Source of the DNA: an uncultured Acidimicrobiales bacterium
GTDB taxonomy: Bacteria > Actinomycetota > Acidimicrobiia > Acidimicrobiales > RAAP-2
Direction: 5' to 3'
Assembly (NCBI GenBank): GCA_963699105.1
Contig: CAVOTI010000001.1
Location: forward strand, 186,221 to 250,220
DNA length: 64,000 bases
Made by a program: the position numbers and the translations under genes. Below the pieces are notes generated by a model, which did not search any database, was not told where the DNA came from, and was given only the letters and a program-made list of their open reading frames with translations. How positions within the stretch are numbered: the stretch's first letter is position 1; each line of letters opens with the position of its first letter. This document shows, piece after piece, positions 1 to 64,000 of the stretch.

Positions 1-3171
<3,171 letters not shown>

Positions 3172-3179
3172 TGCCCGGC

Positions 3180-4006
3180 CTACCGGTCGGCCAGGTGGAA
3201 CTTGGCCCTCAGAATGGCGTGGAAGTCCCTCGATCCGTCGGTGACGAACCGGGCCGGACGGTCACCCTCCCGGCACTCGACGGTCGAACCGGGGTCGAGG
3301 ACGGCCACGCTCACCCCGTCGACCACCAGCACGGCCGAGCGCGGCTCCAGCACCTCGAGCCCGAGCTGCTCCGACGGTTCGAGGACCAGGGGGCGGTCGA
3401 AGAGCATGTGCGGTGAGACCGGCGTGACCACGATGGCCCGCAACCGGGGCGAGAGCACCGGGCCCCGGGCCGAGAAGTTGTAGGCCGTGGACCCGGTGGG
3501 CGTGGACACCAGGAGACCGTCGGCGGCGTAGGTGACGAAGGGCCGGCCGGCGATGGAGGCGGCGATGCGCACCGTGTGCCCGGGCACGGTCTTCTCCACC
3601 GTGGCCTCGTTGAGGGCGATCCGGTTGGCCACCAGGTCGCCGTCGGGCCCGGTCGACGTGACCGAGAGGGTCATCCGCTCCTCCACCTGGTGGGACCCCG
3701 ACAAGAAGGCGGCCAGGGCGGCCTCGAGGCCGGACGGTTCGACCTGGGTCAGATAGCCGAGGCGGCCGATGTTGACGCCCGAGCACGGGGATGCCGACGG
3801 CCAGGGCCGCCTCCACCGAGCGCAGCAGGGTGCCGTCGCCGCCCAGGCTGACCAGCAGGTCGGCGCCGTCCACCGACACCGAGCCGTCGGGCCGGAGGGC
3901 CGACATCGACCTGGTGTCCCTGGCCGGCCAACCAGGAGGCGGCCCGCTCGGCCAGCTCGGCGGCCTCGGGGCGCAGGGGGTGGGTGTAGAAGGCGATCAG
4001 AGCCAT
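3180..4006 (-). CDS. nadK: NAD kinase, split over three frames as assembled
   Basis: Start is MALIAFYTHPLRPEAAELAERAASWLAGQGHQV. Then DLLVSLGGDGTLLRSVEAALAVGIPVLG, and a C-terminus with VSTPTGSTAYNFSARGPVLSP...VVTPVSPH. The junctions are at ~3905 and ~3777. Confidence 0.87.
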
Positions 4007-4863
4007 GTCGTCGCTATCCTCTCGGAGCCGTGTGGTGGGCTTCGGACACCGACGGCGTCGAGCAGTTCGGACACGTCGGGTCGGCCGGGGGCGCCGGGCC
4101 CGACGGTCCCGGGTCCCGCCGGGGTGCGGGCGTGGAGCAGGAACTCGATGTTGCCGGCGGACCCGGTGATCGGCGAGGGCATGGCCCCCATGATGGCTGC
4201 TCCCGGGAGACGAGGGCGTCCGCCACCTCCTGCAGGGTGCGCCGGTGGATCTCGGGATGGCGGATGACCCCACGGCCCCGGGACGCCTCGGCCCGTCCCG
4301 CCTCGAACTGGGGCTTGACCAGGAACGACCACCGGAGCCCGGGGACGGCCACCGCCCCGACCAGTACCGGTACGGCCCGGGTCACCGAGATGAACGACAG
4401 GTCGGCGGTGACCAGGTCGACCGGCGAGCCGCCCACCGTGTCCAGGGTGACGTCCCGTATGTCCAGGCGCTCCCGGTTGACCACCCGCCGGTCGGCCCGG
4501 AGTCGTTCGTGGAGTTGACCCCGGCCCACGTCGACGGCGATCACCGACGCCGCCCCGGCCTGCAGCAGGCAGTCGGTGAACCCGCCGGTGGAGGCGCCGG
4601 CGTCGAGGGCCCGGAGGCCGGCCACTTCGAGCTCGAACCGGGCCAGGGCGGCCTGGAGCTTCTCCCCTCCCCGGCCCACGAAGGGCGGTGAGCCACTGGC
4701 CAGTTCGATCGGCTCGCCCGCCGCCACCAGCCTGGCCGGCTTGTCGGCCACGGACCCACCCACCAGGACGCCACCCTGGGCGATCGAGGGCCGCCGCCTG
4801 GTGGCGGGTGTCGGCCAGTCCCCGCTCGACCAGGGCCCGATCGAGGCGGAGCCTCGGTGCCCG
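3997..4863 (-). CDS. tlyA: TlyA-family rRNA 2'-O-methyltransferase (S4 + FtsJ-like domains), frameshifted; start codon unresolved
   Basis: S4-like N-terminus RLRLDRALVERGLADTRHQAAAL. Methyltransferase core GGEKLQAALARFELEVAGLRALDAGASTGGFTDCLLQAGAASVIAVDVG. C-terminus MPSPITGSAGNIEFLLHA. The frame changes at ~4785 and ~4210. There is no ATG/GTG/TTG in frame near the expected start. The stop overlaps the nadK start by 10 nt. Confidence 0.8.
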   Translation of the reverse strand, partial: RAPRLRLDRALVERGLADTRHQAAALDRPGWRPGGWVRGRQAGQAGGGGRADRTGQWLTALRGPGRGEAPGRPGPVRARSGRPPGPRRRRLHRRVHRLPAAGRGGVGDRRRRGPGSTPRTTPGRPAGGQPGAPGHTGRHPGHGGRLAGRPGHRRPVVHLGDPGRTGTGRGGGRPRAPVVVPGQAPVRGGTGRGVPGPWGHPPSRDPPAHPAGGGGRPRLPGAAIMGAMPSPITGSAGNIEFLLHARTPAGPGTVGPGAPGRPDVSELLDAVGVRSPPHGSERIATTWL

Positions 4864-4865
4864 GC

Positions 4866-5411
4866 TCAGGCCGGCGACCCGGGGGCGGCGGGTCCGTCGG
4901 ACTCCGCGGTCGGGGAGGCGACACCGGTGGCCCCGGTGGCCTTGGCCGGGGCCTTCTTGGCCGCCGACTTGGTGGCCGCCGACTTGGTGGCCGGGGCCTT
5001 CTTGGCCGCCGACTTGGTGGCCGTCGGCTTGGTGGCCGTCGTCTTCTTGGCCGTCGTCTTCGTGGCCGGGCTCTCGTCGGGCGCCGCCGCCCTGGTCCTC
5101 GAGGCCGCCGCCCGGCCGGCATCGGCCGAACGACCGAGGAGGGTGGCCACCTGCTTGGCCAGGTCGTCGATGGAGGTCACACCCATCGTCTCCAGCTGAC
5201 GGGCCACCTCGCTGCGCACCTGGGAGACGAGCACCTCGCGGCTCTTCCGGCTCCGTTCCAGCAGCTCGTCCACCTTGGCCCGGGCATCGCTGGTCTGGAA
5301 CTCCCCGCTCTGGACCAGTTCGGCCACCAGTTCCTCGGCCTTGGCCCGGGTGAGGTTGGTGAAGGCGACCCCGGCATCGAGGTACCTCTGGAGATCGTCC
5401 TTGTTGACCAT
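4866..5411 (-). CDS. Phasin-like / COG3937-type small protein with a Lys/Ala/Thr-rich basic tail
   Basis: Intact 181-aa ORF. N-terminal helical domain MVNKDDLQRYLDAGVAFTNLTRAKAEELVAELVQSGEF. C-terminal TAKKTTATKPTATKSAAKKAPATKSAATKSAAKKAPAKA. The family call is tentative. Confidence 0.6.
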   Translation of the reverse strand: MVNKDDLQRYLDAGVAFTNLTRAKAEELVAELVQSGEFQTSDARAKVDELLERSRKSREVLVSQVRSEVARQLETMGVTSIDDLAKQVATLLGRSADAGRAAASRTRAAAPDESPATKTTAKKTTATKPTATKSAAKKAPATKSAATKSAAKKAPAKATGATGVASPTAESDGPAAPGSPA

Positions 5412-5449
5412 TCGGCCACCCTACCGGGAGGGTCGGCCACCATCCAGGG

Positions 5450-6294
5450 CTAACGACCCGATTCGACCCGGCTCTCGGTCCGCCCCGACAGGCAGCTGTC
5501 GACCAGCGTCGAGAAGTCGGGATACCGGAGGGAGACGGGTACCTCGATCCCCCGGCGCCGGCCGGGGTGACTCCCGAGTCGACCAGAGCGAAGGGGATGC
5601 CGAGCCGCTCGGCCAACTTGCCGTCGGTGCGGGGCTGGTCACCGACCATCACCACCGAGTGGTCGCCGTCGTCGAACCCGAACCGGTCCTTGATGAGCGA
5701 GGCCATGGGCCGGTGGGGTTTGCCGGCGATCTCCGGCGCCACCCCCGAGGCGGTGGCCACCGCGGCCAACAGGGCCCCGGCCCCGGGTACCAGTCCGGCC
5801 GGCGTCGGGTGGGTGGGGTCCTCGTTGGTGGCGATGAGCCGACCCGATGTCCTGGCCGCGGTGGCGGTGGCGGCCAGGCGGTCGAAGTCGAAGGACCGGC
5901 TCCAGCCGACCACGGCGGCATCCACCGTCCCGCCGTCGACCATCTTCACCCTCCGGGCGTCGAGAGCCTCGGCCACCCCTTGTTCGGCCAGGACCCTGAC
6001 CGACTGGCCGGGAGCCAGCAACGACGCCGCGGCACCGGCCGAGCTGACCAGGTCGTCGGCCGACGCCGCCACGGCGATCCGATCGAGCCGGGCCAGCAGC
6101 TCGGCGGTGGTGGGGGCCGAGTTGTTGGTGGCGAACACCACCCGGATGCCGTGGGAGCGGAGGGCGGCGATGGCCGAGGGGGCATCGCCGATGGCCTCAC
6201 CGGTCAGCCACACCACCCCGTCGAGGTCGACGATCCACAGCGACGCCGCCTTGAACGTCTCGAGGGACGGCGGCTGCGGTCCGGTCCGGTTCAT
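5450..6294 (-). CDS. HAD-superfamily (NagD-like) phosphatase, one frameshift near the C-terminus
   Basis: MNRTGPQPPSLETFKAASLWIVDLDGVVWLTGEAI carries the DxDG motif. Later motifs are VFATNNS and GKPHRPM...VMVGDQPRTD. After a C-run at 5549-5553 the frame must shift to reach the TAG at 5450-5452 (tail IEVPVSLRYPDFSTLVDSCLSGRTESRVESGR). Confidence 0.8.
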
Positions 6295-6403
6295 TCCGGG
6301 GCGGTGTCGGTGGGCCCGAGCTCGCCCGAGCTCACCTTGGCTCCCTTCCAGCTCCGCCGGGTGGAGGCGGCCAGCTGGTCGGCCGACTCGAGGACCCGGG
6401 TGA

Positions 6404-7467
6404 TCAGCCCCGACAATTGCTCTGACCCGCTCGGTGGCCATCGGCTCGCCCGCCCCGGCCTCGGGGGACGCCTCGGCGGTGGTCATCCCCTCGTTCGACG
6501 GCAGCAGCGGGCGGGCACTGAGGTCGGCGATCCTCTGGCCGGTCATCTTGGTCGCCCGTTCCCAGTACGAACGGAACATCCCGATGTCGAAGGCCCCGTC
6601 GCCCACCCGGGCCTGATCGAGCAGTCGGGCCGGCGGATCCTTGAGATCGCGGACCAGCCGGAGGGCGGCCAGACCCCGCAGGACGTACCAGGTGGGGTCG
6701 ACCTCCCACCAGGCGAACCCCTGACGTGACGACGCCGGCAGGTAGTGGTGGTTGTTGTGCCATCCCTCCCCCCCGGTGATGACGGCGATGAGCAGTGAGT
6801 TGCGGCTGGTGTCGGGGGTGGCGTACCGCCGCCGGCCGAACAGGTGGGCCGCCGAGTTGACCAGGAAGGTGCCGTGCCACAGCAGCACCGTCGACAGGAA
6901 GAAGCCGATCAGCAGGCCGCCCCACCCCCCGATCACGAAGCAGGCGATGCCCAGCATCCACGGTCCGACCCAACTGAACCGCTCTAGGAGGCGCAACTCG
7001 GGATAGGAGGCGAAGTCGTTGATGGCGCTCAGGTCGGTCGCCTTGTACTCGGTGGACAGGATCCAGCCGACGTGGCTCCACCAGAAGCCGTCCCGGGGAG
7101 AGTGCACGTCCCCGTCGAGATCGGTGAAGCGGTGGTGGACACGGTGGTGGCTGGCCCACCACAGCGGTCCCTTCTGTACGGCGGTGGTGCCCCCGAAGGC
7201 CATGACGAACTGGACCACCCGCCCCATCTTGTAGCTCCGATGGGAGAAGTACCGGTGGTAGCCGGCGGTGATGAAGAACATCCGGGTGACGTAGAGCACG
7301 GCGCACAGCACCCAGTCCCGCCAGGTGACGGTGACGAAGAAGGCGGCCAGGGGGGCCAGGTGGACGGCGAAGAACGGGAGAGCGGCGATCCAGTCGGTCC
7401 TGGCGGCGGACCCCTCCACCTCGGTGGCGTTCGAGGTGCCTGACGGCTCGGGGGCGAGTGCGCTCAT
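6404..7467 (-). CDS. Membrane acyl-CoA/acyl-lipid (delta-9 type) fatty-acid desaturase; 3' end unresolved
   Basis: All three histidine boxes are present: HRYFSHRSYK, WASHHRVHHRF and GEGWHNNHHY, with TM segments in between. There is no in-frame stop before the next gene, so the end coordinate is a guess (a TGA at 6404-6406 sits one frame off). Confidence 0.8.
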
Positions 7468-7586
7468 GAGGTGAGGTCGCCGCCATCAGGTGACAACCAC
7501 TGCAGGCTACCTGACCGGCACCGCCGTCCGGTAGTCAGAGCCGGCGGGGCGACCACCCTCACCGTGGCGGGCGGGATCGTCGGGGA

Positions 7587-8726
7587 TCAGGTGGGAACGT
7601 AGAGATCGCCGTTGGTCCCTTTCACCACCGAGATCGGGGTCAACCCCCGGGTGGCCGGTCCCCTGATCACCGCCCCGGACTGGGGGTTGAACTCCGAGCC
7701 GTGGCACGGACAGGCGATGATCTTGGCCGAACTGGCGTAGGCCACCGTGCATCCGGCGTGGGGACAGACGGCGTCGAAGGCCACGAACTGGCCGGCCGTC
7801 TGCTGGATGACCAGGGCGGGCCCTCCGGTGCCCGGATCGGTGAAGGCGGCCGCACCACCCACCGGCACACCCGTGGCCGGGCCGACCGAGGTTCCCGGGG
7901 TGGTCGGGGGCGGAGCCTCGGTGGTCCCGGTGGTCGAGCCGGTGGGGGCGGTGGTCGAGGTCGACGATGTCGTGGTGTCCCCCGCCCCTCCCGACAGCGT
8001 CGCCTCCCCGTCGGCCGACGTCGACCCGCCGCCGGTCCGCCCGAAGGCCGCGGTGGCTCCGCTGGCCACCACCACCAGGGCGGCGGTGAAGCCGGTCAGC
8101 GCCCCCTTGGACAGCACGGCCCGACGGGGCAGTCCTTCCCCGCCACCCGGTTCGACGGCGTGGGACACCGACGACCGGCGGACCCAGGTGTCGAAGGCCG
8201 GAGCGCCCGCCGCTCCGGCCAGGGCCAACGGTGTCCAGGCGAAGAAGAAGACGATGTCCGAACCGGTGAAGTACGGCGAGGCGTGGAAGCTGACGGTCAG
8301 GAAGAGGCCGAAGGACAAGGCCATACCGGCGATGGCGGCCACCCGCATCCACAGTCCGACCAGGATGCCGACCCCGATGGCCACCTCGCCCACGGCGATG
8401 GTGGCTCCCACGGCCGAGGCCACCGGCACCAGGTGGGAGACGAGGGCGTGGATGGGGCTGGTCTGGGCCGACCCCTCGAGCTGGGCGTGGATGGATATGG
8501 GGCTGGAGCTCCGGAAGAACGCCGGGTTGGCCAGCTTCTGGAGGCCGGCGAAGAGGAAGGTCCCACCGAGGAACAGCCGCAGCGGCATCAGCACCCATCC
8601 GGTGGGGACGGTGCCGTCGTTGCCCCGGACCGTCCACATCGACCGGTCGTCCGGGCCACCGCTGGATCCGGGATCGACCGGTCCGGTCGTGTTCGAACTC
8701 ACCGGGGCGGTCCCATGGCCGGCCAC
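7587..8726 (-). CDS. DoxX-like membrane domain fused to a C-terminal Rieske [2Fe-2S] domain
   Basis: Intact 379-aa ORF. TM-rich N-half LMPLRLFLGGTFLFAGLQKLANPAFF. Thr/Ser/Pro linker. Rieske motifs CPHAGC...CPCHGS at the C-terminus. Confidence 0.75.
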   Translation of the reverse strand: MAGHGTAPVSSNTTGPVDPGSSGGPDDRSMWTVRGNDGTVPTGWVLMPLRLFLGGTFLFAGLQKLANPAFFRSSSPISIHAQLEGSAQTSPIHALVSHLVPVASAVGATIAVGEVAIGVGILVGLWMRVAAIAGMALSFGLFLTVSFHASPYFTGSDIVFFFAWTPLALAGAAGAPAFDTWVRRSSVSHAVEPGGGEGLPRRAVLSKGALTGFTAALVVVASGATAAFGRTGGGSTSADGEATLSGGAGDTTTSSTSTTAPTGSTTGTTEAPPPTTPGTSVGPATGVPVGGAAAFTDPGTGGPALVIQQTAGQFVAFDAVCPHAGCTVAYASSAKIIACPCHGSEFNPQSGAVIRGPATRGLTPISVVKGTNGDLYVPT

Positions 8727-8793
8727 GATACAAGGCGGGGATGACGTCGACGGGTCGGTACCGGTTGGTCACCGTCTCCCCCCACCGCCTAGC

Positions 8794-9210
8794 ATGCGGG
8801 GTATGGACCAACTGGTTCCGGCGCCCACCGGACCTGCCCCCTCGCCCCCGCGGTCCAAAGCCGACGAGACCATGCGCGCCCTGCTGCGGGTGCCCGAGGA
8901 CACCGCTCCCATCGACGAGTCGGAGACCCACCGCATCTTCAGTGCCTCGATCTTCCTGTCGGGGCTGCGGTGCCTGCTCAGCTACATCGTTCTTCCGGTG
9001 ATACTGCCGGCCATCGGCGTGGCCCGGGGGGTCGGACCGGTCATCGGCATCCCCATCGGGGTGCTGGCCCTCACCTTCGACTATCTGGGCATCCGGCGTT
9101 TCTGGCTGGCCGACCACCACCAGCGGTGGGCGTTCAGCGCCCTGTACGCGGTGGTGGGCACCATGGTGCTGATCCTGCTGGTCGTCGACATCGTCGATCT
9201 CATCGGCTGA
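8794..9210 (+). CDS. Small hypothetical membrane protein
   Basis: This is the tail of ORF 7747..9210 from MRGMDQL. It has hydrophobic segments IFSASIFLSGLRCLLSYIVLPVILPAIGV and FSALYAVVGTMVLILLVVDIV. The alternative start is 8803. Confidence 0.5.
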   Translation: MRGMDQLVPAPTGPAPSPPRSKADETMRALLRVPEDTAPIDESETHRIFSASIFLSGLRCLLSYIVLPVILPAIGVARGVGPVIGIPIGVLALTFDYLGIRRFWLADHHQRWAFSALYAVVGTMVLILLVVDIVDLIG

Positions 9211-9260
9211 CACCGCCCGGCGCCCGGGGGCGGCCCGGGCCACCACATCGAGGAGGACCG

Positions 9261-9734
9261 ATGCTGACCGACGGACTGAACCACGTGGCGGTGCTGACCA
9301 ACGACGCCCACCGGCTCCACGCTTTCTACGAGGACATGTTCGACGCCGAGGTGGTGCGGGACGCCCCCGAGGTGGCCGACGCAGCCGTCCGTCTGTCCAT
9401 CGTGATGATCGGACCGCACACCGAGCTCAACGTGTTCCAGATCGACGGGAACACCGAGGCCGATCGCCAGGTGCCCATGTTCGGGCGGGGACGGCTCGAC
9501 CACCTGGCTCTGCAGGCGGCTTCGCTCGACGACTTCGAGACCATCCGCAACCGGTTGATGGCCCGGGGGGCCTGCGACGCCTTCGTCACCGACTTCGGGC
9601 CGGTGCTCAGTCTGTTCTTCCGGGATCCCGACGGGCTCGAGTGCGAGGTGTGCGTGACCAACCCCGACGCCGTTGCGGGAGTGGGCCATCCCCCGGGCAC
9701 GCCGGCCCGGCGCTACGTGCCCGAGGACCCCTGA
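9261..9734 (+). CDS. VOC (glyoxalase/bleomycin-resistance/dioxygenase) family protein
   Basis: MLTDGLNHVAVLTNDAHRLHAFYEDMFDAEVV...RLDHLALQAASLDDFETIRNRL...FFRDPDGLECEV. A GAGGAGGA Shine-Dalgarno sequence lies 4 nt upstream of the ATG. Confidence 0.75.
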   Translation: MLTDGLNHVAVLTNDAHRLHAFYEDMFDAEVVRDAPEVADAAVRLSIVMIGPHTELNVFQIDGNTEADRQVPMFGRGRLDHLALQAASLDDFETIRNRLMARGACDAFVTDFGPVLSLFFRDPDGLECEVCVTNPDAVAGVGHPPGTPARRYVPEDP

Positions 9735-9865
9735 CCATCAGCCGCCGGGCGGCGGCTGGCCGTGGCCGCCCCCCGGCCCGGCCGGCATCCCGGTGTCACA
9801 GCCATAGGCTGTGCTGTTGATGTGTCGTTCCCTTCCCGTACCGGCCGGCCCGGTGCCGGGCGTCT

Positions 9866-12800
9866 GATGCCGGGTCCGGCCGCCCCGGCGGCGGTGCCGT
9901 CCGAACTGCCCCTGATCGACACGGTCCGGTCCGGCGCCCTCGACGGGGTTGCTCCCGACTCCATCCTCCATTCCCTGCACCCGGCGGTGGCCGGCTGGTT
10001 CGCCAAACGCTTTCCGGCCGGGCCCACCGAGCCCCAGCGCTCGGCGTGGCCCAGCATCACCGCCGGGGAGAACGTGCTGGTGGCGTCACCGACCGGTACC
10101 GGCAAGACGCTGACCGGGTTCCTGATGGCCATCGACGGGGCCTACCGGGCCCACGCCGAGGGAACCGCTCCGGTGGGCCACCGGACCGGGCCGACCGTCG
10201 TCTACGTGTCGCCGCTGCGGGCCCTGGCCACCGACGTGCACGAAAATCTCCAGGTCCCCCTGGCCGGCATCGCCGAGGAGGCCGGGCGGCTGGGTCTGGC
10301 GGCCCCCGACCTGTCGGTGGCGGTGAGGACGGGGGACACCCCGGCCGCCGACCGGGCGGCCATGCGACGGTCCCCGCCCGACCTGCTCGTGACCACCCCC
10401 GAGTCGTTGTACCTGCTCCTCACGGCGGCATCGTCGCGAGCGATGTTGCAGGGGGTGCGCACCGTCATCGTCGACGAGGTGCACACGCTGGCCCGGGACA
10501 AGCGCGGCTCCCACCTGGCCCTCAGCCTCGAGCGGCTCGACCACCTGGTGTCGGCCGGTGGGGGCCGGCTCCAGCGTATCGGCCTGTCGGCCACCCAGCG
10601 CCCGCTCGAGGTGGTGGCCCGGCTCCTCTCCGGCACGGATCCGGGGCGCCCGCCCACCACCGTCATCGACTGCGGCCACCGTCGCCATCTCGACGTGGCC
10701 ATCGAGCTACCCCACACCGAGCTCGAGGCGGTGGCCAGCGGCGCCCAGCTGTCCGATGTGCTCGACCGCATCGCCGCCCATGTGCTCGACCACCGGACCA
10801 CCCTGGTGTTCGTCAACACCCGGAAGATGGCCGAACGCGTGGCCCATCAGCTGGCCCTCCGGCTCGGCGATGCCGGGGACGACGACCGGTCGGACGACGC
10901 CGGTGGGCCCGGGGACGGTGACCGGATCGATGCCGCCCTGCAGGTGGCGGCCCACCACGGGAGCCTGTCGCCGGCCCGGCGCCGGATGGTCGAACAGCGG
11001 TTGCGGGCCGGCGACCTCCGGGCCCTGGTGGCCACCGCCTCGCTCGAACTGGGTATCGACGTGGGTCCGGTCGAACTGGTGTGCCAGATCGGTTCTCCCC
11101 GGGCCATCGGCACGTTCCTCCAGCGGGTGGGCCGGGCCAACCACCAGCTCGAGGGAACGCCGGCCGGGCGCCTCTATCCCCCTCACCCGTGACGAGCTGG
11201 TGGAGTGCACGGCCCTGCTGGCCGGGGTCCGGGCCGGGCACCTCGACGTGCTCGAACCACCGGTTGCCCCTCTCGACGTGCTGGCCCAACAGCTGGTGGC
11301 CGAGGTGGCGGCGGCCGACGAGTGGGAGGTCGAACCCCTCTACCGGCTGATGACCCGGGCCGCCCCCTACGCCGACCTCGACCCGCGCCACCTTCGACGA
11401 AGTGGTCGAGCTGGTGTCGTGGGGCATCCGGACCGGTCGGGGCCGGCGGGGGGCCCACCTCCACCACGACGGGGTCAACGGACGGCTGCGGGCCCGGCGG
11501 GGTGCCCGCCTGGCCGCCCTGACCAGCGGCGGTGCCATCCCCGAGACCGGCGACTACCGGGTGGTGCTCGACCCCGACGGCGTCACCGTCGGCTCGGTCC
11601 ACGAGGACTTCGCCGTCGAGGCCACCGCCGGCGACATCTTCCTGCTGGGCACCCACTCGTGGCGGGTGGCCAAGGTGGAGACGGGCACGGTCCGCGTCCA
11701 CGACGCCGGCGACCTCCCCCCGACCATCCCGTTCTGGCTCGGGGAGGCGCCGGCCCGGACGGCCGAGCTGTCGGAGGAGGTGGGCGAGCTGCGGGCCGCG
11801 CTGGAGCCGCTGCTGGCCGCCGGCGACGGGCCGGGGCCCGGGAGGAGGGCCCGGAGCGGGCCGGGGTCTCCGACGAGGTGGCCGACCAGGTGGTCGCCTA
11901 CCTGGCCGCCGGGCTGGCCGCCCTCGGGAAGCTCCCCACCCGGGACCGCCTGGTCATCGAACGGGTCTTCGACGAGAGCGAGGGCACCCAGCTGATCGTC
12001 CACTGCCCCCTTCGGCGGGCGCATCAACCGGGCCCTGGGGCTGGCGCTTGCGCAAGCGGTTCTGCGTGTCGTTCGACTTCGAGCTGCAGGCGGCGGCGGA
12101 CGACGACACGGTGGTGCTCTCCCTCGGGCCCCAGCACAGCTTCCCCCTGCCCCAGGTGCCGACCATGCTGACCGAGCCGCACCGCGGTCGACGTCCTGAC
12201 CCAGGCGCTCCTCCCCCATCCGATGCTGGCGGCCCGGTGGCGCTGGAACCTCAACCGGGCCCTGGTGGTGCCCCGGTCACGGGGCGGGCAGCGGCGGCCC
12301 ATCCACCTCCAGCGGATGGAGGCCGAGGACCTGCTGGCGGCGAGCCTGGCCGTCCCTGGCCGCCTGCCAGGAGAACGCCGCCGCCCGGCCCGGTCCCCGT
12401 GCCCGACCACGTCCTGGTCCGCCAGACGGTGGCCGACTGCCTGACCGAGCCGCTCGACGCCGCCGGCCTGGTGGCCCTGCTCGAGGGCATGGAGTCGGGC
12501 CGGTCGACGTGCACTTCGTCGAGTCGGCCGAGCCGTCACCGCTGTCCCACGGGATCCTGACCGGGCGGCCGTTCACCTTCCTCGACGGTGCGCCCCTGGA
12601 GGAGCGCCGGACCCGGGCGGTGGCCGTGCCCCGGGGACTGGGGCCGCTCGGCCGTCACGGGCTCCCCCCGGGTCTGCCGGTGCCGCCTCGGAGCTCGGAC
12701 CGCTCGACGCCGGCGCCGTCGGCCGAGGTGCTCGACCAGCTCGGACCACGGCCACGCGATCGCCGACGAGCTCCACGATCTCCTCTTGTCATTGGTGCTG

Positions 12801-14392
12801 TGCCGTCCGGTGCCGGCCTGGCAGGAGTGGTTCGACGAGCTGGTGGCCGACGGCCGGGCCGGGATGGTGGCCGGATGGTGGGCGCCCACCGAGCGGGTGG
12901 GCACGGCCCGAGCCGTGGACCGGTCGCTCGCCGATCCGATGGCCGAGGGGGACGAGCCGTGGCCGAGTGCGTCGGCGGGCATCTCGACGTGGCCGGGCCG
13001 GTCGTCGGTGGCGCGGCTGGTGGCGGACGGACCGCTCCCGTCCGGGATCGGTGCCGGGCGCCCCGGTCACCGAGGCCAGGGCCCGTACCGCCCTGGCCCG
13101 ACTGGAGGCGGCCGGCTCGGCCATCGCAGCTTCCCGACGGGCGCTGGTGCGCCCGCCACGTGCTGGTGCGCATGCACGCCGCCAGCCGGAGCCGCCGGCG
13201 CCGGGTCGTCGAGCCGGCCAGCCATCGCCGACTTCGTGCGGTTCCTCGCCTGCTGGCAGCACGTGGCCGCCGGCACCCAGGCCGAGGGGCGCGCCGGGCT
13301 GCTCGCGGTGATCGAGCAGCTGCAGGGCATCGAGGTGGCGGCCGGCGAGTGGGAGCGCAGCGTGCTGGCGGCCCGGGTCGCCGGCTACGACCCCCGCTGG
13401 CTGGACGAGCTGTGCCTGGCCGGCGAGGTGGCCTGGGCCCGGCTGACGCCCGCGACCCGACCGCCCGACCGGGGTCGACCACGGTGGCGACAGCCGGCGA
13501 CGACGCGGTCGGCCGGACCGATGGCGGCCGGCACCGGCGGTCCGGAGGGCGCGGATCGCCACCCCCTCGCCGGCGACGCCGCTGGCCCTCACCGTCCGAG
13601 AGGACATGCCGTGGATGCTGGCCGCCGTCCGGACCGGCCAGGCCGGCCGCCGAGCCCGACCGGCGGTCGCTCGGCCGACCTCCTGTCGGTGCTGCGGGCC
13701 TGGGGGGCGTGCTTCCGCTCCGAGCTCGCCGCTCCCTCGGGGCGGCTGCCCAGCGAGGTGGACGAGGGTCTCTGGGACCTGGTGGCCCGGGGCATGGTCA
13801 CCGCGGACGCCTTCTCGGCGGTGCGCTCACTGCTGTCGACCCGGGGGCGACCGTCGTCGGGCTGGGCGCCGGTCCCGCCCGCCGCTCCAGACTCGGGCCC
13901 CCGCCGGGCCCGCGCCGGCACCGGGGTCGGCGAGGGACGGTGGTCGCTGGTGCCCGAGCCCGACGACGTCACCACGTCGCCCTCGGTGGCGCCGGCGGCC
14001 GAGGAGCTGGCCGAGGCGGTGGCCGGGCAGATGCTGGCCCGCTGGGGGGTGGTGGCCTGGGAGCTGTGGGCGCGCGAGTCGTTCCGGATCCCGTGGCGCG
14101 ACGTGGTGCGGGCCCTGCGGCGGCTGGAGGCCCGCGGCCAGGTGCTCGGGCGGGAGGTTCGTGGCCGGTATGTCCGGCGAACAGTACGCCTTGGCCGAGG
14201 CCGCCGCCCTGCTGGCCGACGTGCGCGGCGACCGGCAACCGGGGGGCCGAGGTGGAGGTGGCCGGCGCCGACCCGTTCAACTTGACCGGCCAGCGCTGCT
14301 CGGTGGGTCCCGTACGCCGGCCATCCGTCACCGGAACGTCCACTATCGCAACGGCGTCCCGGTCGACGGCTCCCGTGGCATCGGCGATCTGA
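9866..14392 (+). CDS. lhr: Lhr-type large ATP-dependent DEAD/DEAH helicase; at least 10 frame changes as assembled; both ends approximate
   Basis: [12 protein letters not shown] (motif I), [25 protein letters not shown] (DEVH), [12 protein letters not shown] and AHHGSLS...[11 protein letters not shown]. Lhr-specific segments are then spread over all three frames: [44 protein letters not shown], and [18 protein letters not shown] near the end. Confidence 0.85.
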
Positions 14393-14541
14393 GTCGGGGC
14401 GGTGCCTCCCGGCCGGCCGGCGGGCGACCGGGTCCGGTCGGACGACCGGTGTTCCGGGGCCGACGGTCGGGGCGGCCGCCAGTCGGGGTGGAGCCCGAGG
14501 TCCAGGGCGATCTTGAGCGCCCCGTACGGTGTGCGCCGTTG

Positions 14542-15319
14542 TCAGACCGCTTCGGGGTGCGTCGACCAGCCAGGCGATGGCGGCGGCCGGGGACCGAGGG
14601 CGGGGCACCCTGGTAGCGGCCGGTCAGGCCCAGGGCCGACGGCATTGACCTGTTGGCGTTCGGTCTCGACATAACCCGGATCGAGGTTGAAGGACCGGAT
14701 GCCCCGGTCACCCAGCTCCACCGCCAGCAGAGGGGCGAAGCGGTGGAGGGCCGCCTTGGAGGCGGCGTAGGCCAGACCCCAGCCACCTTGACCGACGGGA
14801 CCCGGTGGATCGGCAGTGGCGGTGTGGGAGGTCACGTTCACGATGGTGCCCCGGCCGGCGGCCAGCATCGTGGGCAGCACCGCTTTGATCAGCACGAACT
14901 GGGCGACGACGTTGGCGTCCAACTTCGACGCCATCTGGTCGACGGTCAGCTCCACGATCGGCACCATGCTCCCGGGGCCGGTGTCGACGGCATTGTTGAC
15001 CAGAAGATCGATGCCGCCCCAGGCGTCGACGACGGTGGAGACGGCGAGTCCCAGGGCGTGGTGATCGTGCAGATCGGCGGGTACCTCGATGACGTCGACC
15101 GCCGGACCGGCGCACCAACTCGGCGGTCTCCTCCAGGCTGCCCGGAAGGGCGCGTCCGCCGCCGGTGTCGGAGTCGTCCCGTCCTTGGCCGGCCTTTTGG
15201 GTGCGACCGGTGATGGCCACGTCCCAACCGGCACCGGCCAAGGCCACCGCGGTGGCTTTGCCGATGCCCCGGGTGGCGCCGGTGACAAGAGCGCGCTTGC
15301 GGACCCGACCTGACGACAT
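14542..15319 (-). CDS. Short-chain dehydrogenase/reductase (SDR), at least 3 frameshifts
   Basis: N-terminus KRALVTGATRGIGKATAVALAGAGWDVAITGR contains the TGxxxGxG motif. The core has LVNNAV and YAASKAAL. The tail AAIAWLVDAPEAV* is recovered only after removing one base from a G-run at 14554-14557. Confidence 0.8.
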
Positions 15320-15438
15320 TCCCCGGTGTCTAGCAGACGATGTGGCGGCGGGATCGGTTCGATGTCAACCGGAGCGGAGTACCGACCGGAGCTGAGTACC
15401 GAGCTGTTGTCGGTCTCGGGCGACGGCGACCGGTCAGG

Positions 15439-15759
15439 TCACTCCTCGTCGGGGATCTCGATGATCACTCCGCCTTCGATGACCACACCGTCATCGACCA
15501 CGGCCAGTGGAGTTGCCGATTGGGTCTCGGCGAATACGGCAACGAGGGCGGCCTGATCGGCAATGGTCGCCCGCAGCTTTGTCCGCTCCGGGATTCCCAG
15601 AGCGACACACCTAGCGCAGAAGTCGATCAATTCGCCGAGAGAAACTCCTGCAGCATTCTCCACGGACCTTGCGGCTGCCCCCACGTGCATATCTTCCCAC
15701 GGGCGCGCGCCCTTTCGCAGAGGTATGACTGAGGGTGATATTACGACCACAAGGCGCAT
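15439..15759 (-). CDS. Hypothetical small protein
   Basis: ORF of 106 aa. An internal Met gives MHVGAAARSVENAAGVSLGELIDFCARCVALGIPERTKL... I recognise no family. Confidence 0.35.
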   Translation of the reverse strand: MRLVVVISPSVIPLRKGARPWEDMHVGAAARSVENAAGVSLGELIDFCARCVALGIPERTKLRATIADQAALVAVFAETQSATPLAVVDDGVVIEGGVIIEIPDEE

Positions 15760-15809
15760 TCATGGCCGTTTGGCGCCTCGAGCGGCCCGGCGGAAACAAC
15801 GTCGACGAT

Positions 15810-16076
15810 TCAGTGTCCGTACGCCGGATTCCCCAACGGGCTGACCGACTCCCAACCCGGCGCGCCACAGATCGGACAGAGGGGGGCGCGTTCCACCACC
15901 TCGACGTCCTCGAGCCGGAATTCGTGACCGCAGTCCGCACATCCCCACCCCATCACGGGTTGAACGGCACGAGGTCGGTCGGCCAGCCCGATCGGGTGGA
16001 CCTCGGGATACCGTTCTCGGGCTTCGGCCAGAAACAATGCCTTCTGGCTGGGCCGAATATCCTCGAACTTGGGCAT
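15810..16076 (-). CDS. Hypothetical zinc-ribbon protein
   Basis: 88-aa ORF with CADCGHEF...(13 aa)...CPICG, i.e. a CxxC-N-CxxC ribbon. Confidence 0.45.
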   Translation of the reverse strand: MPKFEDIRPSQKALFLAEARERYPEVHPIGLADRPRAVQPVMGWGCADCGHEFRLEDVEVVERAPLCPICGAPGWESVSPLGNPAYGH

Positions 16077-16245
16077 TCAGATTCATCGGCACGAAAGCGG
16101 GAGCCCTTGACCGTTCGAGGTCGGGACCGGTGGAGATGCCTCCGATTTCCATCGGGCAAGAAGTTCGAGGACGGTGGTGTCCAGTGGCGCACCTGCACCG
16201 GTCGGATGGTCGATGACCGGCGATGTCCGTCCGGGTTGGGCCGCC

Positions 16246-16290
16246 GCAGTGTGGTCAGCCGCAGTGTGGTCAGCCGCAGTGTGGTCAGCC
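16246..16290. repeat. Perfect 15-bp x 3 tandem repeat (GCAGTGTGGTCAGCC)
   Basis: Three identical, directly abutting units at 16246-60, 16261-75 and 16276-90. The stop codon of the anti-sigma-like gene lies inside the last unit. Confidence 0.95.
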
Positions 16291-17226
16291 GGCGTTGGTG
16301 TCGGGCGTCACTGCCCCTTGTCCGCTCGGCGTCCCCCCGCCGGCCCCTCCCCCGGAGCAGACGGTGGCCGAGGACGTCGCCTGGGTGCTCCTGTTGCATG
16401 TCCCGCTTCCGGCCGGCGGACCCGGAGGTGCGGTGTTCAACGTCTGGGTGGTCACTCCTCCGGACGTGGTGATCTCGGCGGCCCCGGCGCCGAGGTCTCC
16501 GGGCCACCAGGCAACGAACCACCCGTTTCCGGTGGTGGTGCGGACGTGATCGCCGTCACTGCGCAGGAGGGTCACCGCCGACACGCCCGCCTCGACCTGG
16601 CCCTCGACCACGGTGAAGGAGCCCTGGCTGGCCGAGTCGAGATGGGCGACGGTCACATGGGTGATGCTCCCCGAACCGGTACCACCGACCGTGATCGAAC
16701 TGGCACCCTGGCCTCCTGAGGTGGCCGGCCCGGGCCCGCTCCCACTGCTCGAGGCCGAGGTCGAGGCGCCAGTGGCCGAGCTCCGGGAGACGATGGTGAT
16801 CGATGGTCCGGTGAGACAGGTGGCGTCGGTGTCGCCGCTCTGATAAACGGCGAGCGTGAACGGCCCCCGCACATCGGTGGCCTCCTGGCTCCATCCGCCG
16901 GCCGGGGTGCCGGGGAGAGGTGGAGCCGAACTCAGCTGGGCCAGGCAGGCAGAATCGGCGGCGGCCGTCTGGTCGGCGGAGGCGGGAGTGGGAACCGACG
17001 TCCAGCCGGCGAATGCCGGCTGTGAGCTGCCGAGCACCACGACCGAGGCGACCACCCCGGTCGTGGCCGCCACTCCGGCCAGCGATGCCACGGTGATCTT
17101 CGGCAGGGGGCGGCGTGATCTCGGGTGGTAGGCGATTCCAGACAGCCGTTCCCCGGCCTCGGCCGGTATGCCGGCGGCTTTCAGTGAAAACGCCTGGCGC
17201 AGGTCAGATTCGAGTTGCTGGTTCAT
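16285..17226 (-). CDS. Putative anti-sigma factor / membrane-anchored extracytoplasmic protein
   Basis: The start MNQQLESDLRQAF overlaps the ECF sigma stop by 23 nt. It has one TM helix (ITVASLAGVAATTGVVASVVVLG) and a Ser/Thr/Gly-rich ectodomain. The call rests on position and topology only. Confidence 0.55.
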   Translation of the reverse strand: MNQQLESDLRQAFSLKAAGIPAEAGERLSGIAYHPRSRRPLPKITVASLAGVAATTGVVASVVVLGSSQPAFAGWTSVPTPASADQTAAADSACLAQLSSAPPLPGTPAGGWSQEATDVRGPFTLAVYQSGDTDATCLTGPSITIVSRSSATGASTSASSSGSGPGPATSGGQGASSITVGGTGSGSITHVTVAHLDSASQGSFTVVEGQVEAGVSAVTLLRSDGDHVRTTTGNGWFVAWWPGDLGAGAAEITTSGGVTTQTLNTAPPGPPAGSGTCNRSTQATSSATVCSGGGAGGGTPSGQGAVTPDTNAG

Positions 17227-17798
17227 CGTTGGTTCCTTTCGTTGGGGCCGCGGGCTGTACATCGAGACGGCCATCGGTCGGCGGGACGGGGCCGAGGACT
17301 TGCCGGAGACGGTCCAGACCCCGAGAGGTCGTGCTCTTGACGGTGCCGACCGAACAGCCGAGGATCTCGGCCACCTGGGCCTCCGACAGATCTTCGAAGT
17401 ATCGGAGCACGAGGACGGCGCGCTGGCCCGGAGCCAGGGCGGCCAGGCCGTCCATCAGCTCGGATGTGCTCTCCACCGACCGGAGGGCCCGGGCGGCGTC
17501 GGCGTCGGGACGGTTGTCGGCGTCCGGGCGTTCCCGTGGATCCAGTTCGGAGTGACGACGGTTGCGCCGTTTGGAGTCGTCGAGGGCGAGGTTGACGACG
17601 ATGCGCCGTGCATACGCCTTGGGGTGCTCCATCGACCGCACCCGAGGCCAGCGCCGGGCGACTCGTAACAGACACTCCTGGACGAGGTCCTCGGCGGTGG
17701 CTAGGTCCCAGCACCACCAGGTAGCTGGTCCGGAGGAGATCACCGGCAGAGTCGGCCACGAACCGCTCGAACTCCTCGCCGGCCTCGTCCCGTCTCAT
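17204..17798 (-). CDS. ECF (group 4) RNA polymerase sigma factor, one frameshift (~17715)
   Basis: Region 2: FERFVADSAGDLLRTSYLVV...AEDLVQECLLRVARRW. Region 4: LAPGQRAVLVLRYFEDLSEAQVAEILGCSVGTVKSTTSRGLDRLR. Confidence 0.85.
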
Positions 17799-17959
17799 GC
17801 CCGTTCCAACCGGTCGATGGCGTCCATTGTCTCTGCTTAACCGGCGCGCGCCTCCCAAATGGTCGTCTCCGAACCGAAGAAATCCTCCGATGGACCGGTC
17901 GGAACCGTGGTCGGCGGCCGAGCGGTCTGCCGGAGGATCGAAGCAGCAGCTCCGAGCGG

Positions 17960-19182
17960 TCAGGGGCGCTCAGGCGCCAGTGGTACGCCGACTCGGCCAG
18001 GCCCACGTCTTCGACCAGGTTTCCGAGAGCCAGATTGATGTCCTGGAAGTGGTAGCCCCAGGTGGGGCCGGCGATCTCGCTGACCAGCGGTCGGGTATCC
18101 GACTTCGCAGCGACGGTGTCGGTGACCTGGAGCCAGCGTGGCCCCGTCCTCGGTGGCGCAGGTGCCCGTGTACTGCTTGGGGTAGTACAGCCACGGGGTG
18201 GAAACCGGAGGCGGAGACGGGGCCATGGACGGGATCGGGAGCGGCGCGGTCACCGGCCAGTAGGTCTTCAGGTAGGCCGGGCCGCCGCCGATGGCGGCCG
18301 GATTGACGCAGGCCACCTGGACCCCGGTCGTCGCCGTCTGTCCGGCGTTGAGGCTGATGCCCTGTCCAGGGCGTCCGAAGTTGGCATTGGCCGGCGGCTC
18401 CGAGGGAAACGAGGAGTAGGCGATCGACGCAGCCGCTCGGGTTCGGTGGCGGTGCACAGCGGGAGGTGCTCGAAGGTGGCTCCCACCGTCTGGCCGGTCG
18501 GTACGGTGACGTTCCCTCCGGCGATGATGGCCAGCACCATCAGCTTCTGAGCGATCGGATTCGTGTCCACGCTGGGCCCGCAGCAGCCTGATGAGCATGA
18601 GGGATCCCTGGGAGTGTCCGATGAAGATGATCGGGTGACCATGGTCGTAGTCGGTGATGAAGTCGCGCCAGTCGGCCAGCACGCTGCGATAGGCGACGGT
18701 GTAGGCCCCGGGGTCGGTGGTGTTGGCCCGGCCGAGTCCGTCCACGGTGATCTGGCGGTACATGGGGCCCAGACGTTGCAGACCTTCGAGAAGCGGGCCG
18801 CCTGGTCTGTGGCGATCGACGTCTCGGCCGACTGGACGACGAGGTCCGAGTTGACGCTCGCCTCATTGCTGGCCGTCGGATAGAGGTAGAAGCAGTCGAA
18901 TCGGTGGTTGGAGCTGACGGTGTCCGCCTGGACGGTCCGGGCGCCCTTCGCCGTCACCGTGGTCGTCTCCATGCTCCCGTCGCACGGGTTGTCGGCCAGA
19001 CCGGGCCGGCACAGCCACACCGTCCCGGCCGGATCGGTTCGGGGCACGGGGGACGTCGTGGCCGATGCCGACGCCGGCGAAACGAGGCCGGCCGTCACGA
19101 CCAGCGAGAGGAGACCGAGCAAGACGACCCGACCCAAGATGATCCTCGCCCGTCGGGCTCCCGGTGCCTGACCGTCGATCAC
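17960..19182 (-). CDS. Secreted alpha/beta-hydrolase, DUF3089-like lipase/esterase; at least 3 frameshifts; 3' end +/-12 nt
   Basis: Signal peptide RRARIILGRVVLLGLLSLVVTAGLVSPASA. Motifs FDCFYLYPT, VWAP(Y)RQIT and the nucleophile elbow IFIGHSQGS. The pieces lie in three frames. Confidence 0.65.
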
Positions 19183-19279
19183 CTACGGCACGCTACCGGG
19201 ACAAGTGGCGGTGAGCACCCGGGTCCTCGACCGACGGGCACCCAGCGGTCACCGTCGCCGGCCGCGGGAACCGAGCGGT

Positions 19280-20359
19280 TCAGAAGCGTCGCACCGTCCG
19301 CTTCACCTTGCGCAGGGTGTCGCCCATCAAGGTGGCGAGCTTGTCGTTCGGACCCGAGACGACATCCGTCGTCCTCAGGTCGACCAGGTCGGCCGAGGCG
19401 CTCTCGGGTAGCGGGACCGACCGGTAGCGGTCCTCGTCGTCGGGGTTGGTCGGATCGGCGAACAGGAATCCCCCGTTCATGCGGTAGGCCAACGGGACCT
19501 CGCCCGGGGCCCGCCGGTCTCGGGTGTAGCCCGAAACCGTCGAATAGTGGGTTACCAGCGAGCGCCTCGTCCGATCGGGGTCCTTGGCCGGCGACCCACC
19601 GTGGACCAGGGCGCTGTGCCAGAAGAAGACGTCCCCCTTCTTGGGGCAGAAGATCTGTTGTGGGTACTGCCGGTCGGCAACCTGGTCGTGGAGGTGCCCG
19701 ATGAACTCGGGGACGGTGCGGGTCGATTCGGTGGTCAGTGCCAACTCGTCCTGGCCCCAGTCGAACTTGTCCACGGTGTGAGATCCCGGGTGGTAGAAGA
19801 GCGGTCCGGCGACGGGATCGACGTCCTCGAGGGCGATCCAGGTGGCGGCCAGTTGGCTGGGGATCTCAGCCGTGACATAAGGGAAATCCTGGTGGGCTCC
19901 CTGCTCGCTGCCGTAGATGAAGGTCAGCGTCTGCATGGCCACCGGAGCTTGACGAAAGATGTGCCGGAGGAACTCGACGATGCGGGGATGGAGCACCATG
20001 TTCTTCCCGGCCGTCGAGGCGTTGTGGAGGTCCATGACCCGCAGGTGGTGGTTTTCCCAAGCCTCGGGGGGGAAGTCCCGAGCCCGGTGCTCACCGAACC
20101 CCTCGATCTGGAACATGACCCCCGACCGGGCCCGGTCGTCGAGCAGACGGTCGATATCGGCCAGATAGGCGTCGATGAGGTCGGCCTCGACCAGCCCGGG
20201 GAAGGTCACATAGCCGTGACGCATCCAGTGAACCAGCTTCTCGGCCAAGTCGTAGTCCGGTCGTTCGTCAACGGGAAGCCGCGAGACATAGGAGTCGATC
20301 TCGTAGTAGTAGCGATCCAGCCAGGGAACTGTTTCGGGATCGAACTCAGGTCCTCTCAT
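19280..20359 (-). CDS. Phytanoyl-CoA dioxygenase (PhyH) family Fe(II)/2-oxoglutarate oxygenase
   Basis: Intact from MRGPEFDPETVPWLDRYYYEIDSY. It has GAHQDFPY (HxD), DVFFWHSALVHGG (distal His) and RRSLVTHY. Confidence 0.7.
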   Translation of the reverse strand: MRGPEFDPETVPWLDRYYYEIDSYVSRLPVDERPDYDLAEKLVHWMRHGYVTFPGLVEADLIDAYLADIDRLLDDRARSGVMFQIEGFGEHRARDFPPEAWENHHLRVMDLHNASTAGKNMVLHPRIVEFLRHIFRQAPVAMQTLTFIYGSEQGAHQDFPYVTAEIPSQLAATWIALEDVDPVAGPLFYHPGSHTVDKFDWGQDELALTTESTRTVPEFIGHLHDQVADRQYPQQIFCPKKGDVFFWHSALVHGGSPAKDPDRTRRSLVTHYSTVSGYTRDRRAPGEVPLAYRMNGGFLFADPTNPDDEDRYRSVPLPESASADLVDLRTTDVVSGPNDKLATLMGDTLRKVKRTVRRF

Positions 20360-20573
20360 GGCCGACCATCTTAGGTACCTGGATCGATGTGACGAGGGGT
20401 GACGCCGCCGGGGCCAGGGACGCCTGGACCCGAGGGGTGGCGGCTCCATCGAGCGGCCCGACGATCCTCACCCGGTTCGGCCGGCACTTTCTGGGCCGGC
20501 ACGACGACCGGCCGCCGGGGCCAGGCATCGGTCCTGGTTCGAAGGTACTCTTGGTGGCGAAAGTGCAGGTGCG

Positions 20574-20894
20574 ATGGCACAGACCAGAGAGCGGGCATTG
20601 AGACAGCCCCCGGTCAGTCGGACCAGGCGACTGATGCTGGGGCTGACCCGGCGAGTCAAGCGGAGGGTCTTCCTTCTTGGCGACTCATGGGCCGATGGCC
20701 TGAAGCGGGCGGGCACTTTCGTACTCGGTTGGGGTGCTCTGATCGGATTGCTGGCCTGGGGGTCGTACCGACAGGGCTTTCTTCATGGTGTGGGAGACGG
20801 GATCACGTTCTGCGCCGTCCTCTTCCTGCTGGCCGTCCTGGCGGCACCTAACTACATGGATCGCCGCCGACCACCGAGCCGCAACCCATACTGA
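20574..20894 (+). CDS. Small hypothetical membrane protein
   Basis: Basic N-terminus, then two hydrophobic helices FVLGWGALIGLLAWG and ITFCAVLFLLAVLAAP. Confidence 0.4.
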   Translation: MAQTRERALRQPPVSRTRRLMLGLTRRVKRRVFLLGDSWADGLKRAGTFVLGWGALIGLLAWGSYRQGFLHGVGDGITFCAVLFLLAVLAAPNYMDRRRPPSRNPY

Positions 20895-21298
20895 CGGTCA
20901 AGCTCGGGCGTGGGCCGCTCCGGGTCCGATGGCCTGCTGCGTTGGGCCGTGGGCTCCGGTACGAATGCGGTCAGGCGACCCGATGACCTCGCCGAACTGG
21001 AGGGAGGCCAGCGTCCTTCGGGAGGCGCCACGACGGGCCGAAGGCGGGTCGACCCGGGCCGGATGCCGGATCGACGACGGCCCCGTGACGGCGGCCCGGG
21101 CAGGATCGGGGTGGTCAGTGGCGCATGGTTGGACCGAGTAGGAATATTGGTGCGGTGAAATGGGCCGCAGTTGGTGCTCACAGGATCGAACGTGGTGTCG
21201 ATTGACCCGGAGAGCGCCCGGCCCGGCCGAGTCCGAGCGGCGGGCAGACCGAGGCATGGTCTTGCCCACCGGACGAGACGCATGCAAAGGAGGAACAC

Positions 21299-21748
21299 AT
21301 GAACATCCTGGCGGCAACCGATGGATCCGAAACTGCGATCGATGCGGCTCGCCGGTCGATGGACTTGCTACGCCCCGGGGGTCACGTGGTGCTGGTGGCG
21401 GTCATCCCGGAATTCGAGGACCCCATGGAGGACGCAGGGGGCATAGAGGGCCCAGTCATCAGCTACAAGCAGGCCGAGAAGGATTGGAAGGCGGCAACCA
21501 CCGAGGGAGAAGCCGCACTCGACCGTACCGCCGCCGTGTTGGGAACCGATGCGGAGGTTCGTCTGGTCCCGGACGATGAAAAGGCAGGGGCGGCCATCGT
21601 CCGGGTGGCCGGCGAGATAAAGGCAGATGTACTGGTGATCGGCTCGTCCAGCGAGGGCTGGTTGAGCCGGCTCTTCGGTCGTTCCGTCAGCGACTACGTC
21701 ACCCATCACGCACCGTGTCCAGTGATGCTGATCCGCCACGACCACTGA
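21299..21748 (+). CDS. Universal stress protein (UspA family)
   Basis: MNILAATDGSETAIDAARRSMDLL...ADVLVIGSSSEGWLSRLFGRSVSDYVTHHAPCPVMLIR. An AAAGGAGGA Shine-Dalgarno sequence lies upstream. Confidence 0.85.
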   Translation: MNILAATDGSETAIDAARRSMDLLRPGGHVVLVAVIPEFEDPMEDAGGIEGPVISYKQAEKDWKAATTEGEAALDRTAAVLGTDAEVRLVPDDEKAGAAIVRVAGEIKADVLVIGSSSEGWLSRLFGRSVSDYVTHHAPCPVMLIRHDH

Positions 21749-22047
21749 GCAACGACAACCGGCAGACCGGGGCGACCGTGGCCAGTAACTCTGCCCTCCG
21801 GGCGAACGTTCTCCGGCCATGTCGCACTCGACGAACGACCCGGCGCGCCGGCCGGCCTGACCGATCGTTCCTTTTGTCTGCCGCTGGCTGATGGTGGGGG
21901 CGGGCTGTCGGCCGTGACATCGCCGCTGAGCACGCATCCATGGCTCGACGAGGGGAGCCGTGACGAGAGGACCGAGACGAGGTGCAAGTGTGTGCGGCGC
22001 CCTATCCGTGGGCGGGCCGGTGCCGCCCTCGGCGGTACCCTTGTCGA

Positions 22048-22596
22048 ATGCGACCCCTTCGGTACTCGATCAACATCACCTTGGACGGGTGCTGTGACCA
22101 TCGGGCCATTCCTCCGGACGAAGATCTGCATCTTCACGCCACCGGAAACCTCGAGTGGGCCGATGCCCTTCTCTTCGGTCGGGTGACCTACGAGATGATG
22201 GAATCGGCCTGGCGGCCGCCGACGCCGGCGGGAGCCAGGCCTGACTGGATGGAACCCTTCGGCCAGACGATCAACGCGGCGAAGAAGTACGTCGTGTCGA
22301 GCACCCTGGAGCAGGTCGACTGGAACGCCGAACTCGTAGGAGGCGATTTGGGCGAGGCCGTTCAGCAACTGAAGCGGGAGTCGGGGAACGGGCTGTTGGT
22401 GGGAGGGGTGATGCTCCCACTGGCGTTGACGGAGCTGGGATTGATCGATGAGTACGAGTTCGTGGTGCATCCCAGGCTGGCGGGCCACGGACCGACGCTG
22501 TCGGCCGGTCTGTCGAGACACGTCGACTTGAAGCTCGTGGGCCGGTTGGAGCTCGGCTCGGGGGCCGTGGCCATGCGGTACGAGCCGACAAGGTAG
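22048..22596 (+). CDS. Dihydrofolate-reductase-like (RibD C-terminal domain) family protein
   Basis: MRPLRYSINITLDGCCDHRAI...LLFGRVTYEMM...KKYVVSSTL...LLVGGVMLPLALTELGLIDEYEFVVHPRLAGHG. Confidence 0.7.
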   Translation: MRPLRYSINITLDGCCDHRAIPPDEDLHLHATGNLEWADALLFGRVTYEMMESAWRPPTPAGARPDWMEPFGQTINAAKKYVVSSTLEQVDWNAELVGGDLGEAVQQLKRESGNGLLVGGVMLPLALTELGLIDEYEFVVHPRLAGHGPTLSAGLSRHVDLKLVGRLELGSGAVAMRYEPTR

Positions 22597-22911
22597 CCGT
22601 CGGGCATTCCCGCCCGGGCCCACTGCATCATGGAGCCGGATCATGGAGACGATGTGGAACGAGCAAGCTCCTTCAGCCCGACAAGAGGCCGGTGCCGTTG
22701 AGAATGGGCCGGCCAGGCTCGTCCTGCTCGGCTGACGTCGGCCCCGTACCGCCCGTGGGTGTCGGCCTCGATCTTCTCGGCGGGCTGGTGAGCGGCGCAG
22801 AGTCACAAGATCTGCAGGTGAGACCCGGTGTCGGCGCCGGGGCCACACTGCCATGCGGATAACAAGATTTGGGGATAGCAATAGCGGGTTTATCGGTTCT
22901 ACGCTGTCGTC

Positions 22912-23160
22912 GTGGCTACCACCGAAGAAAGACTCGACGACGGGAAAGAGGTCAGCCTCGCCGAGGGATTCGCCGCCATCATCCTTGAGATACGGGACGA
23001 CTTCACGCGGCTGGAGCAGAGAGTCGACGTGCTGGCCGAACGAATCGACATCATCTCCGATTCGGACGACGCCGAGGAGGAGATCGACCTGGCCTTGGAG
23101 ATCGATGACCTGCGCCTGGAGATAAAGAAGCTTCGGAAGGCTCTGAAGAGGGCGTACTAG
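22912..23160 (+). CDS. Small acidic coiled-coil protein, hypothetical
   Basis: 82 aa from a GTG start. It is very acidic (EEEIDLALEIDDLRLEIKKLRKALK). Confidence 0.4.
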   Translation: MATTEERLDDGKEVSLAEGFAAIILEIRDDFTRLEQRVDVLAERIDIISDSDDAEEEIDLALEIDDLRLEIKKLRKALKRAY

Positions 23161-23170
23161 GGGCTATTGG

Positions 23171-23192
23171 AGTCTCCGACCATGCGGGGACT
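23171..23192. terminator. Hairpin between convergent genes (possible bidirectional intrinsic terminator)
   Basis: AGTCTCCG-ACCATG-CGGGGACT forms an 8-bp stem (one G:U pair) with a 6-nt loop. It starts 11 nt after the stop at 23160 and ends 15 nt before the stop at 23207. There is no U-tract. Confidence 0.35.
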
Positions 23193-23206
23193 GGCCTGGT
23201 CGCCGG

Positions 23207-25567
23207 TCACCCTGGTCCTGCGGGCTTCGCCCGGTGGCGTCGACGCCAGGTGATGAGGGACGCTATGACCAGCAGGATGAAGGTGCTGGCGGCTATGACC
23301 AGTCCGGCGGTGAACCGGCTGGGCCAGTAGCGCAGCTCGATGAGGTGTTTCCCCGGCGGGATGTGGGCCTGGAGCATCATGGAGAGGTAGGGCGCCAGTG
23401 CCAACGGTCGGCCATCGATGGTTGCTCGCCACCCGGGAACCGAGGCCACACGCAATCGGAGGACTTGGGGTGACGATGCATTCGTGACGAGGCGGACCTC
23501 CGAGGGACCCGGCCAATCGACTGGCACTGCTCTGCCGGGCGCGTCGGTCGACGGCCAGGCGGCAGACGAGGACTCGGGCACGAGCGTGGCGGTGGCGGCG
23601 CCGGGAATGCGGTAGAGCTCTTCATCTCCCACCCGGGTATCGAACACGCTGCCGGAGGGGCCGGTGGTGTCCGCTGGCTCGAGCACGTAGGAAATGCCGT
23701 AGCGGCGGGCGACGACGGCGCTGGGAATGGCCGGGGCGAAGTCGTAATAGGGGGCCAATCCCGCCGTTGTCCCGTTGGTCGGCGTCCACTCGGAGAACCA
23801 CGCCGATGGCGCAATGGGGTCGTACTCGGCGAATTCGTCGAGACCGTAGACGACGTTGGTGTTGGGAATCAACCCGAGGCCAAATCCGCCGGAGTACTTC
23901 GAGTAGTGGCCCAACCCTACGAGCGAGGAGCCGGCGGCTCGCTGCAGAGCAACGACCCCGGCGGTGTGGGGATACGGAGTCGACGACGACGCAGGCAGCG
24001 GCCCGTCGACGGCCACCAGGAACGCCGTCTGGCCCAGCAACAGCGATCCGGCGACCCCGAGCACCAGCCACGATGAACGCCGACCATGCCCCCGGCCTCG
24101 GCCCGATCGCCGGTCGGCCAGGACGAGTGTCCCCGATGCGGCGAGGCCCACGGCCGTGCAGATGCCGGGCCATAGGAAGCTACCGGCTCGGACATGCCCG
24201 GCAGTGAGCCAGATCAGGGCCAGGACTCCGGCAACGACCGCAAAAGCCCCGAGGGCCAACCGCCCGGCCCGTCGTCGCTCGGACGACCGGAGCACACCAT
24301 CGAGCCCGATGCCGGCCAACATCGAGATGCAGAAGGTGAGGGCGATGAACGATCGACCCCACCACGAGCCACCGATCAACGGGAGCTTGTTCAGGAGCGA
24401 GACGACGGGGTGGAGCGAGCTGGCGACGGCGGCGAAGGCGGCGGCGGCCAGAAGCCCGAATACTTCGGGAAGGCGCCAACGGATGGCAATGGCGACGCTG
24501 GCCAGAACAACGGCGATGGCTCCCACCCACACCCAGCCCTCCGGGGCGTTGAAGATGTAGCCGGCCAGAGCGTGGGACTGGTCCCAGAACTTCGGGAATA
24601 CCAGACCGAGCAATTGCGAGATCTTCTGGGCCGGCTGGTTCGAGCCGACCGTTTTCCGGATCGATGCACCTGCCAGTTGAAGACCGGGAAGGGCGAGTGG
24701 TGCGGCCAGGCCCGCTCCGACTATGCCGGCAATGATCAAATCGATGATGGGTCGTCGGATCTGTCCACGGCCGTGGAGGGCCCTCAGCCGGCTGAGCAGC
24801 ATCACCACGACGAACACGACGAGGGGAAGGAGGATCAGCACCTCGATCTGCGGGTTGCCGGCCAGGACGGAAAAGGCAAAAGCGACGGCGAACAACACGA
24901 TGGACGCGAAGCGATGCGTACCGCGCAAGATGAGGAGGACGGCGGCGAACTGCCAGCCCGCCCACGACATCACCGATATGTCCGGAAGCCCGAGGTAGGC
25001 GATCCAAGGACCGCTCAATATCCACGTGGTAGCGGCGAACGCACAGGCCATGGGGTGGAGCCGCAGCACTAGCCCGAAGAAGTAGGCGCCTGTCCCTCCG
25101 ACCACGAGTGAAACGAAGATCTGGACCCAGTAGACGGCCCGCAGCGGTGCCAGATAACTCACCAGAGCAGGAAGGCTGAAGACTCCGGATCCGAAGTTGA
25201 AGGCCAACGGCATCCCGATGGCCTCGTAGCGGGTCCACAGTGGGAGGTGCCCCTGATGAACCTGGGTCCAGGCCAGGGTGATCCATGGGGTGACCTCGGT
25301 GACCGGATCGGTACTGAGCAAGATGTGGGGCATCGCTCCTGAGCGTGCTGTCAAGCCGTATCCCGAGAGCACGTAGTACGTACCGAAATACAACCCATGC
25401 ATGAGGGTTGGGACCAATGCCAGGCCGGCGGCGACCACCACCCAGAGGATGCCGAAGATGTCGAGCCAGGGTGAGCGACCGACGCCAGCTCTCGTGCCCC
25501 TGTCCGTGGCCGAAGGCCCCTCGGTGGCTGGCAGCGCCTCCGATGAACGAGTCACGCTGGCCGCCAT
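23207..25567 (-). CDS. Large polytopic membrane protein, YfhO-like putative glycosyltransferase
   Basis: Intact 786 aa. More than 12 predicted TM helices in the N-terminal two-thirds and a soluble C-terminal domain. LWTRYEAIGMPLAFNFGSGVFSLPALVSYL resembles the YfhO signature. The family call was made by eye. Confidence 0.55.
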   Translation of the reverse strand: MAASVTRSSEALPATEGPSATDRGTRAGVGRSPWLDIFGILWVVVAAGLALVPTLMHGLYFGTYYVLSGYGLTARSGAMPHILLSTDPVTEVTPWITLAWTQVHQGHLPLWTRYEAIGMPLAFNFGSGVFSLPALVSYLAPLRAVYWVQIFVSLVVGGTGAYFFGLVLRLHPMACAFAATTWILSGPWIAYLGLPDISVMSWAGWQFAAVLLILRGTHRFASIVLFAVAFAFSVLAGNPQIEVLILLPLVVFVVVMLLSRLRALHGRGQIRRPIIDLIIAGIVGAGLAAPLALPGLQLAGASIRKTVGSNQPAQKISQLLGLVFPKFWDQSHALAGYIFNAPEGWVWVGAIAVVLASVAIAIRWRLPEVFGLLAAAAFAAVASSLHPVVSLLNKLPLIGGSWWGRSFIALTFCISMLAGIGLDGVLRSSERRRAGRLALGAFAVVAGVLALIWLTAGHVRAGSFLWPGICTAVGLAASGTLVLADRRSGRGRGHGRRSSWLVLGVAGSLLLGQTAFLVAVDGPLPASSSTPYPHTAGVVALQRAAGSSLVGLGHYSKYSGGFGLGLIPNTNVVYGLDEFAEYDPIAPSAWFSEWTPTNGTTAGLAPYYDFAPAIPSAVVARRYGISYVLEPADTTGPSGSVFDTRVGDEELYRIPGAATATLVPESSSAAWPSTDAPGRAVPVDWPGPSEVRLVTNASSPQVLRLRVASVPGWRATIDGRPLALAPYLSMMLQAHIPPGKHLIELRYWPSRFTAGLVIAASTFILLVIASLITWRRRHRAKPAGPG

Positions 25568-25890
25568 GACGCCAGAACATTAGTCGCCTGCACTTTCAGC
25601 TGCATCCGGGAACGCAGCAGGCGGCGGGGTGCGACTCTCAAATCTCTAAGTGAGGGGATCGACCCCACGGGCGAGCGAGATCAGTTCGGTTCCAGATACG
25701 TCTCGAGCCCGACGACGCTCGGCAGAGGTGAGATTTTCCCGGGAGACCAACAACCGGAGACCCCGAGGATGGATTGCCAACGTCAGAAGGAAGGGGGGCA
25801 TCTCAAACTCCCATTGGTGCCCGCTCATCTGGCCCGGTCCATGACCGCGATCACGGAAACCGCCGCCACCGGTATTCAGGGGCGGTGCGA

Positions 25891-27156
25891 CTACGAAAAG
25901 AGCCACCGCTTGTCGCTGAGCGGTCGTGAACCTCCAATTCGGACTCCGCGGCGTGTGACCAGCATGGCGGCGATGCCGATCACAAAGAGAATCATGCCGA
26001 GCGTGTAGGAGTTCCCCAACAACATTTGGCCGAACGAGTCACGGAGCTCTATGCCGTTCCCATGTGGCGTGCGCCATATGACCCCGTACCAAAACCAGAC
26101 GACGGCCAGCGCAGCCCAACATCTCCCGAAGGCAGGGCGGTCATCGGCAAGGCTCAGCCAGAGGACGATCGGGGCGACCCAAACCAGATGGTGGCTCCAG
26201 GTAATCGGGGACACGATGAGGCCGGTGACGGCGCAGACCAGAACGCCCAGTACGACCGACGAGGTTCGATACGCCCATGCTGCCACCCACAGACCGACGC
26301 CCCCGGCGAACAGTATCGCCACCACGATCAGGCTCTGCGGGGCGTGAGCATGAGTGAATCTGACGATGGCGCTTCGGAGGCTCTGGTTGGAGATGAAAAC
26401 GACACCTCCGACCCGATGGGCGTCGAAAATGTACCGGGTCCAATAGGAGCGCGACTCCGAGGGAACGACGATGGTCATCCCGATTCCGCACGCCACGAAC
26501 GTACCGAGGGCCACGCACCCCGCACGGATCTGTCTGGTGATGAAGAGAAAGAGCACAAAGATGAGGGGGGTCACCTTGAGGGCGGCCGCCAAGCCCGTCA
26601 TCAAGCCCCTGGGGAGTTGGTGTCCGGCAATGGAATATCTCCCAGTCAGATCGGCTAGGACGAGAAGGGCCAGCAGGAGATTGATTTGACCGAAGCTGAA
26701 GGTCATGGCGATCGGATTCAGAACCGCCACGGGAAATGTGAGCACGAGAGCGGCAAGAGCGACGTCGATCGGCGACCAGTCCGGACGGATCGCATGCAGC
26801 GATACGGCAAGAAATATGACCAAGACGATCACGGATACCACCGCCCACGCGACCTGAGCCCCAGTTTGAGAGAGGGCGCGGAGCGGGATGAAGAAGAGTG
26901 CGGCGACCGGAGGGTAGGTGAAGGGTTCGCGGGGGCTCGCCACATACGTCGTATAGAGATGGCCCGTGAAGATCTGATGGGCTCCCATCAAATAGACCCC
27001 CAGATCGACTTCGTGCTCCGTGACGGCGATGTAGACGACGCGGGCCACCGTGCCTGCCACGGAAATGGCACCCAGTATCCAAAGCAATGCGCGGACTGGC
27101 CGACCATCGAACAGACGAGGATGTTCGCCGGATTTACGATTCGGTGTCGCCGTCAT
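25891..27156 (-). CDS. GT87 / DUF2029 family membrane mannosyltransferase-like protein
   Basis: Intact 421 aa. DLGVYLMGAHQIFTGHLYT...FTYPPVAALFFIPL and LKVTPLIFVLFL are typical of the PimE/GT87 family. It is polytopic. Confidence 0.7.
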   Translation of the reverse strand: MTATPNRKSGEHPRLFDGRPVRALLWILGAISVAGTVARVVYIAVTEHEVDLGVYLMGAHQIFTGHLYTTYVASPREPFTYPPVAALFFIPLRALSQTGAQVAWAVVSVIVLVIFLAVSLHAIRPDWSPIDVALAALVLTFPVAVLNPIAMTFSFGQINLLLALLVLADLTGRYSIAGHQLPRGLMTGLAAALKVTPLIFVLFLFITRQIRAGCVALGTFVACGIGMTIVVPSESRSYWTRYIFDAHRVGGVVFISNQSLRSAIVRFTHAHAPQSLIVVAILFAGGVGLWVAAWAYRTSSVVLGVLVCAVTGLIVSPITWSHHLVWVAPIVLWLSLADDRPAFGRCWAALAVVWFWYGVIWRTPHGNGIELRDSFGQMLLGNSYTLGMILFVIGIAAMLVTRRGVRIGGSRPLSDKRWLFS

Positions 27157-27686
27157 TGGCCCCGTTGGTAACTGGTCATGTGGGATGTGAGTGGAGTCGA
27201 GTCCGGCGACACAGGCCGACGGAACTCGACGGAGCGTTCGTCGATGAAGCTAGCGGGAGGTACGGACTCGGTCCATATGGAGGCCGGGCTGGATGTCCCG
27301 CTCGCCGAGAGCCCGATGACCAGCGGACCGAGCCGGTGGGCGGAACGACTGATTGCAGGTGGTGCGAGGTGTCGGAGGGGATGAAGCCGTTCTCCCACCG
27401 GCGGCTGTCTCCTCGGACGGGTGCTCAACCGACTCGAGGGACGCTGGGCGCCCGACCCCTCCCTGACAACCGCCTCTGCCCCGATCTCTCGCAGTTCCTT
27501 CCGACTCGACCGATCCGACTCTAGGACCTCAGCCAAAGATCCCAAAGCGTTTTGACAGCTTCATCCGGCCAGAGACCTCCCTCGGGTTCAGACACGGCTT
27601 TCCTACGTCAAGTTGCGGCTCTGGTGATCATCCTCGACCGAAAAGGGGGTGGCTGATGCCGTAACCGGGCCGTCAACCGAAGAGGG

Positions 27687-27986
27687 TCACTGATTGAGGT
27701 TGTTCACGCACGTGTCGCCATGCGCATTGCTGTTCGTCCCGTCCGGACAGGTTGTATTTTCCCAAATTACTGTGGTCAGATCCTCGGGGAGGGCGGCGCC
27801 TGTCAGATTGGCGTCAGTGAAGTCCGTGTCGGTCAGGTTTGCTGAATCGAAGTCCGTGTCAGTCAGGTTCGCTCCAAAGAAGTAGGCATTAGTGAGATCT
27901 GAGCCAACGAACTGGGCCCCAGACGCACTGACATCGTCGAAAGCGGCACCGGTGAGCTCGCTGTAGGAGAGAACGGTATTCGTCAA
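27687..27986 (-). CDS. Pentapeptide-repeat protein
   Basis: A(D/N)LT-type pentads are present: GANLTDTDFDSANLTDTDFTDANLTGAAL. Cys-containing tail TTCPDGTNSNAHGDTCVNN. The N-terminus is uncertain. Confidence 0.7.
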   Translation of the reverse strand: MTNTVLSYSELTGAAFDDVSASGAQFVGSDLTNAYFFGANLTDTDFDSANLTDTDFTDANLTGAALPEDLTTVIWENTTCPDGTNSNAHGDTCVNNLNQ

Positions 27987-28143
27987 GTTTGCGCAGTCCT
28001 CTATTCGAGAGTCGGGATCAGCCTCACCTACGACCCTGAACTGCGGAAGTCACTGCCAAAGCGCGCGCCGAGCAGAACGTGTCGGAGGAGGAACGTCCGC
28101 ACTCTGCGACTGGGGGCTGCAGCCGTTGACCATTTCAGGTGCT

Positions 28144-29202
28144 TCACTCGTTGTCCGGCGGACATGGCACTCCGGCCAGTGCCACCAGATTGCAGAAGGT
28201 GGAACGAGCCACCTTCCAGACGCCATCGACCAAGACCGCATCGCCCCGATGACGAGTCAGCATCGTTCGTCCATCGGCCATGATGGAGAACAGCACGGCG
28301 GCATGGTCGGGATCGAGGAATACAATCTCATCGACCAAGGTGACGACCTCGGCATCCGGCGGCACCACGCCGAGCCGTCGTTCCTTGGCGGCTACTAGCA
28401 TAGGGCCGAGTGTCTCGCCTCTCTCCACTGTGGGCACCGACTGACCATCCTCACTCTCGGTACCGCTGCCGGCGAAGGCAGCTCGGATGGCCAGTTCAGC
28501 ACTCTGGACGTTCTCCGGTGCCGCGCCGACCTCTGGGGGCCAGCCTTGGAACACAAATGACGACCGAGTTCGCAGTGTCCTGACTGCCCCCAGCCGGCCG
28601 TACCAGTCCCCGGATGCATTGCTCACAGATGAAGGCATCGGTGCCTGATATCACCCGGCCCGATTCCGGCGGTACCCTGCCGCAGAACGAACAGGTCACA
28701 AACCCGGCACCGGAAACGGGCCGTCGTGGGAGTGAAGTTGGTTCCCGGCCGATGGGGTCGTCACCCTCGTGTACGGAGAGGATCTGGATGACCTGCTGAC
28801 GTACTCGGGGAAGATCGGCACCCGGGCTTGCCAGCACCTGGGCGCCGACACCCTCTCCTCTCGGACGATGCCGAGCAGAATATGCTCTGTTCCGATGTGG
28901 GTGTCACCAAGCTGGAGCGCCTCTCGGAGGGAAAGTTCCAGGACCTTCTTTGCTCGGGGTGTGAAGGGTGGAGATCCCAGTGGTTGGCCGCCAGAGAACC
29001 CGATTGTCTCTTCGACCTTTTCTCTGACCGCCACCAGGGAGATGCCGAGGTCCGAAAGGGCCCGGGCCGCGACCCCCTCGCCCTCTTGGATCAGGCCGAG
29101 GAGCAGGTGCTCACTCCCAATGAAGTTGTGATTGAGTAGGCGGGCCTCCTCTTGGGCCAGGACCAAGATCCGCCGAGCGCGGTCGGTGAATCGCTCGAAC
29201 AT
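28144..29202 (-). CDS. Clp_N (ClpC-type double repeat) + ClpX-type C4 zinc finger + unknown C-terminal domain; two frameshifts
   Basis: MFERFTDRARRILVLAQEEARLLNHNFIGSEHLLLGLI...FTPRAKKVLELSLREALQLGDTHIGTEHILLGIVRE (ORF 28696..29202). Then CSFCGRVPPESGRVISGTDAFICEQCI (ORF 28496..28837). Then a 150-aa tail (ORF 28144..28638). Confidence 0.7.
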
Positions 29203-29443
29203 GCGCCCGGCCTTTCACCCCATGAGGCGGCCCGCCCACAGCCGAGCCGGCTCCGGTTCGAGCGATGCGGGCTCGGGGCGAGGCTCGATCTGCGGCCGAC
29301 CACCCGGAGTCTCCATCGAATCCTTCTCCCCGGACGGCTGCTCAACCGATTTGTGGGGCATCGGCGCCCTACAGGTTGTTGGATCGAGCATGTTAGATTC
29401 CCTTCTCCGAGAAATAGTAATGGGCGAGAAAGGCTGGTTACCC

Positions 29444-30055
29444 ATGTTCAAGCTTCGAGCCAAGGTGGGCGCAATTGTCATCGGTTCGGCGATTCTCTGC
29501 GGCACATCGATCGCAATGACCACTGAGGCGGTCACCGCCGCCGCAACGCCCCCCGGTGGCTTGGTCAAGTTCTGGGTTACACAATCGACCAATGATGAGG
29601 CGGGGGCCATTGTCATCACGGGCGCTGTTGGTGACTACGGCACGGTGGCAACCGTAAACAGGGAGGGCCAGCCCGATCAGAGTGGCAACTGGGCCCTGGT
29701 CACGCTACAGAAAGGCACCTTCATGGTGAACGAGACGAGTTTCGACAAGAAGGCGAGCAAGACTTCGTTCCCCATCAAAAAGACAAGCTGCTCGTCGGAG
29801 GGAACGGCCTACGGTTCGGTGAGCCTCTCGGACGGAACCGGCCATTACACGGGAATCTCTGGGCACCTGAGCTTCTCCGAGACTGATGCCTGGATTCTCG
29901 CACGAACGGGGAGCGGAAGCACATGCAGCAATGACGATGTCCTCCATTACTTCGCGCTGCAATTGGAGCGGGAACGGTATCGTTCTGAGTCGAGCTCGGC
30001 CTCATGGGATTCTTCGTGCCGACAACGGCATGGGACATACCCCCACTCACGCTGA
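29444..30055 (+). CDS. Hypothetical secreted protein
   Basis: Signal-like N-terminus MFKLRAKVGAIVIGSAILCGTSIAMTTEAVTAAA. The alternative start is 29420. The C-terminal ~30 aa look out of frame. Confidence 0.45.
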   Translation: MFKLRAKVGAIVIGSAILCGTSIAMTTEAVTAAATPPGGLVKFWVTQSTNDEAGAIVITGAVGDYGTVATVNREGQPDQSGNWALVTLQKGTFMVNETSFDKKASKTSFPIKKTSCSSEGTAYGSVSLSDGTGHYTGISGHLSFSETDAWILARTGSGSTCSNDDVLHYFALQLERERYRSESSSASWDSSCRQRHGTYPHSR

Positions 30056-30337
30056 AGAATGCCGGTCAGACGTGCGTTGTCGACCATCTGAATCGGTTCT
30101 AGGCTCGCTCGCACTCCCGGCCCGACTGCCCTGACCATTCCTTGCCGCCGAGTTGCTCGGGTGAGCGACGTCATAGACGGCCCTTGCCAGGGAACAGCCG
30201 GCGCGGTTCGGCGGCGATCTCCTCGGAGTCACTCCATGCAAATCCGACAGCCGCCAAGATGGCTCACACTTGGCTGTGTCAAAAACCCCGGTAGAAACTG
30301 GCAGAAAACCGGAATTGTCTGACACCGGTGGTTGTTG

Positions 30338-30390
30338 GTGTCGGAGGGGGGACTTGAACCCCCACGCCCTTGCGGGCACTAGCCCCTCAA
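30338..30390. repeat. att site: displaced 3' half of tRNA-Leu, an exact copy of 43450-43502
   Basis: The 53 nt GTGTCGGAGGGGGGACTTGAACCCCCACGCCCTTGCGGGCACTAGCCCCTCAA are identical at both sites. The flanks diverge immediately. Confidence 0.95.
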
Positions 30391-30503
30391 CTGTGAATGG
30401 CCAATTTCCCTACCAGGCCAAATGCGGACAATGTCCGCTTATGCAGGGAGAACGGCCTACCGCTCGCGACGGTTGCTGCCACTTGCTGCCAGGTCGGGCG
30501 CGC

Positions 30504-31058
30504 ATGATCGCGCACGGATACGCGCACGCAGTCGGGGCGTCATACTGGAAGTTGTACGGTCGGACCGTGAGCCCGATGTCGAAGTACCTGACGCCGGCCT
30601 ATCCCCAGGACGGGTCGCCGGAAGATCGGATGGCGCAGTTCGAGGACCTAGTGATCGGTGATCTCCGAGCGCAACTCCGGCTCGGCCACCAAGCGGCCTC
30701 GGTCGCCATCCGCGACCTCGACAGCTTCGACGAGTGGGACCTCGCTCTAGACGAGGACGTAATGGCTACGGTGAGATTCACGGTGGAGGGTGAACCCAGC
30801 GAGGCGGTCATCCCGTTGTCAGACATGGGCACCATCCTCGACGGCAACCAGGCCGAAGTTGGATTAGTCGATATCGCTGCTCCCTCTCCCTTACCCGCGG
30901 TCTGGTTCGCACTCGCAGTCAGTGGCGACTATGTCATCGTGGCAAGAGACACGCATGGGTTTGGACTTCTGGCACGGTCCACGGCACCTGGGCCTGATGG
31001 CAAGGCTTTCGGTGAGTGGTTGCAGGCTTGGTCAGAGCGATCCGGTGTCCCAGGGTGA
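30504..31058 (+). CDS. Hypothetical protein (element, att-distal end)
   Basis: Part of ORF 30270..31058, taken from the first Met inside the element (MIAHGYAH...). An alternative start is MSKYLTPAYPQDG. I recognise no family. Confidence 0.4.
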   Translation: MIAHGYAHAVGASYWKLYGRTVSPMSKYLTPAYPQDGSPEDRMAQFEDLVIGDLRAQLRLGHQAASVAIRDLDSFDEWDLALDEDVMATVRFTVEGEPSEAVIPLSDMGTILDGNQAEVGLVDIAAPSPLPAVWFALAVSGDYVIVARDTHGFGLLARSTAPGPDGKAFGEWLQAWSERSGVPG

Positions 31059-31719
31059 ACCGGAGACGGGAAAGGCAATCGGCCGCTTGGTTTCAGAATA
31101 TGGTGACGGGCCTCCAAATCGAAAGGCATCCCACTTAGTTAACAGCATCCGATTCGGGACCATCATGGACTGGCTCTCGGCAAGTGACCCGCCGGTCTGG
31201 GTGGTCGTGACCACCGGAGGCAAGACGAAGGCTCAGTCTCGAGAAGCAAAAGAACCTAAGGGTTCGCTGGCGGAGAAAATCGTGGATGGGCTCAGCATCG
31301 AAGCCTACGGTGCAAAGCGAGAGGGCCTGCCCACTGCCAAGGACTGGTCGAAGCGCTACACGGCGGATGAGCGGGAACCGGGTGCTGCCGACTCCAACCT
31401 TGTCTACGAGAGCGAGGACGCGGCCAGTCTGCTCGAGCGCTCATCCGGGAGAGCCCAGGTCGCCGGCGAGTGGACCCTCCAACAGCTTGCACCTGACCCG
31501 ACAGGCGAGCTGATCGCTGGTGTGATGAACCTCAGCACCTCCGTACCGGTCTCCGTGGCCCACGGTATCAACCCTCAATCACAGATTGCTCTCTGGCTTG
31601 AGGCCAAGCTGAGCCCCCGAGAACTGGCGGTGCAATATCTCGACCAGCTCGGGTATTCGGATGCCCAAATCGGTCACGCGTGTCGAAGATTGCCCGTTCG
31701 ACGGTGGCCACGTGCTTGA
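31044..31719 (+). CDS. Hypothetical protein
   Basis: ORF 30922..31719. The GTG at ~31044 is the first plausible start not deeply overlapping the previous gene. No motif recognised. Confidence 0.4.
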
Positions 31720-31809
31720 GCAGAGCCCGACGGAAAATCGAAACTTATCGAAATCCACTGTAGGCAAAATGCCCGATCGGTTCCCTTTGGTAGTTAGGAG
31801 GCACCCCCC

Positions 31810-31995
31810 ATGAGTGACATTCGAGTAGCAATCCTGGTTGGTGACCAGGTGGTCGCCACCAGCGATGACCTAGCCGCCGTGAGAGTTAGTGCAGGGATGA
31901 TGGCCCGAGCCAATACGGAGTCCGATCCGGTGCTCTGGCCAATTGCGGAAGGACGTCGAGAGGCGTGCCGGCGGATAGCCATGGCTGAAGTCTGA
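31810..31995 (+). CDS. Small hypothetical protein
   Basis: 61 aa. A strong AGGAGG Shine-Dalgarno sequence lies 9 nt upstream of the ATG. Confidence 0.45.
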   Translation: MSDIRVAILVGDQVVATSDDLAAVRVSAGMMARANTESDPVLWPIAEGRREACRRIAMAEV

Positions 31996-32091
31996 CCTAG
32001 CCCCCATCCGGCTGGCTTGGCCCAGCCGCCATCCCCGATTCGCATTCGCAGACCGCCTTCGGGCGGTCTTTTTCGCGCCCTGGAGGTGAAG

Positions 32092-32451
32092 ATGCCCGCA
32101 GAACTCTTGACCGACCAGGACCTCGCTGATCGTTGGCAGGTGACTCTTCGCAAGATTCGAGAAATGCGGGCCAGGCGCGAGCTGGAGTTCGTATCGATCG
32201 GCAAGTCGCCCAGGTATCGCCTGGAAGTAGTCGAAGCGTACGAAGCGGCAAACACGGTGACCGCAAAACGAGGCCCCCTGGCCCACGCTGATGAATCCCC
32301 AAAGGAGACGAAGGAAATGATCCCCCACGCGAAGGCGACCGGGCGGACACCCGGTCGGACCTTCAAGCAGCTACAACTACCGCACCTAAGTCTACCGCCC
32401 ATGAGGCATTCGAGTGGCTCCAATTCCTTGAGGATGAGTTTGTTGAGCTGA
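32092..32451 (+). CDS. Excisionase / AlpA-like helix-turn-helix DNA-binding protein
   Basis: MPAELLTDQDLADRWQVTLRKIREMRARRELEFVSIGKSPRYRLEVVEAYE matches the HTH_17 / Xis pattern. The C-terminal tail is low complexity. Confidence 0.55.
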   Translation: MPAELLTDQDLADRWQVTLRKIREMRARRELEFVSIGKSPRYRLEVVEAYEAANTVTAKRGPLAHADESPKETKEMIPHAKATGRTPGRTFKQLQLPHLSLPPMRHSSGSNSLRMSLLS

Positions 32452-32518
32452 GGACACGGATGGCCTGCGCAGCCTGTTCTACTCCCCCACCACCAACACC
32501 GCGGTGGCCAGGTGATCC

Positions 32519-33871
32519 ATGGGCACGGGACAGCCGACCGACCCACACTTGCGGACGGTGGTCCTAGTGACCACTGGAGCCGACCTCCTCGATGAACTGC
32601 ACGATGCACTTGTGAGGTACGTGGTCCTCCCCAGCCTGGAAGCCACCACCGCCGTCGTCCTCTGGATCACCGCTACACATGGTCTGTCTGCCTTCGAACA
32701 TGCCACCCGGTTGGCGATCAACAGCCCGGTGAAGAGATGCGGTAAGTCTCGGCTTCTGGAGGTGATCCAGGCGACAGCGTTCAACACCGTCCCCACAACC
32801 AACATCTCGGTCCCCGCCTTGTTCCGGATGATCGATGCCGCGGCCCAGCCACCGACACTGATCCTGGACGAGGCTGACCGACTCTTCGGGTCGGCGAAGA
32901 AGGATGAGGAGAACAGGGATCTCATCGCCATCCTGAACAACGGATTCCGGGAGGGAAGTCCCACCTGGCGCTGTGTCGGCCCCTCGCAGGTTCCGACCCC
33001 GTTCAGCAACTACGCCATGGTGGCGTTGGCCGGTATCGGGAGGAAGCCGGACACCATCGAGGACCGGGCCGTGAATATCGAGATGCGCCGGCGGATGCCA
33101 GGAGAGGTCATCACCAAGTTCCGACTCCGTACGGACCTGCCTGCTCTCCATGATCTTCGTGATCGCCTTGGGGAATGGGTCTCCTCGGTGTCGGAGGTGC
33201 TCGAGGTCCCGGTGACCGACCTCCCCGCAGGGCTGGAGGACCGAGCTGAGGATGCATGGGAACCGCTGCTAGCCGTCGCCTCTGCCGCGGGTGGTCATTG
33301 GCCTCAGCGAGCGCACACGGCGGCGGTAAAGCTGACTCAGGACGTCGATGACGACGACCAATCAGATGTTCGGATTCTCGCCGACGTGAGGACCACGTTC
33401 AAGGCTGAGGGGGACCTCCCCTTCCTGCCATCAGTTGAGCTGCTCACCGGTCTCCGCCAGATTGAGGACGCTCCCTGGAGTGACTTCGATCTCACCACCC
33501 GAAAGTTGGCGACGAAGCTCACCAAGTTCGGAGTGAAGCCGAGGCCCAACCCGGCCGGGACGGTCCGCGGGTACTACCGAAAGGACCTCCAAGATGCATT
33601 CCGTCGGTACCTTCCGTCGGACCCGTCAGAAGCGTCAGAAATGCCGACCACGCTGGAGAAACGGCCTGACGGATTGAAATCGTCTGACACTTCGAACCGT
33701 CAGACGCAAATGAACCGTCAGACAGAACAGGCAGCTCAGACCCCAAATCTGACAGGTCTGACGCTTCCGACGGATACCCCGCCCGAATGTCGGGTCTGTG
33801 GACACCCTCCGATCCGATCCGGGTCATTCGGACTCATCGCCTGCGAGCACCAACTAGCGGAGATCGGTTGA
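32519..33871 (+). CDS. DUF3631-family protein (replication/primase-associated type of actinobacterial integrative elements)
   Basis: Intact 450 aa. LLDELHDALVRYVVLPSLEATTAVVLWITATHGLSAFEHATRLAINSPVKRCGKSRLLEV...LILDEADRLF. It has a C-terminal CRVCGH...C cluster. Confidence 0.6.
   Translation: MGTGQPTDPHLRTVVLVTTGADLLDELHDALVRYVVLPSLEATTAVVLWITATHGLSAFEHATRLAINSPVKRCGKSRLLEVIQATAFNTVPTTNISVPALFRMIDAAAQPPTLILDEADRLFGSAKKDEENRDLIAILNNGFREGSPTWRCVGPSQVPTPFSNYAMVALAGIGRKPDTIEDRAVNIEMRRRMPGEVITKFRLRTDLPALHDLRDRLGEWVSSVSEVLEVPVTDLPAGLEDRAEDAWEPLLAVASAAGGHWPQRAHTAAVKLTQDVDDDDQSDVRILADVRTTFKAEGDLPFLPSVELLTGLRQIEDAPWSDFDLTTRKLATKLTKFGVKPRPNPAGTVRGYYRKDLQDAFRRYLPSDPSEASEMPTTLEKRPDGLKSSDTSNRQTQMNRQTEQAAQTPNLTGLTLPTDTPPECRVCGHPPIRSGSFGLIACEHQLAEIG
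33625..33763. repeat. Iteron-like cluster of GTCAGA(C)/(G)TCTGAC motifs
   Basis: Forward copies are at 33625, 33634, 33699 and 33717, with a degenerate copy at 33735. Reverse copies are at 33682, 33748 and 33756. GAACCGTCAGAC occurs twice, 18 bp apart. Confidence 0.7.
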
Positions 33872-33929
33872 ATCTCCGACCCCGCAACCAGAAGCCAACC
33901 ACCGTCACACTCAAAAGGAGAACACAATC

Positions 33930-34241
33930 ATGATTCACACCCTGCCTGAGCGCGATTACATCTGGGACGAACTGCGGCCCCATGGCCGAGTCGTGTTCTA
34001 CGAGGGCGACGATCCTTCCGGCTTCGCCGCCGAGATGCTGGCCCTCGACATCGATGTCACCGCGCCGATTCCGTGGGACCCATGGGCTTTCCCAGACGAG
34101 ACGGACTCTCTGCACGTGCCTTTCAGCGGAGCATGGGGTGGCTATCTCCGTGACCCCTTCGGACGCCACTTTGCCTTTTACATCCCCGTGGGCCGGGTTG
34201 AGGAGATATACGCCCCAGACCGCTGGCCTCTGGGGTCGTGA
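33930..34241 (+). CDS. Hypothetical protein
   Basis: 103 aa. AAGGAG Shine-Dalgarno sequence upstream. The stop overlaps the next start (GTGA). Confidence 0.5.
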   Translation: MIHTLPERDYIWDELRPHGRVVFYEGDDPSGFAAEMLALDIDVTAPIPWDPWAFPDETDSLHVPFSGAWGGYLRDPFGRHFAFYIPVGRVEEIYAPDRWPLGS

Positions 34242-34558
34242 GCGTCCTGGAGGAAACGCTGGCCTGGCAGTTACGGGCGGTCGAGACGCCGACGCCGGAA
34301 CGCGAGTACCGCTTCTGTCCACCGAGACGTTGGCGGTTCGATCTTGCCTGGCCTGACCGACTGCTGGCAGTCGAAGTGAACGGCGGTGCATGGGTCAATG
34401 GTCGGCACAACCGAGCCTCTGGCCAACGATCCGACAATGAGAAGACCAATGCTGCCACTCTCGCCGGTTGGCGCGTACTGAGGTTCACGGGGGCAGAAGT
34501 CGAGGACGGAACCGCGCTGACCCAGATCCAACAAGCGTTGGAGATGACCGATGCCTAG
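34238..34558 (+). CDS. DUF559 / Vsr-fold (PD-(D/E)XK-like) endonuclease-domain protein
   Basis: REYRFCPPRRWRFDLAWPDRLLAVEVNGGAW...DNEKTNAATLAGWRVLRFTGAEV fits the DUF559 pattern (D...E.(D/N)G...GW.VLRF). Confidence 0.5.
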   Translation: MSVLEETLAWQLRAVETPTPEREYRFCPPRRWRFDLAWPDRLLAVEVNGGAWVNGRHNRASGQRSDNEKTNAATLAGWRVLRFTGAEVEDGTALTQIQQALEMTDA

Positions 34559-34675
34559 GCGCCACGGCGCCGGAGCGCGACGGGTACAGGCCAAGCGGTC
34601 CCGCCGCAGGGCGCCGAAGGTAGCGAGACGCAGCGCCTTCTCCCAGCGCCGCCGGCCGAAGGCAGGGGGAGACCA

Positions 34676-34981
34676 GTGATCCTGAAGACTTGGTGTCTGG
34701 ACTGCGGTGCCCTGTTCCGGGGGTCGGGTAGCCGGTGCCCCAAGTGCCAGCCTGCTGTCGAAGCCAAGCGAGGGACCAGTACCCAACGTGGCTACGACTC
34801 GCAGTGGAGTCGGACTAGCAAGCGGATCATCCAGCGAGACGGTGGCGTCTGCTTCTACTGCGGAGGTCGTGCCACCACTACAGACCACCGGATACCCAAG
34901 GCACGAGGTGGAACAAGTGAAGACTGGAATTTGGTGGCTGCCTGTAGGCCATGTAACTCAGGCAAGAGAGACCGAATATAG
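34676..34981 (+). CDS. HNH endonuclease
   Basis: RDGGVCFYCGGRATTTDHRIPKARGGTSEDWNLVAACRPCNSGK has the CxxC...H...N...CxxCN HNH core, plus an N-terminal CxxC...CxxC zinc ribbon. Confidence 0.85.
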   Translation: MILKTWCLDCGALFRGSGSRCPKCQPAVEAKRGTSTQRGYDSQWSRTSKRIIQRDGGVCFYCGGRATTTDHRIPKARGGTSEDWNLVAACRPCNSGKRDRI

Positions 34982-35168
34982 CTGTGAACTGGGGGGATAC
35001 TCTGCCTTCCCTGTCATATGAAGTAAAGACCCGCAACGCCTGATTTGCGCACATTCGGGAAACTCGCGAAACCAAGGGGCGATTCGGCGCCACTCGGTGA
35101 ATATCGCTTCTACCAGGACGTTTTCGCTCATTGTGCGCGCTGCGCCCCCTCCAGAGAGGACATAGACG

Positions 35169-35656
35169 ATGGGCAGGCCCCCAAAGCCCCTAGAAGTGCA
35201 CCGCCGCAACGGGAACCCCTCACGTAAGAAGCTCCCGGCCCGGTCGGAGACCGTCACACTGGCGCCGGCCACGGATGCAGTCCCGATCTCCCTCGGTCCA
35301 CGTGGCCGAGAGGTTACCGACGGTCTCTGGATATGGCCGTATGGATATCGGAGCTGGATCTCACCGTCCTGGAGGACTTCGCCCGCACCTGGGACGAAGT
35401 CTGCGAGATGCGCGATGTGATCGCCGCTGATGGCCTCACCTACCTCGAACCCTTGGTGACCCCGGCCGGCAATGTCGTCGGGGAGAAGCCAGTCGCTCAC
35501 CCATTACTCAAGGAGTTACGCAGTGCTCAAAAGCAGCTCGACACCCACCGGAAGGTCCTCGGATTCGACCCCACATCGCGAGCCACGCTTGGCACCGCCG
35601 AGGTCAAGCGTCAAAGTCGGCTCGAAGAGCTCAGGGCGAAGCGGCAAGTCCCCTAG
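35169..35656 (+). CDS. Phage terminase small subunit (P27 family), one frameshift (~35335)
   Basis: MGRPPKPLEVHRRNGNPSRKKLP... (ORF 35169..35420) continues as WISELDLTVLEDFARTWDEVCEMRDVIAADGL...HPLLKELRSAQKQL (ORF 35333..35656). Confidence 0.7.
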
Positions 35657-37298
35657 TTGGCCCCCGCTCCACCTCACGAAGGTCCCAGCCGCCGATATCA
35701 AGCGAGGAGACGGCCCCCAGATCTGTGAGGCGGTGGAGTCCCTGGCCACCGTGAGCAAGGACGGGTACGCCGCCAGTGCGGGGGACTCTCTGGTCCTGAG
35801 GTCGTGGCAGAAGGAGCTATTGAACCACCTGTTCGCCCGCCGCCCCAATGGCCGGCTCCGTCACCGGGTCGCACTCATTGGACTGCCCCGTAAGAACGGC
35901 AAGTCCTCTCTGGGGTCCGCTCTCGCCCTCGACGGACTGATCTTCGGGCCGGGCGGAGCCGAGGTCTACTCGGCAGCAGCGGAGAAGGAGCAGGCCCGGA
36001 TCGTCTTTGGTGAGACCAAGCGCATGATTGCCGCCGACCCCGAACTGTCCGCACTGTGCCATCCGATGCGGGACGTGATCGAGGTCCCCTCCACCAACAG
36101 CATCCTCCGCTGCCTGTCCGCCGAGGCGTACTCCAAGGAGGGCCTCAACATCTCCCGGGCCATCGTGGACGAACTCCACGCCCACCCGACGAGGGAACTC
36201 TGGGATGTCCTCACCCTGGCCTCAGCCGCCCGGATCGACCCGCTGATCGTCGCTATCACCACCGCTGGGGTGAAGACCCAGTCTGACGGTCAGGACACGG
36301 TCTGTTACGAGCTCTATCGCCACGGCCTCGAGGTGGCGGCCGGGACCGTTGATGACCCCAGCTTCTTCTTCGCCTGGTGGGGAGCGCCCGACGATGCCGA
36401 CCACCGGGACCCCGCGGTGTGGAAGCAGGCCAATCCCGGCTATGGGGATCTGATCGACCCCGAGGATTTCGAGTCCTCGGTCAGGAGGACCCCCGAGAAC
36501 GAGTTCAGGACCAAGAGGTTGAACCAGTGGGTGTCCTCCTCGAAGGCGTGGCTGCCGGCGGGAGCCTGGGATGCCTGCGTTGACGAGTCGAGGTCCATTC
36601 CTGACGGCACCGACGTGGTCCTTGGCTTCGACGGGAGCTACAACAACGACAGCACTGCCCTCGTGGTCGTCACCCTTCCCAAGGAGGGAGAACTGCCCCA
36701 TGTGGACGTTGTGGAGGCGTGGGAGAAGCCGTCCGACGAGATCGACTGGACCGTTGACATCCTCGAGGTGGAGGAAGTCATCCGGGACGCTTGCCGGCGC
36801 TGGCAAGTCCAGGAGATCGCCTGCGACCCCGCCCGGTGGGCAAGGACCTACCAAATTCTCGATGACGAGGGGCTCCCCGTCGTGACGTTCCCTCAGAGCA
36901 GCGAGCGTATGGTCCCCGCAACCCAGCGTCTCTATGAGGCGGTGGTCAACCAGCAGGTGACTCACTCAGGAGACACCCGGTTAGCCCGGCACATGGCCAA
37001 CGCCGCCACGAAGACGGATTCCCGCGGTACTCGACTGACAAAGGACGCCAAGAGGTCCAACCGCAAGATCGACCTAGCCGTGGCCCTGGTAATGGCCTAC
37101 GACCACGCTGCGAAGGTTAAGCCGAGGGGCCAGGGGATCTGGAGCGTCCGCGAGATGGTGGAGGAGCTCCGGGCCAAGCAGCAGGCAAACGGTGAGCCGG
37201 TCGGCGATGTCGTGGACCCTATGAACCCCTCCGTACGACCAGTAATCCCACCCGGAGGCGGTCAGGGTTTCATCTCCTTCAAGGATTTTTACCGATGA
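35657..37298 (+). CDS. Phage terminase large subunit (Terminase_1 type); start unresolved
   Basis: LVLRSWQKELLNHLFA...VALIGLPRKNGKSSLGSALAL (Walker A), RAIVDELHAH (Walker B), and a nuclease half with VLGFDGSYNNDSTALVVV...IACDP. The in-frame GTG is at 35733. The TTG at 35657 needs one upstream frameshift. Confidence 0.85.
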
Positions 37299-37454
37299 CA
37301 TGCCCACAATGAACCAACCCGAAAGGAATTGAACAAATGACATTTCGTCAACTTTTCCAACCTCAACAAGGTCGCACCACCGACCACCCGCTGCCGCGGC
37401 CCTCTGCGGGTCTGCTCGGACCGGGCGTCGGCCAGGATCGCAGCCCTCGGGTCG

Positions 37455-37780
37455 GTGCGGAGTCACTGTGAGTGCGGACAATCGTGGCCAGGTCACACGA
37501 TCCCCGACCACCGCTGCATCGACCACCTCGGCCGAGACTTGACCGAGATGAAGTTGGCCAGGGCCGAAGGGCGAGGCGAGCGCTCGCAGCGGTCAAGAGT
37601 CTCTGCCAACCGTTGCCTTGTGCGTTCTGCCAGGCCGAGATGAGGGCTGGTGAGACTCATATTTGTGCCGGGCCCAAGGGTCAGTTCCCCCATGAGCTCC
37701 AGGCCGCCCAGTGGCAGATGAAGGGCACCAAAGAGGCCCTCAAGGCCGAGCTGGCCGAGGTCCAAAAGGGGACGCTGTGA
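37455..37780 (+). CDS. Small Cys/His-rich hypothetical protein, apparently frameshifted
   Basis: CECGQSWPGHTIPDHRCIDH (ORF 37455..37643) continues as CAFCQAEMRAGETHIC...coiled-coil tail (ORF 37472..37780). Confidence 0.3.
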
Positions 37781-38206
37781 GGACCACGTCACTGCAGGAT
37801 CTCGCAGAGGACGTCGCGCTCCTCCGCCACCGGCCCGGTGCTCCAGAACCGCGACTTGGCCGAATGGCGCCGTTCCGCCCGCAGGAAGGCGGCGGCAAAA
37901 GCGACCGCCCCGGACGCCCGCACGCATCGCCTCCAGGAAGCCGTGGCTCGCCTCGAAGGGCCAGGCATGCATCGGCGCTCGAGCGGCTCGATGCCAAACT
38001 GGAGCTCAAGGCTGCGTTGATCGCCGCCCGCCGCGAGTTAGCCGGCAAATGGGTGAGCGCCCCGCAGCGGACTGGCCCTGCGGTCTGAGTACAGAGGCCA
38101 GAGCGAACGACGTGTTCAATTCCCAATCGGTAGGGATGCGGAGCGACGGGGCGCCCGCAGCGGGCTCGAGGTCCGGTCATCGGGAGCGGGTCTCAAGTCA
38201 AATGAG

Positions 38207-38682
38207 GTGCAGGTGACGGGCGCAGCCGTCCGCTACGGGGTGTTTTATGAGGTGCGGACGACCTGGGTACTTTCTCCGAGCGAATGCTGCCCGGCGTCGC
38301 CAGCGAGGTCCTGGCCAAGCCAGACCTCGACTGTAGCTTTCTTTGTAATCACTCAGGGATCGCACTGGCTCGCACCACGACCGGGAGCCTCAAGCTATGG
38401 GACACGTCTGATGCCCTCTGCTTCAGCGCCACCCTCGACACCAGGTCGAGGACCGCGAACGACGTCGCCATCGCCATCGAGCGCGGGGACCTGAGCCAAT
38501 GTTCAATCGGCTTCGTGGTGGCGGACGATAGTTGGAGTGACGACTGGTCGACCCGTTCGGTGTCCAAGCTCCACTCTCTGCAGGACGTCAGCTGCGTGTC
38601 CTATCCAGCGTCTCCCACGACCTCGGTCTGCTCCGTGGTCAGCGGGGTAGCTACGGATGATCGCCAGACGCCGGCTTCCTGA
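38207..38682 (+). CDS. HK97-family prohead protease (Peptidase S78/U35), one frameshift (~38270), short
   Basis: GAAVRYGV...FSERMLPGVASEVL...LDCSFLCNHSGIALARTTTGSLKLWDTSDAL...AIAIERGDLSQCSIGF...LQDVSCVSYPASPTTS matches the family pattern PGAF...L.NH...LAR...GTL.L...I.RGD...S.GF...L.EVS.V..PA. Confidence 0.65.
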
Positions 38683-39188
38683 AGTGGACCATTCGGAGTA
38701 GGCCGCATCTCCAACGGTTCGATCGGCGCTCAACATCGTCGCACGTTGCCAGGCTCGAAGCCACCTCGTAGGCTATCGGCGACCAGCTTGCCGCCGCCGC
38801 CGCAGAACTAACTGCTACATCGACGCCGACCCCTGCCCTGTGGCAGCCATGGCCGAGGCGCACGCCGACCTCATCGCCATCATTTCGGTCATCGCTTCCG
38901 CATTTTCCCGATGGGATCGCATGGGCAGAATCGAGCGATGCGAGGCCGTGGAGTGTGTCAGGGCCCTCGGAGAACGGGCTGACCACGTCGCGGAGGTCCT
39001 GGGCCCGCTTCCGTGACCTTGGCTCCTGAAATCCTGCAACGTTTCTGGTCCGAACCGGCCTGATTCCATCAAATTTGATGATTGCGGCTGCTGAGCCGAA
39101 ACTTGAAGCTTCAGGGAGAGTTGTGCGCGGGCAGGGGACCTAACCCAAGAAGGACAAGACCCACAAACCAAAAAAAGGCGGAGCAACA

Positions 39189-39482
39189 ATGCGAAAGACG
39201 CGCAGGGCGGTACTCGCGTTCCTCATCTTTTCGGCATTTGTCCTAGTCGGCCTTACCGTCCGGCCATCTCCAGCTTCGGCCGGTGGATCTCCAGCCTCAG
39301 TTCGTAGTAGTCAGGCGGACCTTCCTGATTTCCAGGTAGAGCCAGGTGAGAAGGTGCACGAGACAACATTTTCAAGCGGTTCGGGAACTGCGACTACCAG
39401 CATGGGGATCGATTGTTTGGCACGTCAATGCACGGTGATCGCATTCGCAGATGTAAAGTCAGTACTGCCGCTTTCCGGGTAA
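39189..39482 (+). CDS. Small secreted hypothetical protein (low-GC cargo)
   Basis: Signal peptide MRKTRRAVLAFLIFSAFVLVGLTVRPSPASA. A-rich region with a purine-rich GGCGGAG upstream of the ATG. Confidence 0.5.
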   Translation: MRKTRRAVLAFLIFSAFVLVGLTVRPSPASAGGSPASVRSSQADLPDFQVEPGEKVHETTFSSGSGTATTSMGIDCLARQCTVIAFADVKSVLPLSG

Positions 39483-39510
39483 TTACCAAGCATCGGTCAC
39501 GCTAAGCGTT

Positions 39511-40272
39511 GTGCCTGGAGGTTCGGCCACCATAACGAAGAAAAAAAGGGTTAGTCCCCACCCAGCCGCTGTCGGGCCTGTTGACGATCCGTTTGGGCAG
39601 ATTAGCGTTGTTGCCGCGGGCGAGATTACAAATGATGGCGAGGTCAATCCGTACCTCCCCCTTATTGTCGATCTCACCGTTGAGGTCGAGGGCGCACCTG
39701 GAGACCTTTTCTCTACGGGAAGCCCCTTTCCGCCGAATCCCGTGTGTCCCGGTACTGGAAGTGCGAGTCAGTTCCCTGTCGTAATCGATCATGAAAGGCA
39801 CAACACAACTTATGCCTTATCGCTGACCGGCAATGCTGGGGGCGTTGCACTGAATCAACCGATTGGATCGATTACTACCGACGACAAGGGTTTCGCCATC
39901 CAGACGTTCACTTTGCCCCAAGTGCCAAGCCACAACGCCTGGACGCTGGTCGCGACTCCGTCTAAGGGCAAAGCCGTTTCGACAACGTTCGCTACTGGCT
40001 ACTCCAACTGCGAGGTTGGCCAATTCGTGGATGATAACGGCGATCTTGAGGTTAATTGGGCAATTACGGGTGCTCTTCCAGGTGCCCCAGCCCAATTTAA
40101 CATCGATGGTTCTCTACAAGAACAGGACCCCGTCCAAAATGACGGGTCAGCGTCAGACAGCTTTGTGTGGAATTGCCCATCTGGCACGGACCACAGCTTT
40201 ACGATTAATTACGCCACTATCGATAACCCCAATGTTTCCGCGTACTTTCCTGTTGAATGCCCCTCCTACTGA
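39511..40272 (+). CDS. Hypothetical protein (low-GC cargo), beta-rich and Cys-containing
   Basis: 253-aa ORF with a GTG start and no signal peptide in this frame. No family recognised. Confidence 0.45.
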   Translation: MPGGSATITKKKRVSPHPAAVGPVDDPFGQISVVAAGEITNDGEVNPYLPLIVDLTVEVEGAPGDLFSTGSPFPPNPVCPGTGSASQFPVVIDHERHNTTYALSLTGNAGGVALNQPIGSITTDDKGFAIQTFTLPQVPSHNAWTLVATPSKGKAVSTTFATGYSNCEVGQFVDDNGDLEVNWAITGALPGAPAQFNIDGSLQEQDPVQNDGSASDSFVWNCPSGTDHSFTINYATIDNPNVSAYFPVECPSY

Positions 40273-40424
40273 AATAGAACCTCGGGAAACCACGTCGTGG
40301 CGGTCCCTTCTCAGCACAGAGGCAGCCACGAGCAGCTGACCCATCTGGAGACCGCCACGGACAAGACTGTCCCCGAACGCCGGCTAGGTGGAAACAAACC
40401 CTTTGACCGACGACCGTCGTCCGG

Positions 40425-40631
40425 TCAGAGGACCCACTGAACCGACGTCAGGTCCGCACGGTGCCCGTCGCACGCTTCGACGGTGTGCCACTTGCCGGCG
40501 GCATCCTGGAACCGTCCACGCCATACGGTCAGGTAGGGGCAGTGCTGGGCGTGCCCCGTACCGTCCTCAGCCTGAATCATCCGGAAGCAGCGCCGGGAGA
40601 GCAGGCAAAAGGCGTTGGCATAGTGCTGCAT
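40425..40631 (-). CDS. Small Cys/His-rich hypothetical protein
   Basis: 68 aa. Its ATG lies 3 nt after the stop of the upstream gene (TAAGCGATG). A hairpin lies just downstream (40398-40420). Confidence 0.45.
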   Translation of the reverse strand: MQHYANAFCLLSRRCFRMIQAEDGTGHAQHCPYLTVWRGRFQDAAGKWHTVEACDGHRADLTSVQWVL

Positions 40632-40634
40632 CGC

Positions 40635-41078
40635 TTACGGGGATCCTGGGGCATCCCGCGTACCCCCGAAATAGGAACCCTGAAACGGGTGATGTTCGAC
40701 GAACCCTCGTATCTCAGTGAGTAAAAGGCCAATCATCGGATAGATGGCGTCGCCCCACATCTTCTGGTCGGTCCACTTAGTTCGGTCAACGATTCGCGTC
40801 CGGATATGTGCCTCGGCCGAAGTGCTGTCTGGGTCGAAAATCTCCATCAGCCACTCGTCGAGAAGCCCCGCCTGGCCAGCCCATCTAACGGCCTGTAGAA
40901 CCTCTTGTTCCATGGTGGGAGTTTTTGGTCGGTCCATCGGCGCCAGCTTGTTTGCGGTACGCAGCCTGCGTTCCATGGCCCGCTCTGCCACCTCCGATCC
41001 CACGATGTCGGGGACGCCCATGGCCCTTCGAATCAATAGGGACCAGGCGGTGCCATCTTCTTCCTGTTGCTCGCTCAT
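40635..41078 (-). CDS. Hypothetical protein
   Basis: 147 aa, acidic N-terminus MSEQQEEDGTAW. It is the first gene of a two-gene minus-strand unit that diverges from the RHH-int unit. Confidence 0.45.
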   Translation of the reverse strand: MSEQQEEDGTAWSLLIRRAMGVPDIVGSEVAERAMERRLRTANKLAPMDRPKTPTMEQEVLQAVRWAGQAGLLDEWLMEIFDPDSTSAEAHIRTRIVDRTKWTDQKMWGDAIYPMIGLLLTEIRGFVEHHPFQGSYFGGTRDAPGSP

Positions 41079-41149
41079 TTCATCCGCCCCATTCCCGCTC
41101 GCATTCGTGACGACTGACGGAAGCGTAGCCAGATGGGTTCCCGGAGGGT

Positions 41150-41190
41150 GCTTGTATTATACGTACACCTATACTTATACTGACCTCTAG
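41150..41190. promoter_or_regulatory. AT-rich divergent promoter/operator candidate with three (T/C)TATAC repeats
   Basis: CTTGTATTATACGTACACCTATACTTATACTGACC. TATAC occurs at 41158, 41170 and 41176. This is the lowest-GC spot of the window and lies between genes starting at 41078 (-) and 41221 (+). Confidence 0.4.
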
Positions 41191-41220
41191 CGGCACCTGG
41201 CCGCACGAATGGAGGCTCCG

Positions 41221-41925
41221 ATGGCACCAACCAAAACGCTGTACGTGAAGGAAAAGGACATGCCGCTGTGGGAGCGGTTCGAGAAGGCGGTGAACGACTG
41301 GAACGCTGCAGACAGCGTTAGCGCTCTGATCGCCGAAGCCATGCGTGGATATCTAGATCAGTACGGGGACCAGGGCGGTGGTCTATACGTCTCTGCGCCA
41401 GATGAGGAGCTTCAGACATTCGGCGATGGCATGACGGCAATCCTTGACCGTCATGGCCCTGGGTGGAAGTTGTGCCTTGACCCCGACGTCTTCGGTGACG
41501 ATGCGTACAGTCCCTACGAACTGTCGTCCCGGGATCTGCCAGGTGCCATTACCGAGGCGCGCCAGCATATGGTCCGTGAGCGCGCTCAAGGCGAGATAGC
41601 CGCCGCCGCCCGCCGTCTGCGCGAAGCCCGTGGGGAAGAGGAGATTGCTCAGGAGCGCGAAGGCAGGGATGCCGGGAGGCGTTGGGCGCTGAACGACGCG
41701 ATGCCAAGCGAGTTGCAGGCTGTTTTGGAGTTATCGAATTCTTGGTGGATCTCCATTGAGCCCGACGGACGCGAGTGGCCGACGCTGTACACGGCACTTT
41801 CTGAGAGCATCGACAGTGCCCCCGACGAGCCCTGGGTCATCAGCCGGGATCCCTTCATGGTGGCTTTTTTCGATGCGGCAGCGGAGGTCTACTCCGAAGT
41901 GCTCTCGACCGAAAAGGAGAACTGA
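41221..41925 (+). CDS. Hypothetical protein with possible N-terminal ribbon-helix-helix fold, coupled to the integrase
   Basis: GGAGG lies 5 nt upstream of the ATG at 41221 (the ORF track start of 41209 is less likely). KTLYVKEKDMPLWERFEKAV...SVSALIAEAMRGYL has a beta-alpha-alpha pattern. The stop overlaps the int ATG (TGATG). Confidence 0.45.
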   Translation: MAPTKTLYVKEKDMPLWERFEKAVNDWNAADSVSALIAEAMRGYLDQYGDQGGGLYVSAPDEELQTFGDGMTAILDRHGPGWKLCLDPDVFGDDAYSPYELSSRDLPGAITEARQHMVRERAQGEIAAAARRLREARGEEEIAQEREGRDAGRRWALNDAMPSELQAVLELSNSWWISIEPDGREWPTLYTALSESIDSAPDEPWVISRDPFMVAFFDAAAEVYSEVLSTEKEN

Positions 41926-43052
41926 TGGGCAAGAGAACATTCGGATCGACCCGCAAACTGCCCTCTGGCCGCTACCAGGCGTCCTACTGGCACGAAGGGA
42001 TCCGCTACACCGGACCCAAGACCTTCGACAGTAAGGCCGACGCTAACGCCTTCCTCTCGGAGACTGAGACGAACCTGCGGAAGCAGCTTTGGATCGATCC
42101 TGATGCCGGTGAGATCACCTTCCGCCAGTTCGCCGATGAATGGCTGGAGGCCCGCCTGGACCTACGAGCGACGACCCGCAGCCTCTACCGCATCCTGCTC
42201 GACAAGTGGCTACTCCCCCACCTCGGCGACAAGTCGATCGGCAGCATGACGCCGGAAGTCTGGAAGCGCTGGTTCGTCAAGGTGAGTACCGCCAATCCCG
42301 GCAGCCTGCAACCAGGCAAGGCGTACAAGCTCGCTCACACGATTCTCAATGCCGCCGTTGCCGATCACCGGATCGTCGTGAATACCTGCGTGGTCAAGGG
42401 TGCCGCCAACGAGGAGAGCCCAGAACGGCCTACTGCCACGATCGAGCAGATATTCGCCCTCGCCGATGCCATAGAACCCGAGTACCGCGCCCTGGTGTTG
42501 ATCGGCGCATTTGCATCCCTTCGATTCGGCGAGGCTGCCGGGCTGCGGAGGCGCAGCGTCGACCTTATGCACCGGACGCTCACGGTGACGGACCAGGCCA
42601 TCGAACTGGCTGACGGAAGCACTATGTTCGGACCCCCGAAGACCCCCGCCGGCGTCCGCAAGGTTGCGATCCCCGATTCAGTGTTCGCCACCATTGAGGA
42701 CCACTTGGACGCTCATGTTGGTGTCGATCCTGATGCCCTACTTTTCACCGCCTCCAACGGCACTCCCCTGCGCCGTACGAAGTTCCGCTCACGTTGGCTC
42801 AGGGCGTGCAAGAAGGCAGGCGTGACGGGACTGCACTTCCACGATTTGCGGGGGTCGGGGGCGACGCTGGCGGCTCAACAAGGCGCCACCATCGCAGAGC
42901 TGATGAACCGTCTTGGCCACAAGTCGGCGACCGCTGCAATGAGATACCAGCACGCCACTGCCGAGCGCGATCGGGCCCTCGCCGATGCCATGGGGAAGGC
43001 GATCGAAAATGCCAAGCCTCAACCGGTCGCGAAGATCGCGGCCATCGGATGA
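41925..43052 (+). CDS. int: Tyrosine recombinase / phage integrase
   Basis: Intact 375 aa. N-terminal SAM-like domain. Catalytic region has LRFGEAAGLRR (Arg), HFHDLRGSGATL (HxxR) and GHKSATAAMRYQH (Tyr). Confidence 0.9.
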   Translation: MGKRTFGSTRKLPSGRYQASYWHEGIRYTGPKTFDSKADANAFLSETETNLRKQLWIDPDAGEITFRQFADEWLEARLDLRATTRSLYRILLDKWLLPHLGDKSIGSMTPEVWKRWFVKVSTANPGSLQPGKAYKLAHTILNAAVADHRIVVNTCVVKGAANEESPERPTATIEQIFALADAIEPEYRALVLIGAFASLRFGEAAGLRRRSVDLMHRTLTVTDQAIELADGSTMFGPPKTPAGVRKVAIPDSVFATIEDHLDAHVGVDPDALLFTASNGTPLRRTKFRSRWLRACKKAGVTGLHFHDLRGSGATLAAQQGATIAELMNRLGHKSATAAMRYQHATAERDRALADAMGKAIENAKPQPVAKIAAIG

Positions 43053-43388
43053 CTACTCCTGCGGCAAGTAGTGGCCACAAACCGCAAGATCGTGCTGATG
43101 GTCGCACTGGGCGCACCTGTAGGCGACGTGTAGAGCCTCGGAGCACCTGTGATTGCATGGCAAGCAAAGCTGCGCCGAGAGATTGCGGTGATCATCGTCG
43201 ATATGGGCCATCGGAAGACCTCTTTCTTCTGACTCGAAGCGAGGGAACCAGTGGCACCGATGACGGTGCTCGTTCATACCTCCGCCGACCCGTAAGTCGA
43301 CCGCCCGCACACGCAGACCGAACTTGCCCACGAAGGATACCGCGTCGCGATTGGGGCTGGAGGAGTTCATCGCGCACGAATCGCGCAC
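43053..43388 (-). CDS. Cys/His-rich small ORF between int and att (doubtful)
   Basis: HRHRCHW...CLPCNHRC...CAQCDHQHDLAVCGH. It is convergent with int and the two stops abut. Confidence 0.25.
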   Translation of the reverse strand: MRDSCAMNSSSPNRDAVSFVGKFGLRVRAVDLRVGGGMNEHRHRCHWFPRFESEERGLPMAHIDDDHRNLSAQLCLPCNHRCSEALHVAYRCAQCDHQHDLAVCGHYLPQE

Positions 43389-43449
43389 GCCGCCGACTGG
43401 TCACATCGTGCGACCGTTTTGGTCAGATCAAAGAACCAGGTCAGGAAGA

Positions 43450-43502
43450 GTGTCGGAGGGGGGACTTGAACCCCCACGCCCTTGCGGGCACTAGCCCCTC
43501 AA
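43450..43502. repeat. att site: tRNA-proximal copy of the 53-nt direct repeat
   Basis: Identical to 30338-30390. It forms the 3' half of the intact tRNA-Leu. Confidence 0.95.
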
Positions 43503-43534
43503 GCTAGCGCGTCTGCCTATTCCGCCACTCCGAC
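43451..43534 (-). tRNA. tRNA-Leu (anticodon GAG)
   Basis: Reverse complement: GTCGGAGTGGCGGAATAGGCAGACGCGCTAGCTTGAGGGGCTAGTGCCCGCAAGGGCGTGGGGGTTCAAGTCCCCCCTCCGACA. 7-bp acceptor stem. Anticodon stem CTAGC/GCTAG with loop TTGAGGG. Long variable arm. T-loop GGTTCAAGTCC. Discriminator A. No encoded CCA. Confidence 0.9.
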
Positions 43535-43669
43535 GAAGTGGCACCGATATGCCTATCGGGGCGACTGGCATGGTAGCAAGCCTCGGGGTGGCTCATGACA
43601 CGCCTGACCGGTGACCGAGAACGTCGGACGGCAACTCGCAGACGGTTGCGTCCGGCGGCTCGAGACGGT

Positions 43670-45457
43670 TCACGTCCCTGCCTGGGACGGGCCCGGCCTG
43701 AGGGTGTTCCACAGCGAGACATTCCACAGGATGCCGTCCACCGAGGGGTTGTACTCCATGCCGGTGATCTGGACGCCGCTGGCCAGGAGCCCGGGTGCCT
43801 CGAAGAGGGGCAAGGCGATCATCTGATCCCACAGTTGGTCGTCGATCTCGTCGTAGACGGCCCCCCCGGTGACCGGATCGAGTGCCTGGGCCGCCTCGGC
43901 GAACAGTTGATCCACCTGGGGGTCGTCGAACTGGCTCCAATCCTGTTGGTCCTCGGCCCCTATGCCTCCCTGCGTCTCCGAGTACCAGTCCGCCGTAACC
44001 GTGAGGTAGGGGCTGGCCACCCGGGTCACGAGGGCCATGTCGTAAGAGTCGGACGAAGCCAGTGCGGTCAGGCCTGGCACCCCGTCGGCCGGCACGGTCA
44101 CCACCGAGATGCCGGCGTCGTGCAGTTGGGCGGTGATCTGTCCCGCCACTTGGCTGATCCACGGATCTCCGAGCTCCACCGCCATCCGGAGGGTGAGGGG
44201 CTTCCCTTGGGCGTCGACGTAGTCCCCGAGGTCGTCCCGGTGGTAACCGAGGCTCTTGAGCAGATGATCGGTGGCGGCCAGGTCGACGGTGGTGTACTCG
44301 CCGGAGGCCGAGGATGGGGTGTACTGCGACTGGGACTGTGCCGCCAGGTGGTCCTCGTCGACCGTCAGGCCGGAGTCGATGGATCCGAAGACGTGGGTCA
44401 ACAGGGACGTCCGGTCGATGGCGTGGGCGATCGCCTCTCGGGCTGCCGGGCGGGAGGTGATGGGCGACGCCACATTGAACTCGAGGTCCAGAGTGGTCAG
44501 CGAAGGTCTGATCATGCTCTGGGTGTTCGGGAGTGAGGTGACCGCCTGGAGGGCGTTCATGTCGAAGCTGGTCGGCTGGACGACCGTGTGGTTGTTGTCG
44601 GCCAGAGCCGACGTCCAGGTCCGCGCATCGGGGGCCAGGTTGACGGTGACCCGGTCGAGGACGGCGGGTGTGCCCCACCACTTCGGGTTCCGGATGAGCA
44701 CGGCCTGGTCACCGGACACCGAGTGGAGGACATAAGGCCCGGCCGAAAGATCGATGGCGGGGTTGAAGGTGTCGAACCCCTGGTTCCAGCCCACCCGACG
44801 GGCGATGTGGGCCGGCACCATGTGATCGAAGAGGTCGCGCCAGTCGGTGTACGGCGTGCTGAACACCACGGTGACCGTCTTCCCGTCATGACTGGGCGTC
44901 ACCGACGACACGTCGTCGTAGCCCAGGGTGGAGGCGACCTGGTCGGGTTGACCGTCGACGTCGATCCCGTCGCCCCGCTGGGACTGCCAGGCGTACACGA
45001 AGTCGTCAGCCGTCACCGGCACCCCGTCCGACCAGGTGGCGTTGGGATTGATCACGTACTGAATGGTGAGGGGGGACGTCGACGTCGCCTCCACGCTGAC
45101 CAGCAGGTCCGGGTTGACCTCGGGAATCAGCTTCGCATTGACCACATAGGCGCTGGGAAGGACTGAGGTCAAAAGGGCCGGGGTGCTGGACGTGGCCCCG
45201 GCCGGGGTGTTGGGGTTGAACCCCGACCACGGGCTGTCGAACTCGACGGTGGCCGCTCCCCCGGTGGCCGCCACCAGCTGCGAGGTCGACACTTGATCGA
45301 CCTGGCTGATCTTGTGGGACCCCAGGTGGTCGACGAGAGCCACCGCTCCAATGATCACGATGATGACCAAGGGCAGCGTCCATCTGGCCCGGTGCTTCTG
45401 CCAGATCGAGGCGATACGGGGCCGGCTCGAGGCGGACCCGGCGCCGCCGTCGCTCAC
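43670..45457 (-). CDS. ABC-transporter substrate-binding protein, family 5 (peptide/nickel type), membrane-anchored
   Basis: Intact 595 aa. N-terminal TM anchor WTLPLVIIVIIGAVALV. SBP_bac_5-like body (WSDGVPVTADDFVYAW...). The GTG start overlaps the secG stop (GTGA). Confidence 0.75.
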   Translation of the reverse strand: MSDGGAGSASSRPRIASIWQKHRARWTLPLVIIVIIGAVALVDHLGSHKISQVDQVSTSQLVAATGGAATVEFDSPWSGFNPNTPAGATSSTPALLTSVLPSAYVVNAKLIPEVNPDLLVSVEATSTSPLTIQYVINPNATWSDGVPVTADDFVYAWQSQRGDGIDVDGQPDQVASTLGYDDVSSVTPSHDGKTVTVVFSTPYTDWRDLFDHMVPAHIARRVGWNQGFDTFNPAIDLSAGPYVLHSVSGDQAVLIRNPKWWGTPAVLDRVTVNLAPDARTWTSALADNNHTVVQPTSFDMNALQAVTSLPNTQSMIRPSLTTLDLEFNVASPITSRPAAREAIAHAIDRTSLLTHVFGSIDSGLTVDEDHLAAQSQSQYTPSSASGEYTTVDLAATDHLLKSLGYHRDDLGDYVDAQGKPLTLRMAVELGDPWISQVAGQITAQLHDAGISVVTVPADGVPGLTALASSDSYDMALVTRVASPYLTVTADWYSETQGGIGAEDQQDWSQFDDPQVDQLFAEAAQALDPVTGGAVYDEIDDQLWDQMIALPLFEAPGLLASGVQITGMEYNPSVDGILWNVSLWNTLRPGPSQAGT

Positions 45458-45684
45458 TGCAGGCGCAGGATGAGGATCAGATTGGTGAAGGCGAAGATGA
45501 CGGCCACGGTGACAGTGATCCTGTCCAGGTTCTTCTCGACGACCGTCGACCCGGCGGCGGCCGATCCGACCGAACCGCCGAACATGTCAGACAGGCCCCC
45601 GCCCTTCCCGCTGTGCATCAGGATGAGGAAGATCAGTGTCAGGCTGGCCAGGATCTGCAATACGACGATGATTGCGGTCAGCAC
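45454..45684 (-). CDS. secG: Preprotein translocase subunit SecG
   Basis: MLTAIIVVLQILASLTLIFLILMHSGKGGGLSDMFGG...LDRITVTVAVIFAFTNLIL. Confidence 0.9.
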   Translation of the reverse strand: MLTAIIVVLQILASLTLIFLILMHSGKGGGLSDMFGGSVGSAAAGSTVVEKNLDRITVTVAVIFAFTNLILILRLQ

Positions 45685-45730
45685 GCGACGCTCCTCCTCA
45701 GGCTTTCGACCGGATGGAACGCTAGCAAAC

Positions 45731-46534
45731 TCAGCGCATTGCCTGGGTGGCGGCCCTGATGATCCCCACGAACGCCGTCATATCGAGGCTGGCCCCGCCG
45801 ACCAGGGCACCGTCCACATCCGGGCATTCGACGAGCGCACCGGCGTTCTCCTCGGTGACCGACCCCCCGTACTGGATGCGGACCAGGTCGGCGGCTTCGG
45901 CGCCGACCGAGCGACCCACCACCTCTCGGATCCACCGGCTGGCGTCCTGGGCGTCCTCGGGGGTGGCTGCCTGGCCGGACCCGATGGCCCACAGCGGCTC
46001 GTAGGCGATCACCACTCCGGCCACCACCTCTGGGGCGAGGGACGAGACGGCCGACTCCACCTGGTCGGCCAGTCGGTCCTTGGTCGCCCCGATCTGCCGC
46101 TCCTCGAGCGTCTCCCCCACGCAGCACACCGGGGTCATGCCGTTGCGCAGGACGGCTCTCAACTTGGTGGCCACCAGCTCGTCCGACTCGCCGAACAGGC
46201 GCCGGCGTTCGGAGTGGCCGACGATGACGTACTCCACGTGCAGCTTGGCCAGCATCAGGGGGCTGACCTCGCCGGTGAACGGCCCCGAATCCTCGGCCGC
46301 GCAGTTCTGGGCGCCCAGCGCCACCGGAATGCCCTCGGGCTCGATGACCGATTGGACGGTGCGGATGTCGGTGAAGGGCGGGTGGACCGACACGTCGATT
46401 ACCGCGACATCGGCCGGTTGCAGCCGCAGGCCCAGATCCCGCACGGCGTGGAGGGCTTCGTGGTGGTCGAAGTTCATCTTCCAGTTACCGCTGATCAGCG
46501 GCCGCCGGACCGCGGCCGCCGTCACCGGCCGGTC
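45731..46534 (-). CDS. tpiA: Triose-phosphate isomerase
   Basis: [17 protein letters not shown]...[38 protein letters not shown]...[12 protein letters not shown]...QYGGSV. The GTG start is at ~46534. Confidence 0.9.
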
Positions 46535-47734
46535 GGGCCCGGTGAATCGTGATCCTCGACCGCCGGTGCGTTGCTGGCTCCGCGGAGGGCCGCCAGCCCG
46601 GGGAGGTCGCCGTACTCCAGGAGCTCGAGCGAGGCACCCCCGCCGGTGGAGATGAAGCTGATGCGGTCCTCGAGGCCGAGGGCGTCCACCGCCGCCGCAC
46701 TGTCTCCGCCGCCCACCACCGTGAACCCGGTGCAGGCGGCCATGGCCCGGGCCACCATTTCGGTCCCGGCCGAGAACCGGACATCCTCGAAGGCGCCCAT
46801 GGGGCCGTTCCACAGGACGGTGCCGGCCGATTCGATCAGTCGACCGTAGGCATCGGCGGTGGCCGGTCCGATGTCCAGACCCGCGCCACCCGTCGGGGAC
46901 GTCGCGCCCCACCGTCTTGAACGTGCCGTCGGTGCAGTCGCAGCCGAAGGGGGCGTCGGCTTGCAGGGCCACGATGTCGGTGGGCAGCAGGATCGGCTTG
47001 TCGGACCGGAGGAGTTCGGCGCACTCGGGCAAGCGGTCCACGTCCACCATCGAGTCACCGATGTCGTGGCCGGCGGCGGCCAGGAAGGTGAAGGCCATCC
47101 CTCCCCCCACCACCAGGGCGTCGACCCGGGTGAGGAGGGACCTGAGCACGCCGAGTTTGTCGGCCACCTTGGCTCCCCCCACCACGGCGACGAAGGGGCG
47201 GGCCGGCGATCCGAGCAGGGCCCCGAGCGCCTCGATCTCCCGCTGCAACAGAAGCCCGGCTGCACTAGGCAACCGCTGGGGAGGACCGACCACCGAGGCG
47301 TGGCTGCGGTGGGACACGCCGAAGGCGTCGTTGACGTAGGCGTCGTGCCCGTTGATCAGCTTGTCCACAAAGGCCGGATCGTTCTGCTCCTCACCCGGAT
47401 AGAACCTCAGGTTCTCCATCAGCTCGACCTGGGGGGCCAGCCGGGCCAGCTCCTCCCGCACCGGGGCGAGGTCGTAGCGGGGGTCGGGGGCCCCGTTGGG
47501 CCGTCCCAGGTGGGTGCAGGCCGTCACACTGGCCCCCCGGTCCAACAGGTACTCGAGGGTGGGGAGGGCGGCCCGGATCCGGAAGTCGTCGGTCACGGTG
47601 GAGGGAGCATCGGTGCAGGGTCGGAGGGGAACGTTGAAGTCGACCCGGACGAGCACGCTGGCTCCGTGCAGGTCGGGCAGATCCGACAGCAACGGCAATC
47701 CCCTGAGTAGTGGATTATCCGAATCACCGCTCAT
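46522..47734 (-). CDS. pgk: Phosphoglycerate kinase, one frameshift (~46879)
   Basis: N-terminus [16 protein letters not shown]...THLGRP...[11 protein letters not shown]...NDAFGVSHR. After the shift: [12 protein letters not shown]...[11 protein letters not shown]...[11 protein letters not shown]...[13 protein letters not shown] (ORF 46522..47265). Confidence 0.9.
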
Positions 47735-47774
47735 TTCCTGGTTCCCCTCTTTCCCTGTCTCGCCGTCTTCCGGT

Positions 47775-48800
47775 TCAGCTGCCGACTCTGCCGATGACGA
47801 GCGACAGGTCCACGAGGCGGTTCGCGTACCCCCACTCGTTGTCGTACCAGCCTTCCACCTTGACCAGGGTGATCCCCGATGCCGATGGCATGACCATGGT
47901 GAGCCCGGCGTCGAACGTGCACGAGGCCGGGCTGCCGACGATGTCCGAGGACACGATGGGGTCCTCGGTGTACACCAGCACCCGGGACAGCGGCCCCGAG
48001 GCGGCGGCGGCGGCGAACGCCGCGTTCACCTGGTCGACGCTGACCTCACCGGGGATGACGGCGGTGAAGTCGGTGATGGAGCCGTCGGCCACCGGCACCC
48101 GGAGCCCCATGGCGTCCAGCTTGCCCTTCATGGCCTGGAGGACCAGACCGGTGGCCCGGGCCGCTCCGGTGGACACGGGGACGATGTTGACGGCTGCCGC
48201 CCGGGCCCGTCGCAGGTCCCGGTGAGGGAGGTCGAGCAGGTTCTGGTCGTTGGTGAAGGCGTGCACGGTGGTCATCAATCCGCTCTCGACCCCGAAGGCG
48301 TCGTCGAGGACCTTGACCATGGGGACGAAGCAGTTGGTGGTGCACGAGGCGTTGGAGACCACGAAGTCCTTGGCCGGGTCGAATTCGGAGTCGTTGACCC
48401 CGACGACGAAGGTGGCGTCCACCCCCGAGGCCGGGGCCGAGACGATCACCCGGGAGGCGCCCGCCTCCAGGTGGGACGCCGCTGTCTCGCGGGTGGTGAA
48501 CAGTCCGGTCGACTCGATGACCACCTCTACGCCCAGCCGGTCCCACGGCAGGGCCTTCGGTTCGCGCTCGCTCAACACCTCGATGGGACCGGTGTCGAGG
48601 ACGATCGACGATTCCGAGACACCGACCTCGCCTCCGAACCGGCCGTGGGTCGAGTCGTAGCGGAGCAGATGGGCCAGGGTGTCGGGTGATGTCAGGTCAT
48701 TGACGGCCACGACCTCCACATCGGCATCGGTCGCCCGGACCGCTCGGAGATAGTTGCGACCGATGCGCCCGAACCCGTTGATACCAACCCGTACCGTCAT
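47775..48800 (-). CDS. gap: Glyceraldehyde-3-phosphate dehydrogenase (type I)
   Basis: MTVRVGINGFGRIGRNYLRA...SNASCTTNCFVPMVKVL...WYDNEWGY. Intact 341 aa. Confidence 0.95.
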   Translation of the reverse strand: MTVRVGINGFGRIGRNYLRAVRATDADVEVVAVNDLTSPDTLAHLLRYDSTHGRFGGEVGVSESSIVLDTGPIEVLSEREPKALPWDRLGVEVVIESTGLFTTRETAASHLEAGASRVIVSAPASGVDATFVVGVNDSEFDPAKDFVVSNASCTTNCFVPMVKVLDDAFGVESGLMTTVHAFTNDQNLLDLPHRDLRRARAAAVNIVPVSTGAARATGLVLQAMKGKLDAMGLRVPVADGSITDFTAVIPGEVSVDQVNAAFAAAAASGPLSRVLVYTEDPIVSSDIVGSPASCTFDAGLTMVMPSASGITLVKVEGWYDNEWGYANRLVDLSLVIGRVGS

Positions 48801-48917
48801 TGCCCTCGTGCCTCACTTCGGTGTCCTGCATGTCCACTGTGCCCTACGGTGCGTCGATGTCCCCTGCGGCGGACGGAAAGCAGCGACCACGCTAGGCGAA
48901 ATTGACGGTTCACGGCA

Positions 48918-49808
48918 TCATCCGAGCAGATCACAGAGGGCCGACGCCAGTTTGGGAGGATCGTGAGCCAGGCCGTGAGCCCGGCCGAGGGGCCGGTCGA
49001 CCACCGGCACCGGTGCGTTTCCCAGGGGAAGTCCCGAGGTGTCGCACACCACCACGTCGACGCTCACACCGTGGGCCACCAGGGCTTCGATGTGCATGCC
49101 GACGTCGAAGGCCTCGGTTTCGGGCACCTGCGGGCGGAGGTTGCAGACGTAGACCTTCTGGGCCGGAGAACGGTTGATTGCCTCCCGGATGCCGGGCACG
49201 GCGACGGCGGCCAGGACGCTGGTGAACAGGGAACCGGGCCCCAGCACGATCTGGTCGGCCCCGCCGATGGCGGCCACGGCTGCCGGGGGGGCCTCGGGGT
49301 CGGCGGGCACCAGCGACACGGTGCGGATGTTGTCGGTCGCCCCCACCGCCACCTGGCCGGCCACCTGGCCGCCATCCGATTCGGCCTTGAGCACCACCAG
49401 GTCGGTGGTGGCCGGCAGCACCCTCCCCCGCACGCCGAGGAGCCGGCAGGCCTCGTCGAGGGCCACGATGGGATCGCCGCTCCCGTCGATCAGGCCGGCC
49501 AGGACCAGGTTGCCCAGGGCGTGACCGTTCAGCTCCTCGTCGGTGAACCGGTACTCGAACGCCGCCGCCAGGGGCGAACCGGGCTCGGCCATGGCCACCA
49601 GGCACATCCGCAGGTCGCCGGGCGGGATGATGTGGAGGAGCTGGCGGAGCCGTCCCGACGAACCGCCGTCGTCGGCCACCGAGACCACGGCGGTGACCTG
49701 ATCGGTGTAGGTGCGCACCGCTCGCAGGGTGGCGGCCAGTCCGTGGCCCCCACCCACGGCCACCACCGCCGGTCGGCCGCTCCCCGTCCCGTTTGCCGCC
49801 GGGCTCAT
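48918..49808 (-). CDS. yvcK: YvcK/CuvA-like gluconeogenesis factor (CofD-related)
   Basis: VVAVGGGHGLAATLRAVRTYTDQVTAVVSVADDGGSSGRLR...PPGDLRMCLVA...GHALGNLVLAGL. The ATG overlaps the rapZ stop (ATGA). Confidence 0.85.
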   Translation of the reverse strand: MSPAANGTGSGRPAVVAVGGGHGLAATLRAVRTYTDQVTAVVSVADDGGSSGRLRQLLHIIPPGDLRMCLVAMAEPGSPLAAAFEYRFTDEELNGHALGNLVLAGLIDGSGDPIVALDEACRLLGVRGRVLPATTDLVVLKAESDGGQVAGQVAVGATDNIRTVSLVPADPEAPPAAVAAIGGADQIVLGPGSLFTSVLAAVAVPGIREAINRSPAQKVYVCNLRPQVPETEAFDVGMHIEALVAHGVSVDVVVCDTSGLPLGNAPVPVVDRPLGRAHGLAHDPPKLASALCDLLG

Positions 49809-50656
49809 CGCTCGACGTCCCGGTGGAAGACGGTGGCGGGCAGACCGTGGTCGTGGAGCCGGCGGGCCAGCTCCTCGGCCAGGACCACCGACCGGTGGCG
49901 GCCACCGGTGCAGCCCATGGCCACCGTCAGATAGGACTTGCCCTCTTTGATGTAGGCCGGGATGAGCATGGACAAGAGGTCGTCGAGCTTGTCGAGGAAC
50001 TCCGACGTCTCGGGTCGTTCGAGGACGAACGCCCGGACCTGTGGTTCGAGCCCGCTGTGGTTGCGCAGCGTCTCGTCCCAGTAGGGGTTGGGGAGGAACC
50101 GGCAGTCGAACATCAGGTCCACGTCGAGCGGGACCCCGTGCTTGAAGCCGAACGACAGGATGGAGGTCTGCATGGTCGACCCGGGCTCGTCGCCCCCGAA
50201 CACCTCCATCAGCCGGATCCGGAGCTGGTTGGTGTTGAGGTCCCCGGTGTCGATGACCAGGTCGGCACGATCCCGCAGGGCCTGGAGGAGGTGGCGCTCG
50301 TCGGTGATGGAGTCGACCACGCCGCGGGCCGCCTGGGGGTGCCGACGACGGGTTCCTTCGAACCGCCGGATCAGCACGTCGTCGGCGGCGTCGAGGAACA
50401 GGATCCGCACCCGGTTCCGGCCCGACTGGAGCACGTCGACGGCCGGGAGGACTTCGTCGAGGTCTCCCCCGCCCCGACCGACCACGAAGGCCACCCGCTC
50501 CATCTCGGATCCCGATCCGGTCACCAGTTCGGACACCTTGGAGATGAGGGCCGACGGCATGTTGTCGATGACGAACCAGCCGAGGTCCTCGAGGGTGGCC
50601 CCCGCAGTAGACCGCCCGGCGCCCGACATGCCGGTAACCACCAGATACTCGCTCAT
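49805..50656 (-). CDS. rapZ: RNase adapter / nucleotide-binding protein RapZ (YvcJ)
   Basis: MSEYLVVTGMSGAGRSTAGATLEDLGWFVIDNMP...FLDA...SFGFKHG.P.DVDLMFDCRFLPNPYW...VAMGCTGGRHRSV. Confidence 0.9.
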   Translation of the reverse strand: MSEYLVVTGMSGAGRSTAGATLEDLGWFVIDNMPSALISKVSELVTGSGSEMERVAFVVGRGGGDLDEVLPAVDVLQSGRNRVRILFLDAADDVLIRRFEGTRRRHPQAARGVVDSITDERHLLQALRDRADLVIDTGDLNTNQLRIRLMEVFGGDEPGSTMQTSILSFGFKHGVPLDVDLMFDCRFLPNPYWDETLRNHSGLEPQVRAFVLERPETSEFLDKLDDLLSMLIPAYIKEGKSYLTVAMGCTGGRHRSVVLAEELARRLHDHGLPATVFHRDVER

Positions 50657-52701
50657 CGGTCCACCTTCTCGCCCCTGTCGGCGGTTCCATTCCGGGCCAT
50701 CGGCGTGTGCAGCCGCTCATAGACGGCGGCGCCCACCGTGGCCGGTAACCACGATACGCCCAGGAGCTCGTCGCGAGAGGCATTTCGCAGGGCCCCCAGT
50801 CCCCCGAACTGCTCGATGAGCCGGGATCTCCGCTTGGGCCCCAGTCCGTTCACGCCGTCCAGAGCGCCGAGGGTCATCCGCTTGCCGCGTAACGTGCGGT
50901 GGTACGAGATGGCGAAGCGGTGGGCCTCGTCGCGCAGTCGCTGGAGCAGGTAGAGGCCGTCGGACTGGCGGGAGAGCCGGATGGGCTCCGAGCTCCCCGG
51001 TCGGTAGATCTCCTCGAAGCTCTTGGCCAGGGAGGCCAGCGAGATGCGGTCGGTCAACCCCATCGTGGCCAGCACCTCCACCCCCACGTTGAGCTGCCCG
51101 AGGCCCCCGTCGAGCAGGATCAGCTGGGGCGGATAGGCGAACCGCCGTCGGGCCGAGCCCGTGGCCGACCCGTCGGCGCCGTCGGGCTCCGCTCGGCCCG
51201 GGCCGGCCGACTCCTCGGCCAACAGGGCCGTCAATCGCCGGGTCAGCACCTCCTCCATGGCCGCGTAATCGTCATTGCCCGTCACCGTCTTGACCCGGAA
51301 GTGGCGATAGTCGCTCTTTTTGGGCAGCCCGTCCTCGAACACCACCATCGATCCCACGTAGTCGGTTCCCTGAAGGTGGCTCATGTCGTAGCACTCGATG
51401 CGCAGCGGGGCGTCGGGCAGGGAGAGGTCGCGCTGGAGGGACTCGAGGGCCCGGGCCCGGCTGTTGTGGTCGGAGGTGCGGTGCAGGCGGTGGCGCACGA
51501 AGGCGTCGCCTGCGTTGTGCTCGACCGTCTCCAGCAGGGCCCGCTTCGGTCCCCGCCGCGGGACCCGGACCGCCACCGGTCCCCCCCGCCGGTCCTCCAG
51601 GTACTGGGTCACCGCCTCGGCGTCGGCCGGCATGGTCGGGACCAGCACCTGCTTGGGAACGCCCGAGGCGGCATCGGCGTACACGTCGACCAGGATCCGC
51701 TCGACCAGCTCGGCCGACGACAGGTCTTCGACCTTGTCGACGAACATGGCCTGGCGGCCCACCACCTTGCCCGATCGCACGTGGAACACCTGGGCCGCCG
51801 CCTCCAGCTCGTCCTCGGCCAGACCGAGTACGTCGAGATCCTCGGGTCGCCCGAGCTCCATCTGCCGGACGGCGTCGGCCGCCCGCACCGCCTCGAGCTT
51901 GTCCCGCAGCACGGTGGCCCGCTCGAAGTCGAGGGCCCGGGACGCCTCACGCATCGACGCCTCGAGCCCCCGCTCCAAGGGTCCGGTGTCCCCGCTCAGG
52001 AAGGCGATGAGGTCGGCCACCAGGCGGTCGTACTCGGCGTGGTCGATGGAGCCCACGCAGGGGCCCGAACATCGCTCGATGTGGAACAGGAGGCAGGGCT
52101 TGCCCAGCCGTTGATGGCGGCGGAACTTGGTGTCCGAGCACGTCCGCACGGGGAACGAGCGCAGTAGGAGGTCCAGGGTCTCCCGGATGGCGCCGGCGTT
52201 GGGGTACGGCCCGAAATAGCGCACCCCGGTGCGCTTCCGCCCCCGGACCACGGCCGGCCGGGGCCACTCGTCGCCGACCGTCACGGCCAGCCACGGATAG
52301 CTCTTGTCGTCCTTCAGCCTGACGTTGTACCGCGGTTGGTACTGCTTGATCAGGCTGTGCTCGAGGAGAAGGGCCTCGGCCTCGGTGTCCACCATCATCC
52401 ACTCGACGTGGTCGGCCTGACTGACCATCTGGGCCGTCCTCGGGGCCAGCCCGGCGGGATCCTGGAAGTACGAGTTCAGCCGCTGGCGGAGCGACTTGGC
52501 CTTTCCCACGTAGAGGATCCGGCCGTCTCGGTCCACGAATTGGTAGGAGCCCGGGCCGTCGGGGATCGAGCCGGAAGGAGGACGGGTGACCACGTCACCA
52601 GTGTGCCGTGTCGCCGGCCCCGACCAGTTCACCGCACCATCGAGCGGTTGGTCGCCTACACTGGGAGGCGAGCCGGCCTGGTTTCCGGCAACATCTACCA
52701 C
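50653..52701 (-). CDS. uvrC: Excinuclease ABC subunit C
   Basis: GIY-YIG motif GSYQFVDRDGRILYVGKAKSLRQRLNSY. UvrBC domain. Endonuclease V-like region and a C-terminal (HhH)2 with GLGPKRRSRLIEQFG. Intact 682 aa; the true start may be internal. Confidence 0.9.
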   Translation of the reverse strand: MVDVAGNQAGSPPSVGDQPLDGAVNWSGPATRHTGDVVTRPPSGSIPDGPGSYQFVDRDGRILYVGKAKSLRQRLNSYFQDPAGLAPRTAQMVSQADHVEWMMVDTEAEALLLEHSLIKQYQPRYNVRLKDDKSYPWLAVTVGDEWPRPAVVRGRKRTGVRYFGPYPNAGAIRETLDLLLRSFPVRTCSDTKFRRHQRLGKPCLLFHIERCSGPCVGSIDHAEYDRLVADLIAFLSGDTGPLERGLEASMREASRALDFERATVLRDKLEAVRAADAVRQMELGRPEDLDVLGLAEDELEAAAQVFHVRSGKVVGRQAMFVDKVEDLSSAELVERILVDVYADAASGVPKQVLVPTMPADAEAVTQYLEDRRGGPVAVRVPRRGPKRALLETVEHNAGDAFVRHRLHRTSDHNSRARALESLQRDLSLPDAPLRIECYDMSHLQGTDYVGSMVVFEDGLPKKSDYRHFRVKTVTGNDDYAAMEEVLTRRLTALLAEESAGPGRAEPDGADGSATGSARRRFAYPPQLILLDGGLGQLNVGVEVLATMGLTDRISLASLAKSFEEIYRPGSSEPIRLSRQSDGLYLLQRLRDEAHRFAISYHRTLRGKRMTLGALDGVNGLGPKRRSRLIEQFGGLGALRNASRDELLGVSWLPATVGAAVYERLHTPMARNGTADRGEKVDR

Positions 52702-52788
52702 TCCGGGGCCGACATACCCGCGGACGGGCGACCAGGCTGTCCCCGCCGGCCACTACCGGAGTGCCTCCACAAGGGGGTCATACCCGAC

Positions 52789-53904
52789 ATGCTCCGGCTA
52801 CAGACAGCGCTCCCCGATCGCTACACCACGGCATCTCCCGGCCAGCTCGACGAATGGATCGGGGCGGCCAAGGCGGAGCTGGGGCGGCGCCTGCTCATCC
52901 TCGGCCACCACTACCAACGCGACGAGGTGATGGCCTGGGCCGATGCCCGGGGCGACTCGTTCGGTCTGTCCCGCATCGCCGCCGCCCAGACGGAGGCGGA
53001 GTTCGTGGTCTTCTGCGGGGTGCACTTCATGGCCGAGTCGGCCGACGTGCTCACCGGGCCCCATCAACAGGTCCTCCTGCCCGATCTGAATGCCGGCTGC
53101 TCGATGGCCGACATGGCCGACATCGACTCGGTGGAGGAGGCGTGGGACGACCTGGCGGCGGTGACCGACATCCAACGGATCGTCCCGGTGACCTACATGA
53201 ACTCGTCGGCCGCCCTGAAGGCCTTCGTGGGACGGCACGGCGGGGTGGTGTGCACGTCGTCCAATGCCCGGGCCGTGCTGACCTGGGCCCTCGGAGCCGA
53301 TGGTCACGGCCGGTCCCGGGGCGATCAGGTCCTCTTCTTCCCCGACCAGCACCTCGGGCGCAACACCGCCTATCAGCTCGGCTACGGCGCCGAGGACATG
53401 GCCGTGTGGAATCCCCGCCTCGACCGGGGCGGCCTCGACGACGGCACCCTCAAGTCGGCCAGCCTGTTGTTGTGGAAGGGCCACTGCTCGGTCCACCAAC
53501 GGTTCCGCCCCGCCCACGTGGAGGCCTTCCGGTCCGAACACCCCGGCGGCATCGTCGTCGTCCACCCCGAGTGCGCCCACGACGTCGTCGAGGTGGCCGA
53601 TCAGGTGGGCTCCACCGACTACATCATCCAGGCGGTGGCCGACGCCCCGTCCGGGTCGGTGATCGGGGTGGGCACCGAGATCCATCTGGTCAAGCGGCTC
53701 GACGACCAGTGGCCGGACAAGAGCGTGGTCTCGCTCGACCCGTTGATCTGCCCCTGCTCCACCATGTTCCGCATCGATGCCGCCCACCTGGCCTGGGTCC
53801 TCGAGGGTCTGGTGGGGGGAGAGGTCCGCAACCGGATCACCGTGGACGGTGAGACCGCCGAGTGGGCCCGGGTGGCCCTCGAGAGGATGCTGGCCACCGT
53901 CTGA
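52789..53904 (+). CDS. nadA: Quinolinate synthase NadA (long, type III-like)
   Basis: LILGHHYQRDEVMAWADARGDSFGLSR...FCGVHFMAESADVL...NAGCSMADMA...YMNSSAALKAF...CTSSNA...WKGHCSVH...VHPEC...GTEIHLV...CPCSTMFR. Confidence 0.88.
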   Translation: MLRLQTALPDRYTTASPGQLDEWIGAAKAELGRRLLILGHHYQRDEVMAWADARGDSFGLSRIAAAQTEAEFVVFCGVHFMAESADVLTGPHQQVLLPDLNAGCSMADMADIDSVEEAWDDLAAVTDIQRIVPVTYMNSSAALKAFVGRHGGVVCTSSNARAVLTWALGADGHGRSRGDQVLFFPDQHLGRNTAYQLGYGAEDMAVWNPRLDRGGLDDGTLKSASLLLWKGHCSVHQRFRPAHVEAFRSEHPGGIVVVHPECAHDVVEVADQVGSTDYIIQAVADAPSGSVIGVGTEIHLVKRLDDQWPDKSVVSLDPLICPCSTMFRIDAAHLAWVLEGLVGGEVRNRITVDGETAEWARVALERMLATV

Positions 53905-53928
53905 GGTGGGACCGGGACGGCAGCGGGC

Positions 53929-56941
<3,013 letters not shown>

Positions 56942-56979
56942 CTGTCGAGGATACCGGCGCGCTCTCGGGCTTCCGACGG

Positions 56980-59091
56980 TCAGCGGTCGGCCGCGGCCAC
57001 GACGTCGGCGGTATCGCCGGTCACCACCGGTCTGCCGTCGACCGGATCCCGTACCAGCAGGGCCCGCAGTTCGGAGATCTCGTCGCGGAGCAGGGCCGCC
57101 TCCTCGAACCGGAGCTCCTCGGCGGCGCGGTTCATCTCGGCATCGAGCCGGTGGATCAGGCTGGACAGTTCGTCGGCGTCGGGCCCCAGGGCCCTGGCCA
57201 TCTCGGCGGCCGCCTCCCTCGGGTCGACCCCTCGGCGGCCCCGTCTGGCCTGGCTGTTGGCCCCCGAGGTGATGGCGGCCGAACCGACGGTGTCGGACCG
57301 CACCCGCTCCAGGATGTCGGTGACCGACTTGGTGATGGTCCGGGGATCGATCCCGTGGGCCTCGTTGTAGGCGATCTGGCGGGCCCGCCGGCGTTGGGTC
57401 TCCCCGATGGCACTGGTCATCGAGTCGGTGACGGTGTCGGCATACATCACCACCCGGCCGTTGACGTTGCGGGCCGCCCTGCCCATGGTCTGGATGAGCG
57501 ACGAGCTGGACCGGAGGAAGCCCTCCTTGTCGGCATCGAGGATGGCCACCAGGGCCACCTCGGGGAGGTCCAGTCCCTCACGCAGGAGGTTGATGCCCAC
57601 CAGGACGTCGAAGGCCCCGAGTCGCAGGTCCCGGAGGATCTCGATCCGGGCCATGGTGTCCACGTCGGAATGGAGGTACTGGACCCGGACGCCCTGCTCG
57701 GCCAAGTAGTCGGTCAGGTCCTCGGCCATCTTCTTCGTGAGGGTGGTGACCAGCACCCGGTACCCGCCGGCCACGGTGGCCTCGATCCGCTCCCGCAGGT
57801 CGTCGATCTGCCCGGTGGTGGGCCGGATGTCGACCTCGGGGTCGACCAGCCCGGTGGGACGGATCACCTGTTCCACCACGTTGGCACTGTGCTCGAGCTC
57901 CCACGGGCCGGGAGTGGCCGACAGCATGATCACCTGCCCGGTGCGCTCGATGAACTCCTCGAACCGGAGGGGCCGGTTGTCGAGGGCCGACGGGAGCCGG
58001 AACCCGTGGTCCACCAGGGTCTCCTTGCGCGACCGGTCACCGGCGTACTGGCCCCGCAGCTGGGGTACGGCCACGTGGCTCTCGTCCACCACCACCAAGA
58101 AGTCCTTGGGAAAGAAGTCGAGCAGGGTGAACGGCGCCTCACCCGGGGCCCGGCCGTCGAGATGCCGGCTGTAGTTCTCGATGCCGCTGCACACCCCGGT
58201 CTCGGCCAGCATCTCGAGGTCGTACTCGGTGCGCATCCGGAGTCGCTGGGACTCCAACAGCTTGCCGGCGCCGTCGAGCTCACCCAGGCGGGACCGGAGC
58301 TCGGTCTCGATGCTCTCGACCGCCTTGCGCATCCGCTCGTCGCCCGTCCCGTAGTGGGTGTTGGCGAACACCACCAGTTCCTCGAGGTCGTCCCCGATCT
58401 CGCCGGTGGTCACGTCGAAGGGCCGGATCCGCTCCACCGTGTCCCCGAAGAACTCGATGCGCACCGCCCGGCTCTCGTAGGCGGCGTGGATCTCCACGGT
58501 GTCGCCCCGGGCCCGGAACTGGCCGCGGGACAGGGTGGCGTCGTTGCGCGAGTACTGCAGGTCGACCAGCCGTCGGAGCAGGGCCCGCTGGTCGTGGACC
58601 TCGCCGGGCTGGAGGGCCACGATCCGGTCGCGGTACTCGTCGGGCGAGCCCAGGCCGTAGATGCAGGACACCGAGGCCACCACGATGGTGTCGGGCCGGA
58701 GGAGGAGCGACGACGTGCAGGCGTGACGCAGCCGGTCGATCTCGTCGTTGATGGAGGAGTCCTTCTCTATGTAGGTGTCCGAGGTGGGCACGTAGGCCTC
58801 GGGCTGGTAGTAGTCGTAGTACGACACGAAGTACTCCACCCGGTTGTGGGGGAAGAACTCCTTCAGCTCGGCGGCCAGCTGGGCGGCCAGGGACTTGTTG
58901 GGCTCGATGATCAGCGTGGGGCGCTGGACGGCCTCGACGGTCCAGGCGATGGTGGCCGTCTTCCCCGAACCGGTGATGCCGAGCAGGGTCTGGTACCGGT
59001 CACCGCGCTGGAGCCCTTCGACCAGGCCGGCAATGGCCTGGGGCTGGTCGCCGGCCGGCCGGAAGGGTGAGACGACCTCGAAATCGGGCAT
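56980..59091 (-). CDS. uvrB: Excinuclease ABC subunit B
   Basis: [20 protein letters not shown]...[12 protein letters not shown]...VVDESHV...the beta-hairpin region and a C-terminal UVR domain [13 protein letters not shown]. Intact. Confidence 0.93.
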
Positions 59092-59224
59092 GCGTCCGAT
59101 CGTACCGGTCGGGTGTGACACTCGATCTGGGCCTGCCGACCGGGCAGGCCATGTCCCGACGGGCGGTGTCCGGACCGGTGGCTTCCGGGGCCATGTCAGC
59201 CGGGCGGGAGGAGGCGGCGACCGG

Positions 59225-59758
59225 TCAGATGCTCCACCGGATGGCGGCGACCGAAGGTCCGAAGGGAGCGTAGGACACGCTGGCGGGTGTGGCGCCCTTG
59301 GCCAGCTCGAAGTAGAGCAGTATCCGCAGCTGCTGTCCGGAGGCCATGGTGGCCGCCTGCCCGGTGGTCGGAGTCGACTCGGGGATGGGGGCGTAGCTCT
59401 TGCCCTTGTTGTCCATCAGGGCGACTTGGGAGGCGGGGTCGGAGGCGAACGTCCCGGGTCCGTCGTTGGTGAGGATGAATCCCATTTCCCATGACCCGAC
59501 CGGGCCTCCGACCGCCACCCCGTCCCGCTGGGGTTGCCCCGCCGTCACCGACAGCTGCTGGCCACCGGGTCCCGTCGTCGTCTGGGCGTGCCCGACGGCG
59601 ATCTCGCCCGGCACCGTCGTCGTCGACGCCGACGTGGTGGTCACGTGGGGAACCGTGACGGCGGTGGTGGGGGCGGATTGCCCGCCGGAGGAACAGCCGG
59701 CGGCCAACAGCGCCACCAGTGCGATGGAGCACGCGCCCGTCCATCGGCCAAGCGTCAC
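59225..59758 (-). CDS. Lipoprotein, DUF4352-like
   Basis: Lipobox [10 protein letters not shown], a Thr-rich linker and a beta-rich domain. Confidence 0.6.
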
Positions 59759-59855
59759 CCTGTTCCCCCTTCTGTCATCGGCGTGGTCGCCGGGGTCGCG
59801 GTTGTCGTCGATCTGCTGTCACCTGTCGGCCCACGGACACCGAGCGGCCGGTGTC

Positions 59856-59919
59856 CGAACGTTGTGTGAATCGAACGCTGTGTGAACCGAACGCTGTGTG
59901 AATCGAACGCTGTGTGCAG
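59856..59919. repeat. 16-bp x 4 tandem repeat (CGAACGCTGTGTGAAT consensus) in a divergent intergenic region
   Basis: The units are at 59856-71 (CGAACGTTGTGTGAAT), 59872-87 (..GAAC), 59888-903 (..GAAT) and 59904-19 (..TGCAG). Confidence 0.9.
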
Positions 59920-60215
59920 TGCAGCCGAGACACCCTATCGGGCCGTCGGAAGATCGTAGGTGAGTCGCCGGATTCGGGAGCGACACCGTCATGGCCAGAC
60001 CATGGGACGGCACATTCCATCCCGCCGACCACCATGACCGGTCACCACGGTGGGTAGGGCTCGCTACACGATGGGTGAGAAGTGGTAATGCCCAGGTCAC
60101 CTGGACTTTCAGTTACCGATCAGTAGTCGTTCCGGGGGTCGGATCATGCTTGACATGCCCTGGCCGCGCTCTTACTGTGACAGCACCATCAACCACTATC
60201 CCGTAGGGGGGACCC

Positions 60216-60695
60216 ATGCATAAACTGCTTCCTGTCCGCATCGTGGCCGCGGCCGCGCTTGTCGGCTCTGTCGGCTTTGCCATTGCCATGCCGGGTGGCA
60301 TCGCCGCCGCAGGAGGACCCAAGCCACCGGTCACGACCGTCTGCTCGTCGCTGTTCGGCAACGCCACGACTCAGGTACTCAGTGGCTGTACCATCGGCAA
60401 GGGCAAGAACACTGCCTACGGTGTGACGGTCCCCAACAGCAATGACACCGGGGCCACCATCTACTGGACCGACAAGGACACCACCATCGAGTCGTTCAGC
60501 TACACGCCCATCACCAACACGTGTCCGACGTATCTCGGTGTGTCTGCTTCTCTCGAGGAGTCCGAGGTCGGCACCATCACCGGTGGCAACACCAAGCTGG
60601 CTGAGAACACGCCGTCGCCGGCCGCTGACGTGTGCGTCTATCTCGGCGCCAACAGCACGACCCTGGTCGTGGGCGGCTCGACCCAGTTGGGCTGA
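60216..60695 (+). CDS. Hypothetical secreted protein
   Basis: Signal peptide MHKLLPVRIVAAAALVGSVGFAIAMPGGIAAA. Cys-containing, Thr/Asn-rich mature part. Confidence 0.5.
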   Translation: MHKLLPVRIVAAAALVGSVGFAIAMPGGIAAAGGPKPPVTTVCSSLFGNATTQVLSGCTIGKGKNTAYGVTVPNSNDTGATIYWTDKDTTIESFSYTPITNTCPTYLGVSASLEESEVGTITGGNTKLAENTPSPAADVCVYLGANSTTLVVGGSTQLG

Positions 60696-60827
60696 GTTCC
60701 AGTCCGAATCACCGCATCACGTTGACGAAGCCCCCGGGACACCGGGGGCTTCGTCGCGTCGGCGGGCAGTTGCCGACGCCGGTTCCCACCACCGACCGCC
60801 CGGTCCCCGACCGACTCCGCCCCTGTC

Positions 60828-61448
60828 CTATGAGAGCGGCGTGCCGTGGTCCCGGAGCTCGACCAGCCGCCCCCACGCCCGGGCGACCTCGTGGCCGAGC
60901 TCCTCGACGTCGCCCGAGTTGTCGATGACCAGGTCGGCTCCGTCCAGCCGGGTGGCCCGGTCGGTCTGGGAACTGATCCGGGCCTCGGCATCCTCCCGGG
61001 ACATGCCCCGTTGGGTCACCAGTCGCTGGAGAGCCACCTCGACCGGGGTGTCGACCACCACCACGGCGCCCAGGCTCAACATCTCCCGGTGGACCGGGCG
61101 GAGCAGGGGGATGTCGAGCACCACGATGTCGTCGGTGTCGGCGAACCGGTCCCGACGGGCGATCATCTCCACTCCGATGGCCGGGTGGGTGATGGCGTTG
61201 AGGTCGGCCAGCGCCTCGGGGTTGCCGAAGACGAGCTCGGCCACCTTGGGCCGGTCGATGCTCCCGTCGACGTCGAGAATCCCCGGCCCGAACCGGTCGA
61301 TCATCGGCTGGTAGGCCGGGCCCCCAGGCACCACCACCTCCCGGGCCACCAGGTCGGCATCTATCAGGTGGGCACCCCGGGCCACCAGGAGCTGGGCCAC
61401 CGTGGACTTGCCGCTGCCGATGCCGCCGGTCAGGCCGATGGCCAACAC
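60828..61448 (-). CDS. coaE: Dephospho-CoA kinase
   Basis: VLAIGLTGGIGSGKSTVAQLLVARGAHLIDADLVAREVV...HPAI...VLDIPLL. The GTG start at ~61448 is inferred. Confidence 0.85.
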   Translation of the reverse strand: MLAIGLTGGIGSGKSTVAQLLVARGAHLIDADLVAREVVVPGGPAYQPMIDRFGPGILDVDGSIDRPKVAELVFGNPEALADLNAITHPAIGVEMIARRDRFADTDDIVVLDIPLLRPVHREMLSLGAVVVVDTPVEVALQRLVTQRGMSREDAEARISSQTDRATRLDGADLVIDNSGDVEELGHEVARAWGRLVELRDHGTPLS

Positions 61449-61465
61449 GCCGGACCCCGCCCCGG

Positions 61466-62350
61466 TCAGGCCGCCCGCCGCGGCCGAGAGGCGGTGGCGA
61501 AGAGGACCATGGTGGTGGCGTCGAGCTCGTCGGTCACGAAGAAGTCGTCGGCGGTGATCCCGGTGGTGCCCCCGGCGTCGCCCCGGGCCATCACCTTGTA
61601 GGCCAGGGGCAGGATCCGGGTGTAGGCGGCGACGTACCACGAGCGGGGGATCCGGTGGCGCAGGTCGAAGACGTCCAGGCGGAGGACCTTGTCGGCCTTG
61701 ACCCTCCGGGCGGCGAAGTCGGCCTTGACGTGGGGGACGGCGTCGAGCCCCTGCACGGTCACCTCGTGGAAGTGCCGCTCGAGCAGTTGGCGGAGCTCGG
61801 GTGGCTCGAACAGGTGGATGTGGAAGGGGTTCTCGAAGTCGGCGGGGGCGTTGGGGGTGAGGAAGAACACCGTCCCGTCGGCGGCCAGTACCCGGGCCAG
61901 CTCGCCCACGTGCCCCTCGGGATCGTCGAAGTGCTCGATGAGGTGGGAGGAGCACGCCCACCGGAAGCTGCCCTGGGCCAGGCCCAGGGCCAGGGCGTTG
62001 GTCCTCACCACGTGGAGCCCCTCCGGGCCCCACCGGTGGGCGGCGGCCCCGACCGCCTCGGCGCTGTAGTCGCCCCCCACCACCGTCCGGTCGGCCGACA
62101 GGAACCGGGCCGACTCGAATCCCTCGCCGCATCCCACGTCCAGCATGGGGCCCGGCCCCAGACGCTCGATCACCGTCCGGTACCCGGCGGCGTGGAGGGC
62201 GAGCAACGAGTCAGGGGTGACCCCCTCCTTGGGCCGCTCGCCGGTCAGGCGCCGGGCCGGTCCCTGACGACGGGCGGTACCGAGCGCTCCGTGGTGGTCC
62301 GGGTCGGACGTCTGGCTGGTCATGGGGGCTCCCCGTGGTGTCGTTGGCAC
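61466..62350 (-). CDS. Class I SAM-dependent methyltransferase
   Basis: MLDVGCGEGFESARFL (motif I)...ACSSHLIEHFDDP...LAADGTVFFLTPN. Confidence 0.75.
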   Translation of the reverse strand: MPTTPRGAPMTSQTSDPDHHGALGTARRQGPARRLTGERPKEGVTPDSLLALHAAGYRTVIERLGPGPMLDVGCGEGFESARFLSADRTVVGGDYSAEAVGAAAHRWGPEGLHVVRTNALALGLAQGSFRWACSSHLIEHFDDPEGHVGELARVLAADGTVFFLTPNAPADFENPFHIHLFEPPELRQLLERHFHEVTVQGLDAVPHVKADFAARRVKADKVLRLDVFDLRHRIPRSWYVAAYTRILPLAYKVMARGDAGGTTGITADDFFVTDELDATTMVLFATASRPRRAA

Positions 62351-62414
62351 GTCGTGGCCCCGGGTCGAGCCGGCACCTTTGCGACCTTCGGGTTGCCTAC
62401 ACTACCGATCACTC

Positions 62415-64000
62415 GTGCCGGATCCTCCACCCACCCGCGTCGCGCCCCCGGGCGGTCCACCGGCCGCCCCGACGGGGCGGACCCGTCTGCTGGCCACCCG
62501 GCTCCGGTCCACCGGCCGCCTCCGGACGGTGGTCGACTACTGCCTGGTGGCCGTGGCCGCCTTCGTCCCCATGCTGGCGTCCCAGCCCGGTGTGGTGACC
62601 GACGACACCAAGACCTACCTCTACCTCGACCCGGGGCGCTACGTGCGCCAGGCGGTGTCGCTGTGGGACCCCCAGGTGGCGATGGGGACGGTGACCCACG
62701 AGAACATCGGCTACCTCCTGCCCATGGGCCCGTTCTACTGGGCCCTGGCCGAGCTCCACGTCCCCCTGTGGGTGGCCCAGCGCCTGTGGATGGGCCTGCT
62801 CCTGTTCGGGGCGGGGGCCGGGGCCCTCTATCTGTGCCGCGCCATCGGGCTGTCGGGGCCGGGTCGCTACGTGACCACGCTGGGTTTCATGTTCACGCCC
62901 TACGTGCTCCAGTACGCCGGGCGCATCTCGGTGATCCTGATGCCGTGGGCCGGGCTGCCGTGGATGGTGGCCTTCGTCATCCTGGCCGTCCGCCGGGGGG
63001 GCTGGAGGTACCCGGCCCTGTTCGCCCTGGTGGTGGCCCTGGTCAGCGGGATCAACGCCAGCTCCATCCTCTACGTCGGCATCGCCCCCGTCCTGTGGCT
63101 CCCCTATGTGGTGCTGGTCGTCCACCAGGCCACCTGGCGACGGGTGTGGGGGGTGGCATGGAAGATCGGGCTGCTCAGCGCCCTGGTGTCGCTGTGGTGG
63201 GCGGTCGGCCTGCAGGTGGAGGCGGCCTACGGGATCAACGTCCTCAAGTACACCGAGACGGTGCCGTCCACCAGCACCGCCTCGCTGGCCTCGGAGATCA
63301 TCCGCGGTCTCGGGTACTGGTACTTCTACGGTGCCGACCGGGTCGGACCGTGGACCCAGACCTCCATCGACTACACCCAGAACGTCTGGTTGATCGCCGC
63401 CAGCTTCCTGGTCCCGGTCCTGGCCTTCGTGGCCGCGGTGTTCTCGCGGTGGCGCCACCGCGCCTACTTCGTGCTGATCGCCGTGGTCGGCATGGTGCTG
63501 GCCGTGGGTCCCTACCCCTACACCGACCCCTCGTCGGTCGGCTCGGTGATCAAGGCCTTCATGGTCGACACCACCGCCGGGCTGGCCCTGCGGTCCACCG
63601 ACCGGGCCTCCCCGTTGATCATCCTCAGCCTGGCGGTGTTCCTGGGAGCCGGGGTGAGCGCGGTGGTGAACCGGGTCCACCGCACCGGCCTGGTCGTCGG
63701 GGGCTTGGCCGCCGCCGCCGTCTTGGCCGCATCCACCCCGTTGTGGACCGGGGGGATCATCGCCAACGGGTTCACCCAACCGGCCGTGCCCCCCCTCTAC
63801 GTCCGCCAGGCGGCCGCCGCCCTCGACAAGGTGAACAAGTCGACCAGGGTCTACGCCCTCCCGGGGAACAACTTCGCCGCCTACCGGTGGGGGGACACCA
63901 TCGACACCGTCTACCCGGGCCTGATGACCCGGCCCTTCGTCACCCACGAGCAGCAGATCATGGGCTCGGTGGCCACCGCCGACGTGCTCCAGGCGGTCGA
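62415..64000 (+). CDS. AftD-like (DUF3367) membrane arabinofuranosyltransferase-family protein; continues beyond the window
   Basis: My own translation from the GTG at 62415: ...FVPMLASQPGVVTDDTKTYLYLDPGRYVRQAVSLWDPQVAMGTVTHENIGYLLPMGPFYWAL..., followed by many TM helices. It is absent from the ORF track because it has no stop in the window. Confidence 0.7.
   Translation, partial: MPDPPPTRVAPPGGPPAAPTGRTRLLATRLRSTGRLRTVVDYCLVAVAAFVPMLASQPGVVTDDTKTYLYLDPGRYVRQAVSLWDPQVAMGTVTHENIGYLLPMGPFYWALAELHVPLWVAQRLWMGLLLFGAGAGALYLCRAIGLSGPGRYVTTLGFMFTPYVLQYAGRISVILMPWAGLPWMVAFVILAVRRGGWRYPALFALVVALVSGINASSILYVGIAPVLWLPYVVLVVHQATWRRVWGVAWKIGLLSALVSLWWAVGLQVEAAYGINVLKYTETVPSTSTASLASEIIRGLGYWYFYGADRVGPWTQTSIDYTQNVWLIAASFLVPVLAFVAAVFSRWRHRAYFVLIAVVGMVLAVGPYPYTDPSSVGSVIKAFMVDTTAGLALRSTDRASPLIILSLAVFLGAGVSAVVNRVHRTGLVVGGLAAAAVLAASTPLWTGGIIANGFTQPAVPPLYVRQAAAALDKVNKSTRVYALPGNNFAAYRWGDTIDTVYPGLMTRPFVTHEQQIMGSVATADVLQAV

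Follow-up and report, generated by a model that had tools for sequence, protein, structure and literature searches.

Which kind of element holds a phage packaging module and no recognisable genes for a virion is the question raised by an island of 13.1 kb (positions 30338-43502), which is seated in the 3' end of a tRNA-Leu(GAG) gene of an actinobacterial genome and which we analysed within a window of 64 kb, i.e. the whole stretch of DNA under study.

Boundaries and gene content of the island

An exact direct repeat of 53 nt brackets the island (30338-30390 and 43450-43502; spacing 13,112 nt). A preliminary description, based on the sequence alone, had equated this repeat with the 3' half of tRNA-Leu(GAG) and had placed an intact tyrosine integrase next to the tRNA gene. 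Indeed, we could validate both points, the first by the exact repeat together with a single tRNA call and the second by the end of int, which lies 397 nt from the tRNA gene. The segment 30338-43502 is a discrete site-specific integrative element. Its GC content (0.60-0.64) is below that of the right flank (0.67-0.70), whereas the left flank, where cellular envelope genes are located, has a GC content of 0.60-0.63 from about 24 kb onward, so that the proposed drop relative to both flanks applies to the right side and not to the left, which is not higher. The features of the two ends and of the integration, excision and replication functions are as follows.

30338..30390, no strand: attL, the distal att copy, identical over 53 nt to the 3' half of tRNA-Leu(GAG); no tRNA called there
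30582..31058, plus strand: hypothetical ORF of 158 aa, the portion of ORF 30270-31058 that lies inside the element (GC3 phase signal 30480-30930)
31165..31719, plus strand: hypothetical ORF of 184 aa, probably the genuine portion of ORF 30922-31719 (phase signal 31290-31560)
32017..32451, plus strand: weakly matching excisionase-like/AlpA-like HTH_17 protein (Pfam HTH_17, E 1.4e-4; phrog_66 and phrog_7735, excisionase)
32519..33871, plus strand: RepAM (DUF3631) replication initiator, intact (Pfam PF12307, E 3.7e-48; P-loop with CGKS, DEAD)
33930..34241, plus strand: hypothetical 103-aa ORF with good codon statistics
41209..41925, plus strand: 238-aa protein with an RHH-like N-terminus (by eye, from the translation), candidate regulator; its stop overlaps the int start
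41925..43052, plus strand: tyrosine integrase, 375 aa, intact (phrog_1, E 1.9e-61; Pfam Phage_integrase and Phage_int_SAM_3)
43450..43534, minus strand: tRNA-Leu(GAG) (ARAGORN), whose 3' 53 nt (43450-43502) are the proximal att copy, attR

The HTH_17 match is below the curated cut-off of Pfam, and an HTH_17 gene is found in the equivalent place ahead of RepAM in L015, L087, L117 and L201. The 238-aa protein gave a weak match to phrog_4296 only and none in Pfam, and the three hypothetical ORFs matched nothing in Pfam, PHROGs, PADLOC or NCBIfam. The DUF3631 protein is best taken as RepAM, which initiates replication in integrative elements of the pMEA300 type, pMEA300 being an AICE (PMC3218068); its Walker-like residues are invariant in our alignment (A1).

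The packaging module and its relatives

Downstream of the replication gene lies a block of phage packaging genes.

34238..34558, plus strand: DUF559-like small nuclease (phrog_503, E 5.5e-32; weak Pfam DUF559 match)
34676..34981, plus strand: HNH endonuclease of the packaging module, intact (Pfam HNH, E 6.7e-9; phrog_144, E 1e-19)
34982..35168, no strand: HNH-TerS spacer of 187 bp, candidate cos/terminase recognition region, positioned as in HNH-terminase phages
35169..35656, plus strand: TerS of the P27/Terminase_4 type (frames joined: Pfam Terminase_4, E 3.3e-10; phrog_83, E 7.4e-16)
35652..37298, plus strand: TerL with ATPase and nuclease domains, intact (phrog_9, E 4.6e-127; Pfam TerL_ATPase and TerL_nuclease)

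The island carries a complete cos-type packaging set of HNH, TerS and TerL, and the gene order described earlier (HTH, DUF3631, DUF559-like, HNH, TerS, TerL, S78 protease, int) was recovered with Pfam and PHROGs. The spacer, in which no significant repeats were found, is a candidate cos region by its position between HNH and TerS. TerL is 65-69% identical to phage TerLs (69% to L001), and complete siphophage contigs show synteny with the block that runs from the DUF559-like gene to the protease; compared with one of these contigs, L005, identity is 50% for the DUF559-like protein, 33% for HNH, 48% for TerS, 65% for TerL and 44% for the protease.

A portal gene follows within 1.5 kb after TerL in 65 of the 67 IMG/VR phage loci with a TerL of the window's family, and it follows TerL in every phage context that was looked up. 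Two independent tRNA-integrated elements, L119 and L201, depart from this rule. Both combine TerS-TerL with non-portal genes and a short S78 protease and have no portal and no capsid gene, the absence of a major capsid protein (MCP) being proven in L119 only next to the protease, since its right end lies beyond the contig. L119 is seated at tRNA-Pro(GGG) and reads Int, RepAM, DUF559-like, HNH, TerS, TerL, three non-portal ORFs and a 216-aa S78 protease, with identities to the window of 62% (RepAM), 49% (DUF559-like), 65% (HNH), 56% (TerS) and 67% (TerL). L201 is 15.0 kb long, has both ends defined by a 60-nt repeat at tRNA-Pro(GGG), and reads Int, HTH_17, a DnaB-type replication module, HNH, TerS, TerL, ORFs of 193 aa and 121 aa, a 211-aa S78 protease and cargo; neither portal nor MCP was found in it.

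These two islands bear on the possibility that a plasmid-like AICE or IME of the RepAM type picked up a phage fragment (34.2-38.7 kb) from a co-resident prophage by illegitimate or homologous recombination, the packaging genes being passengers without a role in transfer. This would agree with RepAM being the initiator of pMEA300, with the lack of TerL, TerS or HNH within 10 kb in all 80 reference-genome RepAM loci, and with the closest RepAM relatives (L121, L126, L127), which have no packaging genes downstream. Moreover, the RepAM loci L093, L095 and L096 (IMG/VR proviruses, isolate genomes) have a common downstream gene set, members of which are in L093 and L095 DUF2637, MobC and a relaxase according to Pfam. 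However, scanning all element ORFs revealed no Tra/FtsK, relaxase or Spd-like gene, and membership among the AICEs was rejected; in L119 the RepAM gene is coupled to this packaging block with an unchanged order of genes, and in L201 the packaging and protease genes stand next to another replication module, which argues that the block is a functional module moving between backbones. We therefore consider the acquisition of a passenger fragment unlikely.

The interval after TerL and the missing virion genes

The part of the island between TerL and the integrase region contains the following features.

37337..37780, plus strand: Xa, a 147-aa double zinc-ribbon-like protein (HMMER matches P0264-P0269)
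37781..38100, plus strand: stretch before the protease, possibly a gene for a small helical protein (GC3 phase signal, no clean ORF)
about 38100..38682, plus strand: S78 prohead protease, domain complete (Pfam Peptidase_S78, E 2.1e-17; phrog_80, E 3.7e-19)
39189-39482, plus strand: cargo ORF of 97 aa with a signal-peptide-like N-terminus (translation)
39511-40272, plus strand: cargo ORF of 253 aa, after the 97-aa ORF
40425..41078, minus strand: two cargo ORFs of 68 aa and 147 aa (codon statistics)

What had been taken for about 0.9 kb of small Cys-rich ORFs consists for the most part of a single genuine gene, Xa. With two single-base indels mended, its ORF aligns with P0264 at 69% identity along the entire length; about 0.3-0.4 kb (37781-38100) remain outside Xa and show no similarity to the corresponding genes of L119 or L201 or to portals. 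In the protease, homology starts near 38140, the N-terminal homologous stretch being located at 38141-38254, and no ATG, GTG or TTG start precedes the GTG at 38207. With its frames joined, the protein is 44% identical to residues 39-176 of the L005 protease, and it has no C-terminal extension, which measures about 170 aa in the phage homologs. Accessory cargo makes up the low-GC block at 38.7-41.2 kb (GC 0.555-0.58 in 39189..40272), and its ORFs had no family match in Pfam, PHROGs, PADLOC or NCBIfam.

As had been noted before, capsid, portal, tail and lysis genes are not recognisable in the element: searches with Pfam, PHROGs, NCBIfam and PADLOC found no portal, MCP, tail or lysis gene, a three-frame profile scan of 37200-39260 found none either, and tblastn returned nothing when queried with portals, MCPs and tail proteins from the most closely related phages. 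Membership among the prophages was rejected as well. cfPICIs are defined by portal, MCP and connectors, and since these are absent, the island is not a cfPICI, as its preliminary naming "cfPICI-like" would have it; it is better described as PICI-like, with a terminase of its own. That the island might still be a compact complete prophage or a cfPICI, whose portal and capsid are too divergent for recognition, has a precedent of sorts in the related element L087, where the ORF that follows a scaffolding-like gene (phrog_4708) has 318 aa, may encode the MCP and matches nothing in PHROGs, nor in Pfam at E-values up to 0.01, so that undetected capsid genes are possible in this group. We regard this as very improbable for the window, however, where the three-frame scans gave no match and no unassigned ORF exceeds 265 aa. 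The candidates have 238 aa (RHH-like), 253 aa (after the signal-peptide-like ORF; AF2 model with a pLDDT of 42, too poor for use) and 184 aa (likely real part), and nothing fits a portal of about 400 aa.

Four single-base indels break three genes, namely TerS (one, near 35314-35316, where one added T restores a 162-aa ORF), Xa (two, at 37394-37395 and 37569-37571 according to tblastn frames) and the protease (one, near 38256-38258). All adjoin short base runs, and mending them gives full ORFs. The frameshifts reported for the surrounding assembly were found in uvrA and pgk (one each), and assembly errors are therefore the simplest reading of the indels within the island. Uninterrupted ORFs had been put forward as an argument against simple decay; this holds for RepAM, HNH, TerL and Int, but not for TerS, Xa and the protease, and given their type and the broken uvrA and pgk, the lesions neither prove nor exclude decay. 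About four indels in 2 kb compare with two in about 11.8 kb of flanking housekeeping genes, and since they are not randomly spread over the element genes, a part of them may be genuine. In Xa, the middle segment keeps 90% identity to P0264 even out of frame, and the shifts of this gene are therefore errors or very recent.

Satellite or remnant

The preliminary description had named a phage satellite and a prophage remnant and had chosen neither; the comparative evidence, i.e. the recurrence of the layout in L119 and L201 and the portal in 65 of 67 loci, favours the satellite. We favour the reading that the island is a PICI-like satellite that packages itself by its own terminase into helper-made capsids, for which we see about an even chance. 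The helper would be a related siphophage (HK97-type, with an HNH-terminase, about 30-40 kb) that infects the cell or is induced, such phages carrying the closest homologs of TerL, TerS, HNH and the protease; a helper phage was not found within the 64-kb window. The island would be excised by Int and the HTH protein and replicate through RepAM, and its HNH-TerS-TerL terminase would recognise island DNA, probably at a site within the 187-bp spacer, and dock on helper-made procapsids, whereby island DNA would be packaged. Speculatively, the protease and the small proteins encoded between it and TerL may change how the helper capsid assembles or matures.

The main rival, possible but in our view rather doubtful, is a defective remnant of a capsid-forming satellite or small prophage. 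Its ancestor would have held RepAM, HNH, TerS, TerL, portal, protease, MCP and connectors. About 0.8 kb (37299-38100) would have taken the place of the lost portal, and the low-GC cargo that of the lost MCP and connectors; the element would now be gathering frameshifts and might still excise, packaging being no longer possible. Complete versions of such an element exist (L088, L089, L092, L094; also L015), foreign low-GC DNA lies exactly at the expected place of the MCP, the indels are clustered, and close relatives are missing, as every element protein that was looked up is, at 90% identity, a singleton among 15 billion proteins. Against this stand the same loss pattern in L119 and L201, which are 33-67% diverged and have long ORFs that are intact or nearly so, the breakpoints, which leave TerL full-length and the S78 domain complete, the fit of the indels to assembly error, the high identity of the middle Xa segment to P0264 and the identity of the att repeats over 53 nt.

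The TerL of the window groups with a phage TerL (L005/P0004) and not with the L119/L201 clade, and its protease is 44% identical to that of L005 compared with 33-35% to those of L119 and L201. This proximity to the phage, together with the protease lacking a canonical start and the C-terminal extension, agrees with a remnant and was counted against the satellite reading. Furthermore, what the island encodes between TerL and the protease has no homologs in the corresponding interval of L119 or L201, so that the shared layout could stem from independent recombination or deletion instead of one family. In favour of the satellite reading, 19 further proteins are homologous to the 245-aa protein encoded in this interval of L119 (45-67% identical; 16 with 234-258 aa, three shorter fragments), some on MAG contigs of 0.8-1.2 Mb, and none in 80 phage loci or in IMG/VR.

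With 13.1 kb, the island has about one third of the size of the contigs and phages with related TerLs (40-42 kb). Small RepAM elements with head and packaging genes and no detected tail genes are common in Actinomycetota: L088, L089, L092 and L094 hold HNH, TerL, an SPP1-type portal, an HK97-type MCP and ORFs of about 105 aa within 10-12 kb, and L015 holds TerL, a portal and a ClpP-MCP fusion. L119 keeps the gene order of the window from RepAM through the protease, and L201 has a DnaB-type replication module. Because these two related islands elsewhere have the same layout, the island of the window probably represents a sparsely described type of phage parasite and not just the debris of a prophage.

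Integration site and gene content of the element

The only tRNA gene that ARAGORN identified in the window is tRNA-Leu(GAG) at 43450-43534 on the minus strand. An exact 53-mer is present at 30338-30390 and at 43450-43502, and its second copy equals the 53 nucleotides of the tRNA 3' end, in agreement with the preliminary description, which had recognized a 53-nt repeat of the 3' half of tRNA-Leu. Across 28-46 kb, this is the longest direct repeat. Because the second copy is the 3' end of the tRNA gene, the pair looks like the att sites of a tRNA 3'-end integration, and the element spans 13.1 kb from att to att. Indeed, a tyrosine integrase gene, already reported to abut the tRNA, adjoins the att site in the tRNA. 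Between integrase and tRNA (43053-43388, minus strand) we observed a 111-aa Cys/His-rich ORF with a weak zinc-ribbon match (Cas12f1-like TNB, E 0.03), which may not be a real gene.

A drop in GC content relative to both flanks had been described as well. This could be validated for the right flank (0.67-0.72, compared with 0.555-0.66 in the element), but the left flank is equally GC-poor from about 24 kb onwards (0.60-0.63). A second island left of attL was ruled out as the cause, since the genes located there (24000-30337) are cellular, i.e. envelope and stress genes including a GT87 glycosyltransferase, a YfhO-like membrane protein, Clp_N, Usp and PhyH. This flank may represent a variable cell-envelope region.

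Genes were assigned with Pfam and PHROGs, which for the main genes supported the gene order read from the sequence before.

Genes assigned within the element (window coordinates)
32017-32451: HTH_17/excisionase-like protein, weak match (Pfam E 1.4e-4, below cut-off)
32519-33871: DUF3631 (RepAM) (Pfam E 3.7e-48)
34238-34558: DUF559-like nuclease (phrog_503)
34676-34981: HNH
35169-35656: P27-type TerS (Terminase_4, phrog_83), one single-base indel
35652-37298: TerL (phrog_9, E 4.6e-127)
about 38100-38682: S78 prohead protease
41925-43052: tyrosine integrase (phrog_1, E 1.9e-61; Pfam PF00589)

The protein encoded at 32017-32451 also matched PHROG excisionase families (E 8e-5 to 2e-3), and the one at 41209-41925 appears RHH-like by eye. 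DUF3631 corresponds to RepAM, which initiates the replication of pMEA300, an integrative element of actinomycetes (PMC3218068), and P-loop-type residues are invariant in our RepAM alignment (A1). The low-GC cargo at 39189-41190 includes an ORF of 97 aa, the N-terminus of which resembles a signal peptide, and behind it a Cys-containing ORF of 253 aa; the two could be one gene split by an indel. The AF2 model of the 253-aa ORF was unusable (pLDDT 42), and two minus-strand cargo ORFs of 68 and 147 aa had no homologs in any library searched. PADLOC and NCBIfam assigned neither a defence function nor any other named role to the ORFs of the cargo and the left end, and scans of the whole element and of the HNH-TerS spacer for promoters, terminators and repeats yielded nothing beyond chance.

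Structural genes and interrupted reading frames

Profile searches with Pfam and PHROGs on all element ORFs gave no match to a portal, capsid, connector, tail, holin or endolysin, and thereby confirmed the absence of capsid, portal, tail and lysis genes that had been noticed from the sequence. The sole match to Phage_capsid and to a PHROG major-head family comes via the protease domain. PADLOC and NCBIfam gave no structural match for the unassigned ORFs, and tblastn of the window with all structural proteins of the closest phage contigs (L001, L005) was likewise negative. Three-frame Pfam and PHROGs scans of 37200-39260 found neither portal nor capsid. A portal remnant between TerL and the protease was rejected on the basis of these scans and of tblastn with the L001 and L005 portals, and a sensitive small-database tblastn of the TerL-protease region added no portal-region similarity. 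That capsid genes are present and escaped all of these searches seems very improbable to us.

Among 5.8 billion clustered proteins, the closest relatives of the window TerL reach at most 69% identity, and the four element proteins found among 15 billion sequences are all singletons at 90% identity. The TerL contexts examined were mostly ordinary siphophage modules: in the phage contigs L001 and L005 and in the contig of the homologous protein P0006, TerS and TerL are accompanied by a small ORF, the portal, an S78 protease (290-345 aa), MCP and tail genes, and on L202, a short contig, by two small ORFs and a portal, after which the contig stops. The window block 34238-38682 has a syntenic counterpart in L005 (DUF559-like nuclease 50%, HNH 33%, TerS 48%, TerL 65% and protease 44% identity), and the window TerL pairs with L005/P0004 in a neighbour-joining tree. 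Among cultured phages, Pontimonas phage phiPsal1 provides the best TerL match (50%), and phiC31-like phages of Streptomyces (about 41 kb) come next. Relatives of 30-42 kb within this TerL family carry portal, MCP, tail and lysis genes, whereas the element carries none of them. The portal lies at most 1.5 kb from TerL in 65 of the 67 IMG/VR loci of this family with enough sequence downstream (97%).

Several genes of the element are interrupted. TerS occupies two frames that meet near 35314-35316, and the protease N-terminus (38141-38254) lies in another frame than the core (38260-38682); when both frames are joined, the protease shows 44% identity to residues 39-176 of the L005 phage protease, and no ATG, GTG or TTG start is found upstream of the homologous N-terminus. 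For the ORF at 37472-37780, a HMMER search of the whole library returned homologs of 109-170 aa, which, mapped back, defined a single gene (37337-37780, referred to as Xa) with its middle third in another frame and 90% identical to the homolog P0264. Each of the lesion sites, four in all, lies beside a short base run, and a change of one base at these sites (+/-1) restores a 162-aa TerS, a 147-aa Xa and an open protease frame. The corrected Xa is 69% identical to P0264 over its full length, from which we conclude that a fairly close relative of the Xa part of the element exists; P0264 stems from an ENA contig of 12,005 nt. The Xa family (P0264-P0269) consists of uncharacterised proteins of 109-170 aa with two CxxC...HxC zinc-ribbon-like motifs, and it was found neither in IMG/VR nor in any of the 289 loci compared.

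Outside the element, uvrA (53929-57003, minus strand) is frameshifted at about codon 12 and pgk (45731-47900, minus strand) at about residue 300, the latter resulting in a false 667-aa PGK-TIM fusion ORF. Both frameshifts indicate indel errors in the assembly, which had indeed been described as frameshift-rich. Frameshifts were therefore dropped as proof of decay, and, since these housekeeping genes are also broken, the lesions of the element are not usable as evidence for it.

The lesion density is nevertheless 4 in about 2 kb within the element versus 2 in about 11.8 kb of flank. This clustering of indels, together with the phage-like affinity of TerL and protease and the foreign DNA at the MCP position, speaks for a defective remnant of a capsid-forming ancestor, the second reading offered at the outset. 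We regard such a remnant as rather unlikely, though as the most serious competitor. A purely accidental deletion becomes less likely because the portal follows TerL in nearly all loci of the family.

Related elements with and without a portal

A locus found via its 62%-identical RepAM, L119 (JGI 3300069644), adjoins tRNA-Pro(GGG) and encodes Int, three small ORFs, RepAM, a DUF559-like nuclease (49%), HNH (65%), TerS (56%) and TerL (67%), after which a 139-aa HTH_17 protein, two helical proteins (245 and 131 aa) and an S78 protease of 216 aa follow. Neither portal nor MCP is found at the canonical positions in L119, the right end of which lies beyond the contig. Its TerL gene (5933-7383) contains a single frameshift at '...FLDVVCA', with both halves retaining 58-67% identity to the TerL of the window; we take the frameshift for an error or, alternatively, for a mutation of very recent date.

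A second locus, L201 (ENA ERZ25039537), was found via its TerL, which is 80-87% identical to that of L119. A 60-nt repeat (90% identity) at tRNA-Pro(GGG) delimits this element, which spans 15.0 kb and encodes Int, HTH_17, a protein of 475 aa, a DnaB-type helicase, HNH, TerS and TerL. Behind TerL follow proteins of 193 and 121 aa (with 41-52% identity to the pair in L119), an S78 protease of 211 aa (64% identical to its L119 counterpart), an ORF of 103 aa and metabolic cargo. Neither portal nor MCP was found in L201.

From RepAM to the protease, L119 and the window share the same gene order at 35-67% identity, and the window element has the layout of the portal-less TerS-TerL-X-S78 group, defined in this analysis by L119 and L201 (X denoting the genes between TerL and protease): integration into a tRNA gene, Int, a replication module, HNH-TerS-TerL, non-portal genes, a short S78 protease and no MCP. 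The elements differ in that L119 and L201 carry the helical 245/193-aa and 131/121-aa proteins, whereas the window has the zinc-ribbon-like Xa of 147 aa and a further stretch instead. Furthermore, TerL and protease of the window belong to the L005 subclade and the L119/L201 TerL to a different one, and the replication module of L201 is of the DnaB type, that of the window RepAM. Homology of the window X region to the helical proteins of L119/L201 or to a Cys-rich protein of locus L006 was rejected, as the searches, including a sensitive small-database tblastn, gave only noise.

For the 245-aa protein of L119, we found 19 further homologs (45-67% identical), 16 of 234-258 aa and three shorter fragments, some of which lie on MAG contigs of 0.8-1.2 Mb; none occurs in 80 phage loci or in IMG/VR. 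The AF2 model of this family is confident (pLDDT 86) and all-helical, and a fold search with it against PDB and BFVD gave no significant structural match. Scans of IMG/VR with the short protease, the 245-aa X protein and the Xa family revealed no more portal-less elements, and none of the portal-less elements described here was present in it. One 245-aa homolog (P0259) and one TerL of the L201 cluster (P0270) each come from a JGI contig of 6,797 nt, which is probably another TerL-X element. With regard to integration sites, tRNA-Pro(GGG) lies beside L119 (684-759), the locus L126 (27-103) and L201 (2391-2468), the window element being located at tRNA-Leu(GAG), and the integrases of these three loci are only 24-26% identical to that of the window over the aligned parts.

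Next to these elements, RepAM occurs in other contexts. Of 80 RepAM loci drawn from reference genomes, not one carries a related TerL, TerS or HNH at a distance of up to 10 kb, and a first scan of genome contigs (GTDB representatives) with one RepAM protein as query gave no match. In IMG/VR provirus loci from isolate genomes (L093, L095), Pfam identified DUF2637, MobC and a MobA/VirD2-like relaxase after RepAM; a conserved gene set downstream of RepAM was seen in five IMG/VR provirus loci (L093, L095, L096, L098, L099). RepAM thus also serves elements of the relaxase/MobC type, which are probably mobilisable. With pMEA300-type AICE and RepAM mobilisable elements, the window element shares the tyrosine integrase, the RepAM backbone and a putative HTH_17 excisionase, and it could accordingly be viewed as an integrative element of the RepAM type that carries a phage fragment as passenger. 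However, no Tra (FtsK/SpoIIIE, PF01580), MobC, relaxase or other transfer domain was found in any element ORF, and a phage packaging module takes their place. Of the features that define an AICE of the pMEA300 type, integrase and RepAM are present and the FtsK/SpoIIIE-type Tra is not, so the element is not an AICE; we consider the passenger reading improbable.

Also numerous in IMG/VR are RepAM elements of 8-14 kb that encode head and packaging functions and in which no tail genes were detected. Four of these (L088, L089, L092, L094; 10-12 kb) carry Int, HTH_3, an Xis-like gene, RepAM, HNH, TerL, an SPP1-type portal and an HK97-type MCP as well as two small ORFs (about 105 aa each); these satellite-like islands of actinobacteria are of the capsid-forming kind and have RepAM as their replication module. 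Three of them (L088, L089 and L094) seem to be provirus segments taken from isolate genomes. In L102, L105, L111 and L115, the order is MCP, portal, protease, HNH, TerL. From these elements we conclude that RepAM-based satellite-like elements are common in Actinomycetota, among which that of the window is unusual in lacking portal and MCP. A RepAM element of 13.5 kb was further observed at tRNA-Val in L087 (7411-20916; also L128 and L136). Flanked by 35-nt repeats, it has no portal and encodes two integrases, a scaffolding-like protein (phrog_4708), an ORF of 318 aa without family assignment, HNH with a perfect 2 x 26-nt tandem repeat directly behind it (14950-15001), TerS (Terminase_7) and TerL.

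The best-supported model, to which we give an even chance, is a satellite that would package itself with its own HNH-TerS-TerL into the procapsids of a related helper. The island would be excised by Int and the Xis-like protein and replicated by RepAM, its own HNH-TerS-TerL would then package it into the helper's procapsids, and the helper capsid may be a target of the protease and the small partner proteins. Beyond the identification of the genes, every step of this model is inferred by us. No helper phage is encoded within the 64-kb window. An accidental deletion also becomes less likely in view of three tRNA-integrated islands with two replication backbones, which share the terminase, the short protease and the absence of portal and capsid. 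On these comparisons of gene content, we tentatively suggest, with somewhat less confidence than for the satellite model itself, that the window element, L119 and L201 might represent an undescribed class of actinobacterial satellites, intermediate between PICI and cfPICI. Such a class would bring the packaging motor (HNH, TerS, TerL), a prohead protease and small lineage-specific partner proteins; as it has neither portal nor capsid, its terminase would have to dock on the portal of the helper, and its protease would possibly process or re-size the helper capsid. The block of packaging and protease genes appears to travel as a module between RepAM and DnaB-type backbones and to be renewed repeatedly from helper-like phages. 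The L202 TerL is 82% identical to that of L119, yet located in a normal phage with a portal, from which we conclude that satellite-like elements and complete phages draw on one terminase gene pool.

Comparison with known satellites and integrative elements

The phage satellites of Proteobacteria and Firmicutes have been characterised in detail, and those of Actinomycetota are mostly computational calls (phiRv1/phiRv2, candidate mycobacterial PICIs), with one cultured Streptomyces system. If the satellite model is true, the island would bridge the strategies of PICI ('steal everything') and cfPICI ('steal only tails'). It raises the question whether a satellite-encoded large terminase can work on the portal of a helper, and which effect a satellite protease has on the helper's capsid. 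The RepAM module, known from conjugative actinomycete elements, is common to relaxase/MobC-type (probably mobilisable), satellite-like and prophage-like elements, and islands such as this one are missed by virus predictors.

phiRv1 and phiRv2 are about 10 kb in size, with genes for replication, a protease and a capsid; they are likened to the element by description. Like phiRv1/phiRv2 and the candidate Mycobacterium PICIs, the element is an actinobacterial prophage-like element without most phage genes. The candidate PICIs are defined by integrase and MCP, however, whereas the element has TerL and HNH instead of an MCP. phiRv1/phiRv2 and these candidates are treated as probable satellites by the respective authors (PMC10085698, PMC10654092). 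With the Streptomyces satellites MulchRoom and MiniFlayer, it shares the actinobacterial host, TerS, TerL and HNH; unlike the element, both encode portal, MCP, scaffold and adaptor, both have no primase and MiniFlayer has no integrase (PMC10690885). A complete siphophage has about 30-40 kb compared with 13.1 kb here, and, as portal, MCP, tail and lysis genes are absent, the element is not a prophage.

cfPICI make their own capsid and carry MCP, portal, head-tail adaptor and connector, according to the account of Alqurainy et al. 2023 as relayed in PMC10085698 and PMC10690885. On the same account, cfPICI (median 14 kb) resemble the element as small integrative islands with integrase, regulator (putative in the element), replication module, HNH, TerS, TerL and prohead serine protease and with no tail or lysis genes, but none of their four capsid-related components was detectable in the element, the replication gene of which, RepAM, also differs. 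The earlier label 'cfPICI-like' therefore had to be abandoned: HNH-TerS-TerL-protease is present, and MCP, portal and head-tail adaptor/connector were found with neither Pfam, PHROGs nor tblastn. SatelliteFinder accepts at least 9 of 11 cfPICI core components (PMC10085698), of which the element has only about 7. Since portal-less islands are missed by IMG/VR and would fail the cfPICI model, their abundance is probably underestimated.

With classical PICI/SaPI, the element shares the integrase, its own replication initiator and perhaps an AlpA/Xis-like regulator. In PICI/SaPI, TerS redirects packaging to the island, and capsids and tails of the helper are needed; the element is likened to them by its genes. 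Unlike PICI/SaPI, it resides in Actinomycetota and has no recognisable Cpm/Ccm-like gene for capsid-size redirection. Following the SatelliteFinder definition of PICI (PMC10085698), we found an integrase at one end, a TerS homolog and no tail, holin, portal or connector genes; RepAM takes the role of the primase-replicase as replication initiator (Pfam E 3.7e-48), and candidates for the AlpA/Stl/MerR regulator are the weak HTH_17 match (E 1.4e-4, below the Pfam cut-off) and the protein at 41209-41925, RHH-like by eye. The size is within the PICI range (median 9.5 kb, with 17 PICI at 20-28 kb). The PICI core includes TerS and not TerL, which is listed as cfPICI-specific, and HNH and serine protease are occasional in PICI, whereas the element carries the whole HNH-TerS-TerL motor and an S78 protease.

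Our literature search returned cfPICI, PICI, phiRv1/phiRv2, candidate mycobacterial PICIs and the MulchRoom/MiniFlayer satellites, and no described satellites with TerL but without portal and capsid. The novelty would thus lie in a TerL-bearing satellite candidate without portal and capsid, as judged only by in-silico comparison. From the comparison we conclude that the element shows most of the features by which PICI are defined, including size, and exceeds them by TerL, HNH and the protease.

Follow-up and report, generated by a model that had tools for sequence, protein, structure and literature searches.

A probable accessory gene slot of low GC content in a phage-derived island of an uncultured soil Acidimicrobiales bacterium

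Results

The island and its genes

The window analysed here is a 64-kb stretch of a contig from an uncultured soil Acidimicrobiales bacterium. It carries a 13.1-kb phage-derived island integrated at tRNA-Leu, whose ends were set by the att repeats and the tyrosine integrase. The att repeats, tRNA-Leu target, tyrosine integrase, TerS, TerL and HNH genes identify it as an integrated phage-derived element with defined ends. The backbone genes are arranged in the order Xis-like HTH, DUF3631 replication protein, DUF559 nuclease, HNH, TerS, TerL, gene X, prohead protease, gene Y and, beyond a block of low GC content, r68. All of the ORFs that the initial annotation named in and around this block were found in place (Table 1). 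No match to the sigma-70 consensus was found in the intergenic region between r147 and the RHH-like gene, and a sequence search of the PDB with the RHH-like protein gave no match.

Table 1. Coordinates of the island features in the 64-kb window
Feature	Position	Strand	Details
attL	30338..30390	.	53-bp perfect direct repeat, equal to 43450-43502; left border of the island
Gene X	37337..37780	+	Cys/His-rich backbone gene with two frameshifts; tblastn and DNA alignment against the intact 145-aa G034 copy
Prohead protease	37711..38682	+	HK97-type (S78), N-terminal extension, at least 2 frameshifts; Peptidase_S78 E 2.6e-16 over the last 132 aa
Gene Y remnant	38683..39016	+	Conserved backbone gene, left border of the slot; BLASTN 76% over 337 nt to L009 8696-9030
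18-nt imperfect direct repeat, copy 1	38982..38999	+	16/18 positions equal to 40289-40306
Low-GC cargo insert, variable slot Y-r68	39017..40423	.	GC 0.548, window minimum; unrelated in sequence to the 2.0 kb that G034 has at this position
A7 run	39170..39176	+	Lies shortly before the ribosome-binding site (GGAG) and ATG of sp97
sp97	39189..39482	+	97-aa ORF, N-terminal signal peptide: MRKTRR, 18 hydrophobic residues, PASA/GG
b253	39511..40272	+	253 aa; residues 1-62 disordered, tandem Ig-like beta-sandwich module (4 Cys) in residues 63-253
A7 run	39541..39547	+	Within the 5' end of b253
18-nt imperfect direct repeat, copy 2	40289..40306	+	17 nt past the b253 stop
r68	40425..40631	-	Conserved Cys/His protein of 68 aa that bounds the slot on the right; 88% identity with the G034 copy, BLASTN 82% to L009 11033-11242
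r147	40635..41078	-	Near-orphan of 147 aa, encoded upstream of r68 in one operon with it; 3-nt gap
Intergenic region, r147/RHH-like gene	41079..41208	.	AT-rich, divergent
RHH-like protein and tyrosine integrase	41209..43052	+	238-aa protein with RHH-like N-terminus, overlapping the integrase gene (ATGA at 41925); Phage_integrase E 1.9e-17
attR	43450..43502	.	Inside tRNA-Leu(GAG) 43450-43534, minus strand

Limits of the low-GC insert

The block was originally described as holding the lowest GC content of the window, and this is the case. The trough lies at 39.0-40.4 kb (0.52-0.56 vs a window mean of 0.675), and the 21 lowest-GC 400-nt windows in the 64 kb all start within 39001-40051 (GC 0.522-0.56). 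The compositional break was placed directly after the protease, which is not where it lies because positions 38683-39016 (GC 0.647) are the conserved backbone gene Y. The trough extends from 39017 to 40400, after Y and before r68. A possible 55-aa ORF reported in this region is the C-terminal part of Y (38840-39016), 74% identical to the G034 protein.

The insert has a GC content of 0.548 compared with 0.628 for the island backbone. Third codon positions follow the same pattern, with GC3 values of 0.52 for sp97 and 0.55 for b253 against 0.73-0.82 for island backbone genes and 0.88-0.90 for host genes. The insert therefore differs from the rest of the element in both GC and GC3, as accessory cargo does. 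r68 is backbone-like in composition (GC 0.652, GC3 0.81) and r147 is intermediate (GC3 0.66), so the low-GC insert takes in only 2/4 of the ORFs first assigned to it, namely sp97 and b253.

The two copies of the 18-nt imperfect repeat flank the insert and are the only two matches in 64 kb. The window contains only two A7 runs; the A8 run reported at 39533-40 is absent and corresponds to the A7 at 39541-39547, which had been misplaced. A scan of the cargo for promoters and terminators yielded no sigma-70-type promoter and no promoter or terminator consensus, and one weak terminator-like site was seen inside sp97.

Comparison with the related G034 island

The only close relative of the island is found in G034, a genome of the same genus, with which it has its backbone in common. 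The G034 island is bounded by att repeats at 298-340 and 11477-11519, and its TerS-TerL-X-protease-Y segment is intact. In BLASTN alignments with this locus (L009), Y and r68 align at 76% and 82% DNA identity, respectively, and nothing between them can be aligned. The slot contains WhiB and a methyltransferase in G034 vs sp97 and b253 here, and the G034 methyltransferase is also low in GC (0.555). Because Y and r68 are conserved and the filling is unrelated in G034, positions 39017-40423 are interpreted as a variable cargo slot, a concept based on this single relative. Conserved flanks around a variable filling are the arrangement of accessory cargo, here in the one relative compared. This agrees with the original proposal that the block is cargo in a satellite- or prophage-like island. 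The G052 locus (L010) was considered as another slot comparison and rejected as a different element; its TerL is 38% identical and its capsid gene lies upstream of TerL.

A separate and recent foreign acquisition had also been proposed. The composition of the insert is distinct, and sp97, the b253 domain and r147 gave no significant match in 60 relatives (36 same-genus and 24 same-order genomes), both in keeping with the proposal. For sp97 this search returned four borderline matches (E 8e-4 to 0.01), and for r147 a marginal one in G006 (E 0.0086).

Broken backbone genes

The prohead protease had been described as short. This is explained by a broken gene, which carries at least 2 frameshifts compared with the G034 copy; set against the intact 292-aa protein, its pieces fall in frames 1, 2 and 1. 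Gene X, which is present in only 2/401 genomes of the order and has no match in the metagenome scan or among IMG/VR contigs, has a +C near 37394 and a -T near 37571 relative to G034. Gene Y, compared with its G034 counterpart, carries one in-frame TAG and one frameshift. Together, X, protease and Y contain at least 5 frameshifts and one TAG within 1.7 kb. Since all three are broken, the whole island may be defunct.

The assembly is a long-read MAG that contains indels, as revealed by a frame break in pgk. Conserved host genes have 1 frame break in about 5.6 kb, a gauge of assembly error that relies on the pgk check, as a crude count of GC3 frame switches over-counts normal gene borders. Short reads bear on part of the region. 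An Illumina unitig at 40342-40492 crosses the junction of the insert with r68 with zero differences. The 37.3-41.2 kb region is touched by only four 151-nt unitigs (one soil run), and 37.8-40.3 kb is covered by none.

The cargo genes sp97 and b253

sp97 is without a significant homologue and is a putative gene, recognised by its signal-peptide-like sequence. b253 was more informative. Its AF2 model has pLDDT above 90 for residues 70-250. Searches gave 13 homologues in 1.84 billion representative proteins and 1 match in a word-indexed collection of 5.8 billion proteins. The 13 are secreted proteins of 424-938 aa in which the b253 module is always C-terminal, and signal peptides, FecR, discoidin or HExxH motifs are found in the regions that precede it. 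A short architecture is represented by P0001 (277 aa), which consists of a signal peptide and a b253-type module. The family is marked by conserved Cys and an LPxxPxHxxW motif, and b253 retains all conserved Cys and conserved core residues. No Pfam or NCBIfam match was obtained for b253, and its domain has no match in IMG/VR (alignment) or INPHARED. Foldseek of the model returned generic adhesin/Ig repeats from PDB and BFVD (TM 0.2-0.34).

b253 lacks a signal peptide of its own and has a weak start context (GTG, no clear SD). The presence of a signal peptide on sp97 and none on b253 suggests that the two are possibly one gene split by a frameshift. sp97 is in frame 0 and b253 in frame 1 with a gap of 28 nt, and joining them requires an indel in 39458-39482, a segment with no long homopolymer. 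Judged from the sequence, sp97 and b253 may be, or may have been, one gene whose product, of about 350-365 aa, would be exported to the cell envelope or the extracellular space. Either a real mutation or a long-read assembly indel error could account for the split. It may also be that b253 is neither made nor exported. The A7 run at 39541 was considered as a slip site between the two reading frames and rejected, as the frame 0 TAA at 39483 precedes the run and no start codon follows it.

The r68-r147 unit

The oppositely oriented two-gene unit was originally counted as part of the low-GC acquisition. It is not part of that acquisition. r68 belongs to a conserved, unannotated family of at least 142 clusters associated with mobile elements, and on the mobile elements of this order it usually lies near the integrase or att end. 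Its AF2 model is a small all-beta fold (pLDDT 83). A profile search of the PDB gave no match, Foldseek of the model found nothing in the PDB at E below 1, and tblastn against INPHARED and PLSDB gave no matches. In most cases r68 is found without r147, and its surroundings vary widely.

r147 has no match in the 5.8-billion-protein collection, the PDB or the metagenome scan. Its only homologue is encoded at L013 10585-11050, directly downstream of an r68 copy, and is 30-36% identical over the full length; the order of the two genes in L013 is opposite to that in the window. The best explanation is that r147 and r68 are part of the end module that such elements carry near the integrase. A type II toxin-antitoxin pair was considered and rejected, as the r147 homologue lies beside r68 only in L013 and conserved pairing was not observed. 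Neither protein matches a TA family.

Capsid and defence genes

The four ORFs were noted at the outset as having no recognisable family, and none of them has a Pfam, PHROG, PADLOC or NCBIfam match. It was also suggested that they replaced the major capsid and head-completion genes. Family scans found no capsid, portal or tail genes anywhere in the island. The G034 island, in which TerS-TerL-X-protease-Y is intact, was likewise searched for portal and capsid genes, and none was found. Furthermore, the insert lies between conserved Y and r68 and not at the scar of a head-module deletion. These results argue against replacement. The alternative that the proteins are divergent capsid or decoration proteins was put to the test, with a negative outcome. 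The b253 fold is a generic tandem Ig/FN3-like one (TM at most 0.34) and not HK97, and no HK97-type head module was detected, either as a Pfam or PHROG match or as a capsid fold among the PDB and BFVD matches. A role in defence or superinfection exclusion, raised from the position of the block, received no positive evidence. No match to PADLOC-DB was obtained at E up to 0.1 for sp97, b253, r68, r147, the Y fragment or the RHH-like protein.

Discussion

An accessory slot with a foreign gene

We favor the interpretation, probable though well short of certain, that the low-GC block is an ordinary swappable accessory slot of a partly decayed island, and that it holds a foreign gene for a probably exported, adhesin-like protein of two domains. 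Under this model the Y-r68 slot would hold different lower-GC foreign DNA in each island. The insert here would be 1.4 kb from a donor of about 54% GC, placed between the 18-nt imperfect repeats. Nothing would have been exchanged for it, the island backbone already being without portal and capsid genes. The insert would encode sp97, a segment with a signal peptide, and b253, a tandem Ig-like module of disulfide type. If intact, sp97-b253 may behave as a lysogenic-conversion gene that is switched on while the island is resident, and its product may be exported by Sec or Tat and then change or bind the cell surface. We infer that the function is that of a cell-surface accessory gene or that the insert is a decaying fragment.

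The latter possibility has its own explanation, which we regard as unlikely but to be taken seriously. The cargo would be a non-functional fragment of a secreted-protein gene, caught by illegitimate recombination into a decaying island and having no current function. It would account for b253 being only the C-terminal module of proteins of 424-938 aa, for its disordered first 62 residues and missing signal peptide, and for the different frames of sp97 and b253. The neighbouring X, protease and Y genes, with their 5 or more frameshifts and a TAG in 1.7 kb vs 1 host break in about 5.6 kb, are also consistent with decay. However, the b253 module is open through all 253 codons at 54% GC, its conserved Cys and core residues are retained, its fold is predicted with very high confidence, and P0001 provides a short stand-alone homologue with a signal peptide. 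The split itself is possibly an artefact because the assembly has indel errors. Such errors also raise the question of whether a metagenome assembler joined a low-GC piece from another organism to the island. The long-read MAG has frame breaks and no public RNA or DNA run carrying the cargo was found. On the other side, the sequences left and right of the insert are collinear with G034, the right junction lies within a short-read unitig (40342-40492) that shows no difference, and the insert is just 1.4 kb within a 1.5-Mb contig. A chimeric assembly is therefore very improbable.

Two further explanations assign the ORFs a phage-related role. Satellite-borne anti-phage defence or superinfection exclusion, for example by a receptor-masking surface protein or an r147/r68 defence pair, is doubtful at best. 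Satellites and prophages carry accessory and defence genes at such a site, past the packaging genes and close to the integrase end (for accessory positions in PICIs, see PMC10085698), an exported Ig-like protein could in principle work at the surface, and r147 and r68 are tightly coupled and occur together again in L013. Against this, no ORF matches a PADLOC model and no enzymatic or NTPase domain is present, r68 is mostly found without r147 in very varied contexts, and INPHARED phages and IMG/VR contain none of the proteins. That the ORFs are divergent capsid, decoration or head-completion proteins, and that a head module is present after all, is extremely unlikely. Points in its favor are the location of the ORFs after the protease, the occurrence of Ig-like domains on decoration proteins of phages and the many weak Ig/FN3 matches in BFVD. 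There is no HK97-fold match among them, though, the best TM-scores (0.2-0.34) being to generic Ig repeats. b253 homologues are C-terminal modules of cellular secreted proteins, the G034 slot contains WhiB and methyltransferase, and GC3 marks the insert as foreign to the island.

A more ambitious version of the accessory slot model is improbable on present evidence. The island and its G034 relative could form an undescribed actinobacterial satellite class that packages into helper proheads and has a swappable Y-r68 cargo slot. sp97-b253 would be a surface protein that alters phage adsorption or cell-cell contact, and r68 a new, widespread excision or maintenance regulator in Acidimicrobiia. Packaging in a helper's proheads would follow from the island's own HNH, TerS, TerL, zinc-finger-like X and long-N-extension protease together with the lack of portal and capsid genes.

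The locus has no bearing on any known phenotype and its cargo is possibly broken. Its value is that it shows clearly a cargo slot whose genes are exchangeable and foreign in composition, on a mobile element of poorly known uncultured soil Acidimicrobiales. It also reveals two uncharacterised families, the Cys-containing tandem Ig-like C-terminal module of secreted proteins and the highly conserved 68-aa Cys/His protein r68, which in every case lies on mobile DNA. The combination of terminase and protease without portal or capsid may be a new satellite layout, which could matter for helper-phage hijacking.

Comparison with known systems

The b253 model resembles Ig-like/FN3-like adhesin repeats (Bap C region 7dm0, SiiE 2yn3 and the Corynebacterium membrane-anchored protein 3lso) in having two consecutive beta-sandwiches, and the homologues of b253 are likewise secreted multidomain proteins. 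Unlike those repeats, b253 represents a distinct sequence family, and the Foldseek matches reach E values of only 2e-5 to 3e-4 and TM of at most 0.34.

In layout the island resembles phiRv1/phiRv2-type elements, which are small and integrated, encode a DUF3631-type replication protein, terminase and prohead protease, and have no tail genes. In contrast to the island, those elements are reported to keep a capsid gene and use serine integrases. The island also resembles cfPICIs in gene order, in size range and in its genes for integrase, AlpA/Xis-like HTH, replication protein, HNH, TerS, TerL and HK97-type prohead protease. However, the capsid, portal, head-tail adaptor and connector genes that define cfPICIs are missing here and in the intact G034 relative; therefore, the island is not a cfPICI. 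In PICIs, accessory genes are located after terS or beside the integrase (PMC10085698).

The slot is most readily compared with the accessory (moron) regions of prophages and satellites. It differs from them in that neither a promoter or terminator of its own nor a known conversion, virulence or defence function was detected, in that a cargo gene is possibly split, and in that the island family is undescribed and very rare. It agrees with them in being an insert of foreign composition within an att-bounded, integrase-bearing phage-derived island, and in its position past the packaging module, with conserved genes of the backbone on both sides and a content that varies among relatives.

Composition and boundaries of the low-GC stretch

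The low-GC stretch is genuine and its explanation is ordinary: a foreign 1.4-kb insert occupies a small phage-derived island at a variable slot that two conserved genes flank. Overall GC of the window is 67.5%, and all 21 of the lowest 400-nt windows in the 64 kb begin within 39001–40051 (GC 0.522–0.56), while the lowest-GC 1384-nt window starts at 39026. The initial annotation had drawn a low-GC block at 38683–41200. Its trough stands, but since 38683–39016, directly 3' of the prohead protease gene, has a GC of 0.647, the compositional island is 39017–40400. An A8 run placed at 39533–40 is absent; two A7 runs occur instead, and no others are present in the window. Third-position GC (GC3) was used to tell the parts apart (table). 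By this measure the reverse-strand genes r68 (68-aa Cys/His protein) and r147 (147 aa), once counted with the acquisition, are nearer to the backbone than is the insert, which consists of sp97 (97-aa signal-peptide ORF) and b253 (253 aa).

Coordinates and third-position GC of island features in the window
Feature	Coordinates	Strand	GC3	Description
53-bp repeat, copy 1	30338–30390			perfect direct repeat
HTH_17 protein				excisionase-like
DUF3631			0.73–0.82 (range shared with TerL, integrase)	E 4e-48
DUF559-like nuclease
HNH
TerS				Terminase_4
TerL			0.73–0.82 (shared range)	ATPase and nuclease domains
160-nt patch in X	37370–37529
S78 prohead protease				E 3e-16
Y	38683–39016
18-nt repeat, copy 1	38982–38999			in 3' end of Y
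A7 run	39170–39176
sp97	39189–39482		0.52
b253	39511–40272		0.55
A7 run	39541–39547
18-nt repeat, copy 2	40289–40306			17 nt past b253 stop
r68	40425–40631	-	0.81
r147	40635–41078	-	0.66
Intergenic region	41079–41208			AT-rich, divergent, repeated TATAC
238-aa protein gene				at tRNA end, overlaps integrase gene
Tyrosine integrase			0.73–0.82 (shared range)
53-bp repeat, copy 2	43450–43502			3' part of tRNA-Leu(GAG)
Host genes			0.88–0.90

A related island and its variable slot

The 53-bp repeats delimit a 13.1-kb island, and no portal, capsid, tail or lysis genes were found anywhere in it. A related island was found via TerL in G034, a genome of the same genus. It is 11.2 kb long, is delimited by 43-bp repeats of tRNA-Val, and encodes in order an integrase, an AlpA-like HTH protein, an AAA_25 replication protein, VRR-NUC, HNH, TerS, TerL, X (145 aa, Cys/His-rich), the protease (292 aa; S78 domain at residues 132–285), Y (up to 171 aa), WhiB, a methyltransferase on the other strand and an r68 homologue (89 aa, just inside attR). 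Portal and capsid genes are missing from this island as well, so the absence of head genes is older than the cargo. Contrary to what had been proposed, the cargo therefore did not take the place of capsid genes.

BLASTN of the block against the G034 island (locus L009) gave collinear matches to Y (38683–39016 vs 8696–9030; 76%) and r68 (40424–40633 vs 11033–11242; 82%), with no alignment between them. Sp97 and b253 (1.4 kb) in the window and WhiB and the methyltransferase (2.0 kb) in G034 share one slot. At L009 9696–10400 the slot is filled by a WhiB-type regulator and, on the opposite strand, a class I methyltransferase that is likewise a GC trough (0.555), indicating that the slot takes in foreign genes repeatedly. 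An 18-nt imperfect repeat, ACCACGTCG(C/T)GG(A/C)GGTCC, has only two matches in the 64 kb. It may mark the insertion junction, which is suggestive but short of proof because the pattern was drawn from those two copies.

The insert encodes a tandem Ig-like module

In the insert, a signal-peptide ORF precedes one for a well-folded tandem Ig-like module, whose family otherwise occurs on secreted proteins. For b253, a word-indexed search gave a single homologue and a full phmmer scan of 1.84 billion representative proteins gave 13. Residues ~70–250 match the C-terminal end of every homologue. Signal peptides are present in these proteins (424–938 aa), together with FecR plus discoidin domains or HExxH motifs where such features could be recognised; a short form, P0001 (277 aa), consists of a signal peptide, ~60 residues and the b253-type module. 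An AlphaFold2 model made with the homologue alignment has two consecutive beta-sandwiches (pLDDT > 90; < 50 for residues 1–62). Foldseek against PDB and BFVD returned only generic Ig/FN3-type repeats (TM <= 0.34), among them the Bap C region, SiiE, a Corynebacterium membrane-anchored protein, transglutaminase C-terminal barrels and phage Ig/FN3 domains. No HK97 fold was among the matches, and a divergent capsid or decoration protein is largely refuted. Four cysteines are kept in the module (C167 invariant, C222 nearly so), which fits an extracellular, disulfide-bonded domain.

B253 itself lacks a signal peptide and has a GTG start with no clear Shine-Dalgarno sequence. The start of sp97 is preceded by GGAG, and its signal peptide is of textbook type (MRKTRR, 18 hydrophobic residues, PASA|GG). 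The two ORFs are 28 nt apart in different frames. Since frame 1 is open from 39458, a single indel within 39458–39482 would fuse them into a protein of ~350–365 aa, and we infer that this fusion would have the usual layout of the b253 family. Among 36 same-genus and 24 same-order genomes there was no significant match to sp97, the b253 module or r147 (borderline matches, E 8e-4 to 0.01), and the module was not found in IMG/VR or INPHARED. The 1.4-kb insert is of foreign origin.

Decay of the backbone and the fate of the insert

Frame breaks were judged against the intact G034 genes. Frameshifts number two in X (+C near 37394, -T near 37571), at least two in the protease and one in Y, which also carries an in-frame TAG. 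A possible 55-aa ORF annotated separately is the C-terminal part of Y (74% identical to the G034 copy). The essential gene pgk also has a frame break, near 46880–46917, when compared with the intact gene of a related chromosome. The long-read assembly thus contains indel errors, and caution is needed with any single frameshift in other parts of the window. Break density is one in ~5.6 kb of conserved host genes versus at least five in the 1.7 kb of X, protease and Y, and decay of these three genes is probably real. Only four short-read unitigs of 151 nt touch the region; they contain no indels, and one crosses the insert/r68 junction.

In the main rival explanation, which we consider rather unlikely, the insert is a non-functional remnant within an island that is itself decaying. 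Anti-phage defence, also proposed, has no positive evidence (no PADLOC match). On the preferred reading, the sp97-b253 product, present or past, would be exported to the cell envelope or beyond it, and the resident island would express it like a lysogenic-conversion gene. Blocking adsorption or binding a surface polymer are possible roles.

The two X frameshifts exactly bracket a 160-nt patch that is 90–100% DNA-identical to the G034 island, with flanks at ~40–60%. Recent recombination could account for the patch, as could a function at the DNA level, such as that of a packaging site.

The island end module

R68, r147, a divergent RHH-like gene and the integrase form the island end module. The intergenic region between r147 and the RHH-like/integrase operon is likely a control region; no match to the sigma-70 consensus was found there. 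The r68 family comprises at least 142 clusters, 60–90% identical, all 'hypothetical' and with no Pfam domain. Nearly invariant are H3, Y4, C15, G24-T-G-H-A28, C31-P32, W37-R-G-R-F41 and G56-H-R-A59. The r68 model (pLDDT 83) shows a small all-beta fold, for which PDB gave no match. Copies, several in some genomes, have widely differing neighbourhoods, usually near an integrase, transposase or att end. Family members, those at loci L011–L030 included, are 68–120-aa Cys/His proteins on mobile DNA of Acidimicrobiales and soil metagenomes. Related loci derive from soil MAGs of Microflora Danica that bear the label uncultured Acidimicrobiales/Acidimicrobiaceae.

The single detectable r147 homologue, at L013, is frameshift-split and immediately follows an r68 copy on its downstream side; this r68 copy comes after an integrase, next to a phage-family gene. 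The association of the pair is therefore loose, and a toxin-antitoxin reading is unsupported since r68 mostly stands without a partner.

At the same tRNA-Leu site, beside secG-tpi-pgk, two other Acidimicrobiales genomes (L011 7199–10207, L015 10001–12610) have either an integrase with 57% identity or the remnant of one, and in both an r68 copy lies 1.5–2 kb away. This makes the site a hot spot at which integration recurs.

Comparison with known satellites

PICI-type satellites carry accessory regions after terS or beside the integrase, and the cargo arrangement here matches these (PMC10085698). Gene order and content resemble cfPICIs; however, the island lacks the capsid, portal and adaptor genes that define a cfPICI, so it is not one. 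It is likewise distinct from the mycobacterial EPIP satellites (PMC12822802). Both islands (35333–38682 and L009 4600–9030) encode HNH, TerS, TerL, a zinc-finger-like X and a prohead protease extended N-terminally by 130 aa, with no portal or capsid; X was found in just 2/401 genomes of the order. This capsid-less backbone of terminase and protease could be an undescribed satellite layout and, with the r68 family and the near-identical patch in X, is more unusual than the cargo.
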